A stretch of 61,987 nucleotides of DNA, counting the filler, from Stramenopiles sp. TOSAG23-2 (Eukaryota), in assembly GCA_900128395.1 (NCBI GenBank). It is 22 parts of 22 records of this genome, joined end to end, with 100 filler letters (N's around TTAATTAATTAA, not from the genome) between each part and the next. Parts side by side here need not be neighbours in the genome. Positions count along the whole stretch, not along the records: positions 11,348 to 14,076 come from LT651557.1; positions 14,177 to 16,904 come from LT651558.1; positions 17,005 to 19,732 come from LT651559.1; positions 19,833 to 22,559 come from LT651560.1; positions 22,660 to 25,385 come from LT651561.1; positions 25,486 to 28,211 come from LT651562.1; 16 more parts are not named here. One strand, 5' to 3'. The notes beneath the pieces were generated by a model. That model was given only the letters and a program-made list of their open reading frames with translations, did no database searches and had not been told where the DNA came from. The position numbers and the translations under genes are program-made. Each line of letters starts with the position of its first letter. Position 1 is the first letter of the stretch. Positions 1 through 61,987 of this stretch are shown piece after piece.

Positions 1-264
1 GTAGGAATTATCATGAGTAAATTAAAAATAAATTATGCGTAAATTAAATAATTATAAAATATATATCCTTTTACTTTCAATATCATAGTAGTATGATAAT
101 ATTTATATACATACGAAAGTACTTCGTACGTCGTACGTAATATATATATATATATACACTTCGTATATATTATACAAAATTGTGTTTTTTAATTAATGAC
201 TACACGAAGCTTCATATATCCTTTTTGCATCTTAGCATTTCACAATTGTCCTGTTTCTTCCTCA

Positions 265-1146
265 TTAACTACGGCGTTCTTCTTCTTCTGTTGCTATTTT
301 TTGTTGTATAGTTTCATCATCATCTTTTATACTATTATTCATCTTCGTATTATTATTGTCATTATTGTTATTATTTTGCATTTTCAATGCTTTTCCTTGT
401 TGTAGTTGTAGTTCTTGTTTCTTTTCTTTATTTTCATCACTTAAATATTCTAATTCTAATTGATCAATTTCAAAATGATTTAATAATTCATCTAAATTAC
501 CTATTAAATGTATTTTTTCTTTCGTCCGTTTTGTTAAAAATACTTTAACAATATTGAAAATCATCCAATAAAACCAACCAGCACCTATGACATATAAAGC
601 ACCTAATCTCTCTGCATAATTATCTTGAAGCATCGTTACTAAACTTTTGCTTGTTGTAAATAATTGATAATCAAAATTTTTATAATTAAAACCACTTCGA
701 TCATATAATATACATACTTGATCACTTTGACCAAGTTTTTCACTTCTACTAATACCATCTTCTAATAAATAAACAGCAAATTGCATACATTCTTTTATAT
801 CTCTAACACTAGGGTCATGTAACCGAGGACGTACTGCACAGCATGCTCTGCCATGTTTGTCATAAAAGCCATTAAAATAAGCCTTACCACTCTCAATTTC
901 ATTTTTTACTGTTTCTGCATTTATATTATCTACACCAAATTCAACTCGCCATGTTTGCCATTTAATAACCATTTCAACTGTTTCTGGAATATTCAACTCC
1001 CTTGCAATTAAATATCTAGTAATTGCTTCCTCGTTACATTTTTTATCTTCTTTATTAAAATGTTCATGATTGTTTAATGCTATTTTTGTTTCATTTATTA
1101 ATTCTGCCGTCACTTTTGATTTTAATACATCTTGTTCATTATCCAT
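265..1146 (-). CDS. CRAL-TRIO / Sec14-like lipid-binding protein (left palindrome arm)
   Basis: RYLIARE...KWQTWR N-domain, GKAYFNGFYDKHGR, ILYDRSGF, LQDNYAERLGALYV, FLTKRTKEKI motifs typical of CRAL-TRIO. Confidence 0.9.
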   Translation of the reverse strand: MDNEQDVLKSKVTAELINETKIALNNHEHFNKEDKKCNEEAITRYLIARELNIPETVEMVIKWQTWRVEFGVDNINAETVKNEIESGKAYFNGFYDKHGRACCAVRPRLHDPSVRDIKECMQFAVYLLEDGISRSEKLGQSDQVCILYDRSGFNYKNFDYQLFTTSKSLVTMLQDNYAERLGALYVIGAGWFYWMIFNIVKVFLTKRTKEKIHLIGNLDELLNHFEIDQLELEYLSDENKEKKQELQLQQGKALKMQNNNNNDNNNTKMNNSIKDDDETIQQKIATEEEERRS

Positions 1147-1593
1147 TTTATTTTACAATTTCGTGTTACATATTTTAACACAGGTGCATTATAGACGACA
1201 ACTACCAATCAATGAAAATATATGATATATATATACAGAGTATCACATATGTTGCATATCACAAAACAATATTATATATACATTAGTGTTACTACCACCA
1301 GTGGTATCGGTGTGCAATAAAAAATACCAATTTTTTTTTTTTCCAAAAGGAGATCTATAGGAATTATAAATTTATAATTCCTATAGATCTCCTTTTGGAA
1401 AAAAAAAAATTGGTATTTTTTATTGCACACCGATACCACTGGTGGTAGTAACACTAATGTATATATAATATTGTTTTGTGATATGCAACATATGTGATAC
1501 TCTGTATATATATATCATATATTTTCATTGATTGGTAGTTGTCGTCTATAATGCACCTGTGTTAAAATATGTAACACGAAATTGTAAAATAAA

Positions 1594-2475
1594 ATGGATA
1601 ATGAACAAGATGTATTAAAATCAAAAGTGACGGCAGAATTAATAAATGAAACAAAAATAGCATTAAACAATCATGAACATTTTAATAAAGAAGATAAAAA
1701 ATGTAACGAGGAAGCAATTACTAGATATTTAATTGCAAGGGAGTTGAATATTCCAGAAACAGTTGAAATGGTTATTAAATGGCAAACATGGCGAGTTGAA
1801 TTTGGTGTAGATAATATAAATGCAGAAACAGTAAAAAATGAAATTGAGAGTGGTAAGGCTTATTTTAATGGCTTTTATGACAAACATGGCAGAGCATGCT
1901 GTGCAGTACGTCCTCGGTTACATGACCCTAGTGTTAGAGATATAAAAGAATGTATGCAATTTGCTGTTTATTTATTAGAAGATGGTATTAGTAGAAGTGA
2001 AAAACTTGGTCAAAGTGATCAAGTATGTATATTATATGATCGAAGTGGTTTTAATTATAAAAATTTTGATTATCAATTATTTACAACAAGCAAAAGTTTA
2101 GTAACGATGCTTCAAGATAATTATGCAGAGAGATTAGGTGCTTTATATGTCATAGGTGCTGGTTGGTTTTATTGGATGATTTTCAATATTGTTAAAGTAT
2201 TTTTAACAAAACGGACGAAAGAAAAAATACATTTAATAGGTAATTTAGATGAATTATTAAATCATTTTGAAATTGATCAATTAGAATTAGAATATTTAAG
2301 TGATGAAAATAAAGAAAAGAAACAAGAACTACAACTACAACAAGGAAAAGCATTGAAAATGCAAAATAATAACAATAATGACAATAATAATACGAAGATG
2401 AATAATAGTATAAAAGATGATGATGAAACTATACAACAAAAAATAGCAACAGAAGAAGAAGAACGCCGTAGTTAA
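1594..2475 (+). CDS. CRAL-TRIO / Sec14-like lipid-binding protein (right palindrome arm, identical)
   Basis: Translation identical to 265..1146. Confidence 0.9.
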   Translation: MDNEQDVLKSKVTAELINETKIALNNHEHFNKEDKKCNEEAITRYLIARELNIPETVEMVIKWQTWRVEFGVDNINAETVKNEIESGKAYFNGFYDKHGRACCAVRPRLHDPSVRDIKECMQFAVYLLEDGISRSEKLGQSDQVCILYDRSGFNYKNFDYQLFTTSKSLVTMLQDNYAERLGALYVIGAGWFYWMIFNIVKVFLTKRTKEKIHLIGNLDELLNHFEIDQLELEYLSDENKEKKQELQLQQGKALKMQNNNNNDNNNTKMNNSIKDDDETIQQKIATEEEERRS

Positions 2476-2739
2476 TGAGGAAGAAACAGGACAATTGTGA
2501 AATGCTAAGATGCAAAAAGGATATATGAAGCTTCGTGTAGTCATTAATTAAAAAACACAATTTTGTATAATATATACGAAGTGTATATATATATATATAT
2601 TACGTACGACGTACGAAGTACTTTCGTATGTATATAAATATTATCATACTACTATGATATTGAAAGTAAAAGGATATATATTTTATAATTATTTAATTTA
2701 CGCATAATTTATTTTTAATTTACTCATGATAATTCCTAC

Positions 2740-2839
2740 NNNNNNNNNNNNNNNNNNNNNNNNNNNNNNNNNNNNNNNNNNNNTTAATTAATTAANNNNN
2801 NNNNNNNNNNNNNNNNNNNNNNNNNNNNNNNNNNNNNNN
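2740..2839. other. Artificial scaffold spacer (first of 21): 44 N + TTAATTAATTAA + 44 N
   Basis: The same 100-nt spacer with a six-frame stop linker recurs every ~2.8 kb (5578, 8416, 11248, 14077, 16905, 19733, 22560, 25386, 28212, 31037, 33862, 36686, 39510, 42332, 45147, 47962, 50775, 53580, 56384, 59187); intervening scaffold lengths never increase. Confidence 0.98.
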
Positions 2840-3279
2840 TTGATTGTTGGATTACATTTACATGCAGCACTGCAGAAACGGTGGATAGTGGGGATACATT
2901 AAAATCATGCATTGAAGTTATTTGCCAATGTCCACATATCAAAGCATTGGGAGTAAATTGTACCGAACCAGAATTTATTTTACCATTGTTAAAAGTAATT
3001 AATACAACATTAAAGGAAAATAATGCAAGTGATCGTGTAATTGTTGTTTATCCAAATTCAGGGGAACGATATATTGCAAGAACATTAACAAATGAGGAAC
3101 ATGAACATTGGAAAAATGATGGTGCCCAAAAGATACATGTTCATGACGATGATTCGTTTGAAACAGCTGCATTACAATGGATACAAAATGGTGCAAATAT
3201 TGTTGGTGGATGTTGTCGGATAACACACAATGATATTGAAAAATTAGTAAAGAAAGTTCATGGTGGTGCAAGTATGTAA
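2840..3279 (+). CDS. Homocysteine S-methyltransferase, C-terminal part (5' truncated by scaffold edge)
   Basis: Zn-ligand motifs GVNC and IVGGCCR, plus VVYPNSGE. Confidence 0.88.
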
Positions 3280-3640
3280 ATGTTACGTATATATTTGGTA
3301 CGGTACGAAGTATATGTATTTGTACGTGTCGTACGATATTGTACAAATATGTATATACGAATATAAAAGACAAAGATGGGCGTATCAGCTGTGTGTAGTA
3401 TTCGTGATATAAAATATTTAAAAAATACGCCCAGTGTGGAGTGCATAGTGTATATTAGTGTTATATAAAATAAATTAAAATATGAGCGTCGGGTGCATTA
3501 CACACATTTACACAAAAACTTTAATTTTTTTACTCCTCTCTCTTTCACTCTCTCTCTGATCTTTCTGCGGGATCTCTCTTGAGATCTTATAATGTACGAA
3601 CCGTGTGTACACAATTTTATTTGGTCTTTCTTGCCCCCTT

Positions 3641-5577
3641 TCACTCTGTGATAATACCACTCTTACTAAGTGATCTTAATATTAAATCGATTCCACGTTG
3701 ATTTTGTTCCATGGATTCTTTTAACATATTTTGCGTCTTTTTAATTTCAGATAATTTATCATTGATATGATGTGCGACTTTTTTCTTTGCTCTCTTTCCT
3801 TTTTTAACTAATTTATTCATTATTTTAATTTCTGTTGGAGCTGATAGTAATAAATGATTTGCATCTTTCTTCTTCTTCTCGTCTGTATTATTAACCTCAT
3901 CCTTCGCAACAATTGGTGGCAATGGTGGTAATGTTAATTTTGGTTTGATACCATCATTACCTAATTCTTTTTCTTCATCGCCATTACTATTAGTATCAAC
4001 AGCAGGATCATCTACGATAACGTTACTATTTACATTCATTGTTGTTGTCGCATGAATGGCTGAATCATCATCAATATGTATAGGCTCTTTATTTGTTCTT
4101 CTACGTTTTAATTTGAATGATCTTTTTTTCTTCATGTGCTTTCTGCTATTAATAATACTATTATCCTTCTTCTTTGAAATAAGTTGTTGTTGCGATTTAT
4201 GTATTTGATTTAATTTAGCAACTGCATCTTTTAAATCGGTTACCCCATCTGTATCTTGACTGACAGAAAAGCGCCTAATTTTACGATTTTTTTTATTTAT
4301 ACCTTTATAAGAATCTAGTCGAGCCATCATTACTTTTTCTGTCTCGTCAAATGCATGTTGATGATCAGTTTTAACGCTATCATAATCTTCTTTTGATATA
4401 ACGGCAAAATTACAAAATGATTGTGCTCTAACCGTTGCTGATCTTGGTACCCTTGTTACTAATGAAACTTCCCCAAAATAATCACCAGCTTTTAAGACTC
4501 GTACTGGTTTGTTTTTCTTTCTTATTAAGACATGGCAAGTACCTTTAATGATCATGTATAAACGTGAGTCAAATTCACCTTCTCGAATAACAAAATCACC
4601 AGGCATGTATATCTCTACTACTAAGCAATCAATTAAATACCTTGAGATGTGACTATCAAGTTTTGCAAATAACTTTACATTGCGTATTAAATTTGTATGG
4701 CAATGCAATTTCACCTCTGCTGATAATGGTTTAGATAATTGATCTGAAAATATTCTTAATTTATTTGTCTCAAAACTTCCAAAAACATTGTAAACATATT
4801 CATGGTATCGTATGACCCTGGATCTTAAATCTTCTGGTAATTGTAAATACCTCATAGTGCGTACAGTATCTTTCATTTTCTCTAAATACATCATACGTTC
4901 TTTACTATAACTTGCAATAATATTTCCAGGCATAATATCTAGCAGCTACTTGAACAAATCGCCATATAAGTAGAAACATTGATTCACCATGCATCATAGC
5001 AAATATTGATAATGGAACAATTGCAAATACTGTAAATATAAAATCAATTTTATATATATTGTTCAATGCAATTCTATGTGGCAATACTTCCCATACCCCA
5101 TCATCTTGTCTGATAAATGGCGTATAGAAACGACTGATGAAATTTAAAATAAATATGACATCAGCAATTAATTCAAACGCCATCATCACTGGTGGCCGAG
5201 ATGAAAACGAATATGTCCTAGGTTCATAATATACAAAAAACAATTCAAATGGTAAAATAAATGCAATGTATAGCATGCATAACGATTGCAAGAAATTCAA
5301 CCCTTTACGTATCCAACTATTTGGATCTATCACACGTTTTGGACTACATAATATACGAATAGGATTGTATTTATGTAATAATGAATGTTGTTCTTTGTGA
5401 TGATGATGGGACAATGATAATTTACGCTCAGCTTCAATTAATCCTTTTTCTATAATATCTTCTTCATGATCACGAATGTTAAAGCGATGTAATAATGCTA
5501 TATGCTGTAGCAATTTTTTTTGTCTATTCATTCGTTTTGTTTTCGAATGTCGTCGTAATCGTTGTAAAAATAAGTAT
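3641..5577 (-). pseudogene. Cyclic-nucleotide-binding (CNG/KCNH-like) channel, frameshifted and lacking S5-pore-S6
   Basis: ORF 4905..5531 has IDPNS and S1-S3 (ADVIFILNFISRFYTPF); ORF 3641..4933 has the C-linker (LPEDLRSRVIRYHEY) and CNBD (PGDFVIREGE, GDYFGEVSL, RSATVRA); they overlap out of frame with no room for the pore. Confidence 0.75.
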
Positions 5578-6372
5578 NNNNNNNNNNNNNNNNNNNNNNN
5601 NNNNNNNNNNNNNNNNNNNNNTTAATTAATTAANNNNNNNNNNNNNNNNNNNNNNNNNNNNNNNNNNNNNNNNNNNNTTCGTTTAATTATCACTAGGTCG
5701 TTTTTTCAGTCATTTTAGGTTTGGTATATTTGGCATTAATATTGTGGTAAAAATGATAGCAATAGAAAGAGAGTTGTACATGTATAAGCACAAAATTTTT
5801 ATTTTAGCTAGCATCTAGCCAATACTTCTTAGAATTATCCAAGGGATATATATCTTGCTGTACATTGAGTAACTTGGATGCCTGTAAACAATTCAAAACC
5901 TCAAAATGTACATGTACTGAAAGTGTGTTCGAGTATCTAAGCTAGAAGTATAATAAAAGTTTTTATAATAGACTATATATACTTATATATTTGACAAAGC
6001 CTGTATAAAATAGCAGGTGAATAGTATGCTTCCTGTTGCCATCTAATGCTGTGTGGTTGCCCTTGGTTTAAGGGTCCAAATTCGATCAAAATCTCGTTAA
6101 AATCCTCAGTATACAAATCTGATAGGATCAAGTACAGATTCTAATTATTGTGCTCCACTAAACCACACAATATTTTTTTGTTTTTTAGTTTGTTTTACAT
6201 CCTCGTCTCAAAATAATTACACAATAGCACAAGTCAGTTGTGCGTGTGGCATATATTGATGTGCTTTGGATTTGTTTTCCACAGCAAATCAATATAATTG
6301 ATAGTACTACGCGTGTCAAGCCCTGGTCCTTTTTTATCTTTGAATATTTTAACATTATTTTCCCCTTGAAGT

Positions 6373-7371
6373 ATGGAGGCGGCACTTTGTGTTGCAATTG
6401 TTTTTGGGCTTGGTTTTTTGGCTTGGTTTATTTGGATGTGTCAAAAAATAAAGGATTTATGGGATATTATTGGTTCGAAGTATGAGACTGTGAGTCACTC
6501 TATGAGCTATGTACACAGCAATCGGTATAAATATTTTTGTATTGGCATTATTGTAATCGGTATTTTGCTGATAGCTTCAAATACAGTAGTATACAATATA
6601 AGGAAAGAAACGACTAGCAATGATGATTTGGATAATATTTTTTTTTTGTGTCACATTATTTGTTCTGCATTCATTTTTTTAGTATGCTTTCCCTATTATA
6701 ATAAACAGGAGTGCCCATGTCTTAGCAACAACTGGTCACACGGTTTGCATATATTAGGTGGAGCTGCAATTCTCTTCTTTAATCCAATTTTGCATATGGT
6801 GGCATATGGCATACTTATTTATTCCCGCGGTGCCACAAAAACTTCAAATATGGTGGTATTTTGGGGTTCGATAGTTGTTTATGTTTTGCTTCTTGTGCCT
6901 TTAGTTGGAGGATTTTGTATGAAAATTACTAGGAGAATAAAATATATGGAACCAGCAGAAAATGAACCACCAAATATTGTAGATATCGAGAAGATTACGC
7001 TAAAAGAGTTTCAGTGGATACTAAAGACAGAGCAGGGAGTTGAGCAGGGAGTCGACATTGATCCGGAAGCCGCGGTAGTCCAACCAGGCCAAGTTAGGGT
7101 TAACATTGATCCGCGTCTGGTAACAACACACGACGCTTGGCGAACTAGATTGACTCATAAAAATGAAAATGATAATGAAGCTGAAAATTTGACTGAGGAT
7201 GAATTAAATAGGTTAGCACGGGTAGCGACAAGGAAGCTCAAGAAACAGCAAAAATGTTGTGCGCAGTGGACAGTACACCATATCATCTATGCATCTGAAT
7301 TTGCAATGATTTTTTCAATTGTTGTTTTCAATTGTTTGCTCATGCTGAAACAATTGGGTAATTGGGACTAG
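6373..7371 (+). CDS. Hypothetical multi-pass membrane protein
   Basis: 332-aa ORF with about six hydrophobic segments; no family recognised. Confidence 0.6.
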   Translation: MEAALCVAIVFGLGFLAWFIWMCQKIKDLWDIIGSKYETVSHSMSYVHSNRYKYFCIGIIVIGILLIASNTVVYNIRKETTSNDDLDNIFFLCHIICSAFIFLVCFPYYNKQECPCLSNNWSHGLHILGGAAILFFNPILHMVAYGILIYSRGATKTSNMVVFWGSIVVYVLLLVPLVGGFCMKITRRIKYMEPAENEPPNIVDIEKITLKEFQWILKTEQGVEQGVDIDPEAAVVQPGQVRVNIDPRLVTTHDAWRTRLTHKNENDNEAENLTEDELNRLARVATRKLKKQQKCCAQWTVHHIIYASEFAMIFSIVVFNCLLMLKQLGNWD

Positions 7372-7780
7372 AAAATTACGATTCGTATTTTATTTATACA
7401 TTGGCATCCAGGAGGAAAGAAGTGAGAGATTTGAGGTTACAAAGCCATTCTCACAAACAACATTAAAAGATGCTGGGCTTGCAGAAAAAACAAATGCTAC
7501 TGCAACAGAAAAGCGGAAACTATTAAGTAAATTAGACGAACAAGTAGCAAAAAAGACTGAAAAAGAAGGTGGAGGTATATCTCATGAATATTGGAGTGAA
7601 CATACAGATGATGAAGGACGTACATATTATTTTAATGAAACAACACAAACCTCCACATGGATAAAACCTGAATCATTGAAATGGTTGAAAGCAGAAAGCG
7701 ATGATGGTAGAGTATATTATTATCACGAAGAGACGAGAGAGATGTCGTGGAAAAGACCAGATGTGCGGAAAATATTCTAA
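7349..7780 (+). CDS. Tandem WW-domain coding segment without its own start codon (not in ORF track)
   Basis: Manual translation: YWSEHTDDEGRTYYFNETTQTSTWIKP and WLKAESDDGRVYYYHEETREMSWKRP, stop at 7778-7780; frame is +1 relative to the upstream ORF. Confidence 0.8.
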   Translation, partial: NNWVIGTRKLRFVFYLYIGIQEERSERFEVTKPFSQTTLKDAGLAEKTNATATEKRKLLSKLDEQVAKKTEKEGGGISHEYWSEHTDDEGRTYYFNETTQTSTWIKPESLKWLKAESDDGRVYYYHEETREMSWKRPDVRKIF

Positions 7781-7998
7781 AAATATAGGGGGAGAAAAAG
7801 ATACGGGTTCGTAACAAGCTTTTGTCTGGTTAAAAAAAATATTTAAAACATGTTATTTTTTGAAATTCTCCGCCGTATTTAAATTGTTTCAACATAATAC
7901 ACACCCAACACTAAAACTTGCGTGGACACTTTTTAATCAAAAAATTGTACGTACACACGAACACACAAAAAAGTACGAAGTTCGTAACGTAAATATTT

Positions 7999-8225
<227 letters not shown>

Positions 8226-8515
8226 CGTATTAAAATACAATACCCACCATATGGATTATAACTAAGTAAATTTTTACTTTTTAAATAATCACGCACGCTA
8301 TCAAAAATTAATTTTACTCCCACGATGCAAACACACCAGTCACCTTTGGAGATACCCACATATACATTTTTTTACATGTTCTCAATTTTCCTGCAATATA
8401 CGTAAATCTTTGATTNNNNNNNNNNNNNNNNNNNNNNNNNNNNNNNNNNNNNNNNNNNNTTAATTAATTAANNNNNNNNNNNNNNNNNNNNNNNNNNNNN
8501 NNNNNNNNNNNNNNN

Positions 8516-9367
8516 TTTGAAGATTTTGAAGATGATGAAGTTCGCATCCCAATATCGTCGTTGGGGAAAAAAAATGGAATGTCTAAAACCGAGTTAACAC
8601 GTATAATATGCAATCCCTTTAATCCAAAGAAAGGCATCAAATTAAGAAGAGCACTACGTGGTGGTAATAAAATACGATATTTTTTAGGCAAAAGATTGTA
8701 TGAATGTTTTGTTACTAAAAATGGTGAGAAAGTAGATGTAAAAAATTCAAAACAGATTAAAGACTATGGACAATGGCTTTTAAATGAAAAATATATCGTT
8801 CCAAATAAAGTAGTAGATAAAAAGACAAAAGAAATAGCACGTAACAAGACTCCAAATCCTATTTTTTCTGCCGACGGGTTTTATACTTGGACGCAGTATG
8901 CTTTTAATTTAGTTGGGGCAGCTGAAGATGCTGGTGACGATGGAGATGTTGCCAATGTTAACTTTTCAACAGAAATTAAAAATCGAAGCAAGAAAAAGAA
9001 GAAAGATCAAAAGGAAGAAAACGAAGAAACAAACTCAAAAATTGAAAAAAAACTTGGATTAGATAAAAGTAATAAGAACAAACAAGAAGTAAGTGGAGGA
9101 GTAGGTTGGCTTCATATTGCCATTTTGCTAATGATACTAGCTCCTTCCCTTTTTGCAATAGTTGGATATTTGATTCCTGCAGAAACTCCAAGACAAAAAT
9201 TAATTAATTTTTATTTAAAATATGCGCCAGAGAAAAACAATGAACAACATATAAATAAATTGTTAAATAAATATAAAAATAAGGAAAACCTTCTATTTGC
9301 AAAGTTGGAAAGAAAATACGAAACAATAAGGATACAAGAGGAAGCAAGAAAACGAGATGAACCATAA
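8516..9367 (+). CDS. Sec62-N/DEP-like domain + single TM + C-terminal helical module (FY..Y.P.K...LL.KY..KE..LFAKLE.KY); 5' partial
   Basis: GIKLR...IRYFLGKRL...FSADGFYTW resembles the Sec62 cytosolic domain; TM GWLHIAILLMILAPSLFAIVGYLI. Confidence 0.5.
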   Translation, partial: FEDFEDDEVRIPISSLGKKNGMSKTELTRIICNPFNPKKGIKLRRALRGGNKIRYFLGKRLYECFVTKNGEKVDVKNSKQIKDYGQWLLNEKYIVPNKVVDKKTKEIARNKTPNPIFSADGFYTWTQYAFNLVGAAEDAGDDGDVANVNFSTEIKNRSKKKKKDQKEENEETNSKIEKKLGLDKSNKNKQEVSGGVGWLHIAILLMILAPSLFAIVGYLIPAETPRQKLINFYLKYAPEKNNEQHINKLLNKYKNKENLLFAKLERKYETIRIQEEARKRDEP

Positions 9368-9839
9368 AAACCATACACGCCCACGAAGCTTATCGTAATA
9401 CGCTGATTCGTACATTGTTTATAAAAATATTTTTAATATAATTTTTATTTAAAAAAATATATATGATATAATATATTTTATGATATACATACCTCATCGG
9501 TAAATTTCTGTTACAGGAGTGTTATTTGACACATTTTTGTGAGATACGTATCATACAGCAGATATTAATATTGGCTCAGTCACTGTATTCTTTTGAGAGT
9601 ATCATAGGAATTGTCATGGGTAGGAGGAATAAAAAATTATAAAAAATACGCGTGTTATCATATTACTCTTTTAATAAAATACACGATGAGTATATCACAC
9701 ATATAATATTTTTAATTATATAATATATTCTATGATGTGTATACTATGATATGCAAATAAATATTTTTTATTCAATTTTTATATGATATCATACGAAGTA
9801 TCATATAAAATATAAAAAAAAATATAAAAAACACTTTTT

Positions 9840-11237
9840 TTAATATCTTGGGCGTAAACTACATGCGAAATAATCATGGTTTTCCGGTTTCGATGCGCAT
9901 TTAGCCCAACAATAATCGTATAATATTGGCCCAGTACATATGGAACAGCAGCCATCAAACACTTTTTGTGTACATTTTTTCTCATCAACGTAAACATGAT
10001 AGCCAGAATTATCATGAGAAAATGGGTTAGCACCACGACGAATTCCATTTGGGCGATTTAATAAACCTTTTGCATATCTTTCAGTACTGCATAGACTAGA
10101 GTCGTCTGTTGTAGTATCAAAAGTCCATTCCCCACCAGCTTTATCTGCATTCCATCCTAACTCATCATTTTCATCATAGCCATTACTACCGAAATCATTT
10201 TTGATCCATGATGTTGTCCGGGTATAGTGCTTTCTGATTTTTGGCCAAAATGTTCCGTCATCTTCTTCCTCATCCTCTTCTTCCTCGTCGTTTAAATAAT
10301 TGCTAAAAATATTATGATTGTTATTTAGAATATTTTTGTAATTATTATATCCATTATCCATATGTAGTTGCTGTACATCAAAACGATTCTCACGTTTCAT
10401 ATAATCCCATGCATACCATTCAAGGGTTTTTCTTGCCTTGTTAACATCTTCATCTGCTATTCCTGATTTAGAGCAACTGTCTTTGTTTCTTCCTCCTCCA
10501 GCCGATGAACAACGTTTTTGTGCTTGTGTTTCAACTTCCCACATTCCAGTAAACATATATCCAAATTCAATAGTGTCTCCATGGCAACGAGTAGCACCAA
10601 ACGCCAATCCATAACGTGCTTTATTCTTGCTTGGTTGAATATAAAGATCAAATGCCAAGAAGTCATTTCTATCCATCAATGTTCCCATTTCAAACTCTGA
10701 ATATGCAGCTTGTGGTACTTTCCAGCTTTGTAAATATTTTCTTACTTGGTTCCAATTTTCTCGCGAATAACATCCACCACCTTTTACTTTAAGCTTTTGC
10801 ACTTTGTGCACGCTACTACTCTCCCTTTTTGGTTTGTCACTAAAAATACATCCACATGGAAATGGGCATTGGTGTTCTGAAAGCTCTTTGTTTGACTTTA
10901 ATTTATTAGGAACGCATGTACGCATCCCTGGTCTACCGTTGCTCCAGGTACAGCACCTGTCTCCGTTGGTTTGTTGATAATAACATTCTGTTTCTTTTAA
11001 GAAACCCGAATCACATCTTGGCCCATGTTTGTTCCAACAAAGCGTTGGTTTATGATTCGATACTTTATGGCCTGTATGCTGACAAACTGTACCTTTCACA
11101 TCCCCTGGCATACTACCACCATTACTTTTTTTATTTGCTAAACGTTTAAATGCATCTCTAATTGATTCTGCTTTTGATTTGGAAACGAATAGAACGAATA
11201 TTACTAACAAAGTAATAACAAAACTATTATATTTCAT
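9840..11237 (-). CDS. Secreted cysteine-rich protein of unknown function
   Basis: Signal peptide MKYNSFVITLLVIFVLFVSKSKA; Cys clusters separated by an Asn/acidic linker. Confidence 0.65.
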   Translation of the reverse strand: MKYNSFVITLLVIFVLFVSKSKAESIRDAFKRLANKKSNGGSMPGDVKGTVCQHTGHKVSNHKPTLCWNKHGPRCDSGFLKETECYYQQTNGDRCCTWSNGRPGMRTCVPNKLKSNKELSEHQCPFPCGCIFSDKPKRESSSVHKVQKLKVKGGGCYSRENWNQVRKYLQSWKVPQAAYSEFEMGTLMDRNDFLAFDLYIQPSKNKARYGLAFGATRCHGDTIEFGYMFTGMWEVETQAQKRCSSAGGGRNKDSCSKSGIADEDVNKARKTLEWYAWDYMKRENRFDVQQLHMDNGYNNYKNILNNNHNIFSNYLNDEEEEDEEEDDGTFWPKIRKHYTRTTSWIKNDFGSNGYDENDELGWNADKAGGEWTFDTTTDDSSLCSTERYAKGLLNRPNGIRRGANPFSHDNSGYHVYVDEKKCTQKVFDGCCSICTGPILYDYCWAKCASKPENHDYFACSLRPRY

Positions 11238-11823
11238 TGTAATTAATNNNNNNNNNNNNNNNNNNNNNNNNNNNNNNNNNNNNNNNNNNNNTTAATTAAT
11301 TAANNNNNNNNNNNNNNNNNNNNNNNNNNNNNNNNNNNNNNNNNNNNTTTGGATTTTTTGAAGGTTTTGAGTAGTTTATAGTATTCTAATTTCCACTTTC
11401 AACTATAAATTATCATCATTTGATAGGTAAAATGAAGGGTTTTTGTACTTAAAACATAAATAGTAGTTACATGATAGCATGAAAAATTTCCTGAAACACC
11501 ACATTTACTCTGAACAAAAAAAGAAAAAAATCTTTTGTCGCCACTCTGGTATCCATTTAATTAGGCTGTAATAGCACCCAATTTTGGATGTACATTTACA
11601 TATATATATAGATTCACAAATAGATTAAAAATAAAAAATATGATAATACATACAGACTGATAAAAAAATGATGTACAACAAGGTATATGATATTTTTAGC
11701 TGTGCCCTCTTCACTTTTTAAGATCACATTATTATATATTTAGATATTTTACTTGAGGGCACACACAATCACTTGTTAAATATATACAATATATATATAT
11801 ATATATATATATACTTATAAATT

Positions 11824-12876
11824 ATGGCATCATTAACCACGAATCAACCACCTACAAAACGACAACGTACAACAAATGAATCGACCTTGGAAGCGTTACA
11901 ACAAGAACGGGCACCACCACCAATTGAAATTGGTATATTGCTTTTACCAGCTGGATTTGAGTCTGCTTGCGGTATAATGACAAAAATATTTCTATATTTA
12001 GATATTCGATCATTATGTAATGTGAAACGATCTTCTTTAATACAACAATGTAGAAAAGCATTTGGATGTGATGATTTTGAACGTGTACGTGATGAAGCAT
12101 TGAGTCTTGATTATAAAGGTAGAAGAAGTATAGATGAGATGATACTTTCACATTCAGCGAGACGACTTTATTTATTTATTGAAAGATATAAAAGAGAGTT
12201 TCCACGTGGTACNNNNNNNNNNNNNNNNNNNNNNNNNNNNNNNNNNNNNNNNNNNNNNNNNNNNNNNNNNNNNNNNNNNNNNNNNNNNNNNNNNNNNNNN
12301 NNNNNNNNNNNNNNNNNNNNNNNNNNNNNNNATGCAATACCAACACCTAACGTATGTGCATGTGAACGCGGACGTATGGATGATGTAGAATTATTTATGA
12401 ATCTTCATACTTATCACAAGTATATTACTAATTGTGATGTGAATGGCTACAGAGATGATATGACATTGAAAGATATGGTGAGTCAAGTCGGTAAAGCTAG
12501 TGATGGTTATGAATGTACACCTTTAATAGCAGCTGCAAGGAACGAACATTTCCACGTAGTTAAATATTTAATTGAACAAGGTGAAGCTGATCCTAATATT
12601 GCAAATAGTGATGGATGGAATGCATTACATTATGCAGCATGTCATAACAGAACGAATACTGAGTTGATTGAATTGTTATTAACTCATATGACTCTTAATA
12701 GCATTAATAAGAAGACCAGGCTGGGATCCACTCCCCTGGACTGGGCATATCAATGTAATCATAGTCCAATTCGCCAAGAGATGATTGCACTTTTACGTTT
12801 AAAAGGTGGAAAAGCAAATCGTCATGATGAAAATGGTAGAAGAGTAGGAGAAGGTAATGGTGATTTAAATCATTAA
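11824..12876 (+). CDS. F-box-like + ankyrin-repeat protein, type A, copy 1 (internal N gap 12213-12331)
   Basis: IMTKIFLYLDIRSLCNV resembles an F-box; ankyrin motifs TPLIAAA, NALHYAA, TPLDWA. Confidence 0.8.
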   Translation: MASLTTNQPPTKRQRTTNESTLEALQQERAPPPIEIGILLLPAGFESACGIMTKIFLYLDIRSLCNVKRSSLIQQCRKAFGCDDFERVRDEALSLDYKGRRSIDEMILSHSARRLYLFIERYKREFPRGXXXXXXXXXXXXXXXXXXXXXXXXXXXXXXXXXXXXXXXXXAIPTPNVCACERGRMDDVELFMNLHTYHKYITNCDVNGYRDDMTLKDMVSQVGKASDGYECTPLIAAARNEHFHVVKYLIEQGEADPNIANSDGWNALHYAACHNRTNTELIELLLTHMTLNSINKKTRLGSTPLDWAYQCNHSPIRQEMIALLRLKGGKANRHDENGRRVGEGNGDLNH

Positions 12877-13211
12877 AACATGTTCTACCGACTGTTATAT
12901 ATAGGATGTTTATACGATATGTAATATTGAAATATATATCTATAAGCACAAAGTGTTGAGAGCATCTTTTTACTTTTTGTGAACTGGGAATCTCTCTTTA
13001 AAAGTATTAATAAAACTAATAATATATTTTCTATTTTTTATTTAATGTTGAATTGCGTGTCAATCATCAATATTTCAGGTTGTGTTTTCATTCATTCATT
13101 ATTTATTTGAATGAACTAAGATTTATGAATAAATAAGAAAGGACGAAGAGATAGAAAATATATATACAATATATATATATATATACAAAATATATATATA
13201 TATATACAACC

Positions 13212-14076
13212 ATGGCATCTTTAACCACTAACCAACCACCTACAAAACGACAACGTACCACAAATGAATCCACGTTGGAAGCGTTACAACAAGAACGGGC
13301 ACCACCACCAATTGAAATTGGTATATTGCTTTTACCAGCTGGATTTGAGTCTGCTTGCGGTATAATGACAAAAATATTTCTATATTTAGATATTCGATCA
13401 TTATGTAATGTGAAACGATCTTCTTTAATACAACAATGTAGAAAAGCATTTGGATGTGATGATTTTGAGCGTGTACGTGATGAAGCATTGAGTATTGATT
13501 ATAAAGGTAGAAGAAGTATAGATGAGATAAGACTTTCACATCCAGCGAGAAGACTTTATTTATTAATTGAAAGATATAAAAGAGAATTTTAGTAAAAATT
13601 CAATTTTATATATAAATATATATTTAAATGATGATATATTCTAATTTAATATTTATCGAGAAGACTTTATTTATTAATTGAAAGATATAAAAGAGAGTTT
13701 CCACGTGGTACACCTATCGTATGTGCATGTGAACATGGACGTATGGATGATGTAGAATTATTTATGAATCTTCATCCTTTTCACAAGTATATTACTAATC
13801 GTGATGTGAATGGCTACAGAGATGATATGACATTGAAAGATATGGTGAGTCAAGTCGGTAGAGATAGTGGTGGTTATGAATGTACACCTTTAATGGCAGC
13901 TGCAGAGAACGAAGATTTCCAACTAGTTCAATATTTATTTGAACAAGGTGAAGCTGATCCTAATATTGCAAATAGTGGTGGATATAATGCATTACATATA
14001 GCAACACGTATTAACAGTACAAATACTGAGTTGATTGAATTGTTATTAGCTCATATGACTCTTGATAGCATTAATA
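13212..14076 (+). pseudogene. F-box-like + ankyrin-repeat protein, type A, copy 2; interrupted by a local duplication/insertion with stop at 13590-13592, 3' truncated by scaffold end
   Basis: Near-identical to 11824..12876; cgagaagactttatttattaattgaaagatataaaagaga occurs at ~13546 and ~13658. Confidence 0.75.
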
Positions 14077-14776
14077 NNNNNNNNNNNNNNNNNNNNNNNN
14101 NNNNNNNNNNNNNNNNNNNNTTAATTAATTAANNNNNNNNNNNNNNNNNNNNNNNNNNNNNNNNNNNNNNNNNNNNTTGTTGCAAATGTTTCTTTGTTGC
14201 TAATTTGTAGGATGAAATGATTTGTTTCTATGTTCATATATATTAATGAATCAGTAGTTTTACATATATGTATTTATATGATGTGTGGTGTTATGTTCGA
14301 TCTTCACCACAGCAGGTATACAGTACAGTAGCTAAAGATAGCTTCAATAATTAGTCCGGGTGTGATATAGCAGGTGCAGTAGTACCAGGTAGTCGTCTAT
14401 TAAACACTGGCCCACTAATATACTGCTGTACTAATATTGTTGGGTCTATCATCATCAATTTTTTAATTCTTTTTTGGTTTTTGCTACTACCTTTGCTAAT
14501 ACTGTCCTCTGTAGCATAGCTCTAGCCCAGCTGGGCCAGCTAGGTCGAAACGATACTTGTGGCCATGCTATAATGCTACTATTCGGAGCGTAATTTATAT
14601 ACAACATCAATGATGATTATTACTTTTTGTATGGCTATTATATGAATAAATATTATACAATGTACACATTGCATTTGAATAAGTGATGTGTGTGTATATA
14701 TATACAGTCGTCTGTAAAATAAAATGGAAAATATATTTAATCATAAAAATCACACGAGCATTCGTAATCAAAGAAA

Positions 14777-15482
14777 ATGGAAATACAACCGAAGGTGAAT
14801 GATACGAAGAAAAAAGAAAAAAAGCGCAATTCATTAATTGATGATGAAAAATCCAATTGGAATCCGCTAGTTTTTCCTAATTATAAAGCAGATGTGGTAT
14901 ATAATAATAATAACAACAACAACAACAACAATACAATACATGTGAATCAAGAGGATCAGGGTGTAAATGTTTTCAGCAATGACACTGTAAGTTTTGATAC
15001 TGGTAGAAAACGAGGCAAAGCGAAAACAAAAGGAAAAATACAAGAAAATGCAAATAATCGTGGTCGATCATCGTCCGCAAACATACGTCGCCTTGGCTCA
15101 GTCATTGGTGAACAAGCTACAGGAAATATTAAATTTAATAATTTTTCGATTCAAATTAGAATCTATATGGAATTATTGTTCGACAAGATCGGTTATTTCA
15201 TTGCTAAATTTAAAATGCTACAGATAGTTTTATTATTATCTATAATAACTGTATGCGTTTATTATACGACGCAGTTAAGAAAAGGGAAAATAGAGACATC
15301 TATACCAAAATTATGGATTGAAAGTGGCGGGAGTTGTTGTTAAATATTTTTTCTTACCATTTTTTTTGGTTGTGATCATTGGGTTGTTAAACGGTTTGGT
15401 CTTTTTGCCAGTTTTATTATCATTAATTGGTCCAAGCGCGTTAGGATGTTGTCGTATTGAGAAAGATCAATCAAATGAGTAG
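14777..15482 (+). pseudogene. Patched-family (RND/SSD) gene reduced to N-terminus/TM1 joined out of frame to the last TM helix
   Basis: ELLFDKIGYFI...KIETSIPKLWIESGG is followed in the +1 frame from 15333 by VVVKYFFLPFFLVVIIGLLNGLVFLPVLLSLIGP...NE*; these match the post-TM1 and TM12 signatures of Patched. Confidence 0.75.
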
Positions 15483-15651
15483 GAGGAGACCTAGAGATTA
15501 ATTGGAATTATTGTACATTCGAACTTAAAGCTTTAGTTACTAAGTTTGCATTTGGTTCCTAGTCAGGTTGGCGTCAGACGACTATGTAGTATACTGGCAA
15601 TTTCAAAAGGTAAAAAACCTTATATCCTATTACCTGTAAATTATAGTTCTA

Positions 15652-15906
15652 TTGACCTGCTGTAAAATGTAAAATAAGACTAGACTCTAGCTATAATATT
15701 ATACTCAAGGAAAAGCAATATCTAAAACCTGGCGGCTTAGGCTAAGTTAAAATTCCAGATTCGTGTGCATTGCTGGATTTGACCTGCTGTAAAATGTAAA
15801 ATAAGACTAGACTCTAGCTATAATATTATACTCAAGGAAAAGCAATATCTAAAACCTGGCGGCTTAGGCTAAGTTAAAATTCCAGATTCGTGTGCATTGC
15901 TGGATT
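15652..15906. repeat. Exact tandem duplication, period 127 nt
   Basis: gacctgctgtaaaatg... starts at 15654 and 15781; both copies end tgcattgctggatt. Confidence 0.95.
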
Positions 15907-16138
15907 GCCATTCGCACATTCGCACATTCCGCTACGATTTTTTGCAGCTTGGCAAGTAGCCAAGTTCACGATCGTATACATAAATCCATGTTTGTTGATG
16001 ATGATAATAATAGAGGTGGAAAATTAAAAATGGAAGATTTTGGGTATAGAACTACATTTAATTAAAAAATGTATATATACATATATATGACGTATAACGT
16101 ATATTATATGTATTTTGACATATTATATTATATTGATT

Positions 16139-16798
16139 TTATATTGTCGAGTGAAGTGAAGATGGTACATTTCCTTTACTTGGACTTCGTCTTCTTCTAT
16201 TTGGAGATGGTGATCCCTTTTTTCTTCTAGTTTTTGATGGAGAATCAGTTATGTTATTATGTTTTTTGCCATTATTATTTTTATTAGCAGCTGCATTGCT
16301 TAAAATTTCAGAATCACGACGTTTATAATTTTCTTCTTCATGTTTCCTATCCAATTCGTATCTTGCTATACGCAATAATTCGATAAAAACATCAAAATCA
16401 GCAGTTGCCATCAGTATTTTAATAAATACAGCACACTCGCCATTTTCATGATTTAACATAAATCGTCTTGCTGCTTGCGTAAATTGTTCTTGTTTAATAG
16501 TTTCTGAAGCTAAATATTCATTGACTTTATCTTCTATTAGTTTTTTGAATTTATCATGTAGACTAGTATGTTGTAATATGTATTCTTCATCATGAGGATC
16601 ATAATCATACGCATGTTTTTCTGCAAACTTATTAATCGTTTTAGTCAGATCTTGTGATTTAGTAAACCATGTTTTTAAATTTTGTATGATCTGAAGCTCA
16701 TGATCCGAGGATACTGCTTTCGTTCGTTTCGATATCGAATTTTGTTGTAATTTTTTTCCAGGCATTTTTTTGTTACAATACCATATACTCGATTTCAC
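16139..16798 (-). CDS. BART/ARL2-binding domain protein (CFAP36/ARL2BP-like)
   Basis: FAEKHAYDYDP..EEY.LQHTSLHDKFKKLIEDKVNEYL and ILMATADFDVFIELLR; start codon uncertain. Confidence 0.75.
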   Translation of the reverse strand: MKSSIWYCNKKMPGKKLQQNSISKRTKAVSSDHELQIIQNLKTWFTKSQDLTKTINKFAEKHAYDYDPHDEEYILQHTSLHDKFKKLIEDKVNEYLASETIKQEQFTQAARRFMLNHENGECAVFIKILMATADFDVFIELLRIARYELDRKHEEENYKRRDSEILSNAAANKNNNGKKHNNITDSPSKTRRKKGSPSPNRRRRSPSKGNVPSSLHSTI

Positions 16799-17388
16799 CT
16801 ATTTATATATATCACAATTTATACTCTAGCAGATGAAGTTTTCACATCTAGTGTAATCAGATAAGGACCAACGCCATTGGTACGATAATACAGGAGCTCG
16901 ATGANNNNNNNNNNNNNNNNNNNNNNNNNNNNNNNNNNNNNNNNNNNNTTAATTAATTAANNNNNNNNNNNNNNNNNNNNNNNNNNNNNNNNNNNNNNNN
17001 NNNNAATATAATAGAGAAAACCAATGAAGGTAAATAGATGGTATCAACTACTCGTAGCAGTTGTGAAATATATTTAAAAATGTAAAACCATAAATTGATG
17101 GTTAAAATCTAAAGTTTTATACTAAAATATATAATATTTTAATATAATAATTTTACTTCCCGTGCTAAGTAATATGCTCATATTATATATATAATATATT
17201 ATATATATTATAGCTGTCCAATACATCATTATATCTAAAATTTTACGAAGTAATTATTTCGTAGTTCTTTACTGTCATCCTCCCGGAAACAATATATCTT
17301 TCATTTATAAAATTGTTTTTTATGATATACATTTGTTTTTCATTTTCATCGTTATGATATTTATTTTTTTTGTATAATATTCTCTATT

Positions 17389-18352
17389 TTACAATGATGA
17401 TTTTCCTCCACCATGCATCTTATTAATACTTTGATGTACTTGATCTAAATTTAACCTTTTTTTAGTTTCATTTTCAATTTCAAACCATTGTTCACCATGT
17501 TCGTTCTCATGTCTCTCCATAATATTTAAACTACCATTTGTAGGATTATATGTTTCTTCAAAATCGTCTACACTATATTGAAACCATCTCATTAAAAACA
17601 ATCTAATTGCAAGACCATGTGTGACAATAACAATATTCATATTTTGAAGATCAACTTTACTATTTCTCATTTGTGCTGAATCACGAAACAATGTAGAAAT
17701 AAACGAAGTTGTCCCTGTGGAGAAAAAGGCATGAAAGAATGATGCGTTAGTGAGGATATTTATACATATATCTATATAAAAGTTTAACGAAAATTGAATT
17801 TTACTTACTGGAATATACATCTAAACCGCTTTCTCCATTTGGAAATCGAAAAAAGAATCTTCCAAACTTCTATGCTTTTCGAACCTCATCGACATTTTGG
17901 AAATTACCAAATTGTTGCTCTGCTATTCTTGGTTCTTCACGAACCCCCCAAATTTGATTTTTGGAAAAATGACTTTGTATTTGTTCCAAGGTTTCTATCG
18001 TCCTTTTGTATGGGCTGACGTAGAAAAAAATTGACTCGTCATCCTTCAATAACTCTCGTAGTTTTTTCCCAGCATATTGTGCTTGATCCTTTCCCTTTTG
18101 CGTAAGCCGAATTTGCCAATCTGCCGTATTTACATATGCACTCTCATCTACATTTCCCTCGCTCTCCCCATGCCTTATCAAGATGATTCTTTTGGCTCTA
18201 TGTATATGTCTTCGAAATGTATGGGTGTTTTTCTGCTTTATTTTAATATTGAAATCACTTATATTCTGATTATTACTAACAATATGTCTATTCAAGATAA
18301 TACCATTATTTTTACGCATCGTCAAAGTAAAAGAAACAATTTTGCGTGCCAT
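17389..18352 (-). pseudogene. Histidine phosphatase / phosphoglycerate-mutase-like protein (Det1-like), one intron (17715-17808), in-frame TAG at 17870-17872
   Basis: IILIRHGESEGN, FYVSPYKRT, EEPRIAEQQFGNFQ, KFGRFFFRFPNGESGLDVYS|R, IVTHGLAIRLFLMRWF; GTAAGT...CTAAC...CACAG intron restores the frame. Confidence 0.8.
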
Positions 18353-19179
18353 ACTTTATTTAGCACCTTTACTCGTTCGTTTTTATTCTTTTTTTCTCTG
18401 GGATTTTCTGTAGAATTTGCTCCCAGTGCCTAATTCTACTAATAGATTAATATATTTCATTTTTAAGATCCACGGCGTATAATAATATACCAGGTAAAAA
18501 ATAATATGGAAAGAAGAAGTGGAAACCATCAGCAGGAAGAAAGCTGGAAAGCTGGAAAGCCAAAAACGTAAAATAATGTACCAATTGTATAATAAATCCT
18601 AAAATATAAATAGGGTATTATTTAAGAAGTACAATATTTAGTATTCTAATCTATACATTTATACCACTTTAACAATTATATTTCTACAGTACTTTTCAGT
18701 TTATAATGAAAAACATGTGTTTTGTCAGAGAGAGTTCTCTCTGGTTTTGTTGTTGAAAATGGTAAGATAGAAATGAATTAAAGTGTCAATACTAGAGNNN
18801 NNNNNNNNNNNNNNNNNNNNNNNNNNNNNNNNNNNNNNNNNNNNNNNNNNNNNNNNNNNNNNNNNNNNNNNNNNNNNNNNNNNNNNNNNNNNNNNNNNNN
18901 NNNNNNNNNNNNNNNNNCTGACGACGTAGACTAGCTCAATACTCTATCCCAGAAATAATAGTCAATCCTACTTCGTACTATATATAGTACGTAAAGCTCT
19001 AATGCATGTTTATTAATTTCTGTTAAATGAAAAAAAAGATATGTACTCTTCCTGTTCGCATTATCATGTTAAACTACACATATACACGCACAAAATTTTT
19101 TGATCAACAGAAAGTGAAACGGCAGATAAAACCAATCAAGATTATAAAAATTACAATATATTTCAAAAAAAACAAAAGG

Positions 19180-19732
19180 TCAAGAGGTACTTGATAAGGA
19201 TTGGATATACTTAATTTTTGCCACAATTTCCGCTGCGTCTTCTGGCTCTTCCGTCTCATATGTCAGTGATGTATTGCCTTCTTTATATGTAATAGAAAAT
19301 ACACAAGGAGAATTTCCATCTATTTCAACATTTGCAACATCAGAAATATTTCTTTCCCTTCGTTTAACATCTCTTGATGGTCGATTTTCCGAACGATTAC
19401 TATCAGCTTTTTTATTTGTAATTTTTGTCAATGATAATCCTAACCAACGGCGTTGTTTCATTCCCCATTTATTAGTTTTCATTACTTGCCATTCTTTGTA
19501 TTCAGCAGCTGTTAAAGGATTAAAAATAAACGTTTTCTTTGTTTGTTGCTGTGATCCATCTGAGGAGGAACGCCTCGAAGATGTGCCACGGCGCTGAAGG
19601 GAGTGCGGTTTACTGAGAGATTTGCGATTGGAAAATCGATCATCTTCTAATTCATCATTTCCCATATCTGCAAATCGTTTTTTTTGAAGCCTGATAGTTC
19701 TGATACTACCTAATGCTTGTAGCTTACAAGAC
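19180..19732 (-). CDS. C-terminal PH-like domain protein (SIN1/Avo1-PH-like), 5' partial
   Basis: YKEWQVMKTNKWGMKQRRWLGL...YETEEPEDAAEIVAKIKYI. Confidence 0.55.
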
Positions 19733-19832
19733 NNNNNNNNNNNNNNNNNNNNNNNNNNNNNNNNNNNNNNNNNNNNTTAATTAATTAANNNNNNNNNNNN
19801 NNNNNNNNNNNNNNNNNNNNNNNNNNNNNNNN

Positions 19833-20258
19833 TTAAGTTTAGGTGCATCTGGTGTATGGGTTGGTACAAGATTTGTGTGCGCAGAGGAAGCTGGTGCACC
19901 ACCTTTGCATCAAAAAACTGTAATGAATACCACATCAGAAGGTACAGCACGTACCATCATTTTCAGTGGTCGTCCATTACGTGGAGGAATGACTGATTAT
20001 GTCAGGGATTGGGAAGATAACCGACAAGAAGAAATCAAAGACTTGACAACTAAAGGAATTTTACCAGCATTTCATGATCAGCAAAAAGCAGAGAAAGAAG
20101 GCAATCCTTTGCCATTAACGACTACAAGATACTGGTTAATGGGACAAGGTGCTGGTGCAGTGAATGATGTTAAACCAGCAAAAGAAATCATTAATGAAAT
20201 GATTGATGGTGCAATTAATATCATGCGTCATAATGTTAGTATCGTATCAAGAATTTAA
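19833..20258 (+). CDS. Nitronate monooxygenase / 2-nitropropane dioxygenase family, C-terminal part
   Basis: LGASGVWVGTRFV, FSGRPLR, LMGQGAGAVNDVKPAKEII. Confidence 0.88.
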   Translation, partial: LSLGASGVWVGTRFVCAEEAGAPPLHQKTVMNTTSEGTARTIIFSGRPLRGGMTDYVRDWEDNRQEEIKDLTTKGILPAFHDQQKAEKEGNPLPLTTTRYWLMGQGAGAVNDVKPAKEIINEMIDGAINIMRHNVSIVSRI

Positions 20259-21346
20259 AAAAGAAAAGTGTGTGTAAAAGTGGTTATACACGAGAGGAAT
20301 TTAATTTCTTTTTTTTTTTTAAATAAATAATTGTGGTGTATATTTCTATGCAAAGAAATTATATGTATTAAAAGAGTACATGAGAGAGCGAAGGAGGAAA
20401 AGGTAAAACTAGTGTTCGATTTACGATGCGTACAAGTATCATCATTATTATAATGGAATGAACTCTCACATTTTTAAAAATTAGTAGTGTTACAAAGCAC
20501 AATTCATGAGACACAGAGAGAGTACACATGTACGTATATTTTATATATAAAAAATTCTCTTATTTATAATTTAAAGATTTTATTTACTCATATTGTATAT
20601 ATATATGTATGGAATTACCAGAAAAAAATATATATATCATATCAGAAAATTTTAAATGGGGCACAGATTTTTACAAAAAATACAAAAACGTATATATTTG
20701 TGTGTGTCATTGTGCGCTGTGAATAATCTAACAATCTAAAATATTAATATAGTACGGGGGTAGACTCTATATATTAACATTATTATTTTTCAAGTGGAGC
20801 AATGTATCTTTTCTCGCTTCAAATATATAAGTACACCTACAATCTATACAATATGTGAGTTTATTTTTTTTCGGCCTCTATCGATATACTCTGGGGGTAC
20901 TCCAGTACTCAAATTCTCAAAAATGCCCGTAATAAATTTTTCAAATTTAAAAAAATTATGATAGTGAACATTAAAATTACTACAGTACACTAAACTATAT
21001 ACTTTGCATGGTTTGTACGTTATGCCTTATGCCTTACCAGGCTTACCACCGGTGGTATGCCTTTCAATTTATTACTCAGGTAAAGTATTATTATTGCACA
21101 CCTGGCACACACTGGCACACCAGCACACAAATCAGTGCTAAAATCTTACATATATGTGATATACTGTATTAAGCTGAGAGACAAGTATGTATACATATGC
21201 AATTGTTAGAAAATATATATGATCCAAATCATATTGTACTTGTAAACATTTGCTAATCTTTTTTAATTAAGATTTAATTGTTCGCAGCAGCAAGTGAATA
21301 TACCGTAATTGATATATACATATATTAATTAATTTTTACTTCAAAC

Positions 21347-22559
21347 ATGTTGAGTTCAAGTAAAGAGAAATTTACACAACATGAACTTCGTAAAGATACA
21401 AAGAACTTTCATATGATGACATGGCAAAAAAGTGTTAACTCTGAGACGTTCCATGTACGAGCTGGAATGTATTTGGATGCTAGGGAAGATAAGCATGAAG
21501 TGAATGCTGTACGTAAAATAAAGCGCACTCTTTCACGGCGGGGAACTCACATGATAAATAAATCAGCAAATTGTGGAACAAATTGTTTAAAATGTCTGTG
21601 TACGAAAGGTAAATATAAAGTGCTACCAGAAAATAATGAAACTACTTTATTCCCTTTCCTAAAGAAATCAAACGAAGATACCCCAACTTTAAAACTAAAA
21701 CCCACAGGGAGCACATTTAACACGTGTTATATAACATCGGTTGGTTATAACAAGAAAGAATATATGTTAAATGTCGTTAAACCTGACGACGAAACTATAA
21801 AAGATAGGTATAAGTTTTTTTTGATAGATGATAATAAAAATAACAACAATCGCGAATCACAGACGTTTGAAGATAAATTTGATGAAAAATTTGAAGCGTT
21901 TAAAAAAAGTTTGAATGCCAGGAATGGGGACAAACGTCAAAATATGGCATGTAAAGAAATTTTTTTAAGCTTTGTTACGGATAAAAAAATTATGTATTTT
22001 GGTCGCGCATATAAGCAAGCAATTAGATCGCTTTACGAGGAATGTATTGAAAAATTTTGTGAACAAGTAGAAGGTGAGAATAGTAAAATCGATAAATGCA
22101 CGAAAATCGAAAAATGCAAGAGTAGGATCAAATGTTGGATCAAGTATGCACCAACTTTAAAATTTCAAGCCCTAAAGGATAGTAAGGACAATAATACAGA
22201 GCCATCACAATGGAAAGTCTGTATTGAAAACGGAAAACATTCACGTGCCGTATTTCAATATCACAACCCACCAAATAGTAATGTTAATAGTAAGAATGGA
22301 AAAAATGCCAAGGCAGAGAAAGTGCAAACAGGAACAGAAGAAGAGAAGAAAGAGCTAACTGAGATAGAAAAAGAAATGGAAATCCTAAAAGAAATAGAAA
22401 AAGAAATGGAAATCCTAGAAAATGAAAGTTTCGATGGTCATTATCTATTTGCACGAATTCCGTTGACGGAAAATTTACTGAAAGGTGGAGATCCACTGAA
22501 AGGTTTACCCCCATTATATTTAAATCCAGGGTCTTTACGTAATGAGCATACTACCACAA
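21347..22559 (+). CDS. Hypothetical protein, 3' truncated
   Basis: Over 400 open codons in AT-rich DNA; short internal repeat EIEKEMEIL x2; no family recognised. Confidence 0.55.
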
Positions 22560-22659
22560 NNNNNNNNNNNNNNNNNNNNNNNNNNNNNNNNNNNNNNNNN
22601 NNNTTAATTAATTAANNNNNNNNNNNNNNNNNNNNNNNNNNNNNNNNNNNNNNNNNNNN

Positions 22660-25219
22660 AGTTGGTAATGATAATAATAACAACAACAACAACAATAATA
22701 TAATCATTGGTGCGAGTAAAGGCGGTTTATCTTCCTATGGATTGACAATATTAATTGCTTCCTTTTTTATACAACATATGAAACCATCATCGTCATCATC
22801 GTCAAAAAATAACAACAACAACAACAACTCGCGTCCAGCATGTTCAATACAACATCCGTTTGATGCATTTATATTGTTTTTAGATTTTTATCAAAAATTT
22901 GATTGGAGTAATTATAGTGTCTCCATGTATGGCCCTGTACCATTGCATAATAATGCCATGGCCAACTCGCAACAACAACAACAAAAAGGACAAGCAACAC
23001 GCCAACGGGTATTTCAATCAAAGTTAGCATTTGCATTGAAAAATAGGGCATTGGATGGTAGTTTGATAGTTAAACAGACACACGATAGCCAACAAATGAA
23101 AAATCAAAAGGCACAATCATTACAATATATGATGTCAAATGTTCATGAAAAATTTTCAATACGATCATGCAATATCCTTGATCCATTTGATATGACTAAT
23201 AATTTAGGGCGTAGTATGAATTTACAATCTTTTCAACGAATGAAAAATATGTTTACAAACGGGCATCGATGTATTATGGAAATATTATCGTCTGCAAATA
23301 AACATGATAATTCTATTATTGTGAATAATATATTATTTCACGTTATTAATAAAACATTTGGACGTGGTGATGGTTGGCGACCGGATTTGTTAACACACCC
23401 ATGTCAAAAATGGTACAATAATATTGACAATAATAAAAATAGAAGAAATGGCGTTGATAAAAATATTGCAAATGTTTCTACCTGTGATAATAGTGATGGA
23501 AGAAAAAGCGATTCAATTGCTGTTACCGCTAATATTGATGTTGAATTGAAACATGATGTAAATGATGGCATGGAGATGGATCAAAAGTTATTGCAACGTT
23601 CAATATCTAGATTAAAGAAAATTGTACCGTCCCCTCCAGTAATTGCATCATCGAAGAAATCAAAATTAATATCAAAACGAAAACAAGCATCGAAAAAAGT
23701 GAAAATAAATATAGCAAAGAAGAAGAAAACAATTATAAATACACGTACAACAGTAGAAATGATTAATAAGAACAATAATACACCAACTACATCTGCTACT
23801 TTCATCTCTTCTCCTGTGAATGATACAACTAATAGTAGCAAAAAATTAAACAGTAAAGATCATTCAAAAGCTGTTGCAACAACAACAACAAGAACAAACG
23901 TATACTTGAAAACACTTTTTTATATCATATTTGGATATTTAGCATTAGCACAAATACGACAAGAAATCGTCAATTTAACAACAATGTGGACGGCATCATC
24001 CATAACGCCAGAAACGCGAAGAGCAGAAAGAATGAGATCGATATCAAATCAATACTCTTATCCTTCTTACAATCATCAACGACAACAGTCAACATCACCA
24101 CCATCACCACCTCCTGATTCAATTTATAATGATTTAGATTTAAATTCTGAATATATTATGATGGAGCAAGATTTGCAAATACAACAAAAGTATCATATAA
24201 ATTCAGTAAATATGATTCATACGTATAATGTCAATAATTACCATTTAAATAATAATAATATGGAAAAAGTGGAAGGAGAGACGGGTTCTATTGGTAATGC
24301 GAACGACGAGGAAAATAATAACAACAATAATAATAACCACCAAAAATTAGCGCAAAATATACATAATTTATATGTATTAAACAATTTAAAGCGTATAATT
24401 GCTGAGCAACAAGCACGTATAAGTGTTGGTTCGGATTATGTACCTGGTCGTGGTGATAATAATATGAATGAACATATAAAGATTACACAAAGTGATAACA
24501 ACAACAACAATAATAATAATAATAATAACGATGGTACCAATGAAGATAAAAACACAGATAACAATTTAGCTGATTTGCCCGAAGTGTATTCAACATATTC
24601 CAATCAATGGGTATCAACTGGTTCGCAAGTTATATTTAAAGTTAATGTAAGATGGCCCACTACAAATATGAATCAACAACTATATTTTCAATGGCGTCGT
24701 AATGGTGTTGATATTCCAGGAGCCGTTGGGCATTTAATGATATTAAATGCTGTAACCATTAAAGATGAAGGTACATATACATGTGCAGTTAGCAATGAAA
24801 AAGGAAATACAGTTATATGGGAAGAATCTGTTTTACATGTTGCATCGCCACCTAAAGTGAAATTAGAATTTGTAAAAGTCGTCGTACAAAAAGGTGATAG
24901 CGTTAGTTTGTCTGTAAATTTATTATCTGGTACACCACGTCCGAAATTTCAATGGAGAATTAATGGTGTTGATATACCAGGTGCTATCTCTGAAACGTAC
25001 ACCGTTTTGTCCGCGAATCCAAATGATGTTGGTACATATACATGCATGGTTGCAAATTTAGCAGGTAGCGTCGTATGGGAAGAAAATATATTATTATTAG
25101 AAGGTATAAATCCATTGACAAAGAAAGATTTACGAAGAAGCGATGGGGGTGGTGATGTGAAACCTCCAGCTAGTATTGATGTGAGGGTGGAGAAAGGCGA
25201 AGTGACAATTAATATATAA
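22660..25219 (+). CDS. Non-canonical poly(A) polymerase / PAP-OAS1 substrate-binding-domain nucleotidyltransferase (5' truncated) + TM + two Ig-like domains
   Basis: GGLSSYGLTIL, FLDFYQKFDW..YSVSMYGPVP, NILDPFDMTNNLGRS, GRGDGWRPD; TM LFYIIFGYLALA; Ig motifs FQWRRNGVDIPGA...DEGTYTCAVSN and FQWRINGVDIPGA...DVGTYTCMVAN. Confidence 0.75.
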
Positions 25220-25485
25220 TTTTGGAGAATTATATTCGTGTATCACATGAGGTTTAGGTTGTGTTATGGAAATCATCTGAAATGTGAAGTTTGAAATTTA
25301 GTAGCTAAATAGTATTACTTTTGAACTTTAGCATATAAATACCATTACAATCAGAACAAACATCGGATATTTTATTTTATCAGTTNNNNNNNNNNNNNNN
25401 NNNNNNNNNNNNNNNNNNNNNNNNNNNNNTTAATTAATTAANNNNNNNNNNNNNNNNNNNNNNNNNNNNNNNNNNNNNNNNNNNN

Positions 25486-26157
25486 GTTAAATCTATATTA
25501 AAAATGAGTGAGTCTTGTTTAGTGAAAAATTTAGGACATAGAAGTTTTAATGAGTGTGTAAGTGAAGTGATAAGTAAACCAAAACAGTTGTTCGAGCTAT
25601 ATCAAAGGTATGGAAATGAGTTTGAAGGGAGGTCGGCATTGATATGCGCATGTGAACACGGACGTATGAATGATGTGTTATTATTTGTAAATTTACATCG
25701 TTTTCATAAATATATTGAGATGAACGGTGTGAAAGAAGGTAATATGACATTGAAAGAAATGGTGAATCAAGTCGGTAGAAATAGTTGGGGTGGTGAATAT
25801 ACACCTTTAATGATAGCTGCAAGGAACGAACATTTCCAAGTAGTTGAATATTTAATTGAACAAGGTGAAGCTGATCCTAATATTGCAAATAGTTATGGAT
25901 CGAATGCATTACATTCTGCAGCATTTAATAACAGAACGAGTACTGAGTTGATTCAGCTCTTGTTAAATCATATGACTCTTGCTAGCATTAATAAGAGGTC
26001 GGGGGGATTCACTCCCCTGGACAGGGCATATTATTATAATCGTAGTCCAATTAAACAAGAGATCATTGCGCTTATACGTTCAAAAGGTGGAAAAGCAAAT
26101 TGTTTTGATGAAAATGGTAGAGATGTAGGAGCAGGTAATGGTGATTTAAATCATTAA
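25486..26157 (+). CDS. F-box-like + ankyrin-repeat protein, type B, copy 3 (5' truncated)
   Basis: TPLMIAA, NALHSAA, TPLDRA; paralog of 26874..27665. Confidence 0.8.
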   Translation, partial: VKSILKMSESCLVKNLGHRSFNECVSEVISKPKQLFELYQRYGNEFEGRSALICACEHGRMNDVLLFVNLHRFHKYIEMNGVKEGNMTLKEMVNQVGRNSWGGEYTPLMIAARNEHFQVVEYLIEQGEADPNIANSYGSNALHSAAFNNRTSTELIQLLLNHMTLASINKRSGGFTPLDRAYYYNRSPIKQEIIALIRSKGGKANCFDENGRDVGAGNGDLNH

Positions 26158-26600
26158 AAAAACAATCATAGGAAGACGTCCAGAATGAAAGAGTTGTTTG
26201 CATATAGAGAGATGTACGTCGTCTATCTAATTCGCATCACTTCACTTCATTGTCAATTGAATATCAAATATAAATTCCATTACGTAGATCACAAGAAGGA
26301 TGAGATGGGAGCAAACGGAGATTGAGGAGAGACTGAGTGGTGAAAATATATATTGGTACGGCGCGTGGTATTACCAAAAATTTGAAAACTAAAAATAGAA
26401 ATTAAGACAACAATATATATATATTTTTTCTTTCTTTCTTAATACACACACTTGACACAAAAGCTTTTTCGAATGCCGTCGTTGTCTCTATTTTTACATC
26501 TCTTGTCGTTGTTCCTTTGAATTTGAACTAAAAATATATAAAATAGAATAGAATAATGTTGAACCATAGATAACACAATAAATATATATATATATACAAG

Positions 26601-26831
26601 ATGGCGTCAAGAAATACAAAACAACTGAAAGAGGTGAAGGACGATGACGATGATGAAATTAAAAACATATACGATGTATGTGGTATACCAGGTTTGTTTA
26701 AAAATATTTTAAAATTTTTAAAAGTTAAATCTATATTAAAATTGAGTGAGTCTTGTTTAGTGAAAAATTTAGGACATGCAAGTTTTAATGAGTGTGTAAG
26801 TGAAGTCTTCTTTTTCTGTGATGGAACATAA
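26601..26831 (+). CDS. Truncated type B copy: acidic leader + F-box-like motif only
   Basis: Matches the N-terminus of 26874..27665 up to ECVSE, then diverges and stops. Confidence 0.6.
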   Translation: MASRNTKQLKEVKDDDDDEIKNIYDVCGIPGLFKNILKFLKVKSILKLSESCLVKNLGHASFNECVSEVFFFCDGT

Positions 26832-26833
26832 CA

Positions 26834-26869
<36 letters not shown>

Positions 26870-26873
26870 CAAC

Positions 26874-27665
26874 ATGGCATCCATCACAGAAAAAGAAGAT
26901 AAAGTGGACGACGGTGAGGATGAAATTAAAAACATATACGATATATGTGGTATACCAGGTTTGTTTAAAAATATTTTAAAATTTTTAAAAGTTAAATCTA
27001 TATTAAAATTGAGTGAGTCTTGTTTAGTGAAAAATTTAGGACATGCAAGTTTTAATGAGTGTGTAAGTGAAGCGATAAGTAGACCAAGGCAGTTGTATGA
27101 GCTATATCGAAGATATGAAAATGAGTTTGAAGGGAGGACAGCATTGATATGTGCATGTCAACACGGACGTATGAATGATGTGTTATTATTTGTAAATTTA
27201 CATGGTTTTCATAAATATATTGAGATGAACGGCGTGAAAGAAGGTAATATGACATTGAAAGAAATGGTGAATCAAGTCGGTAAAGATAGTCGTGGTTATG
27301 AATATACACCTTTAATTGCAGCTGCAAGGAACGAACATTTCCAAATAGTTGAATATTTGATTGAACAAGGTGAAGCTGATCCTAATATTGCAAATACAAA
27401 TGGATTTAATGCATTACATTGTGCAGCATGTAATAACAGAACGAATACTGAGTTGATTGAATTGTTACTAACTCATATGACTCTTACTAGCATTAATAAG
27501 AAGGACAGGTGGGGATTCACTCCCCTGGACGCTGCATATATTCATAATCATAGTCCAATTCGCCAAGAGATCATTGCACTTATACGTTCAAAAAGCGGAA
27601 AAGCAAATTTGCATGATGAAAATGGTAGAAATGTAGGAGAAGGTAATGGTGATTTAAATGATTAA
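26874..27665 (+). CDS. F-box-like + ankyrin-repeat protein, type B, copy 4 (complete)
   Basis: IPGLFKNILKFLKVKSILKLSESC F-box-like; TALICAC, TPLIAAA, NALHCAA, TPLDAA ankyrin motifs. Confidence 0.82.
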   Translation: MASITEKEDKVDDGEDEIKNIYDICGIPGLFKNILKFLKVKSILKLSESCLVKNLGHASFNECVSEAISRPRQLYELYRRYENEFEGRTALICACQHGRMNDVLLFVNLHGFHKYIEMNGVKEGNMTLKEMVNQVGKDSRGYEYTPLIAAARNEHFQIVEYLIEQGEADPNIANTNGFNALHCAACNNRTNTELIELLLTHMTLTSINKKDRWGFTPLDAAYIHNHSPIRQEIIALIRSKSGKANLHDENGRNVGEGNGDLND

Positions 27666-28108
27666 CAATACAATCATAGGAAGACGTCCAGAATGAAAGA
27701 GTTGTTTGCATAGCGAGAGATGTCGTCTATCTAATTCGCATCACTTCAATTCATTGTGTCAAATTGAATATCAAATATAAATTCCATTACAAATAGATCA
27801 AGAAGGATGAGATGGGAGCAAACGGAGATTGAGAGAGACTGAGTGGTGAAAATATATATGGTACGGCGCGTGGTGTTACCAAAAATTTGAAAACTAAAAA
27901 TAGAAATTAAGACAACAATATATTTTTTTTTACTTTCTTCTTTTCTTATACACACACTTGACACAAAAGCTTTTTCGAATGCCGTCGTTTTGTCTCTATT
28001 TTTACATCTCTTGTCGTTGTTCCTTTGAATTTGAACTAAAAATATATAAAATAGAATAGAATAATGTTGAACCATAGATAACACAATAAATATATATATA
28101 TATACAAG

Positions 28109-28211
28109 ATGGCGTCAAGAAATACAAAACAACGGAAAGAGGTGAAGGACGATGACGATGATGAAATTAAAAACATATACGATATATGTGGTATACCAGG
28201 TTTGTTTAAAA
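28109..28211 (+). CDS. Start of a further type B copy, cut by scaffold end
   Basis: MASRNTKQRKEVKDDDDDEIKNIYDICGIPGLFK, 1508 nt after the ATG at 26601. Confidence 0.7.
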
Positions 28212-28974
28212 NNNNNNNNNNNNNNNNNNNNNNNNNNNNNNNNNNNNNNNNNNNNTTAATTAATTAANNNNNNNNNNNNNNNNNNNNNNNNNNNNNNNNN
28301 NNNNNNNNNNNACTTCTTTTTTTCTGAATCTATGTCTATTCACGGCAACTTTCACGGATGCACTTTCACTTTCTCAACTTTGACGGATGCACTGATAATA
28401 TTATACCTTCCACGGATGCATTCAATCAACGTCAATCAATCATTCATTCATTCACCATCATATATGTCTTTGTCCCCATGTTTTTTTGCAATTTTTATTA
28501 AAAACATCTTCCTCTTCCTCATCTAAAAAAATGTAGTTTTAACACTGCACAGCATCGTGCAGAAGTTCAGAAACTTCGGCAGTGAAAATATATACCTTAT
28601 TAGTAAAGTGGCTGTAATGCTGTAATGCTATTTATATCATAATTACCATAGTCCATGTATCGCTAAAAAATATATATATGGGTGAAAAATCGGATATTCC
28701 TGATATTTTCATCCAAATTACTTAAAGTTTTGGAGTTTTTGTACTATGTCCATATCTTCCTATCAAATATAAAATAAGTATACGAAAAATATCCCATAGT
28801 ACACACAAAACTCGGTAAATTAAAATATATAATACAGGTATTTTATTTATATATATATACTTAACATGTCTACACTCCTATACTTCTCTCCATCATCACC
28901 CTTTTGTGTTTCTAGTCTTTTGTTTTTCAATTATATTTGAAATTTTCAGATGTATGTGTCTATATGTGCGTGTT

Positions 28975-30720
28975 CTATTCTTCTTTCTTCTTTCTTCCAG
29001 CTACAAATGCAGCTTTTAATTCAACACCATGATATTTCCAACATACAAAAGAAGTAAATAAAAAGAATAACATACCAATAACCAAATGTCCAATACTATT
29101 GAAACTAATAATACGTATTTCATTTTGATAAATGAATTTCGATGATATTTGCGTCATCACAAAACTTATTGCAAATACAATGAAAACTGGTAATTTTGGA
29201 AACAAATCATTTAATTGAAAGTTACGTGTAGTACCGTCTACATTAGTAATTGTAATATTATTCTCCATCATATATGGTTTCAAATAAAAGACTAAACATA
29301 CAAAAATACGGCAGATCATTTTAACAATGTTTGCCATTATTAATCCAACAATTCCATATGGTATAAGTATAAAAACAGATGATAAAAATGCAATAGAAAA
29401 TGCAAACATCCAATAATTATATTGTTTCAATTGTTCCGATTTGCCAACACCTAGCACAAATGCTTCTAATACACCATTTAATGCCATTGTAAGTATATAC
29501 AAGCAATAAACGCCTAATAGAAATGGTGCATTAGTTGAGCTCCATTTTGAACCATACAATATATTTAATAATAAATGAGAAAAAGCTGGACCAAATGCAG
29601 TAAACATTAAACCACCAAGACTCATTGATAATGTCAACGTTCGAATCAAATTATAAATTGATGATTTTGATTGTTGTAGTTGTTGTTCTTTTCCCGCATT
29701 CTTCCTATTGTTTTTATCTTCATTTTTTTCTAATTTACTAAATGCAGCTAATGACATTTCTTCAATTGGTTGAAATAAAATACGTGCAACAATTGAACCT
29801 AAACCAGCTACTAACATATATTCCCCAGCATCTTGTGATGTTCCAAGAAACACAAGTATTAATTTTTCACCATTTTCCAATAACCATTTTTGAATTGCTT
29901 GCATCCAAAACACTATAATCGTTGTAGATATAGATGTGTCAAAATATTTTTCATACCACATGCCACGTGAGGATGTAGATGAAGACTCAACTGATGATAA
30001 TTGTTTTGGTAATAATGATATATCAATCGTCTCATTGTAATAATGAATAAAGTATCCTAGAAATAATGTCAATGCATATCCAATATTTGCAAGAGCAAAA
30101 GCTTCAATTCCCCAATTTTGATTGACAAATAAAACTAATAACATGATTAATACAAAACTTTTTCCAAATTGCGCTGCAACTTGAATTCTTGCTCGTAAGC
30201 CTTGCTTCATGTCGCTGGATGCTAATAAAAACATTGGTTCATGCAAAAATGCTATTACTACGGCAATAAATGTGTAAGCAATACTTCGTAAATATACATT
30301 TGGATCTATATCATCTTCCACATTCACAGATTTAGGTGGATTTTGCAACAATAAAAACGCAATACAAAGAGCTATAATTATACCAATGGGCATGGATATC
30401 CATGCTAAATTTACTAATGTTTGCTTTTCGTTGGCTGTTTTACCACGATATGAAACTTTTCGTAATCCTTCACGTACTAATTGTAATGGCCCAAGATACA
30501 TCACTTCATCTAAGCGCAATGCACCTATACCTAATGCAGCACGTCCAACTGTACGTGCAACAATGACATTTGATATAAATGTAATTGCACGTCCAATAAC
30601 GGAAGAACCAATTAATACTGTTGCACCTGTTGCTGCAGAAGATATAATACTCATGTCTTTCTTTCTGACTTTGTTCTTCTTTTTCTTTTTTTTTCCAAAT
30701 GTGTGTATGTAACGTTTCAA
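28975..30720 (-). CDS. RFT1: RFT1 (Man5GlcNAc2-PP-dolichol translocation protein); likely start at 30654
   Basis: GRAITFISNVIVAR, VREGLRK, KWLLENGEK, LGSIVARILFQPIEE, YCLYILTMALNGVLEAFV, GLIMANIVKMICRI. Confidence 0.9.
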   Translation of the reverse strand: MKRYIHTFGKKKKKKNKVRKKDMSIISSAATGATVLIGSSVIGRAITFISNVIVARTVGRAALGIGALRLDEVMYLGPLQLVREGLRKVSYRGKTANEKQTLVNLAWISMPIGIIIALCIAFLLLQNPPKSVNVEDDIDPNVYLRSIAYTFIAVVIAFLHEPMFLLASSDMKQGLRARIQVAAQFGKSFVLIMLLVLFVNQNWGIEAFALANIGYALTLFLGYFIHYYNETIDISLLPKQLSSVESSSTSSRGMWYEKYFDTSISTTIIVFWMQAIQKWLLENGEKLILVFLGTSQDAGEYMLVAGLGSIVARILFQPIEEMSLAAFSKLEKNEDKNNRKNAGKEQQLQQSKSSIYNLIRTLTLSMSLGGLMFTAFGPAFSHLLLNILYGSKWSSTNAPFLLGVYCLYILTMALNGVLEAFVLGVGKSEQLKQYNYWMFAFSIAFLSSVFILIPYGIVGLIMANIVKMICRIFVCLVFYLKPYMMENNITITNVDGTTRNFQLNDLFPKLPVFIVFAISFVMTQISSKFIYQNEIRIISFNSIGHLVIGMLFFLFTSFVCWKYHGVELKAAFVAGRKKKEE

Positions 30721-31136
30721 TATGTTCTCTTTTCTAATCTAAATAATACAAAATAGAATTATGTAATATGTATATGTATATATATTATGACAACCTCTAT
30801 ATCTACATATATTCTTATTTCTATTTTTAAGTTGTTTGAACAACGCGTTTGAACAACAATTTCATTCAAAATTCAATACTTACAATATATATATATAATT
30901 ATAGATGTTGTGATGGCTCTGATGGAAAAAATAGAAAACAGTGAAAAGAAAAGAAACAAAAGAACAGACCCACTTATTTGAAAAGTATAGAAGCAATAGA
31001 TACGATCATTTTGATCAAGAATAGTTTCGCCCCCCCNNNNNNNNNNNNNNNNNNNNNNNNNNNNNNNNNNNNNNNNNNNNTTAATTAATTAANNNNNNNN
31101 NNNNNNNNNNNNNNNNNNNNNNNNNNNNNNNNNNNN

Positions 31137-32326
31137 AAAATGAATCATTGTTATTAGCAAGCATTAAAATACTCAGTTGGATAGTCAACACTGAGGCACA
31201 GATGAAGGTTTGCGTGACAGATGAAAATACGCGAACGACGACAAATTTAGTCATCAATGCATTGCGTAATCATTTAGAAGCTGGAATGCAGGAATGTGGT
31301 ATTACTGTGTTAAGTCACATAGCAAGTCGACAAGAACCGGAATTAATGTGGCGTTTTGTCAGATATATGATAGATGCCGGTGGCGTCCATACAACGGTTG
31401 CATCAATAGTATTATTGGAAAATCGACCAAATGCAAAACGTTTGGGTTTGAATTTATTGACAAAGTGCATGGTAGATGAATCGTGTTTTGACGATATACC
31501 TGTACCTGTTGCATTAGATTGTATGAAACAAAACCCACATGATCCTGTCATGCAAGTCAATGGATTGACCATTTTGTTACGTTTAATAAATATTACAGCA
31601 AAACGACGTAAATTTATGCGATTATCCGGTCTAGATATAGTTTACAGGACAATGAAAAACCCCCCACCAGCTGCTAGGTGGAAAGATATAGGGGAAGATC
31701 TTCTTGAATTAGGTGCAAAGTTTATGAAAACCTATATGGTATTGTCTCAAGATGATGAACGTGTTAAATTTGGTTCAAAGACGAATGATAATTCTGCTTT
31801 ATCCATAAAACTTATGCCACAAGTGTTGCTTGAAGTGTATCAAAAATATGATCGAAATAAAGATATCATTGCTAGTGTAGTGACTTGCTTTTTATTGGCA
31901 TTTCGTGCCTTGGTTGATGAAGACAAAAGTATTCATTTAATTGAGCAATTAGATGCAAAACTGCTTGTAAAAATCATGAATAATACTAGAGATGATTTAC
32001 GTATGCAACAAGATTGTATGTGGATGTTGAATTACATGGCCAATGCAAAGCGGGATGCGATTGTAAATGCTGGTGGATATATATCAATTGTTAATAGCAT
32101 GAAAATGTGGAATGCAGATGAGAAAGTACAATTGTTTGGTTGTATTGCTATAATGAATATAGGTGGAGAGCGTGGTAGTGGTAGAGGTAAAAAAGCACGT
32201 GCCGCTGGTTGTGAAGGAGCAGTTAAAAATGCATGTGTATTTTTAGAAAAACATGGGGATAAGGAAAGTTTAGCAGCTGCAAAATTAGCATATAAACGAA
32301 TGAATAAGAAATGCGAGTTGATGTAA
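31137..32326 (+). CDS. Armadillo-type repeat protein with C-terminal CaaX (CELM), 5' partial
   Basis: Repeated MQECGITVL / MQVNGLTIL / MQQDCMWML / VQLFGCIAI helices and IVNAGG motifs. Confidence 0.7.
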
Positions 32327-32675
32327 AAAATATCAATTATGTTGGTATATATAATATTGGTTAAAATCTAATATGTTGGTATATATATATCTTGGTCTAG
32401 ATATAATATAGAGTGTGTCAATTTTTTAAGAACAACATGTACGCGTAAGGTTATACACTGTAATATTATACGTACGATTCGGTATTAATTACGAACGTAT
32501 TAAATTATATTATATAATTTTATACTCGTACACTCGTCGAGTAATATACGAATAATTTAATATACTTTGTATAAAATTTGAGGGAGGTCTACTCGACTAC
32601 TCGCTCCCAATCTCCAAACACGCGCACACTTTTTTTTTCTCTCCCTCTTTTTCCTCATCCCTTTCTTTTTTTCTT

Positions 32676-33804
32676 TCATTGTATGGAACATGCACCTGAT
32701 GAACCTTTTGGAGGGGATTCCAACCAATTTATTTCTTTTTTATTTGGAGCAACATCAATGATGGAAAATCCATCTTCAAAATCTTTACCTTTTTTTTGAA
32801 ACATTTTACTTCCATTGCTTCCTAATACTACATTCAAATCGTCCATAGTGGCTTTAAAATCACTACTTTTTTCAAAAATTTGTTTTGTTGGATTTTTATT
32901 ATTATGTGTTAGTTTCTTGTCTTTCTTAAATACATCGTACATGTCTTTAAAAAATGTTAATGGGACGTTTGCATTATCATTCGTCTTTTCATTAGTATCA
33001 TCAACACCATTTTCTGTTGTCGTAGATNNNNNNNNNNNNNNNNNNNNNNNNNNNNNNNNNNNNNNNNNNNNNNNNNNNNNNNNTTATTAATACGTACGAC
33101 TCCTTCGTACTCGAATTATATACACTAATAATTGCTTTACGATGTAGCCACACTTCGATTGGTGGTTCATTTTCTTTCTTTGCCCCATTAAAATATAAAT
33201 TATCTACTTTTTTTGTTTTATCATCTTTTGAAAATTCATATTCATCCCGTTTACTTTTTAATTGGTCTTCCAATTTCGTTTTAAACATATCTTCATTATT
33301 CGTCGCTTCTTGTTTTAATGATTCAATTACTTGTATAAATTTATTTATACCATGTAAAGCAAATTCCACACCCCAAGCACTATAAAAATAATTAGCATTT
33401 TTTTCCGAATTGACCCTATTATATATTGTTTGTCGTAATAAACATATTTGTGAAAGTTCAATTGATGCTAAACCTACAATAACATTGCCAGTATGTGTTT
33501 TGTTTTTCTTTCCATTTTCTACAACAGTAACAAACTCGTTAAACCATTCTTCTAAAATAACATGTGTCGTTGTTTTTGTCTCCATATCTTTATCTTTAAT
33601 AATATTATATAATGATTGGGAAAGTTTTCCATCGTCAATAAACTCTGTATTGCCTAAATTGTTCATGGAATTCCCACGATTTCCAGCGCAACATCCTAAT
33701 AATGACCCATCTATATCTTTTAATTTTGCTGTATTAAATGCCTTTCGTAGGAATTTAATTTCTGGCGATTCTTTTTTTGTATTTAATGATGCCAAGGTTG
33801 CCAT
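32676..33804 (-). CDS. Hypothetical protein spanning an N gap (33028-33083), ending in CaaX-like CSIQ
   Basis: Same-strand ORFs 33001..33804 and 32676..32942 flank the gap; joining them is an inference. Confidence 0.45.
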
Positions 33805-34484
33805 CTTGCTGTTGTAAATAAATATATATATGTATAAATAAATATATATGTGTGTATATATNNNNNNNNNNNNNNNNNNNNNNNNNNNNNNNNNNNNNNN
33901 NNNNNTTAATTAATTAANNNNNNNNNNNNNNNNNNNNNNNNNNNNNNNNNNNNNNNNNNNNATTGTATACGAGTAAGGACTTTAATTTTGCTCTACGAAC
34001 TTCTCTTCTCTCTTGCCTTTTTATTTTTTCAAGATACGGAATATTATTCTAATTATTATAATTTCGAAATATTAAAATACTAGTATTAGTATATATCTAT
34101 ACCACCGCGAACACGAAGAAGTGCGACGTTATATTTACCTTAAAATATACACTTTTTTGAACGAACACGAAAACATGCTGAATAATTATAATTCATGTAT
34201 TAATTGCAGATTAATGATTTGGTAATTTGATGAGATGTTCTAATTTCGGTCAATTTTGGTGAAGATGAAAATTCGATGAAATTTACTTGACTAAATTATA
34301 AGCGTGCATAACCCTTAAGGACAACGATGTGTCCCGTTCCTTCTTTTTATAAATGAAAAAGGGGCCATAATAATGTCATTTATTAATACTAATCCGCCGC
34401 GACATAGCTCTTTCCGCAATTTTAAGCGGAGTATAATTAAGGTTATCAATATGCTTAGTTGCCAGTATGTACGTATTCTAGTTT

Positions 34485-34610
34485 TATTCACATTCTATAT
34501 TTTAAGGTTTAAAAATCGTGGTCACTTTTATCTTTTATCGGCATTTAAGCCCGAGTATCCGTACGCAGTGCTACCTCTAAACCTATATATACGCTTCGCT
34601 TGCAATGCTA
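34485..34610. repeat. Dispersed repeat, diverged reverse-complement match to about 41881-41972
   Basis: tattcacattctatattttaaggtttaaaaatcgtggtcactttt and atacgcttcgcttgcaatgcta match the scaffold-15 copy. Confidence 0.8.
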
Positions 34611-34787
34611 TTTTCTTTCGTGAGTGTTGATAAGTGAAAAAGGAGGGCCAGGCAAATTGAAAGTTAAAGTGATTAGTAATACACCTATTATATGCAGCAA
34701 CAAAGTTTAATAGATCTATTGTATCCTATATAGCAACTATAATATATAATCGTCTAATCATATGACATACCAGTTATAATAATAAGT

Positions 34788-36611
34788 TTGCGGCAAAGAT
34801 TAGATCAAAATATTTTGATCTTAACAAGGTGGTGTATAGATACAATATTTAACCGATTTTATTTATTGCAGGAGAAGAACGATTCTTCTAGATACTGTTG
34901 TAGCATGGGGAATGCCTACAAACATTTTGAGTGCATCCAAGAAGAGCAGGATACGTGGGAATCTCATACACTTTTCAAAAATGGTAAAAGTAAAGACCTA
35001 CAAAAAGATCGATCGCAACAGGGAAAACTAAGCGAATGTATGAGAGACAGTTTGAAGTATTGTTTTATATGCAGTAAGAAACGATTTACTGTAGCTTCGC
35101 AAAGAGCGACTTTGTATTATAGACACGGTGCTTCCTATATCCCATTTATCAAAAAACCTAGTTGGTGGAACAAAATGCCAGCACAGGGCGTTTTTTTTTA
35201 CATAACAGATGATAAATATATAATTACTTTTGGTGACTTGTTATTAGTTAAAAAATACTGGGATTCGCAACAGAATGTCAACAGAAACCAATATACAGTC
35301 GAAACTCTGAAAAAAGAAATATACAGTAGTAAAGTGACAATAAGTGAAATTAATGATAACATGAGAACAATATTAGATAGTTACATAGTTAAAGAAGAAG
35401 GATTTAGTAGTACTGAAGAAGTTAAAAAGCGGATTAAAGAAGTTCTCTGTGCAGATAACTTTTCAGCGATTTTTCGAAATAGCGAACATGTTGCAAATTA
35501 TATTAGAAATGGCTTGTGGACCTCCAACAAAATATTCAACAGACTCACAGAATCAAAAAAATTAGGAGGATATGGTTACTCTGATATGGAAATGAGAAAC
35601 CATTTTTTCCCCGAAACACACCTTATGAGACAAAATCTTACCAAGCATCCGACAGATTTACTTGGCGCAAACGATACATGGACCAAGCGAGGGTTACCTA
35701 TATATAAATATGACGAAATATATGAGGATGGGCACGACAAAGGTGAATACAAAGGTCTTTTTACTCTGCGTAGTAAAGATCAAACATTAACAAAAGAAGA
35801 CGTAGAAGGTGCATTCAACATGGTTATTATCGGCCCTACAGGTTCAGGAAAATCTTCGTTGTTGAACCACATGTTTAACTCTTACCTCGCCGAAGTTGGC
35901 GGGGATGGTACTTCTACCACTAAGGGGCTTAGACTTTACAAAGCGAAATGGTCATCGGATGAATTATGGCAAGACCGAGAAGAATTAAAATCGGAAAAAG
36001 TGAATATTTATGATTGCATTGGATTTTGTGATACAGATCTTTACAAAGAAAAGGGTAATATTGACGCAGTAGTCGATATTATAAAAAGTTCACTTAATTG
36101 TCAAGTAGTTCATCTAAACCAAGTTGTGGTCGTGTGTGCTGGTAACATTACAAATCCTCAAGTCGTTAGTATCAAGAAAATTCTAGAGTACTTGGATTAT
36201 AGTAAACACACTATGCAATTTAGGTTTGTGTGGAACAAATCTGATACTAGTAATGAGGCAAAAAGAGCAATAGCTAAAACTAATTTACCAAAGATATTAG
36301 GTATTGATAAAGTTTGGGAGATGAAGAAACAATCTTCTTTTTCCTCTTTCCCATCGAATATTATATTTGATGTTCCTCCACGTACAGTGTCACACGCACC
36401 AATTGTTATTACTTTTGGTATACAACCGGCGGCGGGTGAATACTACCAAGAAGATTTCGAGCGAGGAAGAAAATTTGGGATACCTCCAAAAAAAGAGCTC
36501 GCCCATCTATTCAATTGTGTTGGTATTCCTCGAATGAAATCTCCAATGATATGTGATATAAACACGGCAGAAACATTTGCCGCATCAAACGGATCTTGCA
36601 ACATATTGTAG
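34788..36611 (+). CDS. LRAT/permuted-NlpC-P60-like domain (inactive) + TRAFAC GTPase (AIG1/MMR-HSR1-like) + CaaX; first ATG at 34905
   Basis: FSAIFRNSEHVANYIRNG.W.S; G1 GPTGSGKS, G2 STT, G3 DCIG, G4 NKSD; ends CNIL. Confidence 0.72.
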   Translation: MRQRLDQNILILTRWCIDTIFNRFYLLQEKNDSSRYCCSMGNAYKHFECIQEEQDTWESHTLFKNGKSKDLQKDRSQQGKLSECMRDSLKYCFICSKKRFTVASQRATLYYRHGASYIPFIKKPSWWNKMPAQGVFFYITDDKYIITFGDLLLVKKYWDSQQNVNRNQYTVETLKKEIYSSKVTISEINDNMRTILDSYIVKEEGFSSTEEVKKRIKEVLCADNFSAIFRNSEHVANYIRNGLWTSNKIFNRLTESKKLGGYGYSDMEMRNHFFPETHLMRQNLTKHPTDLLGANDTWTKRGLPIYKYDEIYEDGHDKGEYKGLFTLRSKDQTLTKEDVEGAFNMVIIGPTGSGKSSLLNHMFNSYLAEVGGDGTSTTKGLRLYKAKWSSDELWQDREELKSEKVNIYDCIGFCDTDLYKEKGNIDAVVDIIKSSLNCQVVHLNQVVVVCAGNITNPQVVSIKKILEYLDYSKHTMQFRFVWNKSDTSNEAKRAIAKTNLPKILGIDKVWEMKKQSSFSSFPSNIIFDVPPRTVSHAPIVITFGIQPAAGEYYQEDFERGRKFGIPPKKELAHLFNCVGIPRMKSPMICDINTAETFAASNGSCNIL

Positions 36612-36785
36612 ATCAGGTTTCAACTTGTCTCTGTTTTGAAAAACAATACATCAGCAGAAGAATTTTATATTGATTGGGAGAATATNNNNNNNNNNNNNNN
36701 NNNNNNNNNNNNNNNNNNNNNNNNNNNNNTTAATTAATTAANNNNNNNNNNNNNNNNNNNNNNNNNNNNNNNNNNNNNNNNNNNN

Positions 36786-39138
36786 ATGTCAAACGATCAC
36801 TTTTAATATATTCAGTTATGGATGCACTAACCGCTTCATTCCCTTTTAAATCTAGTAAATGCGATATATCTTTTTTCTTTGGTGCAGTTTCATCACCAGC
36901 ACCTGAATAACAATTAGCTCTTTCACACATAGAGTAAGTCCATAGCGTACTATAGGAAATAGTATCCTCCGATTCACGTGATTCGTAATTTTGCTTTAAC
37001 GTTTTCACAAAATTTTTCACTAATTTACTCAACCCGTTACCTTTTTTACCCCACCACGTTTTCTTGACTTCTTCCTCATTTTCCACGAATCTTGTTAATT
37101 TTTCAATTGTTGTATCTAATAATTTATGCGATTCTGTAGCTGAATGGGCAGCAATTGCAGCAGATGCTTTGACGATCTCTCCAAGTTTTTGATCATCGTA
37201 CTCGTTGTCAGCACTAACACCATCTGTGTCATCTGTGTCTTTTTTACCACCATCAAAATCTATAAATGTTTTTAAACGTTCTACCCAAGTATCTTCCCTT
37301 AAAGTTTCGTCATCTGTTGCATCGTGACTGATGACATTAGCGCATGCTGCTGGGCACCATTCGTGTTGACATGGTTTTTTAGCATCCACGAAATGTTCTT
37401 GCAAACGCCTACGTTCATCTCCCCATCTTTTCAACGCTTTCCTTGATTCATAATCCTCTAATTTAAGTCGATCAAATTCAATTTGACTATCAATAATTTT
37501 TATTGTGGCTTCCATGATTTCTACCGTATTTTCCTCGTCTCCGTTTTCTTTTGCTTTTTCAATAGTCGTGTCTAACAATCCTAATAATTGAGTAATTCGC
37601 TCATACATAGTTTTTCGAGTCATTGCTTGCAGCGCAATGTCTTTGATAATATCCTCATCCGCTTGTTGTGTCTCGAAACGATCTGGCAAAATTGCTTCTC
37701 CATATTTTTCTATATATTCACCAGAGTCGATCACTTCAATACGAGGCATTTTTTTCCACGCACCACCTCTACAATGTGTAATTGCATCAGTACCCGCCTT
37801 TCGAAACCAACCTGGTGTCCCACCAACTTGGGAAACGTCTAAACAATTTAAACATTTATCCTCGCATATAACACCATTTGTTTTAATATCCCAATGCAAT
37901 GTTCCGCAATGCTCACAGTAATTTTGAGAATTCATGTTTTCGATCAATTTTGGATCATGACGTGGTTCATATGAATATGTGCACATACCTTTTTTATTTT
38001 CTTGAATATTTGTATCTTGTAATGAGGATGGGTATAAGTTACATGCTTCTATTAAATCAGATTTTGATAAAGTACTAAACCAACCAGCTTCTATTGTTTT
38101 TTCACAGTCTTTCTCTTTTACTTCCTTATCAGTTCCAATTGTAGCTTTTCCTTTATCGGATAAACCACAAGATGCTTGGCGACGTGAGCGTATTGCATCC
38201 GCTGGACTTTTCCCCCGATGACAAAAATTACGTCTTAAACAACGTGCTGGAATTTCTTTCGCCGAGCCAAGGGCATTTGCGGCTGATTCTGCATTTCTAC
38301 TCTCTCCAAGGGAAACTAATTGCCACGATGATTTGTCGCGTGGTTGAAATTCACCTGCAAACAATCGTCCTCCCCATTCTAAGGATTTTCTAGCAACCCA
38401 TGTTGTCTTTCGAGAACATGGTTCAATTTTTAACTCGGTATACTTTGAAGAATCAGCTTCCTCAGCAGCGACTAAACATTGCATACCAATAATTCCGTTA
38501 GCTTCATCTTTCTGCTCTGGCGAATCTTCTGGATAATGAACACGCAACCATATTTTCGTCTCATCGCAATCGCAGTTGTCATCTTTGCTGCAGCTTTTCA
38601 ATTCTTCCATTGTTCCTCCACACCGTTTATCAAATTTTGTTTTTACTATTGCTTCTAACTGTGAGTCACTATCTACACTAGCGTCCCTTTCGTCAAACTC
38701 ATATGTTGGATGTGCTTTATTTGGGTCGGGAACATTTTTTGGGCGTTTCAATATTTGACTAGCCTTTTCCCATTTAATAAATGCGCTTCTACCAGTTTCT
38801 ATATTGCTAAGCGCCACACCGTCTTTACTTATAAGATCAATATTGGATATACCTTCCGTTCCTTCTATTTCGACATCTGCCACTAAACGTTCTGCTGGTA
38901 TTAACCATCTTAAATCTTTCGGTACAACTGTTCGTAACTCACACCATGGTAAAGATTTTGGAACTTTAACGCCTTCTTTAGCAACTGCTGAATCTTCAAC
39001 CAGCTTAAGCTGTGCTTCTACAGCCTGCGGCTTCATAGATGCAGCAGGTCGTTGAACAGGAGCGGCATTGGACTCTAAAACAAAAATAATTAACAAAAAT
39101 ATTGGCAGCGAAAGAAAATAATTACGTAGAAAAACCAT
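36786..39138 (-). CDS. Large secreted cysteine-rich / coiled-coil protein, 3' truncated
   Basis: Signal peptide MVFLRNYFLSLPIFLLIIFVLESNA; many Cys; about 780 open codons. Confidence 0.6.
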
Positions 39139-40419
39139 ACTTTTGTTTATTTATTTATCGACGTATTATAATTATCTTTTTTTAAAAGATAATATATATG
39201 GAAAAACAAACTATACAGATATATATTAGATTTTATTCTCTAATACAATACTGTATAAGTTTGTAAGTCTACACAATATTTTGATTATTATTAAGTTGTT
39301 TCAGGTATTTGTATATGTATACAGATATATGTTATTGCACTGTTGTATATAAATTATATAACATATTAATATAATATAGATGCACTGTCATTATTGCACT
39401 ATTATTATTATTATAATTTTTCTCCTCCTTTTTTTTACGACATGTAGATTTGCAAATGAAGACTGTCGTTGTTTGTTGTTCTGCGCTGGAAATACGGTAC
39501 GAACAGGGGNNNNNNNNNNNNNNNNNNNNNNNNNNNNNNNNNNNNNNNNNNNNTTAATTAATTAANNNNNNNNNNNNNNNNNNNNNNNNNNNNNNNNNNN
39601 NNNNNNNNNTTTTTATATTTAGTATATGATTTACTTTTACTCTCTCCACTAACATGTATTATATATTTTGTTGTTGTATTATTTGTTTGGAGAGATTTTA
39701 TTAATCATGATAAATTCAATTAAGTTATTAAGGGTTGGACGAATAAAAATTTTTGCAACATCATGTTGGCAGGTATTATACTCCTCAGGAAACCCTGCTA
39801 GCGCTATGCTATTCGTAATACCACCTGGTGGTAGTTGTGGGCTGTTGTAGCTAGGAGCTAGCCAGCTAGGGAAGACGAGGCGTTTAGTGTATAGGGATGG
39901 AGTAATCTATACTTTATACTTTATAATAGCTGGTTATATTTTAATAGCTATAGCGGCTTACCAGCTTACAGTACCAGGCTTACCTGGCTTACACAAGAAT
40001 GATTTTACTTTTCTCTCACATAGACGACTACTTCTTGTGGTGAATTTTTAATATTTATATTATCCAAAATCCAAATATTAAAAAAATACACATAATATTT
40101 TTGATTTGCAAATTTTAAAAAAAAATTATATGACAATCATGATAATTATTTATAAAATATTAACAATCTCCATATTTTACGTAATATGTTTTTTAATATA
40201 ATATGTATAATCAATTTAATTCAGAATTTCTTTTTCTTTTCGTTTTTCAAGCGCAAATTGATATAATATTCTTATATGTATAAAATATATATACTATGAT
40301 GTGAGATAATATCTTTGAACATAATATTATATTCTAAAATGATATATCATATATAAATATATTATCAATGTAATATATTCGGCAATCTTTGCTCTTTTTT
40401 TTTTGAGTGATTTTTTGAC

Positions 40420-41436
40420 TTAAAATTCAATACCAGTAACATCATCTTCAATGCCACATTCGTCAGTACCTTTTGCGATTTTAAAGAAACCACCATCACC
40501 CCATTCGTTATTCCATGAGTTTTTAACCAACCAGTAATCTTTACCATCCTCAGTTCCGTAACCAACCATTTCAACAGCATGACCACCTAACATTTGGCCG
40601 GATTGATGAGTGTAAACGCCTGATTTATAAGTTGGGAAATCACCGTAAACAGTAAATGCAACTGCTAATGGCCCGTTCTCAACCAATTCCCTCATGATGT
40701 TTTGAACACCAGATACAGAATATGCATTGCTACCTTTAGTTTTGTCATCGGAATAACTTTTTGGGTATGTGGGTTCGGAGCATGATGCGGCACATTTTGG
40801 AGTTGGGTATTCACTTGTTGGGCATTTTGCATATTTTGGGGTTGCAGGTACGTGATGTGCACATGGTTTTAATGTGTATGGTCTGCAACTTGAGCCACTA
40901 CCAATATCTGGGTAGTCCCCTCCGGTTACGACGCCAGTTTTTGCCATCCATTGCAATGCAGCGGATGGTTGTCCACCGTTACATCCCTGGGAGAAACCAC
41001 AAGCAAATGATCTGCAGCATGATGCGGTATCTTCAGTTGAGAATTCAACATCTTTACCAGTTGCAATGCAACGTCTGTCTTCGAAGGATTCTGTGGATCC
41101 AAACGCCCAGCATGAACCACATGAAGATTGATCTCTTACTTTACTGATAACAGTACAGTTTGAATGTGCAGTACGTGCGTCGAATGATGTTGGTAATGCA
41201 GTGTAGTCGTAGTTGTCTTCGTATTTTCTTTCTGGCAATCTCATGTATTTTGGATGATCTTTCAACCAGGTACCACATAAGATTTTTGCGTCTGCCGTTG
41301 AGTTAAAACGTGTTGGAAGTTCTGCTTTCCATGATGATTTTGGGTTATTGTTTACCGTAGCAACTAATTCTTCAAATTCTTGTGCATTCCCAACTGCAGC
41401 AAGTGCGCATAATGCAATTGCAATAAATACTTTCAT
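40420..41436 (-). CDS. CTSB: Cathepsin B (papain family C1A)
   Basis: Signal peptide, LPTSFDAR, QSSCGSCWAF, GCNGG, occluding loop PCAHH, GGHAV, NSWN, CGIE. Confidence 0.95.
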   Translation of the reverse strand: MKVFIAIALCALAAVGNAQEFEELVATVNNNPKSSWKAELPTRFNSTADAKILCGTWLKDHPKYMRLPERKYEDNYDYTALPTSFDARTAHSNCTVISKVRDQSSCGSCWAFGSTESFEDRRCIATGKDVEFSTEDTASCCRSFACGFSQGCNGGQPSAALQWMAKTGVVTGGDYPDIGSGSSCRPYTLKPCAHHVPATPKYAKCPTSEYPTPKCAASCSEPTYPKSYSDDKTKGSNAYSVSGVQNIMRELVENGPLAVAFTVYGDFPTYKSGVYTHQSGQMLGGHAVEMVGYGTEDGKDYWLVKNSWNNEWGDGGFFKIAKGTDECGIEDDVTGIEF

Positions 41437-41919
41437 TTTTTGTTTTGCTTTTGTTTTCGTTTATTTGTTTTTTTCTATCTTGTTGTATTTGTTGTTTTAA
41501 TAAAATAAATTGTTTCTTCTTTCCCTTTATTAATCTATATATATAAATCTATATTATCTATATCTATGTATAATACATCATATTTTACAGTTAGGTATAA
41601 CGTTGTTTACCTGGTAAATATATAAGATCAAGATCATAAAAAAAAATACAAAAACGAGTGGGTGGTATAGGCAACTGTAAACTAAGGAGAAAAGAGTCAG
41701 ACATTAATACAATGCATATATAATGTAATTTTGTATTTGATAGGTAAATTAATAGTATAACTATTATTATCAGCAAAACCCAAAAAAAATATCTTTTTCC
41801 GTGTGCCTGTTGTGTATCACATCAACACAATATTATACCTGTACAATAGCATCTACTCCGGGTACCTGAGCATATAAACTTAGCATTGAGAGCGAAGTGT
41901 ATATACTCAGGATTTTAAT

Positions 41920-42159
41920 GCTGATTAAAGTGAGCACGATTTTTAAACCTTAAAATATAGAAGGTGAATAGCATTACGTCATTTAGGCCGTAATAGCACT
42001 ACGAAGGTACAATAAAATTATCGACATAGAAAGGCTTATACTTGGTAGATTATATGTCAAAATCTAATGTAACTTCGTAGTGCTATTACGGCCTAAATGA
42101 CGTAATGCTATTCACCTTCTATATTTTAAGGTTTAAAAATCGTGCTCACTTTTATCAGC
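41920..42159. repeat. Inverted repeat: 87-nt arms (41920-42006 / 42073-42159), 66-nt spacer
   Basis: gctgattaaagtgagcacg...gcactacgaag versus cttcgtagtgc...cgtgctcacttttatcagc; one mismatch seen. Confidence 0.93.
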
Positions 42160-42481
42160 GAAAGATTATCGAGTAGTTGTGTTGGTGCTATAATATACTA
42201 CTGGTGGTTGTTGATACGAAAAGGAAAAAAATAATTTTTTTTATTTTTTTTTTATAATATATTTTATATATTATTTATTTTTTAAAACACACATGACGAC
42301 ACATTACAAACGACAACAAAAACGAAACTCTNNNNNNNNNNNNNNNNNNNNNNNNNNNNNNNNNNNNNNNNNNNNTTAATTAATTAANNNNNNNNNNNNN
42401 NNNNNNNNNNNNNNNNNNNNNNNNNNNNNNNTCCGTAACCTTCAAACCAAGTATGTCGTCGGGCATAAGCTAACTTACGCA

Positions 42482-43006
42482 ATATTATTTAATCATGAAT
42501 CTCCAAGGCGAGGACCGACATTTGTAACCAAAAAAATTACACGAGCCGTAGCAAACATTTGCAAACAAAAACAAGATCGTCTATTTTTAGGAAATTTAGA
42601 CGCAAAAAGAGATTGGGGCCATGCTAAAGATTACGTAAAAGCAATGTGGCTAATGCTACAATCTAGTAGTCCAAAAGATTATGTTTGTGCAACTGGTACA
42701 ATGGCGACTGTAAGAGAATTTGTTGAATTGGCATTTCAATGTGTCGGTGTTACTATTAAATGGGAAGGCAAAGGTTTGAATGAAATTGGCAGTATTAGCA
42801 GTATAGCAGATGATTCTAAATATTTTCATAGCAATATTATCGGAAAACGAGTCATATTTGTTGACCCAAGGTATTATAGGCCTTGCGAAGTGGAAGAGTT
42901 GTGTGGTGATGCATCTTTAATTAAAGCAGATCTAGGTTGGGAACCTACATCTTCTTTAAAAGACATTGTTACAGAAATGGTAGACTTTGACTTGGGTAAT
43001 TCTTGA
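42482..43006 (+). CDS. gmd: GDP-mannose 4,6-dehydratase, C-terminal half
   Basis: ILFNHESPRRGPTFVTKKITRAVA, LGNLDAKRDWGHAKDYVKAMWLMLQ, VDPRYYRPCEVEELCGD. Confidence 0.93.
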   Translation: MLFNHESPRRGPTFVTKKITRAVANICKQKQDRLFLGNLDAKRDWGHAKDYVKAMWLMLQSSSPKDYVCATGTMATVREFVELAFQCVGVTIKWEGKGLNEIGSISSIADDSKYFHSNIIGKRVIFVDPRYYRPCEVEELCGDASLIKADLGWEPTSSLKDIVTEMVDFDLGNS

Positions 43007-43092
43007 ATGCATTTTTCAAAATGCTTTATTAACGTATACGTGCCACCAAGGAAATATTTTCTACAATTTGCACATTGTAAAACCTTTGGCAT
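42874..43092 (-). CDS. Possible small C2HC zinc-finger protein overlapping the gmd 3' end
   Basis: MPKVLQCANCRKYFLGGTYTLIKHFEKC; ATG preceded by an AT-rich stretch shared with the divergent gene at 43135. Confidence 0.4.
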   Translation of the reverse strand: MPKVLQCANCRKYFLGGTYTLIKHFEKCIQELPKSKSTISVTMSFKEDVGSQPRSALIKDASPHNSSTSQGL

Positions 43093-43134
43093 AATGTATA
43101 TATAAAAATAAATACAAATATTATATACAAAAAA

Positions 43135-43596
43135 ATGTTTAAATATTGTTTATGGCTGGTTGTCAATGATCCTAAGGTCATTGAACAAAATAAAAAGATT
43201 GCTGAATTATTAAATACTAAACCTTTCATTCCCCATATTACTATCAATCATACCATGCCTACACCAATGTTTTATAGCGGCATACATCGACCTAATAATA
43301 TATACTTTGTAGACCAACCGACAGCTTCGACTTCATTTGTTCGCGATGAAAACAATAAATTGAGATTATTCCATGCAATCGAACAAAAAGTATATGTCCC
43401 TTTTTTTAAAGATGTCGAGGCACATATGTCCTTAGCATACAGAGTCGATAAAGAACCATTTACATTACGAGATTTAATGAGAATACCAATTTTAGGATTA
43501 GATTTGATAAACTATAAAGTGCAGAAAAAAAATTTAAAAATAAAAAACGCAAACTGCTGGGACGATAATCCTGAAAAATGGTATATAATCAGATGA
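43135..43596 (+). CDS. 2H-phosphoesterase-like protein of the type seen in large algal DNA viruses
   Basis: YCLWL start and two HxT/S motifs: PHIT and HMSLAY. Confidence 0.65.
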   Translation: MFKYCLWLVVNDPKVIEQNKKIAELLNTKPFIPHITINHTMPTPMFYSGIHRPNNIYFVDQPTASTSFVRDENNKLRLFHAIEQKVYVPFFKDVEAHMSLAYRVDKEPFTLRDLMRIPILGLDLINYKVQKKNLKIKNANCWDDNPEKWYIIR

Positions 43597-43682
43597 ACCT
43601 TATACACGTAGTTGGACTAATCAGTATCACATTTATTCTTATGCAAACAGCTGAAGGATTTTTAGCTGAAACTTTTGCTACA

Positions 43683-44399
43683 TTATTGTTCTTGTTCGCA
43701 ATTCTGTTGTTTGTCCAATATATGTGTTTCTAAATAATTTGTATTATTAATTTTGTTATATCTTTTTATTAATGCTATCTTCTCTTCTTCTTTATATCTT
43801 CCATTCTTACTTAAATTATCTTTTGCTAGCATCGGGCGTAGATTGTCGTACCAGTGCAAGATCTTCTGTTCTTCTATACTTATGCCAAATGCACAACAAG
43901 GGACTACATGATCGATATGCCATTCGTTACGATTTTGCCATGACATATTATCATCAAAATACTTCTCTAAATGAGCATTTAAGAATTCTGGTGAACAACC
44001 CATGATTTCAGATGTTTTGGCGTTTTTTTTGACACCATGCTTGTTAAAGCATTCATGTATACGTGTACGCATATTACGTTTTGTTCTAAATACAGGATCT
44101 TCCTTGTAACGTTTTCTTCGGTAGGCATTCCATTTACCGTTCAGTTGTCGTTTTTTTGCCGCTTTTCGATTTCTTGCTCTAGAACGTTCTCTGCCTTCTT
44201 CGGTTGCATAAAGTCCTCGAGTTTGTTGTTTTGATCTTGCATTAGCACAAGTTTTGCACGATGGTTGTAAATTGTCCCATTGATTTTTACCTTTAGTATA
44301 TGCTTGAAGTGGCTGCCATGTGTCGCATTTCCAACAATGTTTCTCTTCGATCCCTTCATTAAATCGGTGCTCTTTTCTTTTTCGTCCTGCTCTTGGCAT
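43683..44399 (-). CDS. HNH / endonuclease-VII-like (homing-type) endonuclease with N-terminal Zn finger
   Basis: CWKC...CKTC; IMGCSPEFLNAHLEKYF..MSWQN..EWHIDHVVP...WYDNLRPMLAKDNLSKN. Confidence 0.85.
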   Translation of the reverse strand: MPRAGRKRKEHRFNEGIEEKHCWKCDTWQPLQAYTKGKNQWDNLQPSCKTCANARSKQQTRGLYATEEGRERSRARNRKAAKKRQLNGKWNAYRRKRYKEDPVFRTKRNMRTRIHECFNKHGVKKNAKTSEIMGCSPEFLNAHLEKYFDDNMSWQNRNEWHIDHVVPCCAFGISIEEQKILHWYDNLRPMLAKDNLSKNGRYKEEEKIALIKRYNKINNTNYLETHILDKQQNCEQEQ

Positions 44400-44413
44400 G
44401 TTTATTTATATTA

Positions 44414-44839
44414 CTATTGTTTTATGTAGCTAAACATTCGAAGCTGTTGAATTAAATCTACTCTAGATTTAAGAATCGCGTATTCTTGTTTCAATAGCTT
44501 AAACTTTGTTCCTTCGCCCGTATAATAGAAATACCTGACGTAATAACTTTCGCTGCGCCAAGCTACTATGTTTTCTAACTCATTATATAATTTTTGTACA
44601 TATTTTAGCTGATCATATATTGCATCAATTACATTGTCTTTTTTATTTTTCTCACAGAAATCTTTAATGATTACTAGAGATTGCTTGACATCAAAATGTC
44701 GGTTCCATGTGTCGTACTTTTTGGCAGCTTCAATATCTTGTTCAGTCTTTGTGTGAAGTTCCTTTGGGTAAATGAGATATGATACCAGCCTCACAGCACC
44801 ATACGTTGCTGCTGAACCACTTATTAATGAAGTTATCAT
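44414..44839 (-). CDS. Hypothetical (viral-like) protein; likely start MITSL at 44839
   Basis: Packed between the resolvase and HNH genes (14-nt gap to HNH start); hydrophobic N-terminus. Confidence 0.55.
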   Translation of the reverse strand: MITSLISGSAATYGAVRLVSYLIYPKELHTKTEQDIEAAKKYDTWNRHFDVKQSLVIIKDFCEKNKKDNVIDAIYDQLKYVQKLYNELENIVAWRSESYYVRYFYYTGEGTKFKLLKQEYAILKSRVDLIQQLRMFSYIKQ

Positions 44840-45146
44840 CTTCTTTTTTCTTCTTTTCCTTCGTTGGTTTATACTCGGAATATTCATGATATGCTATCAA
44901 TCCAGCATCTGCAACATCATCAAGTTTGGCTTTATTAGCCTTCTTGACTAATCCCTGTAACCATTGCAGTTGACAAGTTTCTCGGCACAAATTTTGGAAT
45001 ATTCGGACCCCAATAAGTTTTCTGTCTCGATACTTAACAACTCCGGAGTAGCCAAAATATCTCTTGATCGCTTGCGGCGTAACGATTTTCGCCACCGTCC
45101 CAAATTCATTCTCCAAGTGCGTTTCCGCGACTCGCATTTTTAAAAG
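44742..45146 (-). CDS. RuvC-like / poxvirus-A22-type Holliday junction resolvase, C-terminal part
   Basis: IVTPQAIKRYFG...YRDRK...KLDDVADAGLIA (DDxADA acidic motif). Confidence 0.7.
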   Translation of the reverse strand, partial: LLKMRVAETHLENEFGTVAKIVTPQAIKRYFGYSGVVKYRDRKLIGVRIFQNLCRETCQLQWLQGLVKKANKAKLDDVADAGLIAYHEYSEYKPTKEKKKKEDDNFINKWFSSNVWCCEAGIISHLPKGTSHKD

Positions 45147-45246
45147 NNNNNNNNNNNNNNNNNNNNNNNNNNNNNNNNNNNNNNNNNNNNTTAATTAATT
45201 AANNNNNNNNNNNNNNNNNNNNNNNNNNNNNNNNNNNNNNNNNNNN

Positions 45247-45795
45247 ATCACTTACTAACATACCAATTGATATTAATTTTGGATCGTACTTATGTGAAAG
45301 CTTTTGTATCATTTTTATATAACTATCTATTTTTCTTCTATGACCAAATGATTCACTATTTTTTAATATTGTTAAAATTAGTACATCTGGTATTTTTTCT
45401 TCATCATCATCATTATTATTCTTCTTATTTTTAATCTGTTGATGTGAGGATGGTACATTTTGTTTATTATTATTATTATTATAGGTAACATTATTTTGGT
45501 TATACATTTTGACAGCCCTTTCCTCTTCTATTTCTTTCATTCGATCTAAATTAAAACGTGCATTGATATACCTTTGGTTCATGATGGAAAATTGTTGTGA
45601 TTTTTGGAAATATAATATAGTAATACATGAGGAAAAAGTTATTGTAATAATAAAGACGGTGAAAACGATAATTTTAATGCAATTTGGCAAAATCATGTTA
45701 TTTCTATTTTTAAATTTGTTTCTTTCATGTTTATATTTTTTTTTTTTGTTATTTTCATAATTATTATTACGTTCTTTACCATTTGAGAATGGCAT
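45247..45795 (-). CDS. Anp1/Mnn9-like (GT62) type II membrane glycosyltransferase, 3' truncated
   Basis: N-terminal TM, stem, then VLILTILKNS...YDPKLISIGMLVSD. Confidence 0.7.
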
Positions 45796-46183
45796 CTGTC
45801 TTTCTTTTTCTTCAGAAAATATACATATATATCTTTATTTTCAATCAATACCATATATATCGATATATATATATATATATGAATTTTATATTTATAAAAT
45901 AATATAAATGGGACATGGCAACCAGGGTAAATATAATATATTGTATTAATATATAAATAGTAGTAGTAAGTATATACAATATCTTTTGATTATTACCGAA
46001 TGGTATGCCAATATATATATATATGATGTATTCGAAACATTTTTGTACAAAATTCAATCAACACAACAAACAGAAATTAATAAATTTCTTCATATTATAT
46101 ATAAAATACACGCTAACCAAGAAAGAAAAGTATCATTGTATATGGCCATAACGTACGTATAATATATATAGAGAGATAAAAAC

Positions 46184-47176
46184 ATGTCCAGTGATGTATC
46201 TGCTACGCGTTCATCCAATGCATCAGATATTGGATTGATTGTTCAAGGTGTATTAATATTTTTATCAGCAGTGGTTGGTGTATTGGGATACATGGTGCAA
46301 TCTAAAATGAAAGCAAAAACCATGCAACATGAACAAGAGCTGACACATTTAGCACACTTAAAACAATTAAAATTACGCCGAGTAAGGGAGCAATTGGGAA
46401 CGTTTTTAGGACCGGCAAGTATGCATACGATGCAAATTTGGCACCAATATTGGATTTTGCGTTCTGATTCAGGGATATTGAATAAAATGTCAAATGGAGA
46501 ATTACAAAATTATTGGGATAATGATATGAAATTTAGTTTTAGAACTTTTATAAAAGCTGAAATAAATGAATTATATTCTTGGATAGGTCCAAAACTGGAA
46601 GAAAAATGCAGATTAGAACCGGATTCAGAATTTGCTAAATCTTATAGAATGTTTATGAAACGTTTGATTAAAAACAATGCAGTGCCATTAAATAAATTGA
46701 TAAAAAACTATGGTGCACATCTACAACATTGGCCTACATCTGAAGAATTTAAAAAAAGATATGTTTGTTCTGCACAATCAGGTTGGGGGCGCAATTTATT
46801 TTTTCTACAATTTTCAAATTGGACAGATGAATTTATAGATATTATTGATAATATGTGGACAAAAAACGATTATTCATTAATGTTTCCATTATTTGCTCCA
46901 TATCCATGTCAAATAACTCCATACTTGATAAGTATGATTACAAAGATGAGAGAAATGGAAGTTAAATTAGGAACTTCTGATCGTAGTGATATTATAAGCA
47001 GCGATAAAGAATTTGAACAATTGAACAATAAAGAAAAACAAAAAGAGATCATGAATGCTGTTAATAAGCAACAAATAAACACCACTAGTAGCAAAACAAA
47101 ATATGCCGTGAGCAAAAACAATGATAATACAAATTCCACTACTATCAAGGTATATAAAAAAGGTGGTGAAATTTAA
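46184..47176 (+). CDS. Hypothetical protein with N-terminal TM
   Basis: 330-aa ORF; TM IGLIVQGVLIFLSAVVGVLGYMV. Confidence 0.6.
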   Translation: MSSDVSATRSSNASDIGLIVQGVLIFLSAVVGVLGYMVQSKMKAKTMQHEQELTHLAHLKQLKLRRVREQLGTFLGPASMHTMQIWHQYWILRSDSGILNKMSNGELQNYWDNDMKFSFRTFIKAEINELYSWIGPKLEEKCRLEPDSEFAKSYRMFMKRLIKNNAVPLNKLIKNYGAHLQHWPTSEEFKKRYVCSAQSGWGRNLFFLQFSNWTDEFIDIIDNMWTKNDYSLMFPLFAPYPCQITPYLISMITKMREMEVKLGTSDRSDIISSDKEFEQLNNKEKQKEIMNAVNKQQINTTSSKTKYAVSKNNDNTNSTTIKVYKKGGEI

Positions 47177-48455
47177 TTTTTTTTTAAGTGTGATGCGTTT
47201 AAAAAATGTACGAACGAGTTTGTACACCAGAATCAAAAAATAATACGGGTTCGTAACATATATAAAAAAATATGATCTATGACATAGAAGTAATATTTTT
47301 ATAAAAATTGATTTTAGATTTGAATAACAAAAGCAAGTTGCTAAAATACATTTTATTTAGAAACTAAGAGAGTGAATTACTTAATATAAATATAAATATC
47401 TGAAGTTATAATATTTAATCATAGTAAAGTAGAAAATTATATATATTAATAATATTAAGTAGAATTTTAACGAGATCATCATTAAGTCAGAAAGTGAGCA
47501 CACGTGTAAACGAGACTTCCTTTGAGAAAAATAAAAAGGAAAAACTGTTTTGCAAGTCCAGAAGTCAAGTGGTGAGAGCTGTAAAAAATTATTAAGATTT
47601 TCAGTATATCCTTAAATAGGTTCTATGTCTAATTTAAGGTATTTATAAATTTCAAAATCGCCTTAAAATATAATAAAAAGAATTCATCAATCATCACAAA
47701 AAATAAATGCACAAATTTATTAAAATTTTAAATTGAATATAAATATATAGTATAGCGAATGCCGCATCTCATTCGCTACATATAGACCGCCGGCTCAACC
47801 AAATAACAACAACATTTAAATGTATCATTCATTATGGTCATCGTCTCCTCCATCACTCGAATTGTTTTGAATCGACAACGAACAAATCATGTAAAACAAT
47901 ATATTCGACAATATGTAAAAACAAGACAACATGTAAATCCATTAAGTAAAACAAATTTCAANNNNNNNNNNNNNNNNNNNNNNNNNNNNNNNNNNNNNNN
48001 NNNNNTTAATTAATTAANNNNNNNNNNNNNNNNNNNNNNNNNNNNNNNNNNNNNNNNNNNNGGTGCCCAATTTGACCAGAGTCTTTCCTTGGGAAGACTC
48101 TGCGCTTGCCAGAGTACTGCTGCACTATGGCGGACGACAGCTTTTTTTTTTTTAATAATAATCATCAATACAAATTATAAATATAATATACATATAATAC
48201 ATACGAGCTCGATGTTACACGCAACAAAAGTATTATACTTCAATACTTGATGACGTGGAAAAGTTTATTGTATGAGGAAGGTATTGAAGCAGTAGAATTC
48301 AGTTAAATCTGATCGAGCGTCACACGTAAGCATAGTGAGGTGGCAGCAGTGTATAATAATTATTATATAATTATAATACCCATAGTAACCTTTGGTACCT
48401 TTCCAAAGTTTAGCAGTTTATAAACACACACACATATACGGAATCTATACAATCC

Positions 48456-50450
48456 ATGGATAGCAGTGCGATTGAAATCATAGAGAATCCATTACATAAT
48501 GAAAAATCTGGCAACGGCACGGATTACGAACCTACCCACATGATTGAAGTGTCAGTAAATAGCAAAGAAATTGCACGTGTTGTATTGGATAACTTATCGT
48601 GTAAACATTTTGGTTTGATTGGCTTTGCAACGCTGCTTACGATGCTCTTGGTCAGCGCTGTTCATTTAGTTATTTTTTTTGTTTACGCTGGTTTAGGATT
48701 TGAAAAAAATAGTAGACCTATGATATGGATATTTCTTTTATTTTCCATCCTATATTTCCTACGTTTTCTGCATATCACAATTACTTGGAAAGATACCCTG
48801 AAGGAATCAGTTGAAGCGAAATATTCCCTCGGCGAATCTGAAAGCACAACAGAAGTAACATTCGTATCCAGAATGAAAGCAAGGTATAAAAATATGACCG
48901 CATACTACGACGATAATTTCGATATCAATGGGAAATACTACCTCTGGTTATTGTACATAGGGGAACTCATGGAGAGTTTGGTTCAGTTTACGAATATTCT
49001 TGTAGTCTATTCTTGTACGTTGTCTGTTGGATGGAATCTAGTATTTATATTTATCTTGATAGCAGAATCGTTGAATCGTTGCAAGGTCTTCTATAGAAAA
49101 GTGTGCGGCGAGATGCCTAATATTGATTTCAACGAACGCAATGTTCAACTAATTCTGGATATTGAAATGGATGTGTTCTTCTTATTCGTACCATTAGCCA
49201 TCCTGTGGTTTGTTTTTCAAATCCCAATGTCGATTTCAGAAATTGTACGAATTATTACCGTTCCATCCATATCACTATTCTTAAAACTACCAACGGTTAT
49301 CGAGCAAGTCGTGTACAATCGGGTGAACGAACAGATTACGGCACAACAGGATAATGCATCAAAATCGGTTAAGCGTAAACGGAAATCATTATTTGGGCAA
49401 TCTGTGAATGAGCACGTTGTAGATCTACAAAATAGATACTTTCCACGTTCCGCAAAGATGGTGATGTTTTTCTTGAGCTTGATCTATGTTTTGATATTGG
49501 TTGTTATGACGATTGTTCAATTAGCAAATTTATCCTTGTTAGAGACCTGTGATGCAATATTAGATAGTAAAAACATATGGAACAAAGGATGCATAAATAA
49601 AATTCCATATTGCAAAAGTGCGTTCGTTCCGAAATGTAATTGTGCTTCATTAAACATTAAAAATGATCCAACATTGACATATTTACCAAATGTAATGGTG
49701 GGTGAAATGGATGGGTTGAGAAAGGTCTCGATTAAAAATTGTAATCTTACGACATTACCAGCGAATATGGAACGATGGACAGAAATGGTTGATTTTGAAG
49801 TTCCATTTAATCGTTTGGATGCGTTTGATGTAGATGTTAGTAAATGGAAGAAATTAGTAAGGCTGATGTTGATGTATAATAACATAAAAAAGTATAACGA
49901 AAAAGCTTTATGGACACATCCTAATCTAGTAAGTTTAGTTGTAAATGATAATATTGGATTAGATATGCCAGGCTCAAACATACCCATTAAAATGCAATCA
50001 TTGCAATATTTTAGCAATAGTAATAATACTGTAGATGTTCATCTAAATTTCGACAAAATTAAATTTCCAAATCTGATGTTTTTATATTTGAGAGGCAATA
50101 ATTTAAAAATATTTCCGGATGAATCGTTAAAATATCAGTTGCGGGATTTAGGTATTGCAAGGTGCAAATTGTTAGTGCTTCCATCCTATCTATCCGATTT
50201 TACAAAGCTGCAGTATTTAGACACTAGAGATAATAATATTACGCAAGTTGATGATAATTTGAAAGTATTAATCAAAAAGAACGGAGTGGAGTCGTACTTT
50301 TCTGGAAATCCTGTTTGTCAAAACGACGAAGAACTAGATTGCCAACCGTTATGTTCAAAATATTGTTGGAGTAGAAATGTTGGGGGTGATGGATATTGTG
50401 ATGAATTTTGTAATTCAGAGAAATGTCAATATGATGGTGGAGATTGCTGA
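48456..50450 (+). CDS. Multi-TM protein with C-terminal leucine-rich repeats and an LNR (Notch-type) module
   Basis: About seven hydrophobic segments; Cys cap CINKIPYC...CNC; LRRs (LMFLYLRGNNL, LQYLDTRDNNI); GNPVC; GDGYCDEFCNSEKCQYDGGDC. Confidence 0.8.
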   Translation: MDSSAIEIIENPLHNEKSGNGTDYEPTHMIEVSVNSKEIARVVLDNLSCKHFGLIGFATLLTMLLVSAVHLVIFFVYAGLGFEKNSRPMIWIFLLFSILYFLRFLHITITWKDTLKESVEAKYSLGESESTTEVTFVSRMKARYKNMTAYYDDNFDINGKYYLWLLYIGELMESLVQFTNILVVYSCTLSVGWNLVFIFILIAESLNRCKVFYRKVCGEMPNIDFNERNVQLILDIEMDVFFLFVPLAILWFVFQIPMSISEIVRIITVPSISLFLKLPTVIEQVVYNRVNEQITAQQDNASKSVKRKRKSLFGQSVNEHVVDLQNRYFPRSAKMVMFFLSLIYVLILVVMTIVQLANLSLLETCDAILDSKNIWNKGCINKIPYCKSAFVPKCNCASLNIKNDPTLTYLPNVMVGEMDGLRKVSIKNCNLTTLPANMERWTEMVDFEVPFNRLDAFDVDVSKWKKLVRLMLMYNNIKKYNEKALWTHPNLVSLVVNDNIGLDMPGSNIPIKMQSLQYFSNSNNTVDVHLNFDKIKFPNLMFLYLRGNNLKIFPDESLKYQLRDLGIARCKLLVLPSYLSDFTKLQYLDTRDNNITQVDDNLKVLIKKNGVESYFSGNPVCQNDEELDCQPLCSKYCWSRNVGGDGYCDEFCNSEKCQYDGGDC

Positions 50451-51138
50451 TTGCTGAAAGAAACGTTTTTCTAAAATATTGTTTTTTCTTGCAGTTGATG
50501 AAAAACGGACATCATAGGAAGGCGGAGAATAAAGTTTGTATTTGTATGCACGCATACTTTAAATTATGTGAAAATATAAAAAAATACATATATATCATAC
50601 TCGTATGATAATTGCAAATTGCATTTATAAATTCTAATGATATCATACACTTATCATATCATATATCATATTTCTTAACAACTTGCTTTACGCGTATTCA
50701 ACAACTTCCTCCTCCTCCACAGATCGTAAGAACTCTTCACGTCGTATTGCGTTCCCGTCAACACCACGTTTTTGNNNNNNNNNNNNNNNNNNNNNNNNNN
50801 NNNNNNNNNNNNNNNNNNTTAATTAATTAANNNNNNNNNNNNNNNNNNNNNNNNNNNNNNNNNNNNNNNNNNNNAATTATGCACACTTAGAACTTTGTCT
50901 TCATATCAGTAAATATAAAATATATATATGTGAGTAGAGCTGTTTATATCATCATCATAAATGATATCATAAAATATTATATTTTATTTGAATTAAGGAT
51001 TTTATACTCTCATACTACAGGACAGGTTACTAAAATATTAATGATACCTTACCTGGTTTTAAATTAAAAAAATATGAATAATTTTATTATAAAAATTTAA
51101 ACCTGGGGTGTGCCAGTGTGGGGGGGAAGTTTTATTTT

Positions 51139-51585
51139 TTACTCCTCCTTCTGTGAAAGCTTTTTTCTACACAAAAAATGTCGATTGAAATTCTTCAACA
51201 TGGTACCATCAGCTGGAAAATAATTAATTTGGAATGTACGTACACGATAGTTTTCCTCACGGCTTTCAAAGACACTATCTTGTGAATACCCTTGAAAGTT
51301 TAATACAACTCCATCATATTTTAACCATGCAGGTTGTGTAAGAATAACATTTCTAGCATTACGCGCTCTTGCTTCTTTCATGATTTCCTCACGTTTTGTG
51401 AATGCTTGAGATCTTGCCATACGTTCCGTTTGCGATCTACCTTCCGTTTGATAACCTTTATCTAAACCAAAATAGCTATTACGTGCTGCATTTCCACCCC
51501 TTGCCGATGATGGATGCGCATTATTACGAAAGCCTGGTATATTTGGTGGTACAATGTTGGTAATATTTAATTTCGGTATATTCAT
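51139..51585 (-). pseudogene. EFHC1/Rib72-like axonemal protein: first DM10 domain broken off
   Basis: PAWLKYDGVVLNFQGYSQDSVFESREENYRVRTFQINYFPADGTM matches the start of DM10, then homology stops. Confidence 0.72.
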
Positions 51586-52288
51586 TGTTATATCGATATA
51601 TGTTACTATTTGTACAATAATATTTCAATATATTATTATTATATTACTATTATTATGACTTTGTCTTAATATCAAAGTAGGAATTATATTTGATGTATAT
51701 ATATGTATATGTATGTATGTATCTTTCCTTTTCATGTAGTATATATGTATATATAAAATCGTATATTTGTAATTAAAAAACGCTTCTTGCGAAATGTAAT
51801 TTTCATGAAAGGGGTTAATCCATGCTATGCACATGCTATGGCCATATTTCATATGCCAGGTATATGGACAGTTTCACTATCCTCTCAACGTCTTAAAAAT
51901 CTCACGTAAAAAATGTTTTCAGGCAGAAAAAAATTTTGATATGTGGAAAGAATACGCAATATATAGGGAATGGAGTTTTAGTATACTCATTTATATACTT
52001 CAATAGAATATATATAATTTAGTCATAAAATAACCCTATTTCTAACAAACTCCAAATTCTAATAATTCCAGGAGGAAAATTCATCATTGTGCCATTATTC
52101 TCATTTTTTTTTGAAAATTGTTGTTATAATTTATAAATATATAATAGTTTGTTTACGTGCGCTGGTGGTGTAATTATATTGTTGTTGTTGTTGTTGCATG
52201 TGTTTGTAATTATTATTTATATTGTTTGATAATATACGAGAAAAGAAGTGTTATTGTGCATATATATATATTACTAAAAAAAACAAAG

Positions 52289-53371
52289 ATGACACCAATT
52301 TTAACAATATTATTAATAGGAATTGCATCAACAAATGCAGCAATCCAAAAAAATGAAAATTGGCAAACATGTGGTAATTTAAAACAACAATATAATCGTA
52401 CGGCGTGTCCGCTTGAAAGTGCTACATGTTGTACTCAAAAATGGATGCCATCGGATGGAATGTGGGGTTGTTGTCCGTATCCAAATGCTGTTTGTTGTTC
52501 CAATGGATATAACTGTTGTCCAGCTGGTACTAAATGCCAAGATATTCGTGGTCAACAATGGGGTGTAGTTACAAAGTGTATTTCTGCTGATAATAATAAA
52601 CAGCTAATAGTAGGAGGCGGCAAACATAAAATTAGTAGCGATAAAATTAATAACAATATCGACAACGATGATCCTGACTTTGGTCTTGCTGCTCAAGTAT
52701 GTAAATCAGGTGGACCATTACCATTATCAACAACAAAAAAAAATATAGTAATTATGGGTGATAGTGTTTCAATTGGATATTATCCATTTATCAAAGAATC
52801 GATGGCTGATGTTGCATTAGTTCAACATAGTCCATGGGATCAACGAGATGGTGGAGTGGAGGAAACGGAATATGGTTGGAGATGTTTGGAATATTTACTT
52901 CGTCCACCGACTGGAACATTTATTGTACCTGATATTTTATATTTTAATTGGGGCTTGCATAATATTTCACCAAATTTAAATCAAACTATTCCTGGTCAAA
53001 GTGGACCACCATCCGCATATGCACCATATTTAGAAAAAATTGTTAATCGATTAGATGAATTATATGGGCCAAAATCAAATACAAAAACTAAATTAATATT
53101 TGGTATTACATCACCAATGATATGTAGTAAAGAAACGGATGATATTGTTCAAGCAAACAATATTGACGCAAAAAGTATTATGTCGAAATATAATATTACA
53201 ACAGTCAATTTACATAAAGCAATTGTTAATAAGTGTGGTCCAGCACCTCAAGTAGAATGCTTTGGTGAAACAAATTGCTTTTGCCCACATTGTCCAGCAA
53301 ATGGTGGAAGAGGCTACAAATGGCTTGCGAATACTGTAATTGTTCCAGTACTTGAAGAATTTTTGTTATAA
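52289..53371 (+). CDS. Secreted granulin-like + SGNH/GDSL hydrolase protein
   Basis: Signal MTPILTILLIGIASTNA; CP..ATCC...WGCCPYPNAVCC.NGYNCCPAGTKC; IMGDSVSIGY, FNWGLHN. Confidence 0.78.
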   Translation: MTPILTILLIGIASTNAAIQKNENWQTCGNLKQQYNRTACPLESATCCTQKWMPSDGMWGCCPYPNAVCCSNGYNCCPAGTKCQDIRGQQWGVVTKCISADNNKQLIVGGGKHKISSDKINNNIDNDDPDFGLAAQVCKSGGPLPLSTTKKNIVIMGDSVSIGYYPFIKESMADVALVQHSPWDQRDGGVEETEYGWRCLEYLLRPPTGTFIVPDILYFNWGLHNISPNLNQTIPGQSGPPSAYAPYLEKIVNRLDELYGPKSNTKTKLIFGITSPMICSKETDDIVQANNIDAKSIMSKYNITTVNLHKAIVNKCGPAPQVECFGETNCFCPHCPANGGRGYKWLANTVIVPVLEEFLL

Positions 53372-53679
53372 AAAGAGGGAAAAACAGGGGGAGAAGAAGA
53401 AGAGAGAGAGAGAGAGAATTTTTTTGTATGCGCGTTGGTTTTATTTGAGAGGATATAATATTATTACATTTATTCGGTTTTCGTAAAAATAATCTCCCGT
53501 CGTAATATTATCAGCGAACCATTTAAAAAAAAAAATTATTTGCAAACACTCACTTCGTACACATACATCTATCAACATANNNNNNNNNNNNNNNNNNNNN
53601 NNNNNNNNNNNNNNNNNNNNNNNTTAATTAATTAANNNNNNNNNNNNNNNNNNNNNNNNNNNNNNNNNNNNNNNNNNNN

Positions 53680-54687
53680 TCCTGGATCCAACTTGAAAGC
53701 CATTCCTTTTCTTTTCGAAGATAATAGGTGTTTCGAATGAGCCGGCATGACCAGGACACAACGCATTTCGATAGACTGCCTGGGCGGAGCATCCGCCGGG
53801 GTGTTCACATCCTCAAAGGCAGAGTGCGCACAGGGCGCGTGCTCCTTGGCGTCCGAGTCGTAGCCAATGAAGACCAACAGCTCCTCTCTGGTCAGCCCAG
53901 GGTAATAATAGAATTGCTGCCCCTCGCGCCGCGTCAAGCCAAGCCTCCCGACAACGCCGCCGCAACCGTCGCCGCTTTTGATGGTGCGCTTGTCAGCGAC
54001 GGCGAGAGGGCAGCGTCTCACCGGCTCATCGCTGGTGTTTCTCCAAGTGTTCAGTACTACCATACGACGCTCAGCGAGCCGTTCGGCCGTTAGACCAGCC
54101 GCCTTCATCTGTGCGGGCACGTCGCTGCTATTGACAAACGACATCGCGAGCTTCTCCTCCATTGTCCACGACTGGTTGGGTTCCTCCCCACTCAGGGCAC
54201 ACATATATGCCTCTTTCATGTTGCCGGTATAATCGTTGTGTACGTGGTAGAGCGGCTTGGACTCCTGCTTTTGCGAGCCCTCGAGTCGGCTGACGTGAGG
54301 CCCACCCAGGAATATGTGTTCCGCACCCGTCAACTCCCTCAACACAGCGAACACCTCATCGTAATAGGTCGACGCCAGTAACTCCTCGTTCAACCAGTCC
54401 GTGATGGAGCTTACATGCGACACCACCGTTAAGCCCGCGGAGCTAGGCAGCAAAATGTCGGCGTCCTGCGGCAGCAACCGGGCGTTGTGAACCTCCAAGG
54501 TGTACGTGTCCTGCTCGTAGCACTCGAAAACGTTGGCCGGGTCGCAGCCCACCTTCAGCCGCCTGAAATTGAAGACGCCAGTGGTTGCCATTGGATACGT
54601 TACAGGTTTTTTTTTTGATGCTTCATTTGTTTTTTGTTCGTTTAATACTGACGCCATTTTTAAAACTTCGTGTTCGCTGCTGGACAT
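53680..54687 (-). CDS. CmcJ/NvfI (AsaB-like) family oxidoreductase with a GC-rich core and AT-rich flanks; 3' truncated
   Basis: HVHNDYT, VLNTWRN...PVRRCPLAVAD, FYYYPGLTREELLVF.GYDS, HSAFED..TP.DAPPRQSIEMR. Confidence 0.85.
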
Positions 54688-54888
54688 ATTGTCAATTTAA
54701 AAAAAAGAAGTTGGTTTTGAATATGCGTTTGTGATTTTTGTTAATATTTATTTATAACTTTTTAAAAAAGATTGTTTTAAAAATAGTTTTCGTATTTATT
54801 ATGTTTCAAAAATATTATTTATTATGTGTGTAAATTGTAAATATAGAATAATACAAATAATACTGTGCTGGTGTGCTGAGTGTTCTAC

Positions 54889-55181
54889 GACACTATTTTC
54901 ACCATTTCGTAGCGTGAACACAGCAGGAAAACGATAATTTTTTTGACACCCACTTTAAGCTTCTATAATAAAAATAATAAAGTATCTTTTTTGATTTTTT
55001 GTTGACTATGATTATGATGAGTTAGCTGGTTAGATTGATAATGATGATTGTTGATGATAGGCACATAGTAAAAAAAAGAATAATAAGAACTATCACATGC
55101 TGTGCGTAAAAGCTTCTTGACACTATTTTCACCATTTCGTAGCATGAACACAGCAGCAAAACCATAATTTTTTTGACACCC
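54889..55181. repeat. 63-nt direct repeat (54889-54951 and 55119-55181) between divergent genes
   Basis: gacactattttcaccatttcgtagc[g/a]tgaacacagcag...ataatttttttgacaccc; three mismatches seen. Confidence 0.9.
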
Positions 55182-55363
55182 GTAAAAGATAGCTGCCAAT
55201 TAGCACTAAATCTATCCATCTATCCATAATAAAATAAAGTAAATGTAATGATGAGTAGGTCAATTTGTAATTATTATTATTAATATAAGTTCAATAGCAG
55301 CTGCAACATCAAACAGTTCACAGCACATCATCATTCCATTTAACAACAGAGGAAACTAGAAGG

Positions 55364-56383
55364 ATGTCGTCTTTAAAAGAAGGTCAACTCTTTCAAGTAA
55401 GGAAAACAAAGTCATCAAAATTTTTTAGCCGTGCAGAGCTCGCAGACGCAGTGGAAAAATGGAACTTGTTGGCATATGACTCCGACGAACTAATTGTTTT
55501 GTGTAAAAGGTCCACTTGCAGGAACCTAAGGTTTGTAAATAGATACCAAGGATGTTTCAAAGCACCCCATACTCGATGTAAAGGCGTCAAATATGTTAAA
55601 ACAATTACTGAACGCTCATTGCTACGTCGCCTCCGTAGTTTTGACCATACAGTGAGAAAGACTGCGGAAATAAAAAAACAAATTAGCTTTACGGACGCCA
55701 ATTTGGACGAAAACAACAAAAAGGAAAATGCCTTTGGTTTGAAAGATTCAAAGAGAGATACAATTAGCTTCAACAATATATATACCGTTGAGCAGCCAGA
55801 GCCGCAAGATGCAAAAACCAAAATAGTAGCTTTTTCATTTCTCCCGGTGTTTGTATTTCTTTTTTATTATCATACACCTAGTAAGACGAGAAACGTTAAC
55901 AATAGGTATCTTAAAGCTTGGAATCACACTGGCGTTTTGAAGGAGCGTGCTAGCGTGTCGTTTGATTGTTTGGTTCTATTTGCACTTGGGCTTTGCTTTT
56001 TATTTTGTATTATGAAAATTAGATGGAAAAGATTACGACGTTGCTACTTCAAAATCATAAAGCGCCACTTTTATCGGTCGGCTGCGCAAAAGGCGGCTCA
56101 TGTGCCTGTCGTTTTCAAAAATAGAAAGGAAGAATTGGGATGTGTGCATCACAATACTAAACACAGTCAACAAGAGATTGTTCATATCAAAAACGCATTT
56201 GCAGCTCTCACTAGGCCAAATTTGACATACCGAACTGCCAAGAAACACCTATTGTCTTCGGAAAAAAAAGGAATGGCTTTCAAGTTGGATCCACGAGCCC
56301 TCTCGAGAGCTCGCTTGAAAAAAATTGAAGTCAACGAGTCTAATGGTGCAGCTCAGACAACAGATATCAGTGTGTATGCTGAG
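55364..56383 (+). CDS. Hypothetical protein with two hydrophobic segments and the KHLLSS..KGMAFKLDP module; 3' truncated
   Basis: 340 open codons; 56242-56293 is an inverted copy of 53683-53734. Confidence 0.55.
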
Positions 56384-56483
56384 NNNNNNNNNNNNNNNNN
56401 NNNNNNNNNNNNNNNNNNNNNNNNNNNTTAATTAATTAANNNNNNNNNNNNNNNNNNNNNNNNNNNNNNNNNNNNNNNNNNNN

Positions 56484-56766
56484 TCATCATGCTAAACGAA
56501 GTCCATCAAATGGTAGTAGCAAAAGTAAACGAGACTTGTTAAAATCTAAAAGTCACCCGGGTAAACTTCCAGAAAGATCAACATCTGCAATAAATACGAA
56601 AATGACGTTTATGAGTAATTTTAGTCTAAGCATGAAGAAAAAAAAGAAAAATGGTATTCCAAACGCAGTGAAAAAGCAAATGGCATCTCGTGCAGCTGCT
56701 AAAACAAATCGAATGAAAAAAAAAGACAAAAAGACTGACATCGATGGGAATGATGATATTGTTTAA
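56484..56766 (+). CDS. C-terminal fragment of a basic hypothetical protein
   Basis: Open frame from near the scaffold start to a stop followed by an (AG)n tract. Confidence 0.35.
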
Positions 56767-56922
56767 AAGAGAGAGAGAGAGAGAGAGTCAATAGAGCTCG
56801 AGTATAGCTGTGGTCTAGATTTAGTGTGTGTGTGTACATCATTTATCAATGTTTACACCATCAAATATACGGTACTCATAACATTTTTTTTAATAAAAAA
56901 AAATAATATATGGGTTCGTAAA

Positions 56923-57583
56923 AATTATTTAAAAATATCTCTCTCACACGTAAAATATATTTGGGAAGGTAAAATATTATTATAACTTTAGATTTTACGA
57001 AGTCGTATGATATAACCACATCATAAATTTTTAAACTGTGTTCAATATTTTTCATATCATAGTATATTCGTATATTCGTAAATATTCGTATTTTTTTAAT
57101 ATTGGTATATATATGACACAAATCGTATATATATATATATAAACGAATTTGAAATCCTGTCTCTCTCTCTTCCAATGCGTACATAATCACACGTGTGGTT
57201 TCGTGTGTACTTTTTTTTCTCAAGATATATTATTATTATATTGTTCCCAATTATTTAAAAATATCTCTCTCACACGTAAAATATATTTGGGAAGGTAAAA
57301 TATTATTATAACTTTTAGATTTAACGAAGTCGTATGATATAACCACATCATAAATTTTTAAACTGTGTTCAATATTTTTCATAGTATATTCGTATATTCG
57401 TAAATATTTTGCGTATTTTTTTAATATTGGTATATATGACACAAATCGTATATAATATATATAAACGAATGTTTTTAAATTAACATGAAATCCTGTGTCT
57501 CTCTCTTCCAATGCGTACATAATCACACGTGGTTTCGTGTGTACTTTTTTTTCTCAAGATATATTATTATTATATTGTTCCCA
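56923..57583. repeat. Imperfect ~330-nt tandem duplication covering the TLC gene 3' end and downstream region
   Basis: aattatttaaaaatatctctctcacacg...tatattgttccca occurs twice with small indels. Confidence 0.9.
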
Positions 57584-58471
57584 TTTCATTTTACCTCTCT
57601 CTTTTCGTTTGATAGAATGACACAATGCTTTTGTCCAAAAGTAATCCAATGCTAAGAAAATTACACATCCAAAAAATCCAAAGAACCAGATCCAAGGAAT
57701 AATTATCAATCCTTCTTCATCCACGATTTTATCGTATAAACTCATGCGAACATCATACCATAATATAGGAACAGAAAAAAACAATACATAAGGCATTCGT
57801 ATACATAAATTTACAAAAACAGCTAATCGACGCCAAAAAAATGGTGACTTTCCCCACTTAATCATTTGATATACAGGCGCAACTGTTTCCATAATACCAT
57901 TTATTACCATGTACGTTCGAAACAACGGACTCATTGTGTAAGCTATGTAAATATAGCAAGACATGAAACCATGATGAATCCATTCACTCCATAACCCGTC
58001 TAAATGCCATATAATATCCAAAAGAGTTATGATAAAATATAGAGAAAAAGCTAAATTTGTATATTCATATTCTGTATAATTGGATATCCTTTCAGGATCA
58101 TGTAAATTTAATCTGATTGTCAAACCGATGGTAAAAAGTGCATGCCACCCTAATATACATAAAAATGACTTTAAGCAGAATTGTGTTAATGCCATTGATT
58201 TATTAGTTGGTTCAATACGCAATGCAGAAAATATACCTTTTTTTCTCCTTTTTGTTGTAGCCGAAGAAGTAGAAAGTCGTTGTTGATTAATATTTTTATT
58301 AATTAATGTTTGTTTCTCCTCCATTTTCATGCTACTATTCATAGGCATCGTTGAAGATCCTGAATGCGTAGACGAAGATGACGACGATGAATATGTATTA
58401 GAAGGTTGCAACATCTTGCGAAGACTTATCTTATATTCGTTCTCCTTTGCATTACTCTTTTTCCATTGCAT
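57554..58471 (-). CDS. TLC (TRAM/LAG1/CLN8)-domain membrane protein
   Basis: Multiple TMs; WIHHG, IMETVAP, CIRMP, LDYFW motifs. Confidence 0.65.
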   Translation of the reverse strand: MQWKKSNAKENEYKISLRKMLQPSNTYSSSSSSSTHSGSSTMPMNSSMKMEEKQTLINKNINQQRLSTSSATTKRRKKGIFSALRIEPTNKSMALTQFCLKSFLCILGWHALFTIGLTIRLNLHDPERISNYTEYEYTNLAFSLYFIITLLDIIWHLDGLWSEWIHHGFMSCYIYIAYTMSPLFRTYMVINGIMETVAPVYQMIKWGKSPFFWRRLAVFVNLCIRMPYVLFFSVPILWYDVRMSLYDKIVDEEGLIIIPWIWFFGFFGCVIFLALDYFWTKALCHSIKRKERGKMKWEQYNNNIS

Positions 58472-59028
58472 CTCTCTCCTCTCCTTTCCATCTATTGTTG
58501 CAGTTCGTTATATACTGTTGGTAATAATAATAATATCTGATGTTAATGGTGTATAAACATGGTGGTATGAATCTTAATGCTGTGTGCATGCTAACATGTG
58601 AAAAAAGGAAAAAGAAACTCAACACGAAAACAAAAACATAAAAAGATGCAGTTGCTTTACAAGGCTACAACAATATTAATAGCTCACAGCATTATTGAAG
58701 TACGTAAAAGTACAGCCTTTTCTACTATTGTTTTTTCAGTATAGTGTACCCTTTTATATTTGCCTCCAAGCTCCTGCCCCAAGCCATTATACTAAAACAT
58801 CAAAACGAATCCTATGTAAAAACAAAATAACATAGAAATAGGAGGGAAGAAAGCGTTGAAAAATGCATCGACCAACTTCTTTGTTTTCTTCTTCGAAGAA
58901 AAAAAAAATGGGGGGCTTATATATACTAAAACTTCATATATTTAGATATACACACACACACACATAAGTTTATACTGGAAAGCCTATCGATTTACATATA
59001 CAAATATAGGTACATATATTGTGTAACA

Positions 59029-59186
59029 ATGAAGCGAGCGTTTTCGTTGATAATAGCTTTAATAGCTATAGCTGTAACCCATGTAAAAAGTACAAACGTA
59101 CCGGGTTCTGGTATACCAGATAATCAGCCATTGTTACAAGAAAGTAATAGTAATAGTGATAATAGTTTAAATAATGACGAAGCAGT
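59029..59186 (+). CDS. N-terminus of a secreted protein, cut by scaffold end
   Basis: Signal peptide MKRAFSLIIALIAIAVTHVKS. Confidence 0.5.
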
Positions 59187-60835
59187 NNNNNNNNNNNNNN
59201 NNNNNNNNNNNNNNNNNNNNNNNNNNNNNNTTAATTAATTAANNNNNNNNNNNNNNNNNNNNNNNNNNNNNNNNNNNNNNNNNNNNGTGTTAAAAAAAAA
59301 AAACAAGACAACAATTCTCTTCTTCTGAGTATTATAAAATAATAAATAATAAAGTAAAAGCTACAGTACAGGCAGTTGAGAATGATCTGAATGTTAACAG
59401 AAAGGTGGATCGAATGTAATTTGAAACGATATCTTTTCTCTCGTTTCTATACCTGTATATATAATGCACCTCCTCGTCTCTCGTTTTTTATTCATTTTTT
59501 TTTCTATTTTTTGCATTTTTTGATAATAAAATTACAATAAGGTTGTATTATATTAATTTATGATTGTAATACACTGTAGATTATAATATTATATCCTTAA
59601 AATTATATAATATATGAGGCAGGCTGGTATAATAAAACGGTGAGACTAAAATAAAAATTCTGGCTGCATTTACATTTTCCAAAGCAGAGAGATTCCTGTG
59701 TCCAAAAAAAAGTTAAAGTTGTCCAGGTTTTTTTGCCAGGTTTGCATATAGTTAATAATCGTCTATTATTTGAAATTATTTTATAGATATAATTGGTTGG
59801 TTTATTAATTATGAAACAACAATGAAACTAATTGAACTAGTATAAGAAGGAGTATAGCTCGTCGGTCTATAATATATATAAATACATTGACATTATGTAA
59901 TTAATCGAGTGCCTCGACGCTTTGCTGATATATACATTAATAACATCTACATCAGTTCGAAATCTCAGAGGCAAAATCTTTTGGTATTCTTCATAAATAT
60001 GACATGATTTCTGGATGTAGTTTTTTGGTCTATTTTTGGATCTATATTTCACCACCACACAAACAAAACACACAAGCCTTGCGTGGCGGCCATCTTGGAC
60101 CGGCTTGATTTTTTGAGGTGGAACAAGCATCACGAAGAGGTGAATGGTGTGCACCTGCTGTAAGCTAAATGTTTTAAAAAATAATAACCAATTATTTCAA
60201 TTTTGTTTCAGAGTTTTATATATAAAATATCCGGATTAAATCCCACCTCCTATTTATACTGTACCCTTATTAACAAACACTTCTTTTTACTTCCAGCTTT
60301 TCCTTCATTTTTCGACCCTCCCTTTGTTGTTCCTGCGTTCATCGAATGATCAAATAAAAAATAAAAAATAAAAAATATTTTTATCAAAGACCAAAAAAGA
60401 ATGACATATGTGGCACGGCTCCCCAGCTCAGATATATGTTTGAAAGAGACAAAACAGAGGAGATCGTATGCAATGGTCCATGTATATGATGTATATGTTC
60501 GTATCAAACATAAAATGCTATTTCCACAAATACACACCACACTAGATGGAGAGTACGAATTTCGTACACCACGCGGTGATATGGTGATATTATAATACGA
60601 GAAAAATGAAAAAGCAAAATGACATATGTGGATGAATATTTATCATATAAAGTATGATAATAAAATTTACTATCATTTAGAAAAAAATATCACAAACGGA
60701 TCGGTATGAAAATTTAAAAAAATCTCTCTTTTCTCCCTCCGTTCATTTCTTTTATTCTTTCTTCGTACAATGCTAAATCATTTAAATATTTTTTTTACTC
60801 TTATTTTTACTTGTTAATAGTGACACGATTTTTTT

Positions 60836-61987
60836 TTACCGTTTGACCCATTGATATCGTTTACGTGCTTTTGCTCTTCCTGGTTTTTTCCTTTCTACTT
60901 TTCTTGGATCACGTGTTAAATATCCTTGTTTTTTCATTGGTGGTCGTAATGCTGGGTCAATCTCTTGAATGGCACGTGCTATTGCCATTCGCAATGATTG
61001 TGCTTGCCCTGATATACCACCACCTTGACATGTTGCTTCCACATCAAATTTACCAATCGTTTCCGTAACTACAAAGGGAGATAATATGATGTTTCTATGG
61101 CTAGTACGTTTAAAATAATCAGCTAATGGCCTTTTATTGACTGTTATTTTACCATCCCCTTTGCTTAATGCAGCCGCAGCAGTTGAGGATTTCCTTGATC
61201 CACGTCCACGAGATATTCCTTGCATCAACCATGTGGACGATTGATATCGTGTTGGTGTCACTGGTTTTTGTGTAAGAGCTTCTAATGCCAATGTACGTTC
61301 CGTAGCAGCTAACAATGTATCATGGACTTCACCACGTACTAAGNNNNNNNNNNNNNNNNNNNNNNNNNNNNNNNNNNNNNNNNNNNNNNNNNNTCCACCA
61401 ACTAATTTTAACTCAGGATCATCCATAATATCATCCTCAATATTCATATCTTCATTTTCAAATTCATTATCATGATGGAAAAATAATTCAGGTGATTGCA
61501 GCATCTTCAATTCATTTTTCGTATCCAACGATGTGAAATCACGTACTAAACTTTTTAAACTAGTTTGTTTCTCCTCTTCCATTTCATCTGGCGTCATGAT
61601 ACTTGTTCCCCATACTGCTCTACGATCTTTAAATGCAATTTCATTACGTTTTTCCATTGCATATGTTTGTAACTTTTTCATCTGTTTTTCATTAACTTTA
61701 AATTGTCTCCAACATTTACTAATTAAAATCGCTTCGTTTTCATTTACCAATCGATGGTATTGCAATTCAAATTCTTTTTTCACATCATATGGTGAAATAC
61801 CAACACGTACAGCAACATTTAACATTTTACGTAATGTATCATAATTTTCAGATAAATCTTCATTTTGTTCACGTTTTACACCACGACGAAAATTTCTGTT
61901 ATTACTATTTTTTTCTGCTAATTCTTCTTCTTCCTCTTGTCGTTTCATTTCAGCTTCGAATTCATGTATGTCAAATGGTTTATCGAT
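60836..61987 (-). CDS. MRPS9: Mitochondrial ribosomal protein uS9m with a long N-terminal extension (N gap 61344-61393; 5' partial)
   Basis: GRGSRKSS.A, G.ITVN, GGGISGQAQSLRMAIARA, GYLTRDPRKVERKKPGRAKARKRYQWVKR; joining across the gap is assumed. Confidence 0.88.
   Translation of the reverse strand: MDKPFDIHEFEAEMKRQEEEEELAEKNSNNRNFRRGVKREQNEDLSENYDTLRKMLNVAVRVGISPYDVKKEFELQYHRLVNENEAILISKCWRQFKVNEKQMKKLQTYAMEKRNEIAFKDRRAVWGTSIMTPDEMEEEKQTSLKSLVRDFTSLDTKNELKMLQSPELFFHHDNEFENEDMNIEDDIMDDPELKLVGGXXXXXXXXXXXXXXXXXLVRGEVHDTLLAATERTLALEALTQKPVTPTRYQSSTWLMQGISRGRGSRKSSTAAAALSKGDGKITVNKRPLADYFKRTSHRNIILSPFVVTETIGKFDVEATCQGGGISGQAQSLRMAIARAIQEIDPALRPPMKKQGYLTRDPRKVERKKPGRAKARKRYQWVKR

Follow-up and report, generated by a model that had tools for sequence, protein, structure and literature searches.

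A protist family of DARPin-like ankyrin proteins that resembles a natural library of binders and is possibly coupled to protein degradation

Position 33 was reportedly included among the randomised positions of DARPins by Binz et al. in 2003, and large clustered families of F-box adaptors, in which the substrate-binding part is under positive selection, are said to have been described by Thomas in 2006. According to the excerpted text of PMC3602593, six positions per repeat are randomised in DARPins, with residues 46, 48, 56, 57 and 78, 79, 81, 89 at randomised positions, and these residues fit DARPin positions 2, 3, 5, 13 and 14. The window analysed here, a whole stretch of DNA of 61,987 nucleotides, is a chain of ~2.8-kb contigs from an AT-rich eukaryote, separated by linkers (N44 + ttaattaattaa + N44), and encodes members of a family that resembles a naturally occurring library of binders of comparable design, possibly coupled to protein degradation.

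Family copies were located by tblastn of the window with gene D as the query, which returned the four ankyrin-domain copies of the original prediction: A (12343-12870, 74% identity), B (13659-14075, 66%), C (25486-26151, 82%) and D itself (26874-27662). They lie on two contigs, 11348-14076 and 25486-28211, and because four other contigs come between these, their earlier assignment to two separate scaffolds was correct. Gene D is the sole complete copy in the window, A being gapped, B interrupted and cut, and C cut at its 5' end; all features described below are on the plus strand. The first contig (11348-14076, delimited by N-linkers) carries a type-1 tandem pair, A and B, with a unit spacing of ~1388 bp, and its direct repeats are 97% (11824-12123 / 13212-13511) and 92% (12343-12642 / 13710-14009) identical. 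Gene A (11824-12876; ORF with type-1 N-terminus, Pfam Ank_2 E 3.2e-21) contains a 119-N assembly gap at 12213-12331, and its residues 38-81 (LPAGFESACGIMTKIFLYLDIRSLCNVKRSS..., 11935-12066) constitute a candidate F-box-like helical segment, to which Pfam F-box-like was matched below threshold (residues 51-69, E 0.11, 12.7 bits vs a cut-off of 24.3). The type-1 N-termini also bear a KRQR-like basic patch. Gene B (13212-14076, type 1; ORFs 13212-13592 and 13743-14132, with tblastn of A covering 13212-14075) is cut past ankyrin repeat 2 by the contig end and interrupted by a 111-bp in-frame insertion (13586-13696), which was recognised by sequence reading and by a repeat family with 111-nt spacing and consists of AT-rich filler of ~71 bp, in which there is a TAG stop, followed by 40 bp duplicated from the coding sequence before it. 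No GT-AG boundaries fit the insertion; it reflects a pseudogene lesion or else an artefact of assembly or amplification.

The second contig (25486-28211) holds a type-2 tandem array (C, a gene fragment, D and the start of another gene, E), defined by direct repeats at a spacing of 1504-1508; its unit period is ~1508 bp, and the aligned units are 89.7% identical in the CDS and 95.0% in intergenic sequence. The 5' end of gene C (25486-26157; tblastn of D residues 40-262, Pfam Ank_2 E 1.4e-20) is missing at the contig start. The N-terminal-only fragment (26601-26831; sequence reading and tblastn), 76 codons followed by a stop, duplicates the 5' part of D at 97% identity, with an offset of 267 bp (direct repeat 26639-26805 / 26906-27072, 97% identical), and tblastn aligned its positions 26655-26807 to D residues 17-67 with 96% identity. 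Since the assembly has amplification-type artefacts, including an artefact-like perfect palindromic contig, this fragment and the interruption of gene B may not be biological. The start of gene E (28109-28211; sequence reading, tblastn 28163-28210) is truncated by the contig end and lies within 27990-28211, which is 99% identical to 26482-26703. Gene D (26874-27665; ORF of 263 aa, Pfam Ank E 1.1e-19) has AF2 helices at residues 21-24, 27-35/37, 40-47/48 and 50-55, and residues 20-56 (26931-27041) were delineated from these helices, from best Foldseek rows with F-box/Skp1 complexes at E 0.9-9 and from the Atlas as a candidate F-box-like three-helix segment. There follow ankyrin repeat 0 (residues 89-120, 27138-27233; helices 90-96 and 100-108, sub-threshold Pfam Ank at residues 82-111), ankyrin repeats 1-3 (residues 137-243, 27282-27602; register set on ankyrin-1 and DARPin chains) and a conserved C-terminal tail, GGKAN x HDENGR x VG x GNGDLN (27603-27662; pLDDT 91-94, beta bridges at 247 and 253).

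Family proteins are 250-310 aa long and consist of an N-terminal helical module that is constant, followed by four ankyrin repeats and, at the C-terminus, a hairpin tail. The ankyrin assignment was upheld by Pfam (E 1e-17 to 1e-21) and by the AF2 model of the gene D protein (pLDDT 84.3, pTM 0.77), for which DARPins head the Foldseek matches; a NOD domain is absent, as the Pfam matches are to ankyrin families alone. In the protein database 471 relatives were found at E<=1e-5 (835 candidates), the best 120 of them at E<=6e-76, and in metagenomes 151 stretches were confirmed, with 77 loci kept. Distinct binding-face residue sets number 79 among 81 unique coding sequences.

A codon alignment of the four copies reproduced the particulars from which an almost invariant framework with variable binding-surface codons had been proposed. 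Codons 164-174 (GAA CAA GGT GAA GCT GAT CCT AAT ATT GCA AAT) and 179-182 (AAT GCA TTA CAT) are the same in 4/4 copies, and the quoted residues match in repeat 1 (SDGY/SGGY/SWGG/SRGY), repeat 2 (SDGW..YAACH / SGGY..IATRI / SYGS..SAAFN / TNGF..CAACN) and repeat 3 (LDWAYQC / LDRAYYY / LDAAYIH). Across 95 family proteins, 23 hypervariable positions occupied by 8-17 residue types occur amid invariant framework residues, with an entropy >2.3 bits at every one of them (2.3-3.6 bits in repeats 1-3). In gene D they correspond to codons 140, 142, 144, 149, 152 and 153 of repeat 1, codons 174, 176, 178, 183, 186 and 187 of repeat 2, codons 211, 212, 213, 215, 220, 223, 224 and 226 of repeat 3, and three more in the C-terminal tail, 246, 253 and 256 (3.1, 3.5 and 2.8 bits). 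On the model, all are located in beta-hairpins or inner helices and none in the outer helices 156-164, 193-201 and 230-239; rather than being evenly spread over the fold, the variation keeps to the face formed by hairpins and inner helices. Thirteen of 18 a-priori positions, taken in advance from DARPin design, coincide with hypervariable ones (odds ratio 27, p=1.8e-8), and the expected agreement with DARPins was recovered at positions 3, 5, 13 and 14 in all three repeats. Tyr and Trp account for 12.9% and 6.9% of residues at hypervariable sites vs 2.5% and 0% in the framework.

Rates were estimated from 81 coding sequences drawn from several assemblies, a set in which paralogues, alleles and orthologues are mixed. 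GY94 omega was 7.04 at the 18 a-priori positions (2dlnL 125.5 vs omega=1), 1.04 for the remaining 115 codons and 0.66 for the 105 framework codons, and parsimony counts gave 4.06 at a-priori sites and 1.12 elsewhere, all of these being tree-based values that presuppose one tree where recombination is likely. Pairwise and intergenic comparisons are tree-independent: in the 180 pairs with pS<0.05 (of 3240), the Nei-Gojobori pN at a-priori sites was 0.39 vs a pS of 0.037, with a pairwise omega of ~14 among the closest pairs. Between C and D, 26/66 bases (39%) differ in hypervariable codons and 22/437 (5%) in intergenic DNA (Fisher p=3e-13), the 18 a-priori positions differing at 14/51 bases (p=2e-6); between L017 and L042, which share a near-identical two-gene segment, the differences amount to 10.9% in hypervariable, 2.0% in framework and 4.8% in intergenic sequence. 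Binding-face differences saturate (~0.8) already at 3-5% framework divergence. Evolution at the binding-face codons is several-fold faster than at silent or intergenic sites, and the pattern is real and far beyond chance. Because the variation is restricted to the binding face and dN/dS there is far above 1 (omega 7.0; pairwise ~14), the diversification put forward in the original prediction stands. N-terminal subfamilies that have otherwise diverged share a uniform repeat 1-3 framework (distance 0.097 between N-terminal types, 0.094-0.099 within), repeat 0 being subfamily-specific (0.296 between, 0.083-0.090 within); as repeats 1-3 are as alike between subfamilies as within them, this points to a shared cassette in concerted evolution.

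The F-box call, which had been made by eye, is unproven: Pfam, Foldseek and the ESM Atlas lead towards an F-box, and none does so significantly. Among 33 N-termini the most-matched Pfam families were F-box-like (9/33) and F-box (6/33), with a best E of 0.0032, scores all under the curated cut-off (best ~13 bits vs 20.5 to 24.3) and matches spanning just 19-21 residues; when 15 N-termini were scanned singly, an F-box was matched in two, both type 1, and there was no such Pfam match on copy D. No F-box protein emerged when PDB sequences were searched with a profile. With the N-terminal model (pLDDT 68), F-box/Skp1 complexes accounted for 10 of the 13 top Foldseek rows (E 0.9-5.5), including beta-TrCP, FBXW11, FBXO22 and Legionella AnkB (5k35), and VIA gave no Z >=5 (best Z 4.0). 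The best named ESM Atlas cluster was an F-box cluster with a score of 0.80, a value that, on the tool's own account, a third of shuffled proteins reach. An F-box identity of the module is only suggested, and we infer that an F-box-like adaptor is what it most likely represents.

Taken as a whole, the data make it somewhat probable that the family is a diversifying repertoire of DARPin-like binders, serving as F-box-like ligase adaptors against variable, probably non-self proteins. Variable binders that are not ubiquitin-ligase adaptors, in which the N-terminal module would serve localisation, oligomerisation or signalling and targets would be sequestered or blocked, are a rather unlikely alternative; in its favour, the F-box evidence is all sub-threshold and the five N-terminal types have only a loose motif in common, most of them being without a Pfam F-box match. 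Against it, three independent weak methods converge on the F-box, a long linker helix follows the module, the Foldseek alignments to beta-TrCP chains extend over 65-90 columns, and the F-box-like segment has an omega of 0.18 (28 type-1 genes), as a docking domain would show, although such a value is not F-box-specific. Hardly any credence is given to an origin of the pattern without adaptive diversification, by an unconstrained surface together with gene conversion erasing differences elsewhere or by an assembly artefact. The concerted evolution indicated for the repeat 1-3 framework and the palindromic contig would accord with it, but it is already contradicted: relaxed constraint predicts an omega of ~1 vs the 7 found, within the same units the divergence of hypervariable codons outpaces that of intergenic DNA by 2-8 times, 603/1541 hypervariable codons in the 69 closest pairs differ by 2-3 bases, the pattern recurs across independent assemblies and data sources, and outer-helix surface residues are exposed likewise yet conserved.

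An offensive arsenal, by which a parasite or predator would subvert the ubiquitin system of hosts or prey with F-box/ankyrin proteins delivered into them, with diversification tracking host targets, has parallels in Legionella AnkB, Orientia Anks and poxvirus ankyrin/PRANC proteins; ankyrin/F-box effectors are documented in pathogens in the partial sources at hand, and AnkB, whose structure 5k35 is among the Foldseek rows, has the same order of F-box then ankyrin. We regard this as improbable, since no signal peptide or secretion signal is evident on direct reading of the N-termini, which are charged and hydrophilic, the neighbours, which include genes for TOR kinase, Vps35, tubulin, an IFT/TTC21 protein, dynactin and a proteasome ATPase, are ordinary housekeeping genes of a flagellate nucleus, and searches of IMG/VR and GTDB genome contigs confirmed no relatives. 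Recognition between members of the species, for self/non-self discrimination or mating, each paralogue acting against variants of a polymorphic partner protein, would parallel the tandem S-locus F-box genes of plants and fungal allorecognition genes: plant collaborative non-self recognition is marked, in the extracts available, by tandem F-box paralogues under diversifying selection, and fungal allorecognition employs hypervariable ankyrin, TPR and WD repeats (PMC4986451, in part). However, a polymorphic partner locus is not seen beside the arrays and the family is dispersed over many loci instead of one, which makes this a very improbable account.

On the favoured reading, that of a diversifying adaptor repertoire, the host is a marine, intron-poor, flagellated eukaryote with a large, tandemly arrayed, fast-diversifying family, whose four ankyrin repeats and hairpin tail form a rigid DARPin-like scaffold behind an N-terminal helical module held constant by purifying selection. 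Some 23 concave-face codons (hairpin tips, inner helices, tail) are replaced in nearly every paralogue by different residue sets rich in Tyr, Trp, Arg, Asp and Asn, and each gene therefore encodes a different binding surface. Framework uniformity may come from recombination or gene conversion in mixed tandem arrays, and the surface differences from diversifying selection on target recognition. If the F-box-like module docks the binder onto a Skp1/cullin ubiquitin ligase, the family would thereby be a repertoire of substrate receptors, which may mark variable, probably non-self (viral, parasitic, bacterial) proteins for degradation; an immune role is something we only infer.

Like DARPin libraries, the family combines a near-invariant, consensus-like ankyrin scaffold with diversity only on the concave face of hairpins and inner helices, and positions 3, 5, 13 and 14 of the 33-residue repeat vary in all three repeats; unlike them, it is natural, germline-encoded and provided with a non-ankyrin N-terminal module, positions 2 and 33 are mostly conserved while 1, 10 and (in repeat 3) 16 vary, the repeat 1 hairpin is two residues longer, and three additional variable sites are found in a hairpin tail at the C-terminus. 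In the portions of PMC4986451 consulted, the ankyrin, TPR and WD repeats of fungal NOD-like receptors are likewise strongly conserved with positive selection at few codons of the concave face, in inner helices and hairpin, and are reshuffled by concerted evolution within and between family members, but these are near-identical repeats inside one protein fused to NACHT or NB-ARC, whereas here the unit is a whole three-repeat cassette compared between paralogues of a marine protist, with no NOD. The F-box adaptor families of nematodes and plants, as far as the accessible parts of PMC8120010 and other papers describe them, are also large, tandemly clustered and strongly positively selected in the substrate-binding part, with a proposed immune role; theirs is a confirmed F-box joined to FTH, FBA, MATH, LRR or Kelch domains, whereas here a putative F-box precedes a DARPin-like ankyrin stack. 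With Legionella AnkB, Orientia Anks and poxvirus ankyrin/PRANC proteins, the family shares a small protein of F-box (here candidate F-box-like) module and ankyrin repeats; those effectors, in the source fragments available, are injected or viral and encoded by single genes or small sets, whereas this family belongs to the nuclear genome of a eukaryote, numbers hundreds of paralogues and is hypervariable at specific sites.

We identified a large family of small proteins (250-310 aa) in which the scaffold and the N-terminal module are constant and a paratope-like concave face is hypervariable. Using the complete window copy, gene D, as the query, 471 proteins were matched at E<=1e-5 among 835 candidates, and the best 120 relatives, drawn from ENA, JGI, NCBI, EukProt and Tara, had E values of at most 6e-76 and identities of 51-88%. 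Scanning of metagenome contigs yielded 151 confirmed relatives; 77 loci were kept, with two or three copies lying within 3 kb at many of them. Pattern matches were also obtained in IMG/VR viral contigs (88) and GTDB genome contigs (87), of which zero were confirmed as relatives.

The window copies lie on two contigs. On contig I (11348-14076) lie gene A (11824-12876), in which 119 N fill a gap at 12213-12331, and gene B (from 13212), which is interrupted and has lost its 3' part at the contig end. The interruption of gene B is an in-frame insertion of 111 bp (13586-13696) composed of AT-rich filler with a stop and a 40-bp duplicate of the preceding sequence; an intron was considered here and rejected on reading the sequence, as no GT-AG pair fits the 40-bp flanking duplication. 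On contig II (25486-28211), a tandem array repeats approximately every 1508 bp and encompasses gene C (25486-26157, 5' end missing), an N-terminal-only fragment (26601-26831), gene D (26874-27665, 263 aa), whose numbering is used below, and the opening 103 bases of another gene (28109-28211). Codon alignment of the four copies recovered every string and residue quoted in the original prediction. Directly upstream of the ATG of every family gene start in the window is a (TA)n-rich tract of approximately 30-50 bp (11777-11823, 13155-13211, 26840-26873 and 28085-28108), which is possibly a core promoter or leader that the genes have in common.

Ankyrin repeats had been proposed for these genes, and their identity was established by Pfam scores above the curated cut-offs together with a paired-helix AF2 model. 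Pfam ankyrin matches on the window copies had E values of 1e-17 to 1e-21, with 71.8-76.1 bits for Ank_2 (cut-off 27.3) and 61-70 bits for Ank (cut-off 21.1) in copies A, C and D; ankyrin families were the only Pfam families on the window copies and the 120 listed relatives, with no NACHT or NB-ARC domain among them. The AF2 model of D, calculated from a 54-sequence alignment (pLDDT 84.3, pTM 0.77), displays paired helices in each repeat. Its N-terminal half comprises a disordered stretch (1-18), short helices (21-55) and a long helix (58-85), followed by repeat 0 (helices 90-96 and 100-108), where Pfam Ank matches are sub-threshold. Repeats 1-3 are canonical, with inner helices at 146-152, 180-187 and 217-224 and outer helices at 156-164, 193-201 and 230-239, and the C-terminus is a well-predicted hairpin tail. 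Foldseek with this model returned 399 matches at E<=0.001, topped by DARPins and consensus ankyrins (for example 1n0r, rmsd 2.6 over 154 columns). The repeat register was set by alignment to ankyrin-1 chains, for example NGFNALHCAA on NGLNALHLAA.

The location of the variation was assessed in a protein alignment of D and 94 relatives of 240-320 aa taken from the best 120 listed (n=95). Framework columns are invariant or nearly so, and 23 columns have entropies of 2.3-3.6 bits with 8-17 residue types: 140, 142, 144, 149, 152 and 153 in repeat 1; 174, 176, 178, 183, 186 and 187 in repeat 2; 211, 212, 213, 215, 220, 223, 224 and 226 in repeat 3; and 246, 253 and 256 in the tail. All 23 map in the AF2 model to hairpins, to inner helices or the following turn, or to the tail hairpin, and none to an outer helix, so that across the 95 proteins variation is limited to the binding-face side and is not spread evenly over the fold. 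An a-priori set of 18 sites was defined from DARPin positions 2, 3, 5, 13, 14 and 33 of each repeat, position 33 being one that we take to be randomised in DARPins. The choice of positions 2, 3, 5, 13 and 14 is consistent with the residue numbers in PMC3602593. Thirteen of these 18 sites fall among the 23 hypervariable codons of the 133 aligned (odds ratio 27, p=1.8e-8). The match to DARPin-randomised sites is incomplete: positions 3, 5, 13 and 14 are hypervariable in all three repeats (12/12), positions 2 and 33 are conserved for the most part (1/6 hypervariable), and ten hypervariable sites fall outside the DARPin set, with variation instead at positions 1, 10 and, in repeat 3 only, 16. Tyr (12.9%), Asn, Arg, Asp and Trp (6.9%) abound at the hypervariable sites, with Tyr and Trp at 2.5% and 0% in the framework. 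Among 81 coding sequences 79 distinct binding-face residue sets were counted; two sets each occur in a pair of sequences, with 1/330 and 3/318 framework differences, each pair probably being one locus in two assemblies.

Rates were estimated from a codon alignment of repeats 1-3 and the tail (133 codons). The domain is covered by 95 ORFs, 82 of them with at least 125 codons, and the 81 unique sequences are a mix of paralogues, alleles and orthologues from several assemblies. Pairwise Nei-Gojobori estimates over 3240 pairs gave, in the bin with pS<0.05 (180 pairs), an a-priori pN of 0.39 against a pS of 0.037, corresponding to an omega of 14.4; this ratio was 1.16 at pS 0.4-0.5 and dropped under 1 no earlier than pS 0.5. 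At all other sites the pairwise omega went from 2.7 down to 0.34, because ten hypervariable codons are still among them. Parsimony counts on the nucleotide tree (385 synonymous and 2316 non-synonymous changes) yielded an omega of 4.06 at a-priori sites and 1.12 elsewhere, and GY94 maximum likelihood on a fixed topology yielded 7.04 at a-priori sites (2dlnL 125.5 versus omega=1), 1.04 at the other 115 codons, 0.66 at 105 framework codons (2dlnL 31) and 7.2 at a post hoc choice of ten additional hypervariable codons; all of these tree-based values rest on one tree although recombination is likely. The excess of dN over dS predicted for the binding face is therefore present both in the GY94 estimate and in the closest pairwise bin.

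Several comparisons, like the pairwise omegas, are tree-free. The adjacent units C and D have a coding identity (89.7%) lower than that of their intergenic DNA (95.0%), with differing bases at 26/66 in hypervariable codons and 22/437 in intergenic DNA (p=3e-13), and 14/51 in a-priori codons (p=2e-6). Two metagenome loci sharing a near-identical two-gene segment (L017 and L042) differ at 10.9% of hypervariable, 2.0% of framework and 4.8% of intergenic positions (p=0.024 and 9e-6). Across 69 pairs with a framework difference below 4%, differences were counted at 1105 of 1541 hypervariable codons; two or three bases are changed in 603 of these, mostly at codon positions 1 and 2. Binding-face differences saturate at the random-pair level of 0.83 once framework divergence reaches 3-5%, and one pair combines 6/330 framework differences with 16/21 on the binding face. 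The binding face thus evolves much faster than neutral proxies.

At least five types can be told apart among the N-terminal halves; A and B belong to type 1 and C and D to type 2, and types 1 and 2 share 35-41% protein identity. For these two types (17 sequences of other types being omitted), the median base distance over the repeat 1-3 framework is 0.097 between types (385 pairs) and 0.094 and 0.099 within them, whereas the repeat-0 region differs by 0.296 between and 0.083-0.090 within types. The framework is thus homogenised across N-terminal subfamilies, and this uniformity points to the three-repeat module being evened out, or transplanted over and over, by gene conversion or recombination. 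Arrays of mixed type occur: at metagenome locus L016 a type-2 gene comes after one of type 1. When differences on the binding face were examined for blockwise distribution in 30 intermediate pairs, three reached p<0.05, one of them p=0.001, and in one pair repeat 1 differs at 0/6 and repeat 3 at 7/7 sites; these values are no more than suggestive of a blockwise exchange of binding-face words.

Purifying selection acts on the N-terminal region of 28 type-1 genes, with omega at 0.18 in the F-box-like segment and 0.43 across the linker and repeat 0, which indicates that this module is a constant, functional part of the protein. An F-box had been called here by eye. The most-matched Pfam families were F-box-like (PF12937) and F-box (PF00646), found in 9/33 and 6/33 N-termini with best E values of 0.0032 and 0.058; these matches span 19-21 residues and lie below the curated cut-offs (12.2-13.1 bits versus 20.5 and 24.3), and N-termini scanned singly gave an F-box match in 2/15. 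The AF2 model of the module (pLDDT 68) has short helices at 27-37, 40-48 and 50-55 and a long linker helix. With this model, 10 of the first 13 Foldseek rows were F-box/Skp1 entries (E 0.9-5.5), with two more lower down, the F-box rows including beta-TrCP, FBXW11, FBXO22 and Legionella AnkB. The VIA wide fold search gave no match at Z>=5 (best Z 4.0) and placed an FBXO42 entry at rank 8 (Z 3.6) amid unrelated helical proteins. The best named Atlas cluster was an F-box cluster, at a score of 0.80, which is below significance. A PDB profile search with the N-terminal alignment returned ten matches (E 0.69-1.8), nine on the repeat-0 ankyrin part and one to a de novo design, with no F-box protein among them. 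The Pfam, Foldseek and Atlas leads therefore all lean toward an F-box, but every one is below significance and the profile search supplied none; judged from sequence and model, the module is somewhat more probably an F-box than not.

In the metagenome loci, 105 of 134 non-family ORFs of at least 150 aa were scanned. Neighbours of family genes include a TOR-type kinase, Vps35, tubulin, a TTC21/IFT protein, dynactin-5, a proteasome ATPase, ESCRT-II, a Rad23-like protein and SLX1, and are often single long ORFs, which places the family in the nuclear genome of a flagellated eukaryote with few introns, amid ordinary genes. Among the 105, no reverse transcriptase, mobile element or recurrent partner gene was found. 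A templated, DGR-like hypermutation was rejected given this absence of reverse transcriptase and mobile elements and because variation at hypervariable codons involves all four bases, in codon position 1 as in position 2. Two loci adjoin proteins with 5-9 TPR_12/TPR_10 repeats (L040:1927-3093, E 3e-83; L045:5115-6785, E 1.5e-169), each beside a CS-domain protein, and these may be another internally conserved repeat family. DNA methyltransferases lie within 3 kb of a family gene on two further metagenome contigs, namely a D12-class N6-adenine enzyme (L055:3375-4298, E 5.5e-46) and a C-5 cytosine methylase (L061:33-1166, E 5e-30). At L063:2230-3402 a 391-aa N-terminal region precedes a family member and contains apparent degenerate repeat-0/repeat-1 copies (EFPG..ACEKG...MTNMVNQRGKDSNGDESTPLMAAGKNEHF), and the protein P0060 (454 aa) reads as two cassettes in one protein; from these architectures, multi-cassette fusions exist.

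Sampled words of gene D were present at 28-36% in marine metagenome runs and at 21-24% in polyA/cDNA metatranscriptome runs. Logan contig pieces at 85% likeness or more to D numbered 58, 55 and 580 in three polyA RNA runs from three studies, concentrated on the coding part and most numerous at the invariant segment 27344-27399, and one DNA run at 85% likeness gave thin cover of intergenic DNA too. Transcription of the family is only weakly hinted at by these sequence matches, because the RNA pieces are contigs of family members, not of D, and DNA carry-over is possible.

The window itself comprises about 22 contigs of approximately 2.8 kb each (G+C 27-40%), with joints made of N44, ttaattaattaa and N44 linkers. 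The first contig (1-2739) is a perfect palindrome with 100% complementary arms (1-1347 and 1393-2739) and a 45-nt loop, for which reason a 293-aa CRAL/TRIO ORF is present twice in opposite orientation (265-1146, minus strand; 1594-2475, plus strand). It looks like a hairpin chimera from whole-genome amplification. Small rearrangements in the assembly may likewise be artefacts, and given such amplification-type artefacts the gene B insertion and the N-terminal-only fragment may be too. Among the products of the larger window ORFs are CRAL/TRIO, Rft1, a papain-type protease, granulin, LNR/LRR and immunoglobulin domains and ribosomal protein S9, which marks the source as a eukaryote. An Rfam scan of the whole window gave no match. 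An 825-aa ORF (22742-25219) has long poly-Asn and poly-Ser runs and, unusually for a protist, immunoglobulin-type domains at its C-terminus (Ig_3, E 4e-17; I-set, E 7e-13). Animal-like extracellular modules are also encoded at 48456-50450 and 52157-53371, where LRR and Notch/LNR (E 5e-7) are combined in one ORF and a granulin-domain ORF (E 6e-10) lies on the neighbouring contig. Two adjacent minus-strand ORFs (17870-18352 and 17389-17820) resemble by eye the two halves of a histidine-phosphatase-type protein, with an RHGESEGN motif in the upstream ORF, and a short intron or frameshift may divide them.

We infer that the family proteins form a repertoire of specific binders, and their most likely role would be that of substrate receptors of a cullin-RING ligase directed against rapidly changing, probably foreign targets. 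Each binder would dock to the ligase via the constant candidate F-box-like module, and the variable ankyrin face would pick the rapidly changing, probably foreign proteins. A wider proposal can be made tentatively, namely a germline 'intrabody' repertoire in abundant marine picoeukaryotes, in which hundreds of DARPin-like binders with a ligase-docking module provide recognise-and-degrade immunity against viruses or parasites and are renewed by cassette exchange among tandem genes; the renewal is hinted at by the blockwise differences and the homogenisation across subfamilies.

Other readings bear on different parts of this argument. Variable binders acting in the absence of ubiquitin-ligase coupling would retain the hypervariable face and dispense with the docking role, on which the sub-significant scores of the N-terminal module and their common lean toward an F-box bear from opposite sides; we consider this account unlikely. 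The same constant module and fast-evolving face could belong to an offensive effector arsenal, which is improbable, or to allorecognition or mating recognition, which we regard as distinctly improbable. A neutral or artefactual origin of the pattern, on whose side stand the amplification-type artefacts in the window, is very improbable, as the excess on the binding face recurs in adjacent genes, in near-identical metagenome segments and in other close pairs.

If the role as ligase substrate receptors is correct, the DARPin solution of a rigid ankyrin scaffold, a few randomised contacts and a constant effector module would have evolved independently in uncultured ocean protists, and a group with almost unknown antiviral and antiparasitic defences would have a concrete candidate for non-self recognition inside the cell, one that is open to testing. 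The family would also offer protein engineering hundreds of natural, presumably well-folding binders and a set of naturally validated variable positions (1, 3, 5, 10, 13 and 14, and the tail hairpin). Should the intrabody proposal hold, the family would be one of immune receptors of a new type, and binding scaffolds could be drawn ready-made from nature.

Within the literature searched, outside which lay subscription journals and preprint supplements, no such family has been described for marine protists. The combination of constant scaffold, hypervariable contacts and concerted evolution would, if confirmed, extend past fungal NLR repeats and the F-box families of nematodes and plants. Synthetic DARPin libraries follow a similar logic, but are designed, whereas the present family is natural. 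The logic is also comparable to that of the ankyrin, TPR and WD repeats in NOD-like receptors of fungi, as described in PMC4986451; however, the units there are repeats inside one NLR, whereas here they are three-repeat cassettes between paralogous genes that have no NOD domain. The F-box adaptor families of nematodes and plants, reported to be positively selected, are alike in logic, but known expanded F-box families use other binding domains, whereas the present family uses an ankyrin stack.
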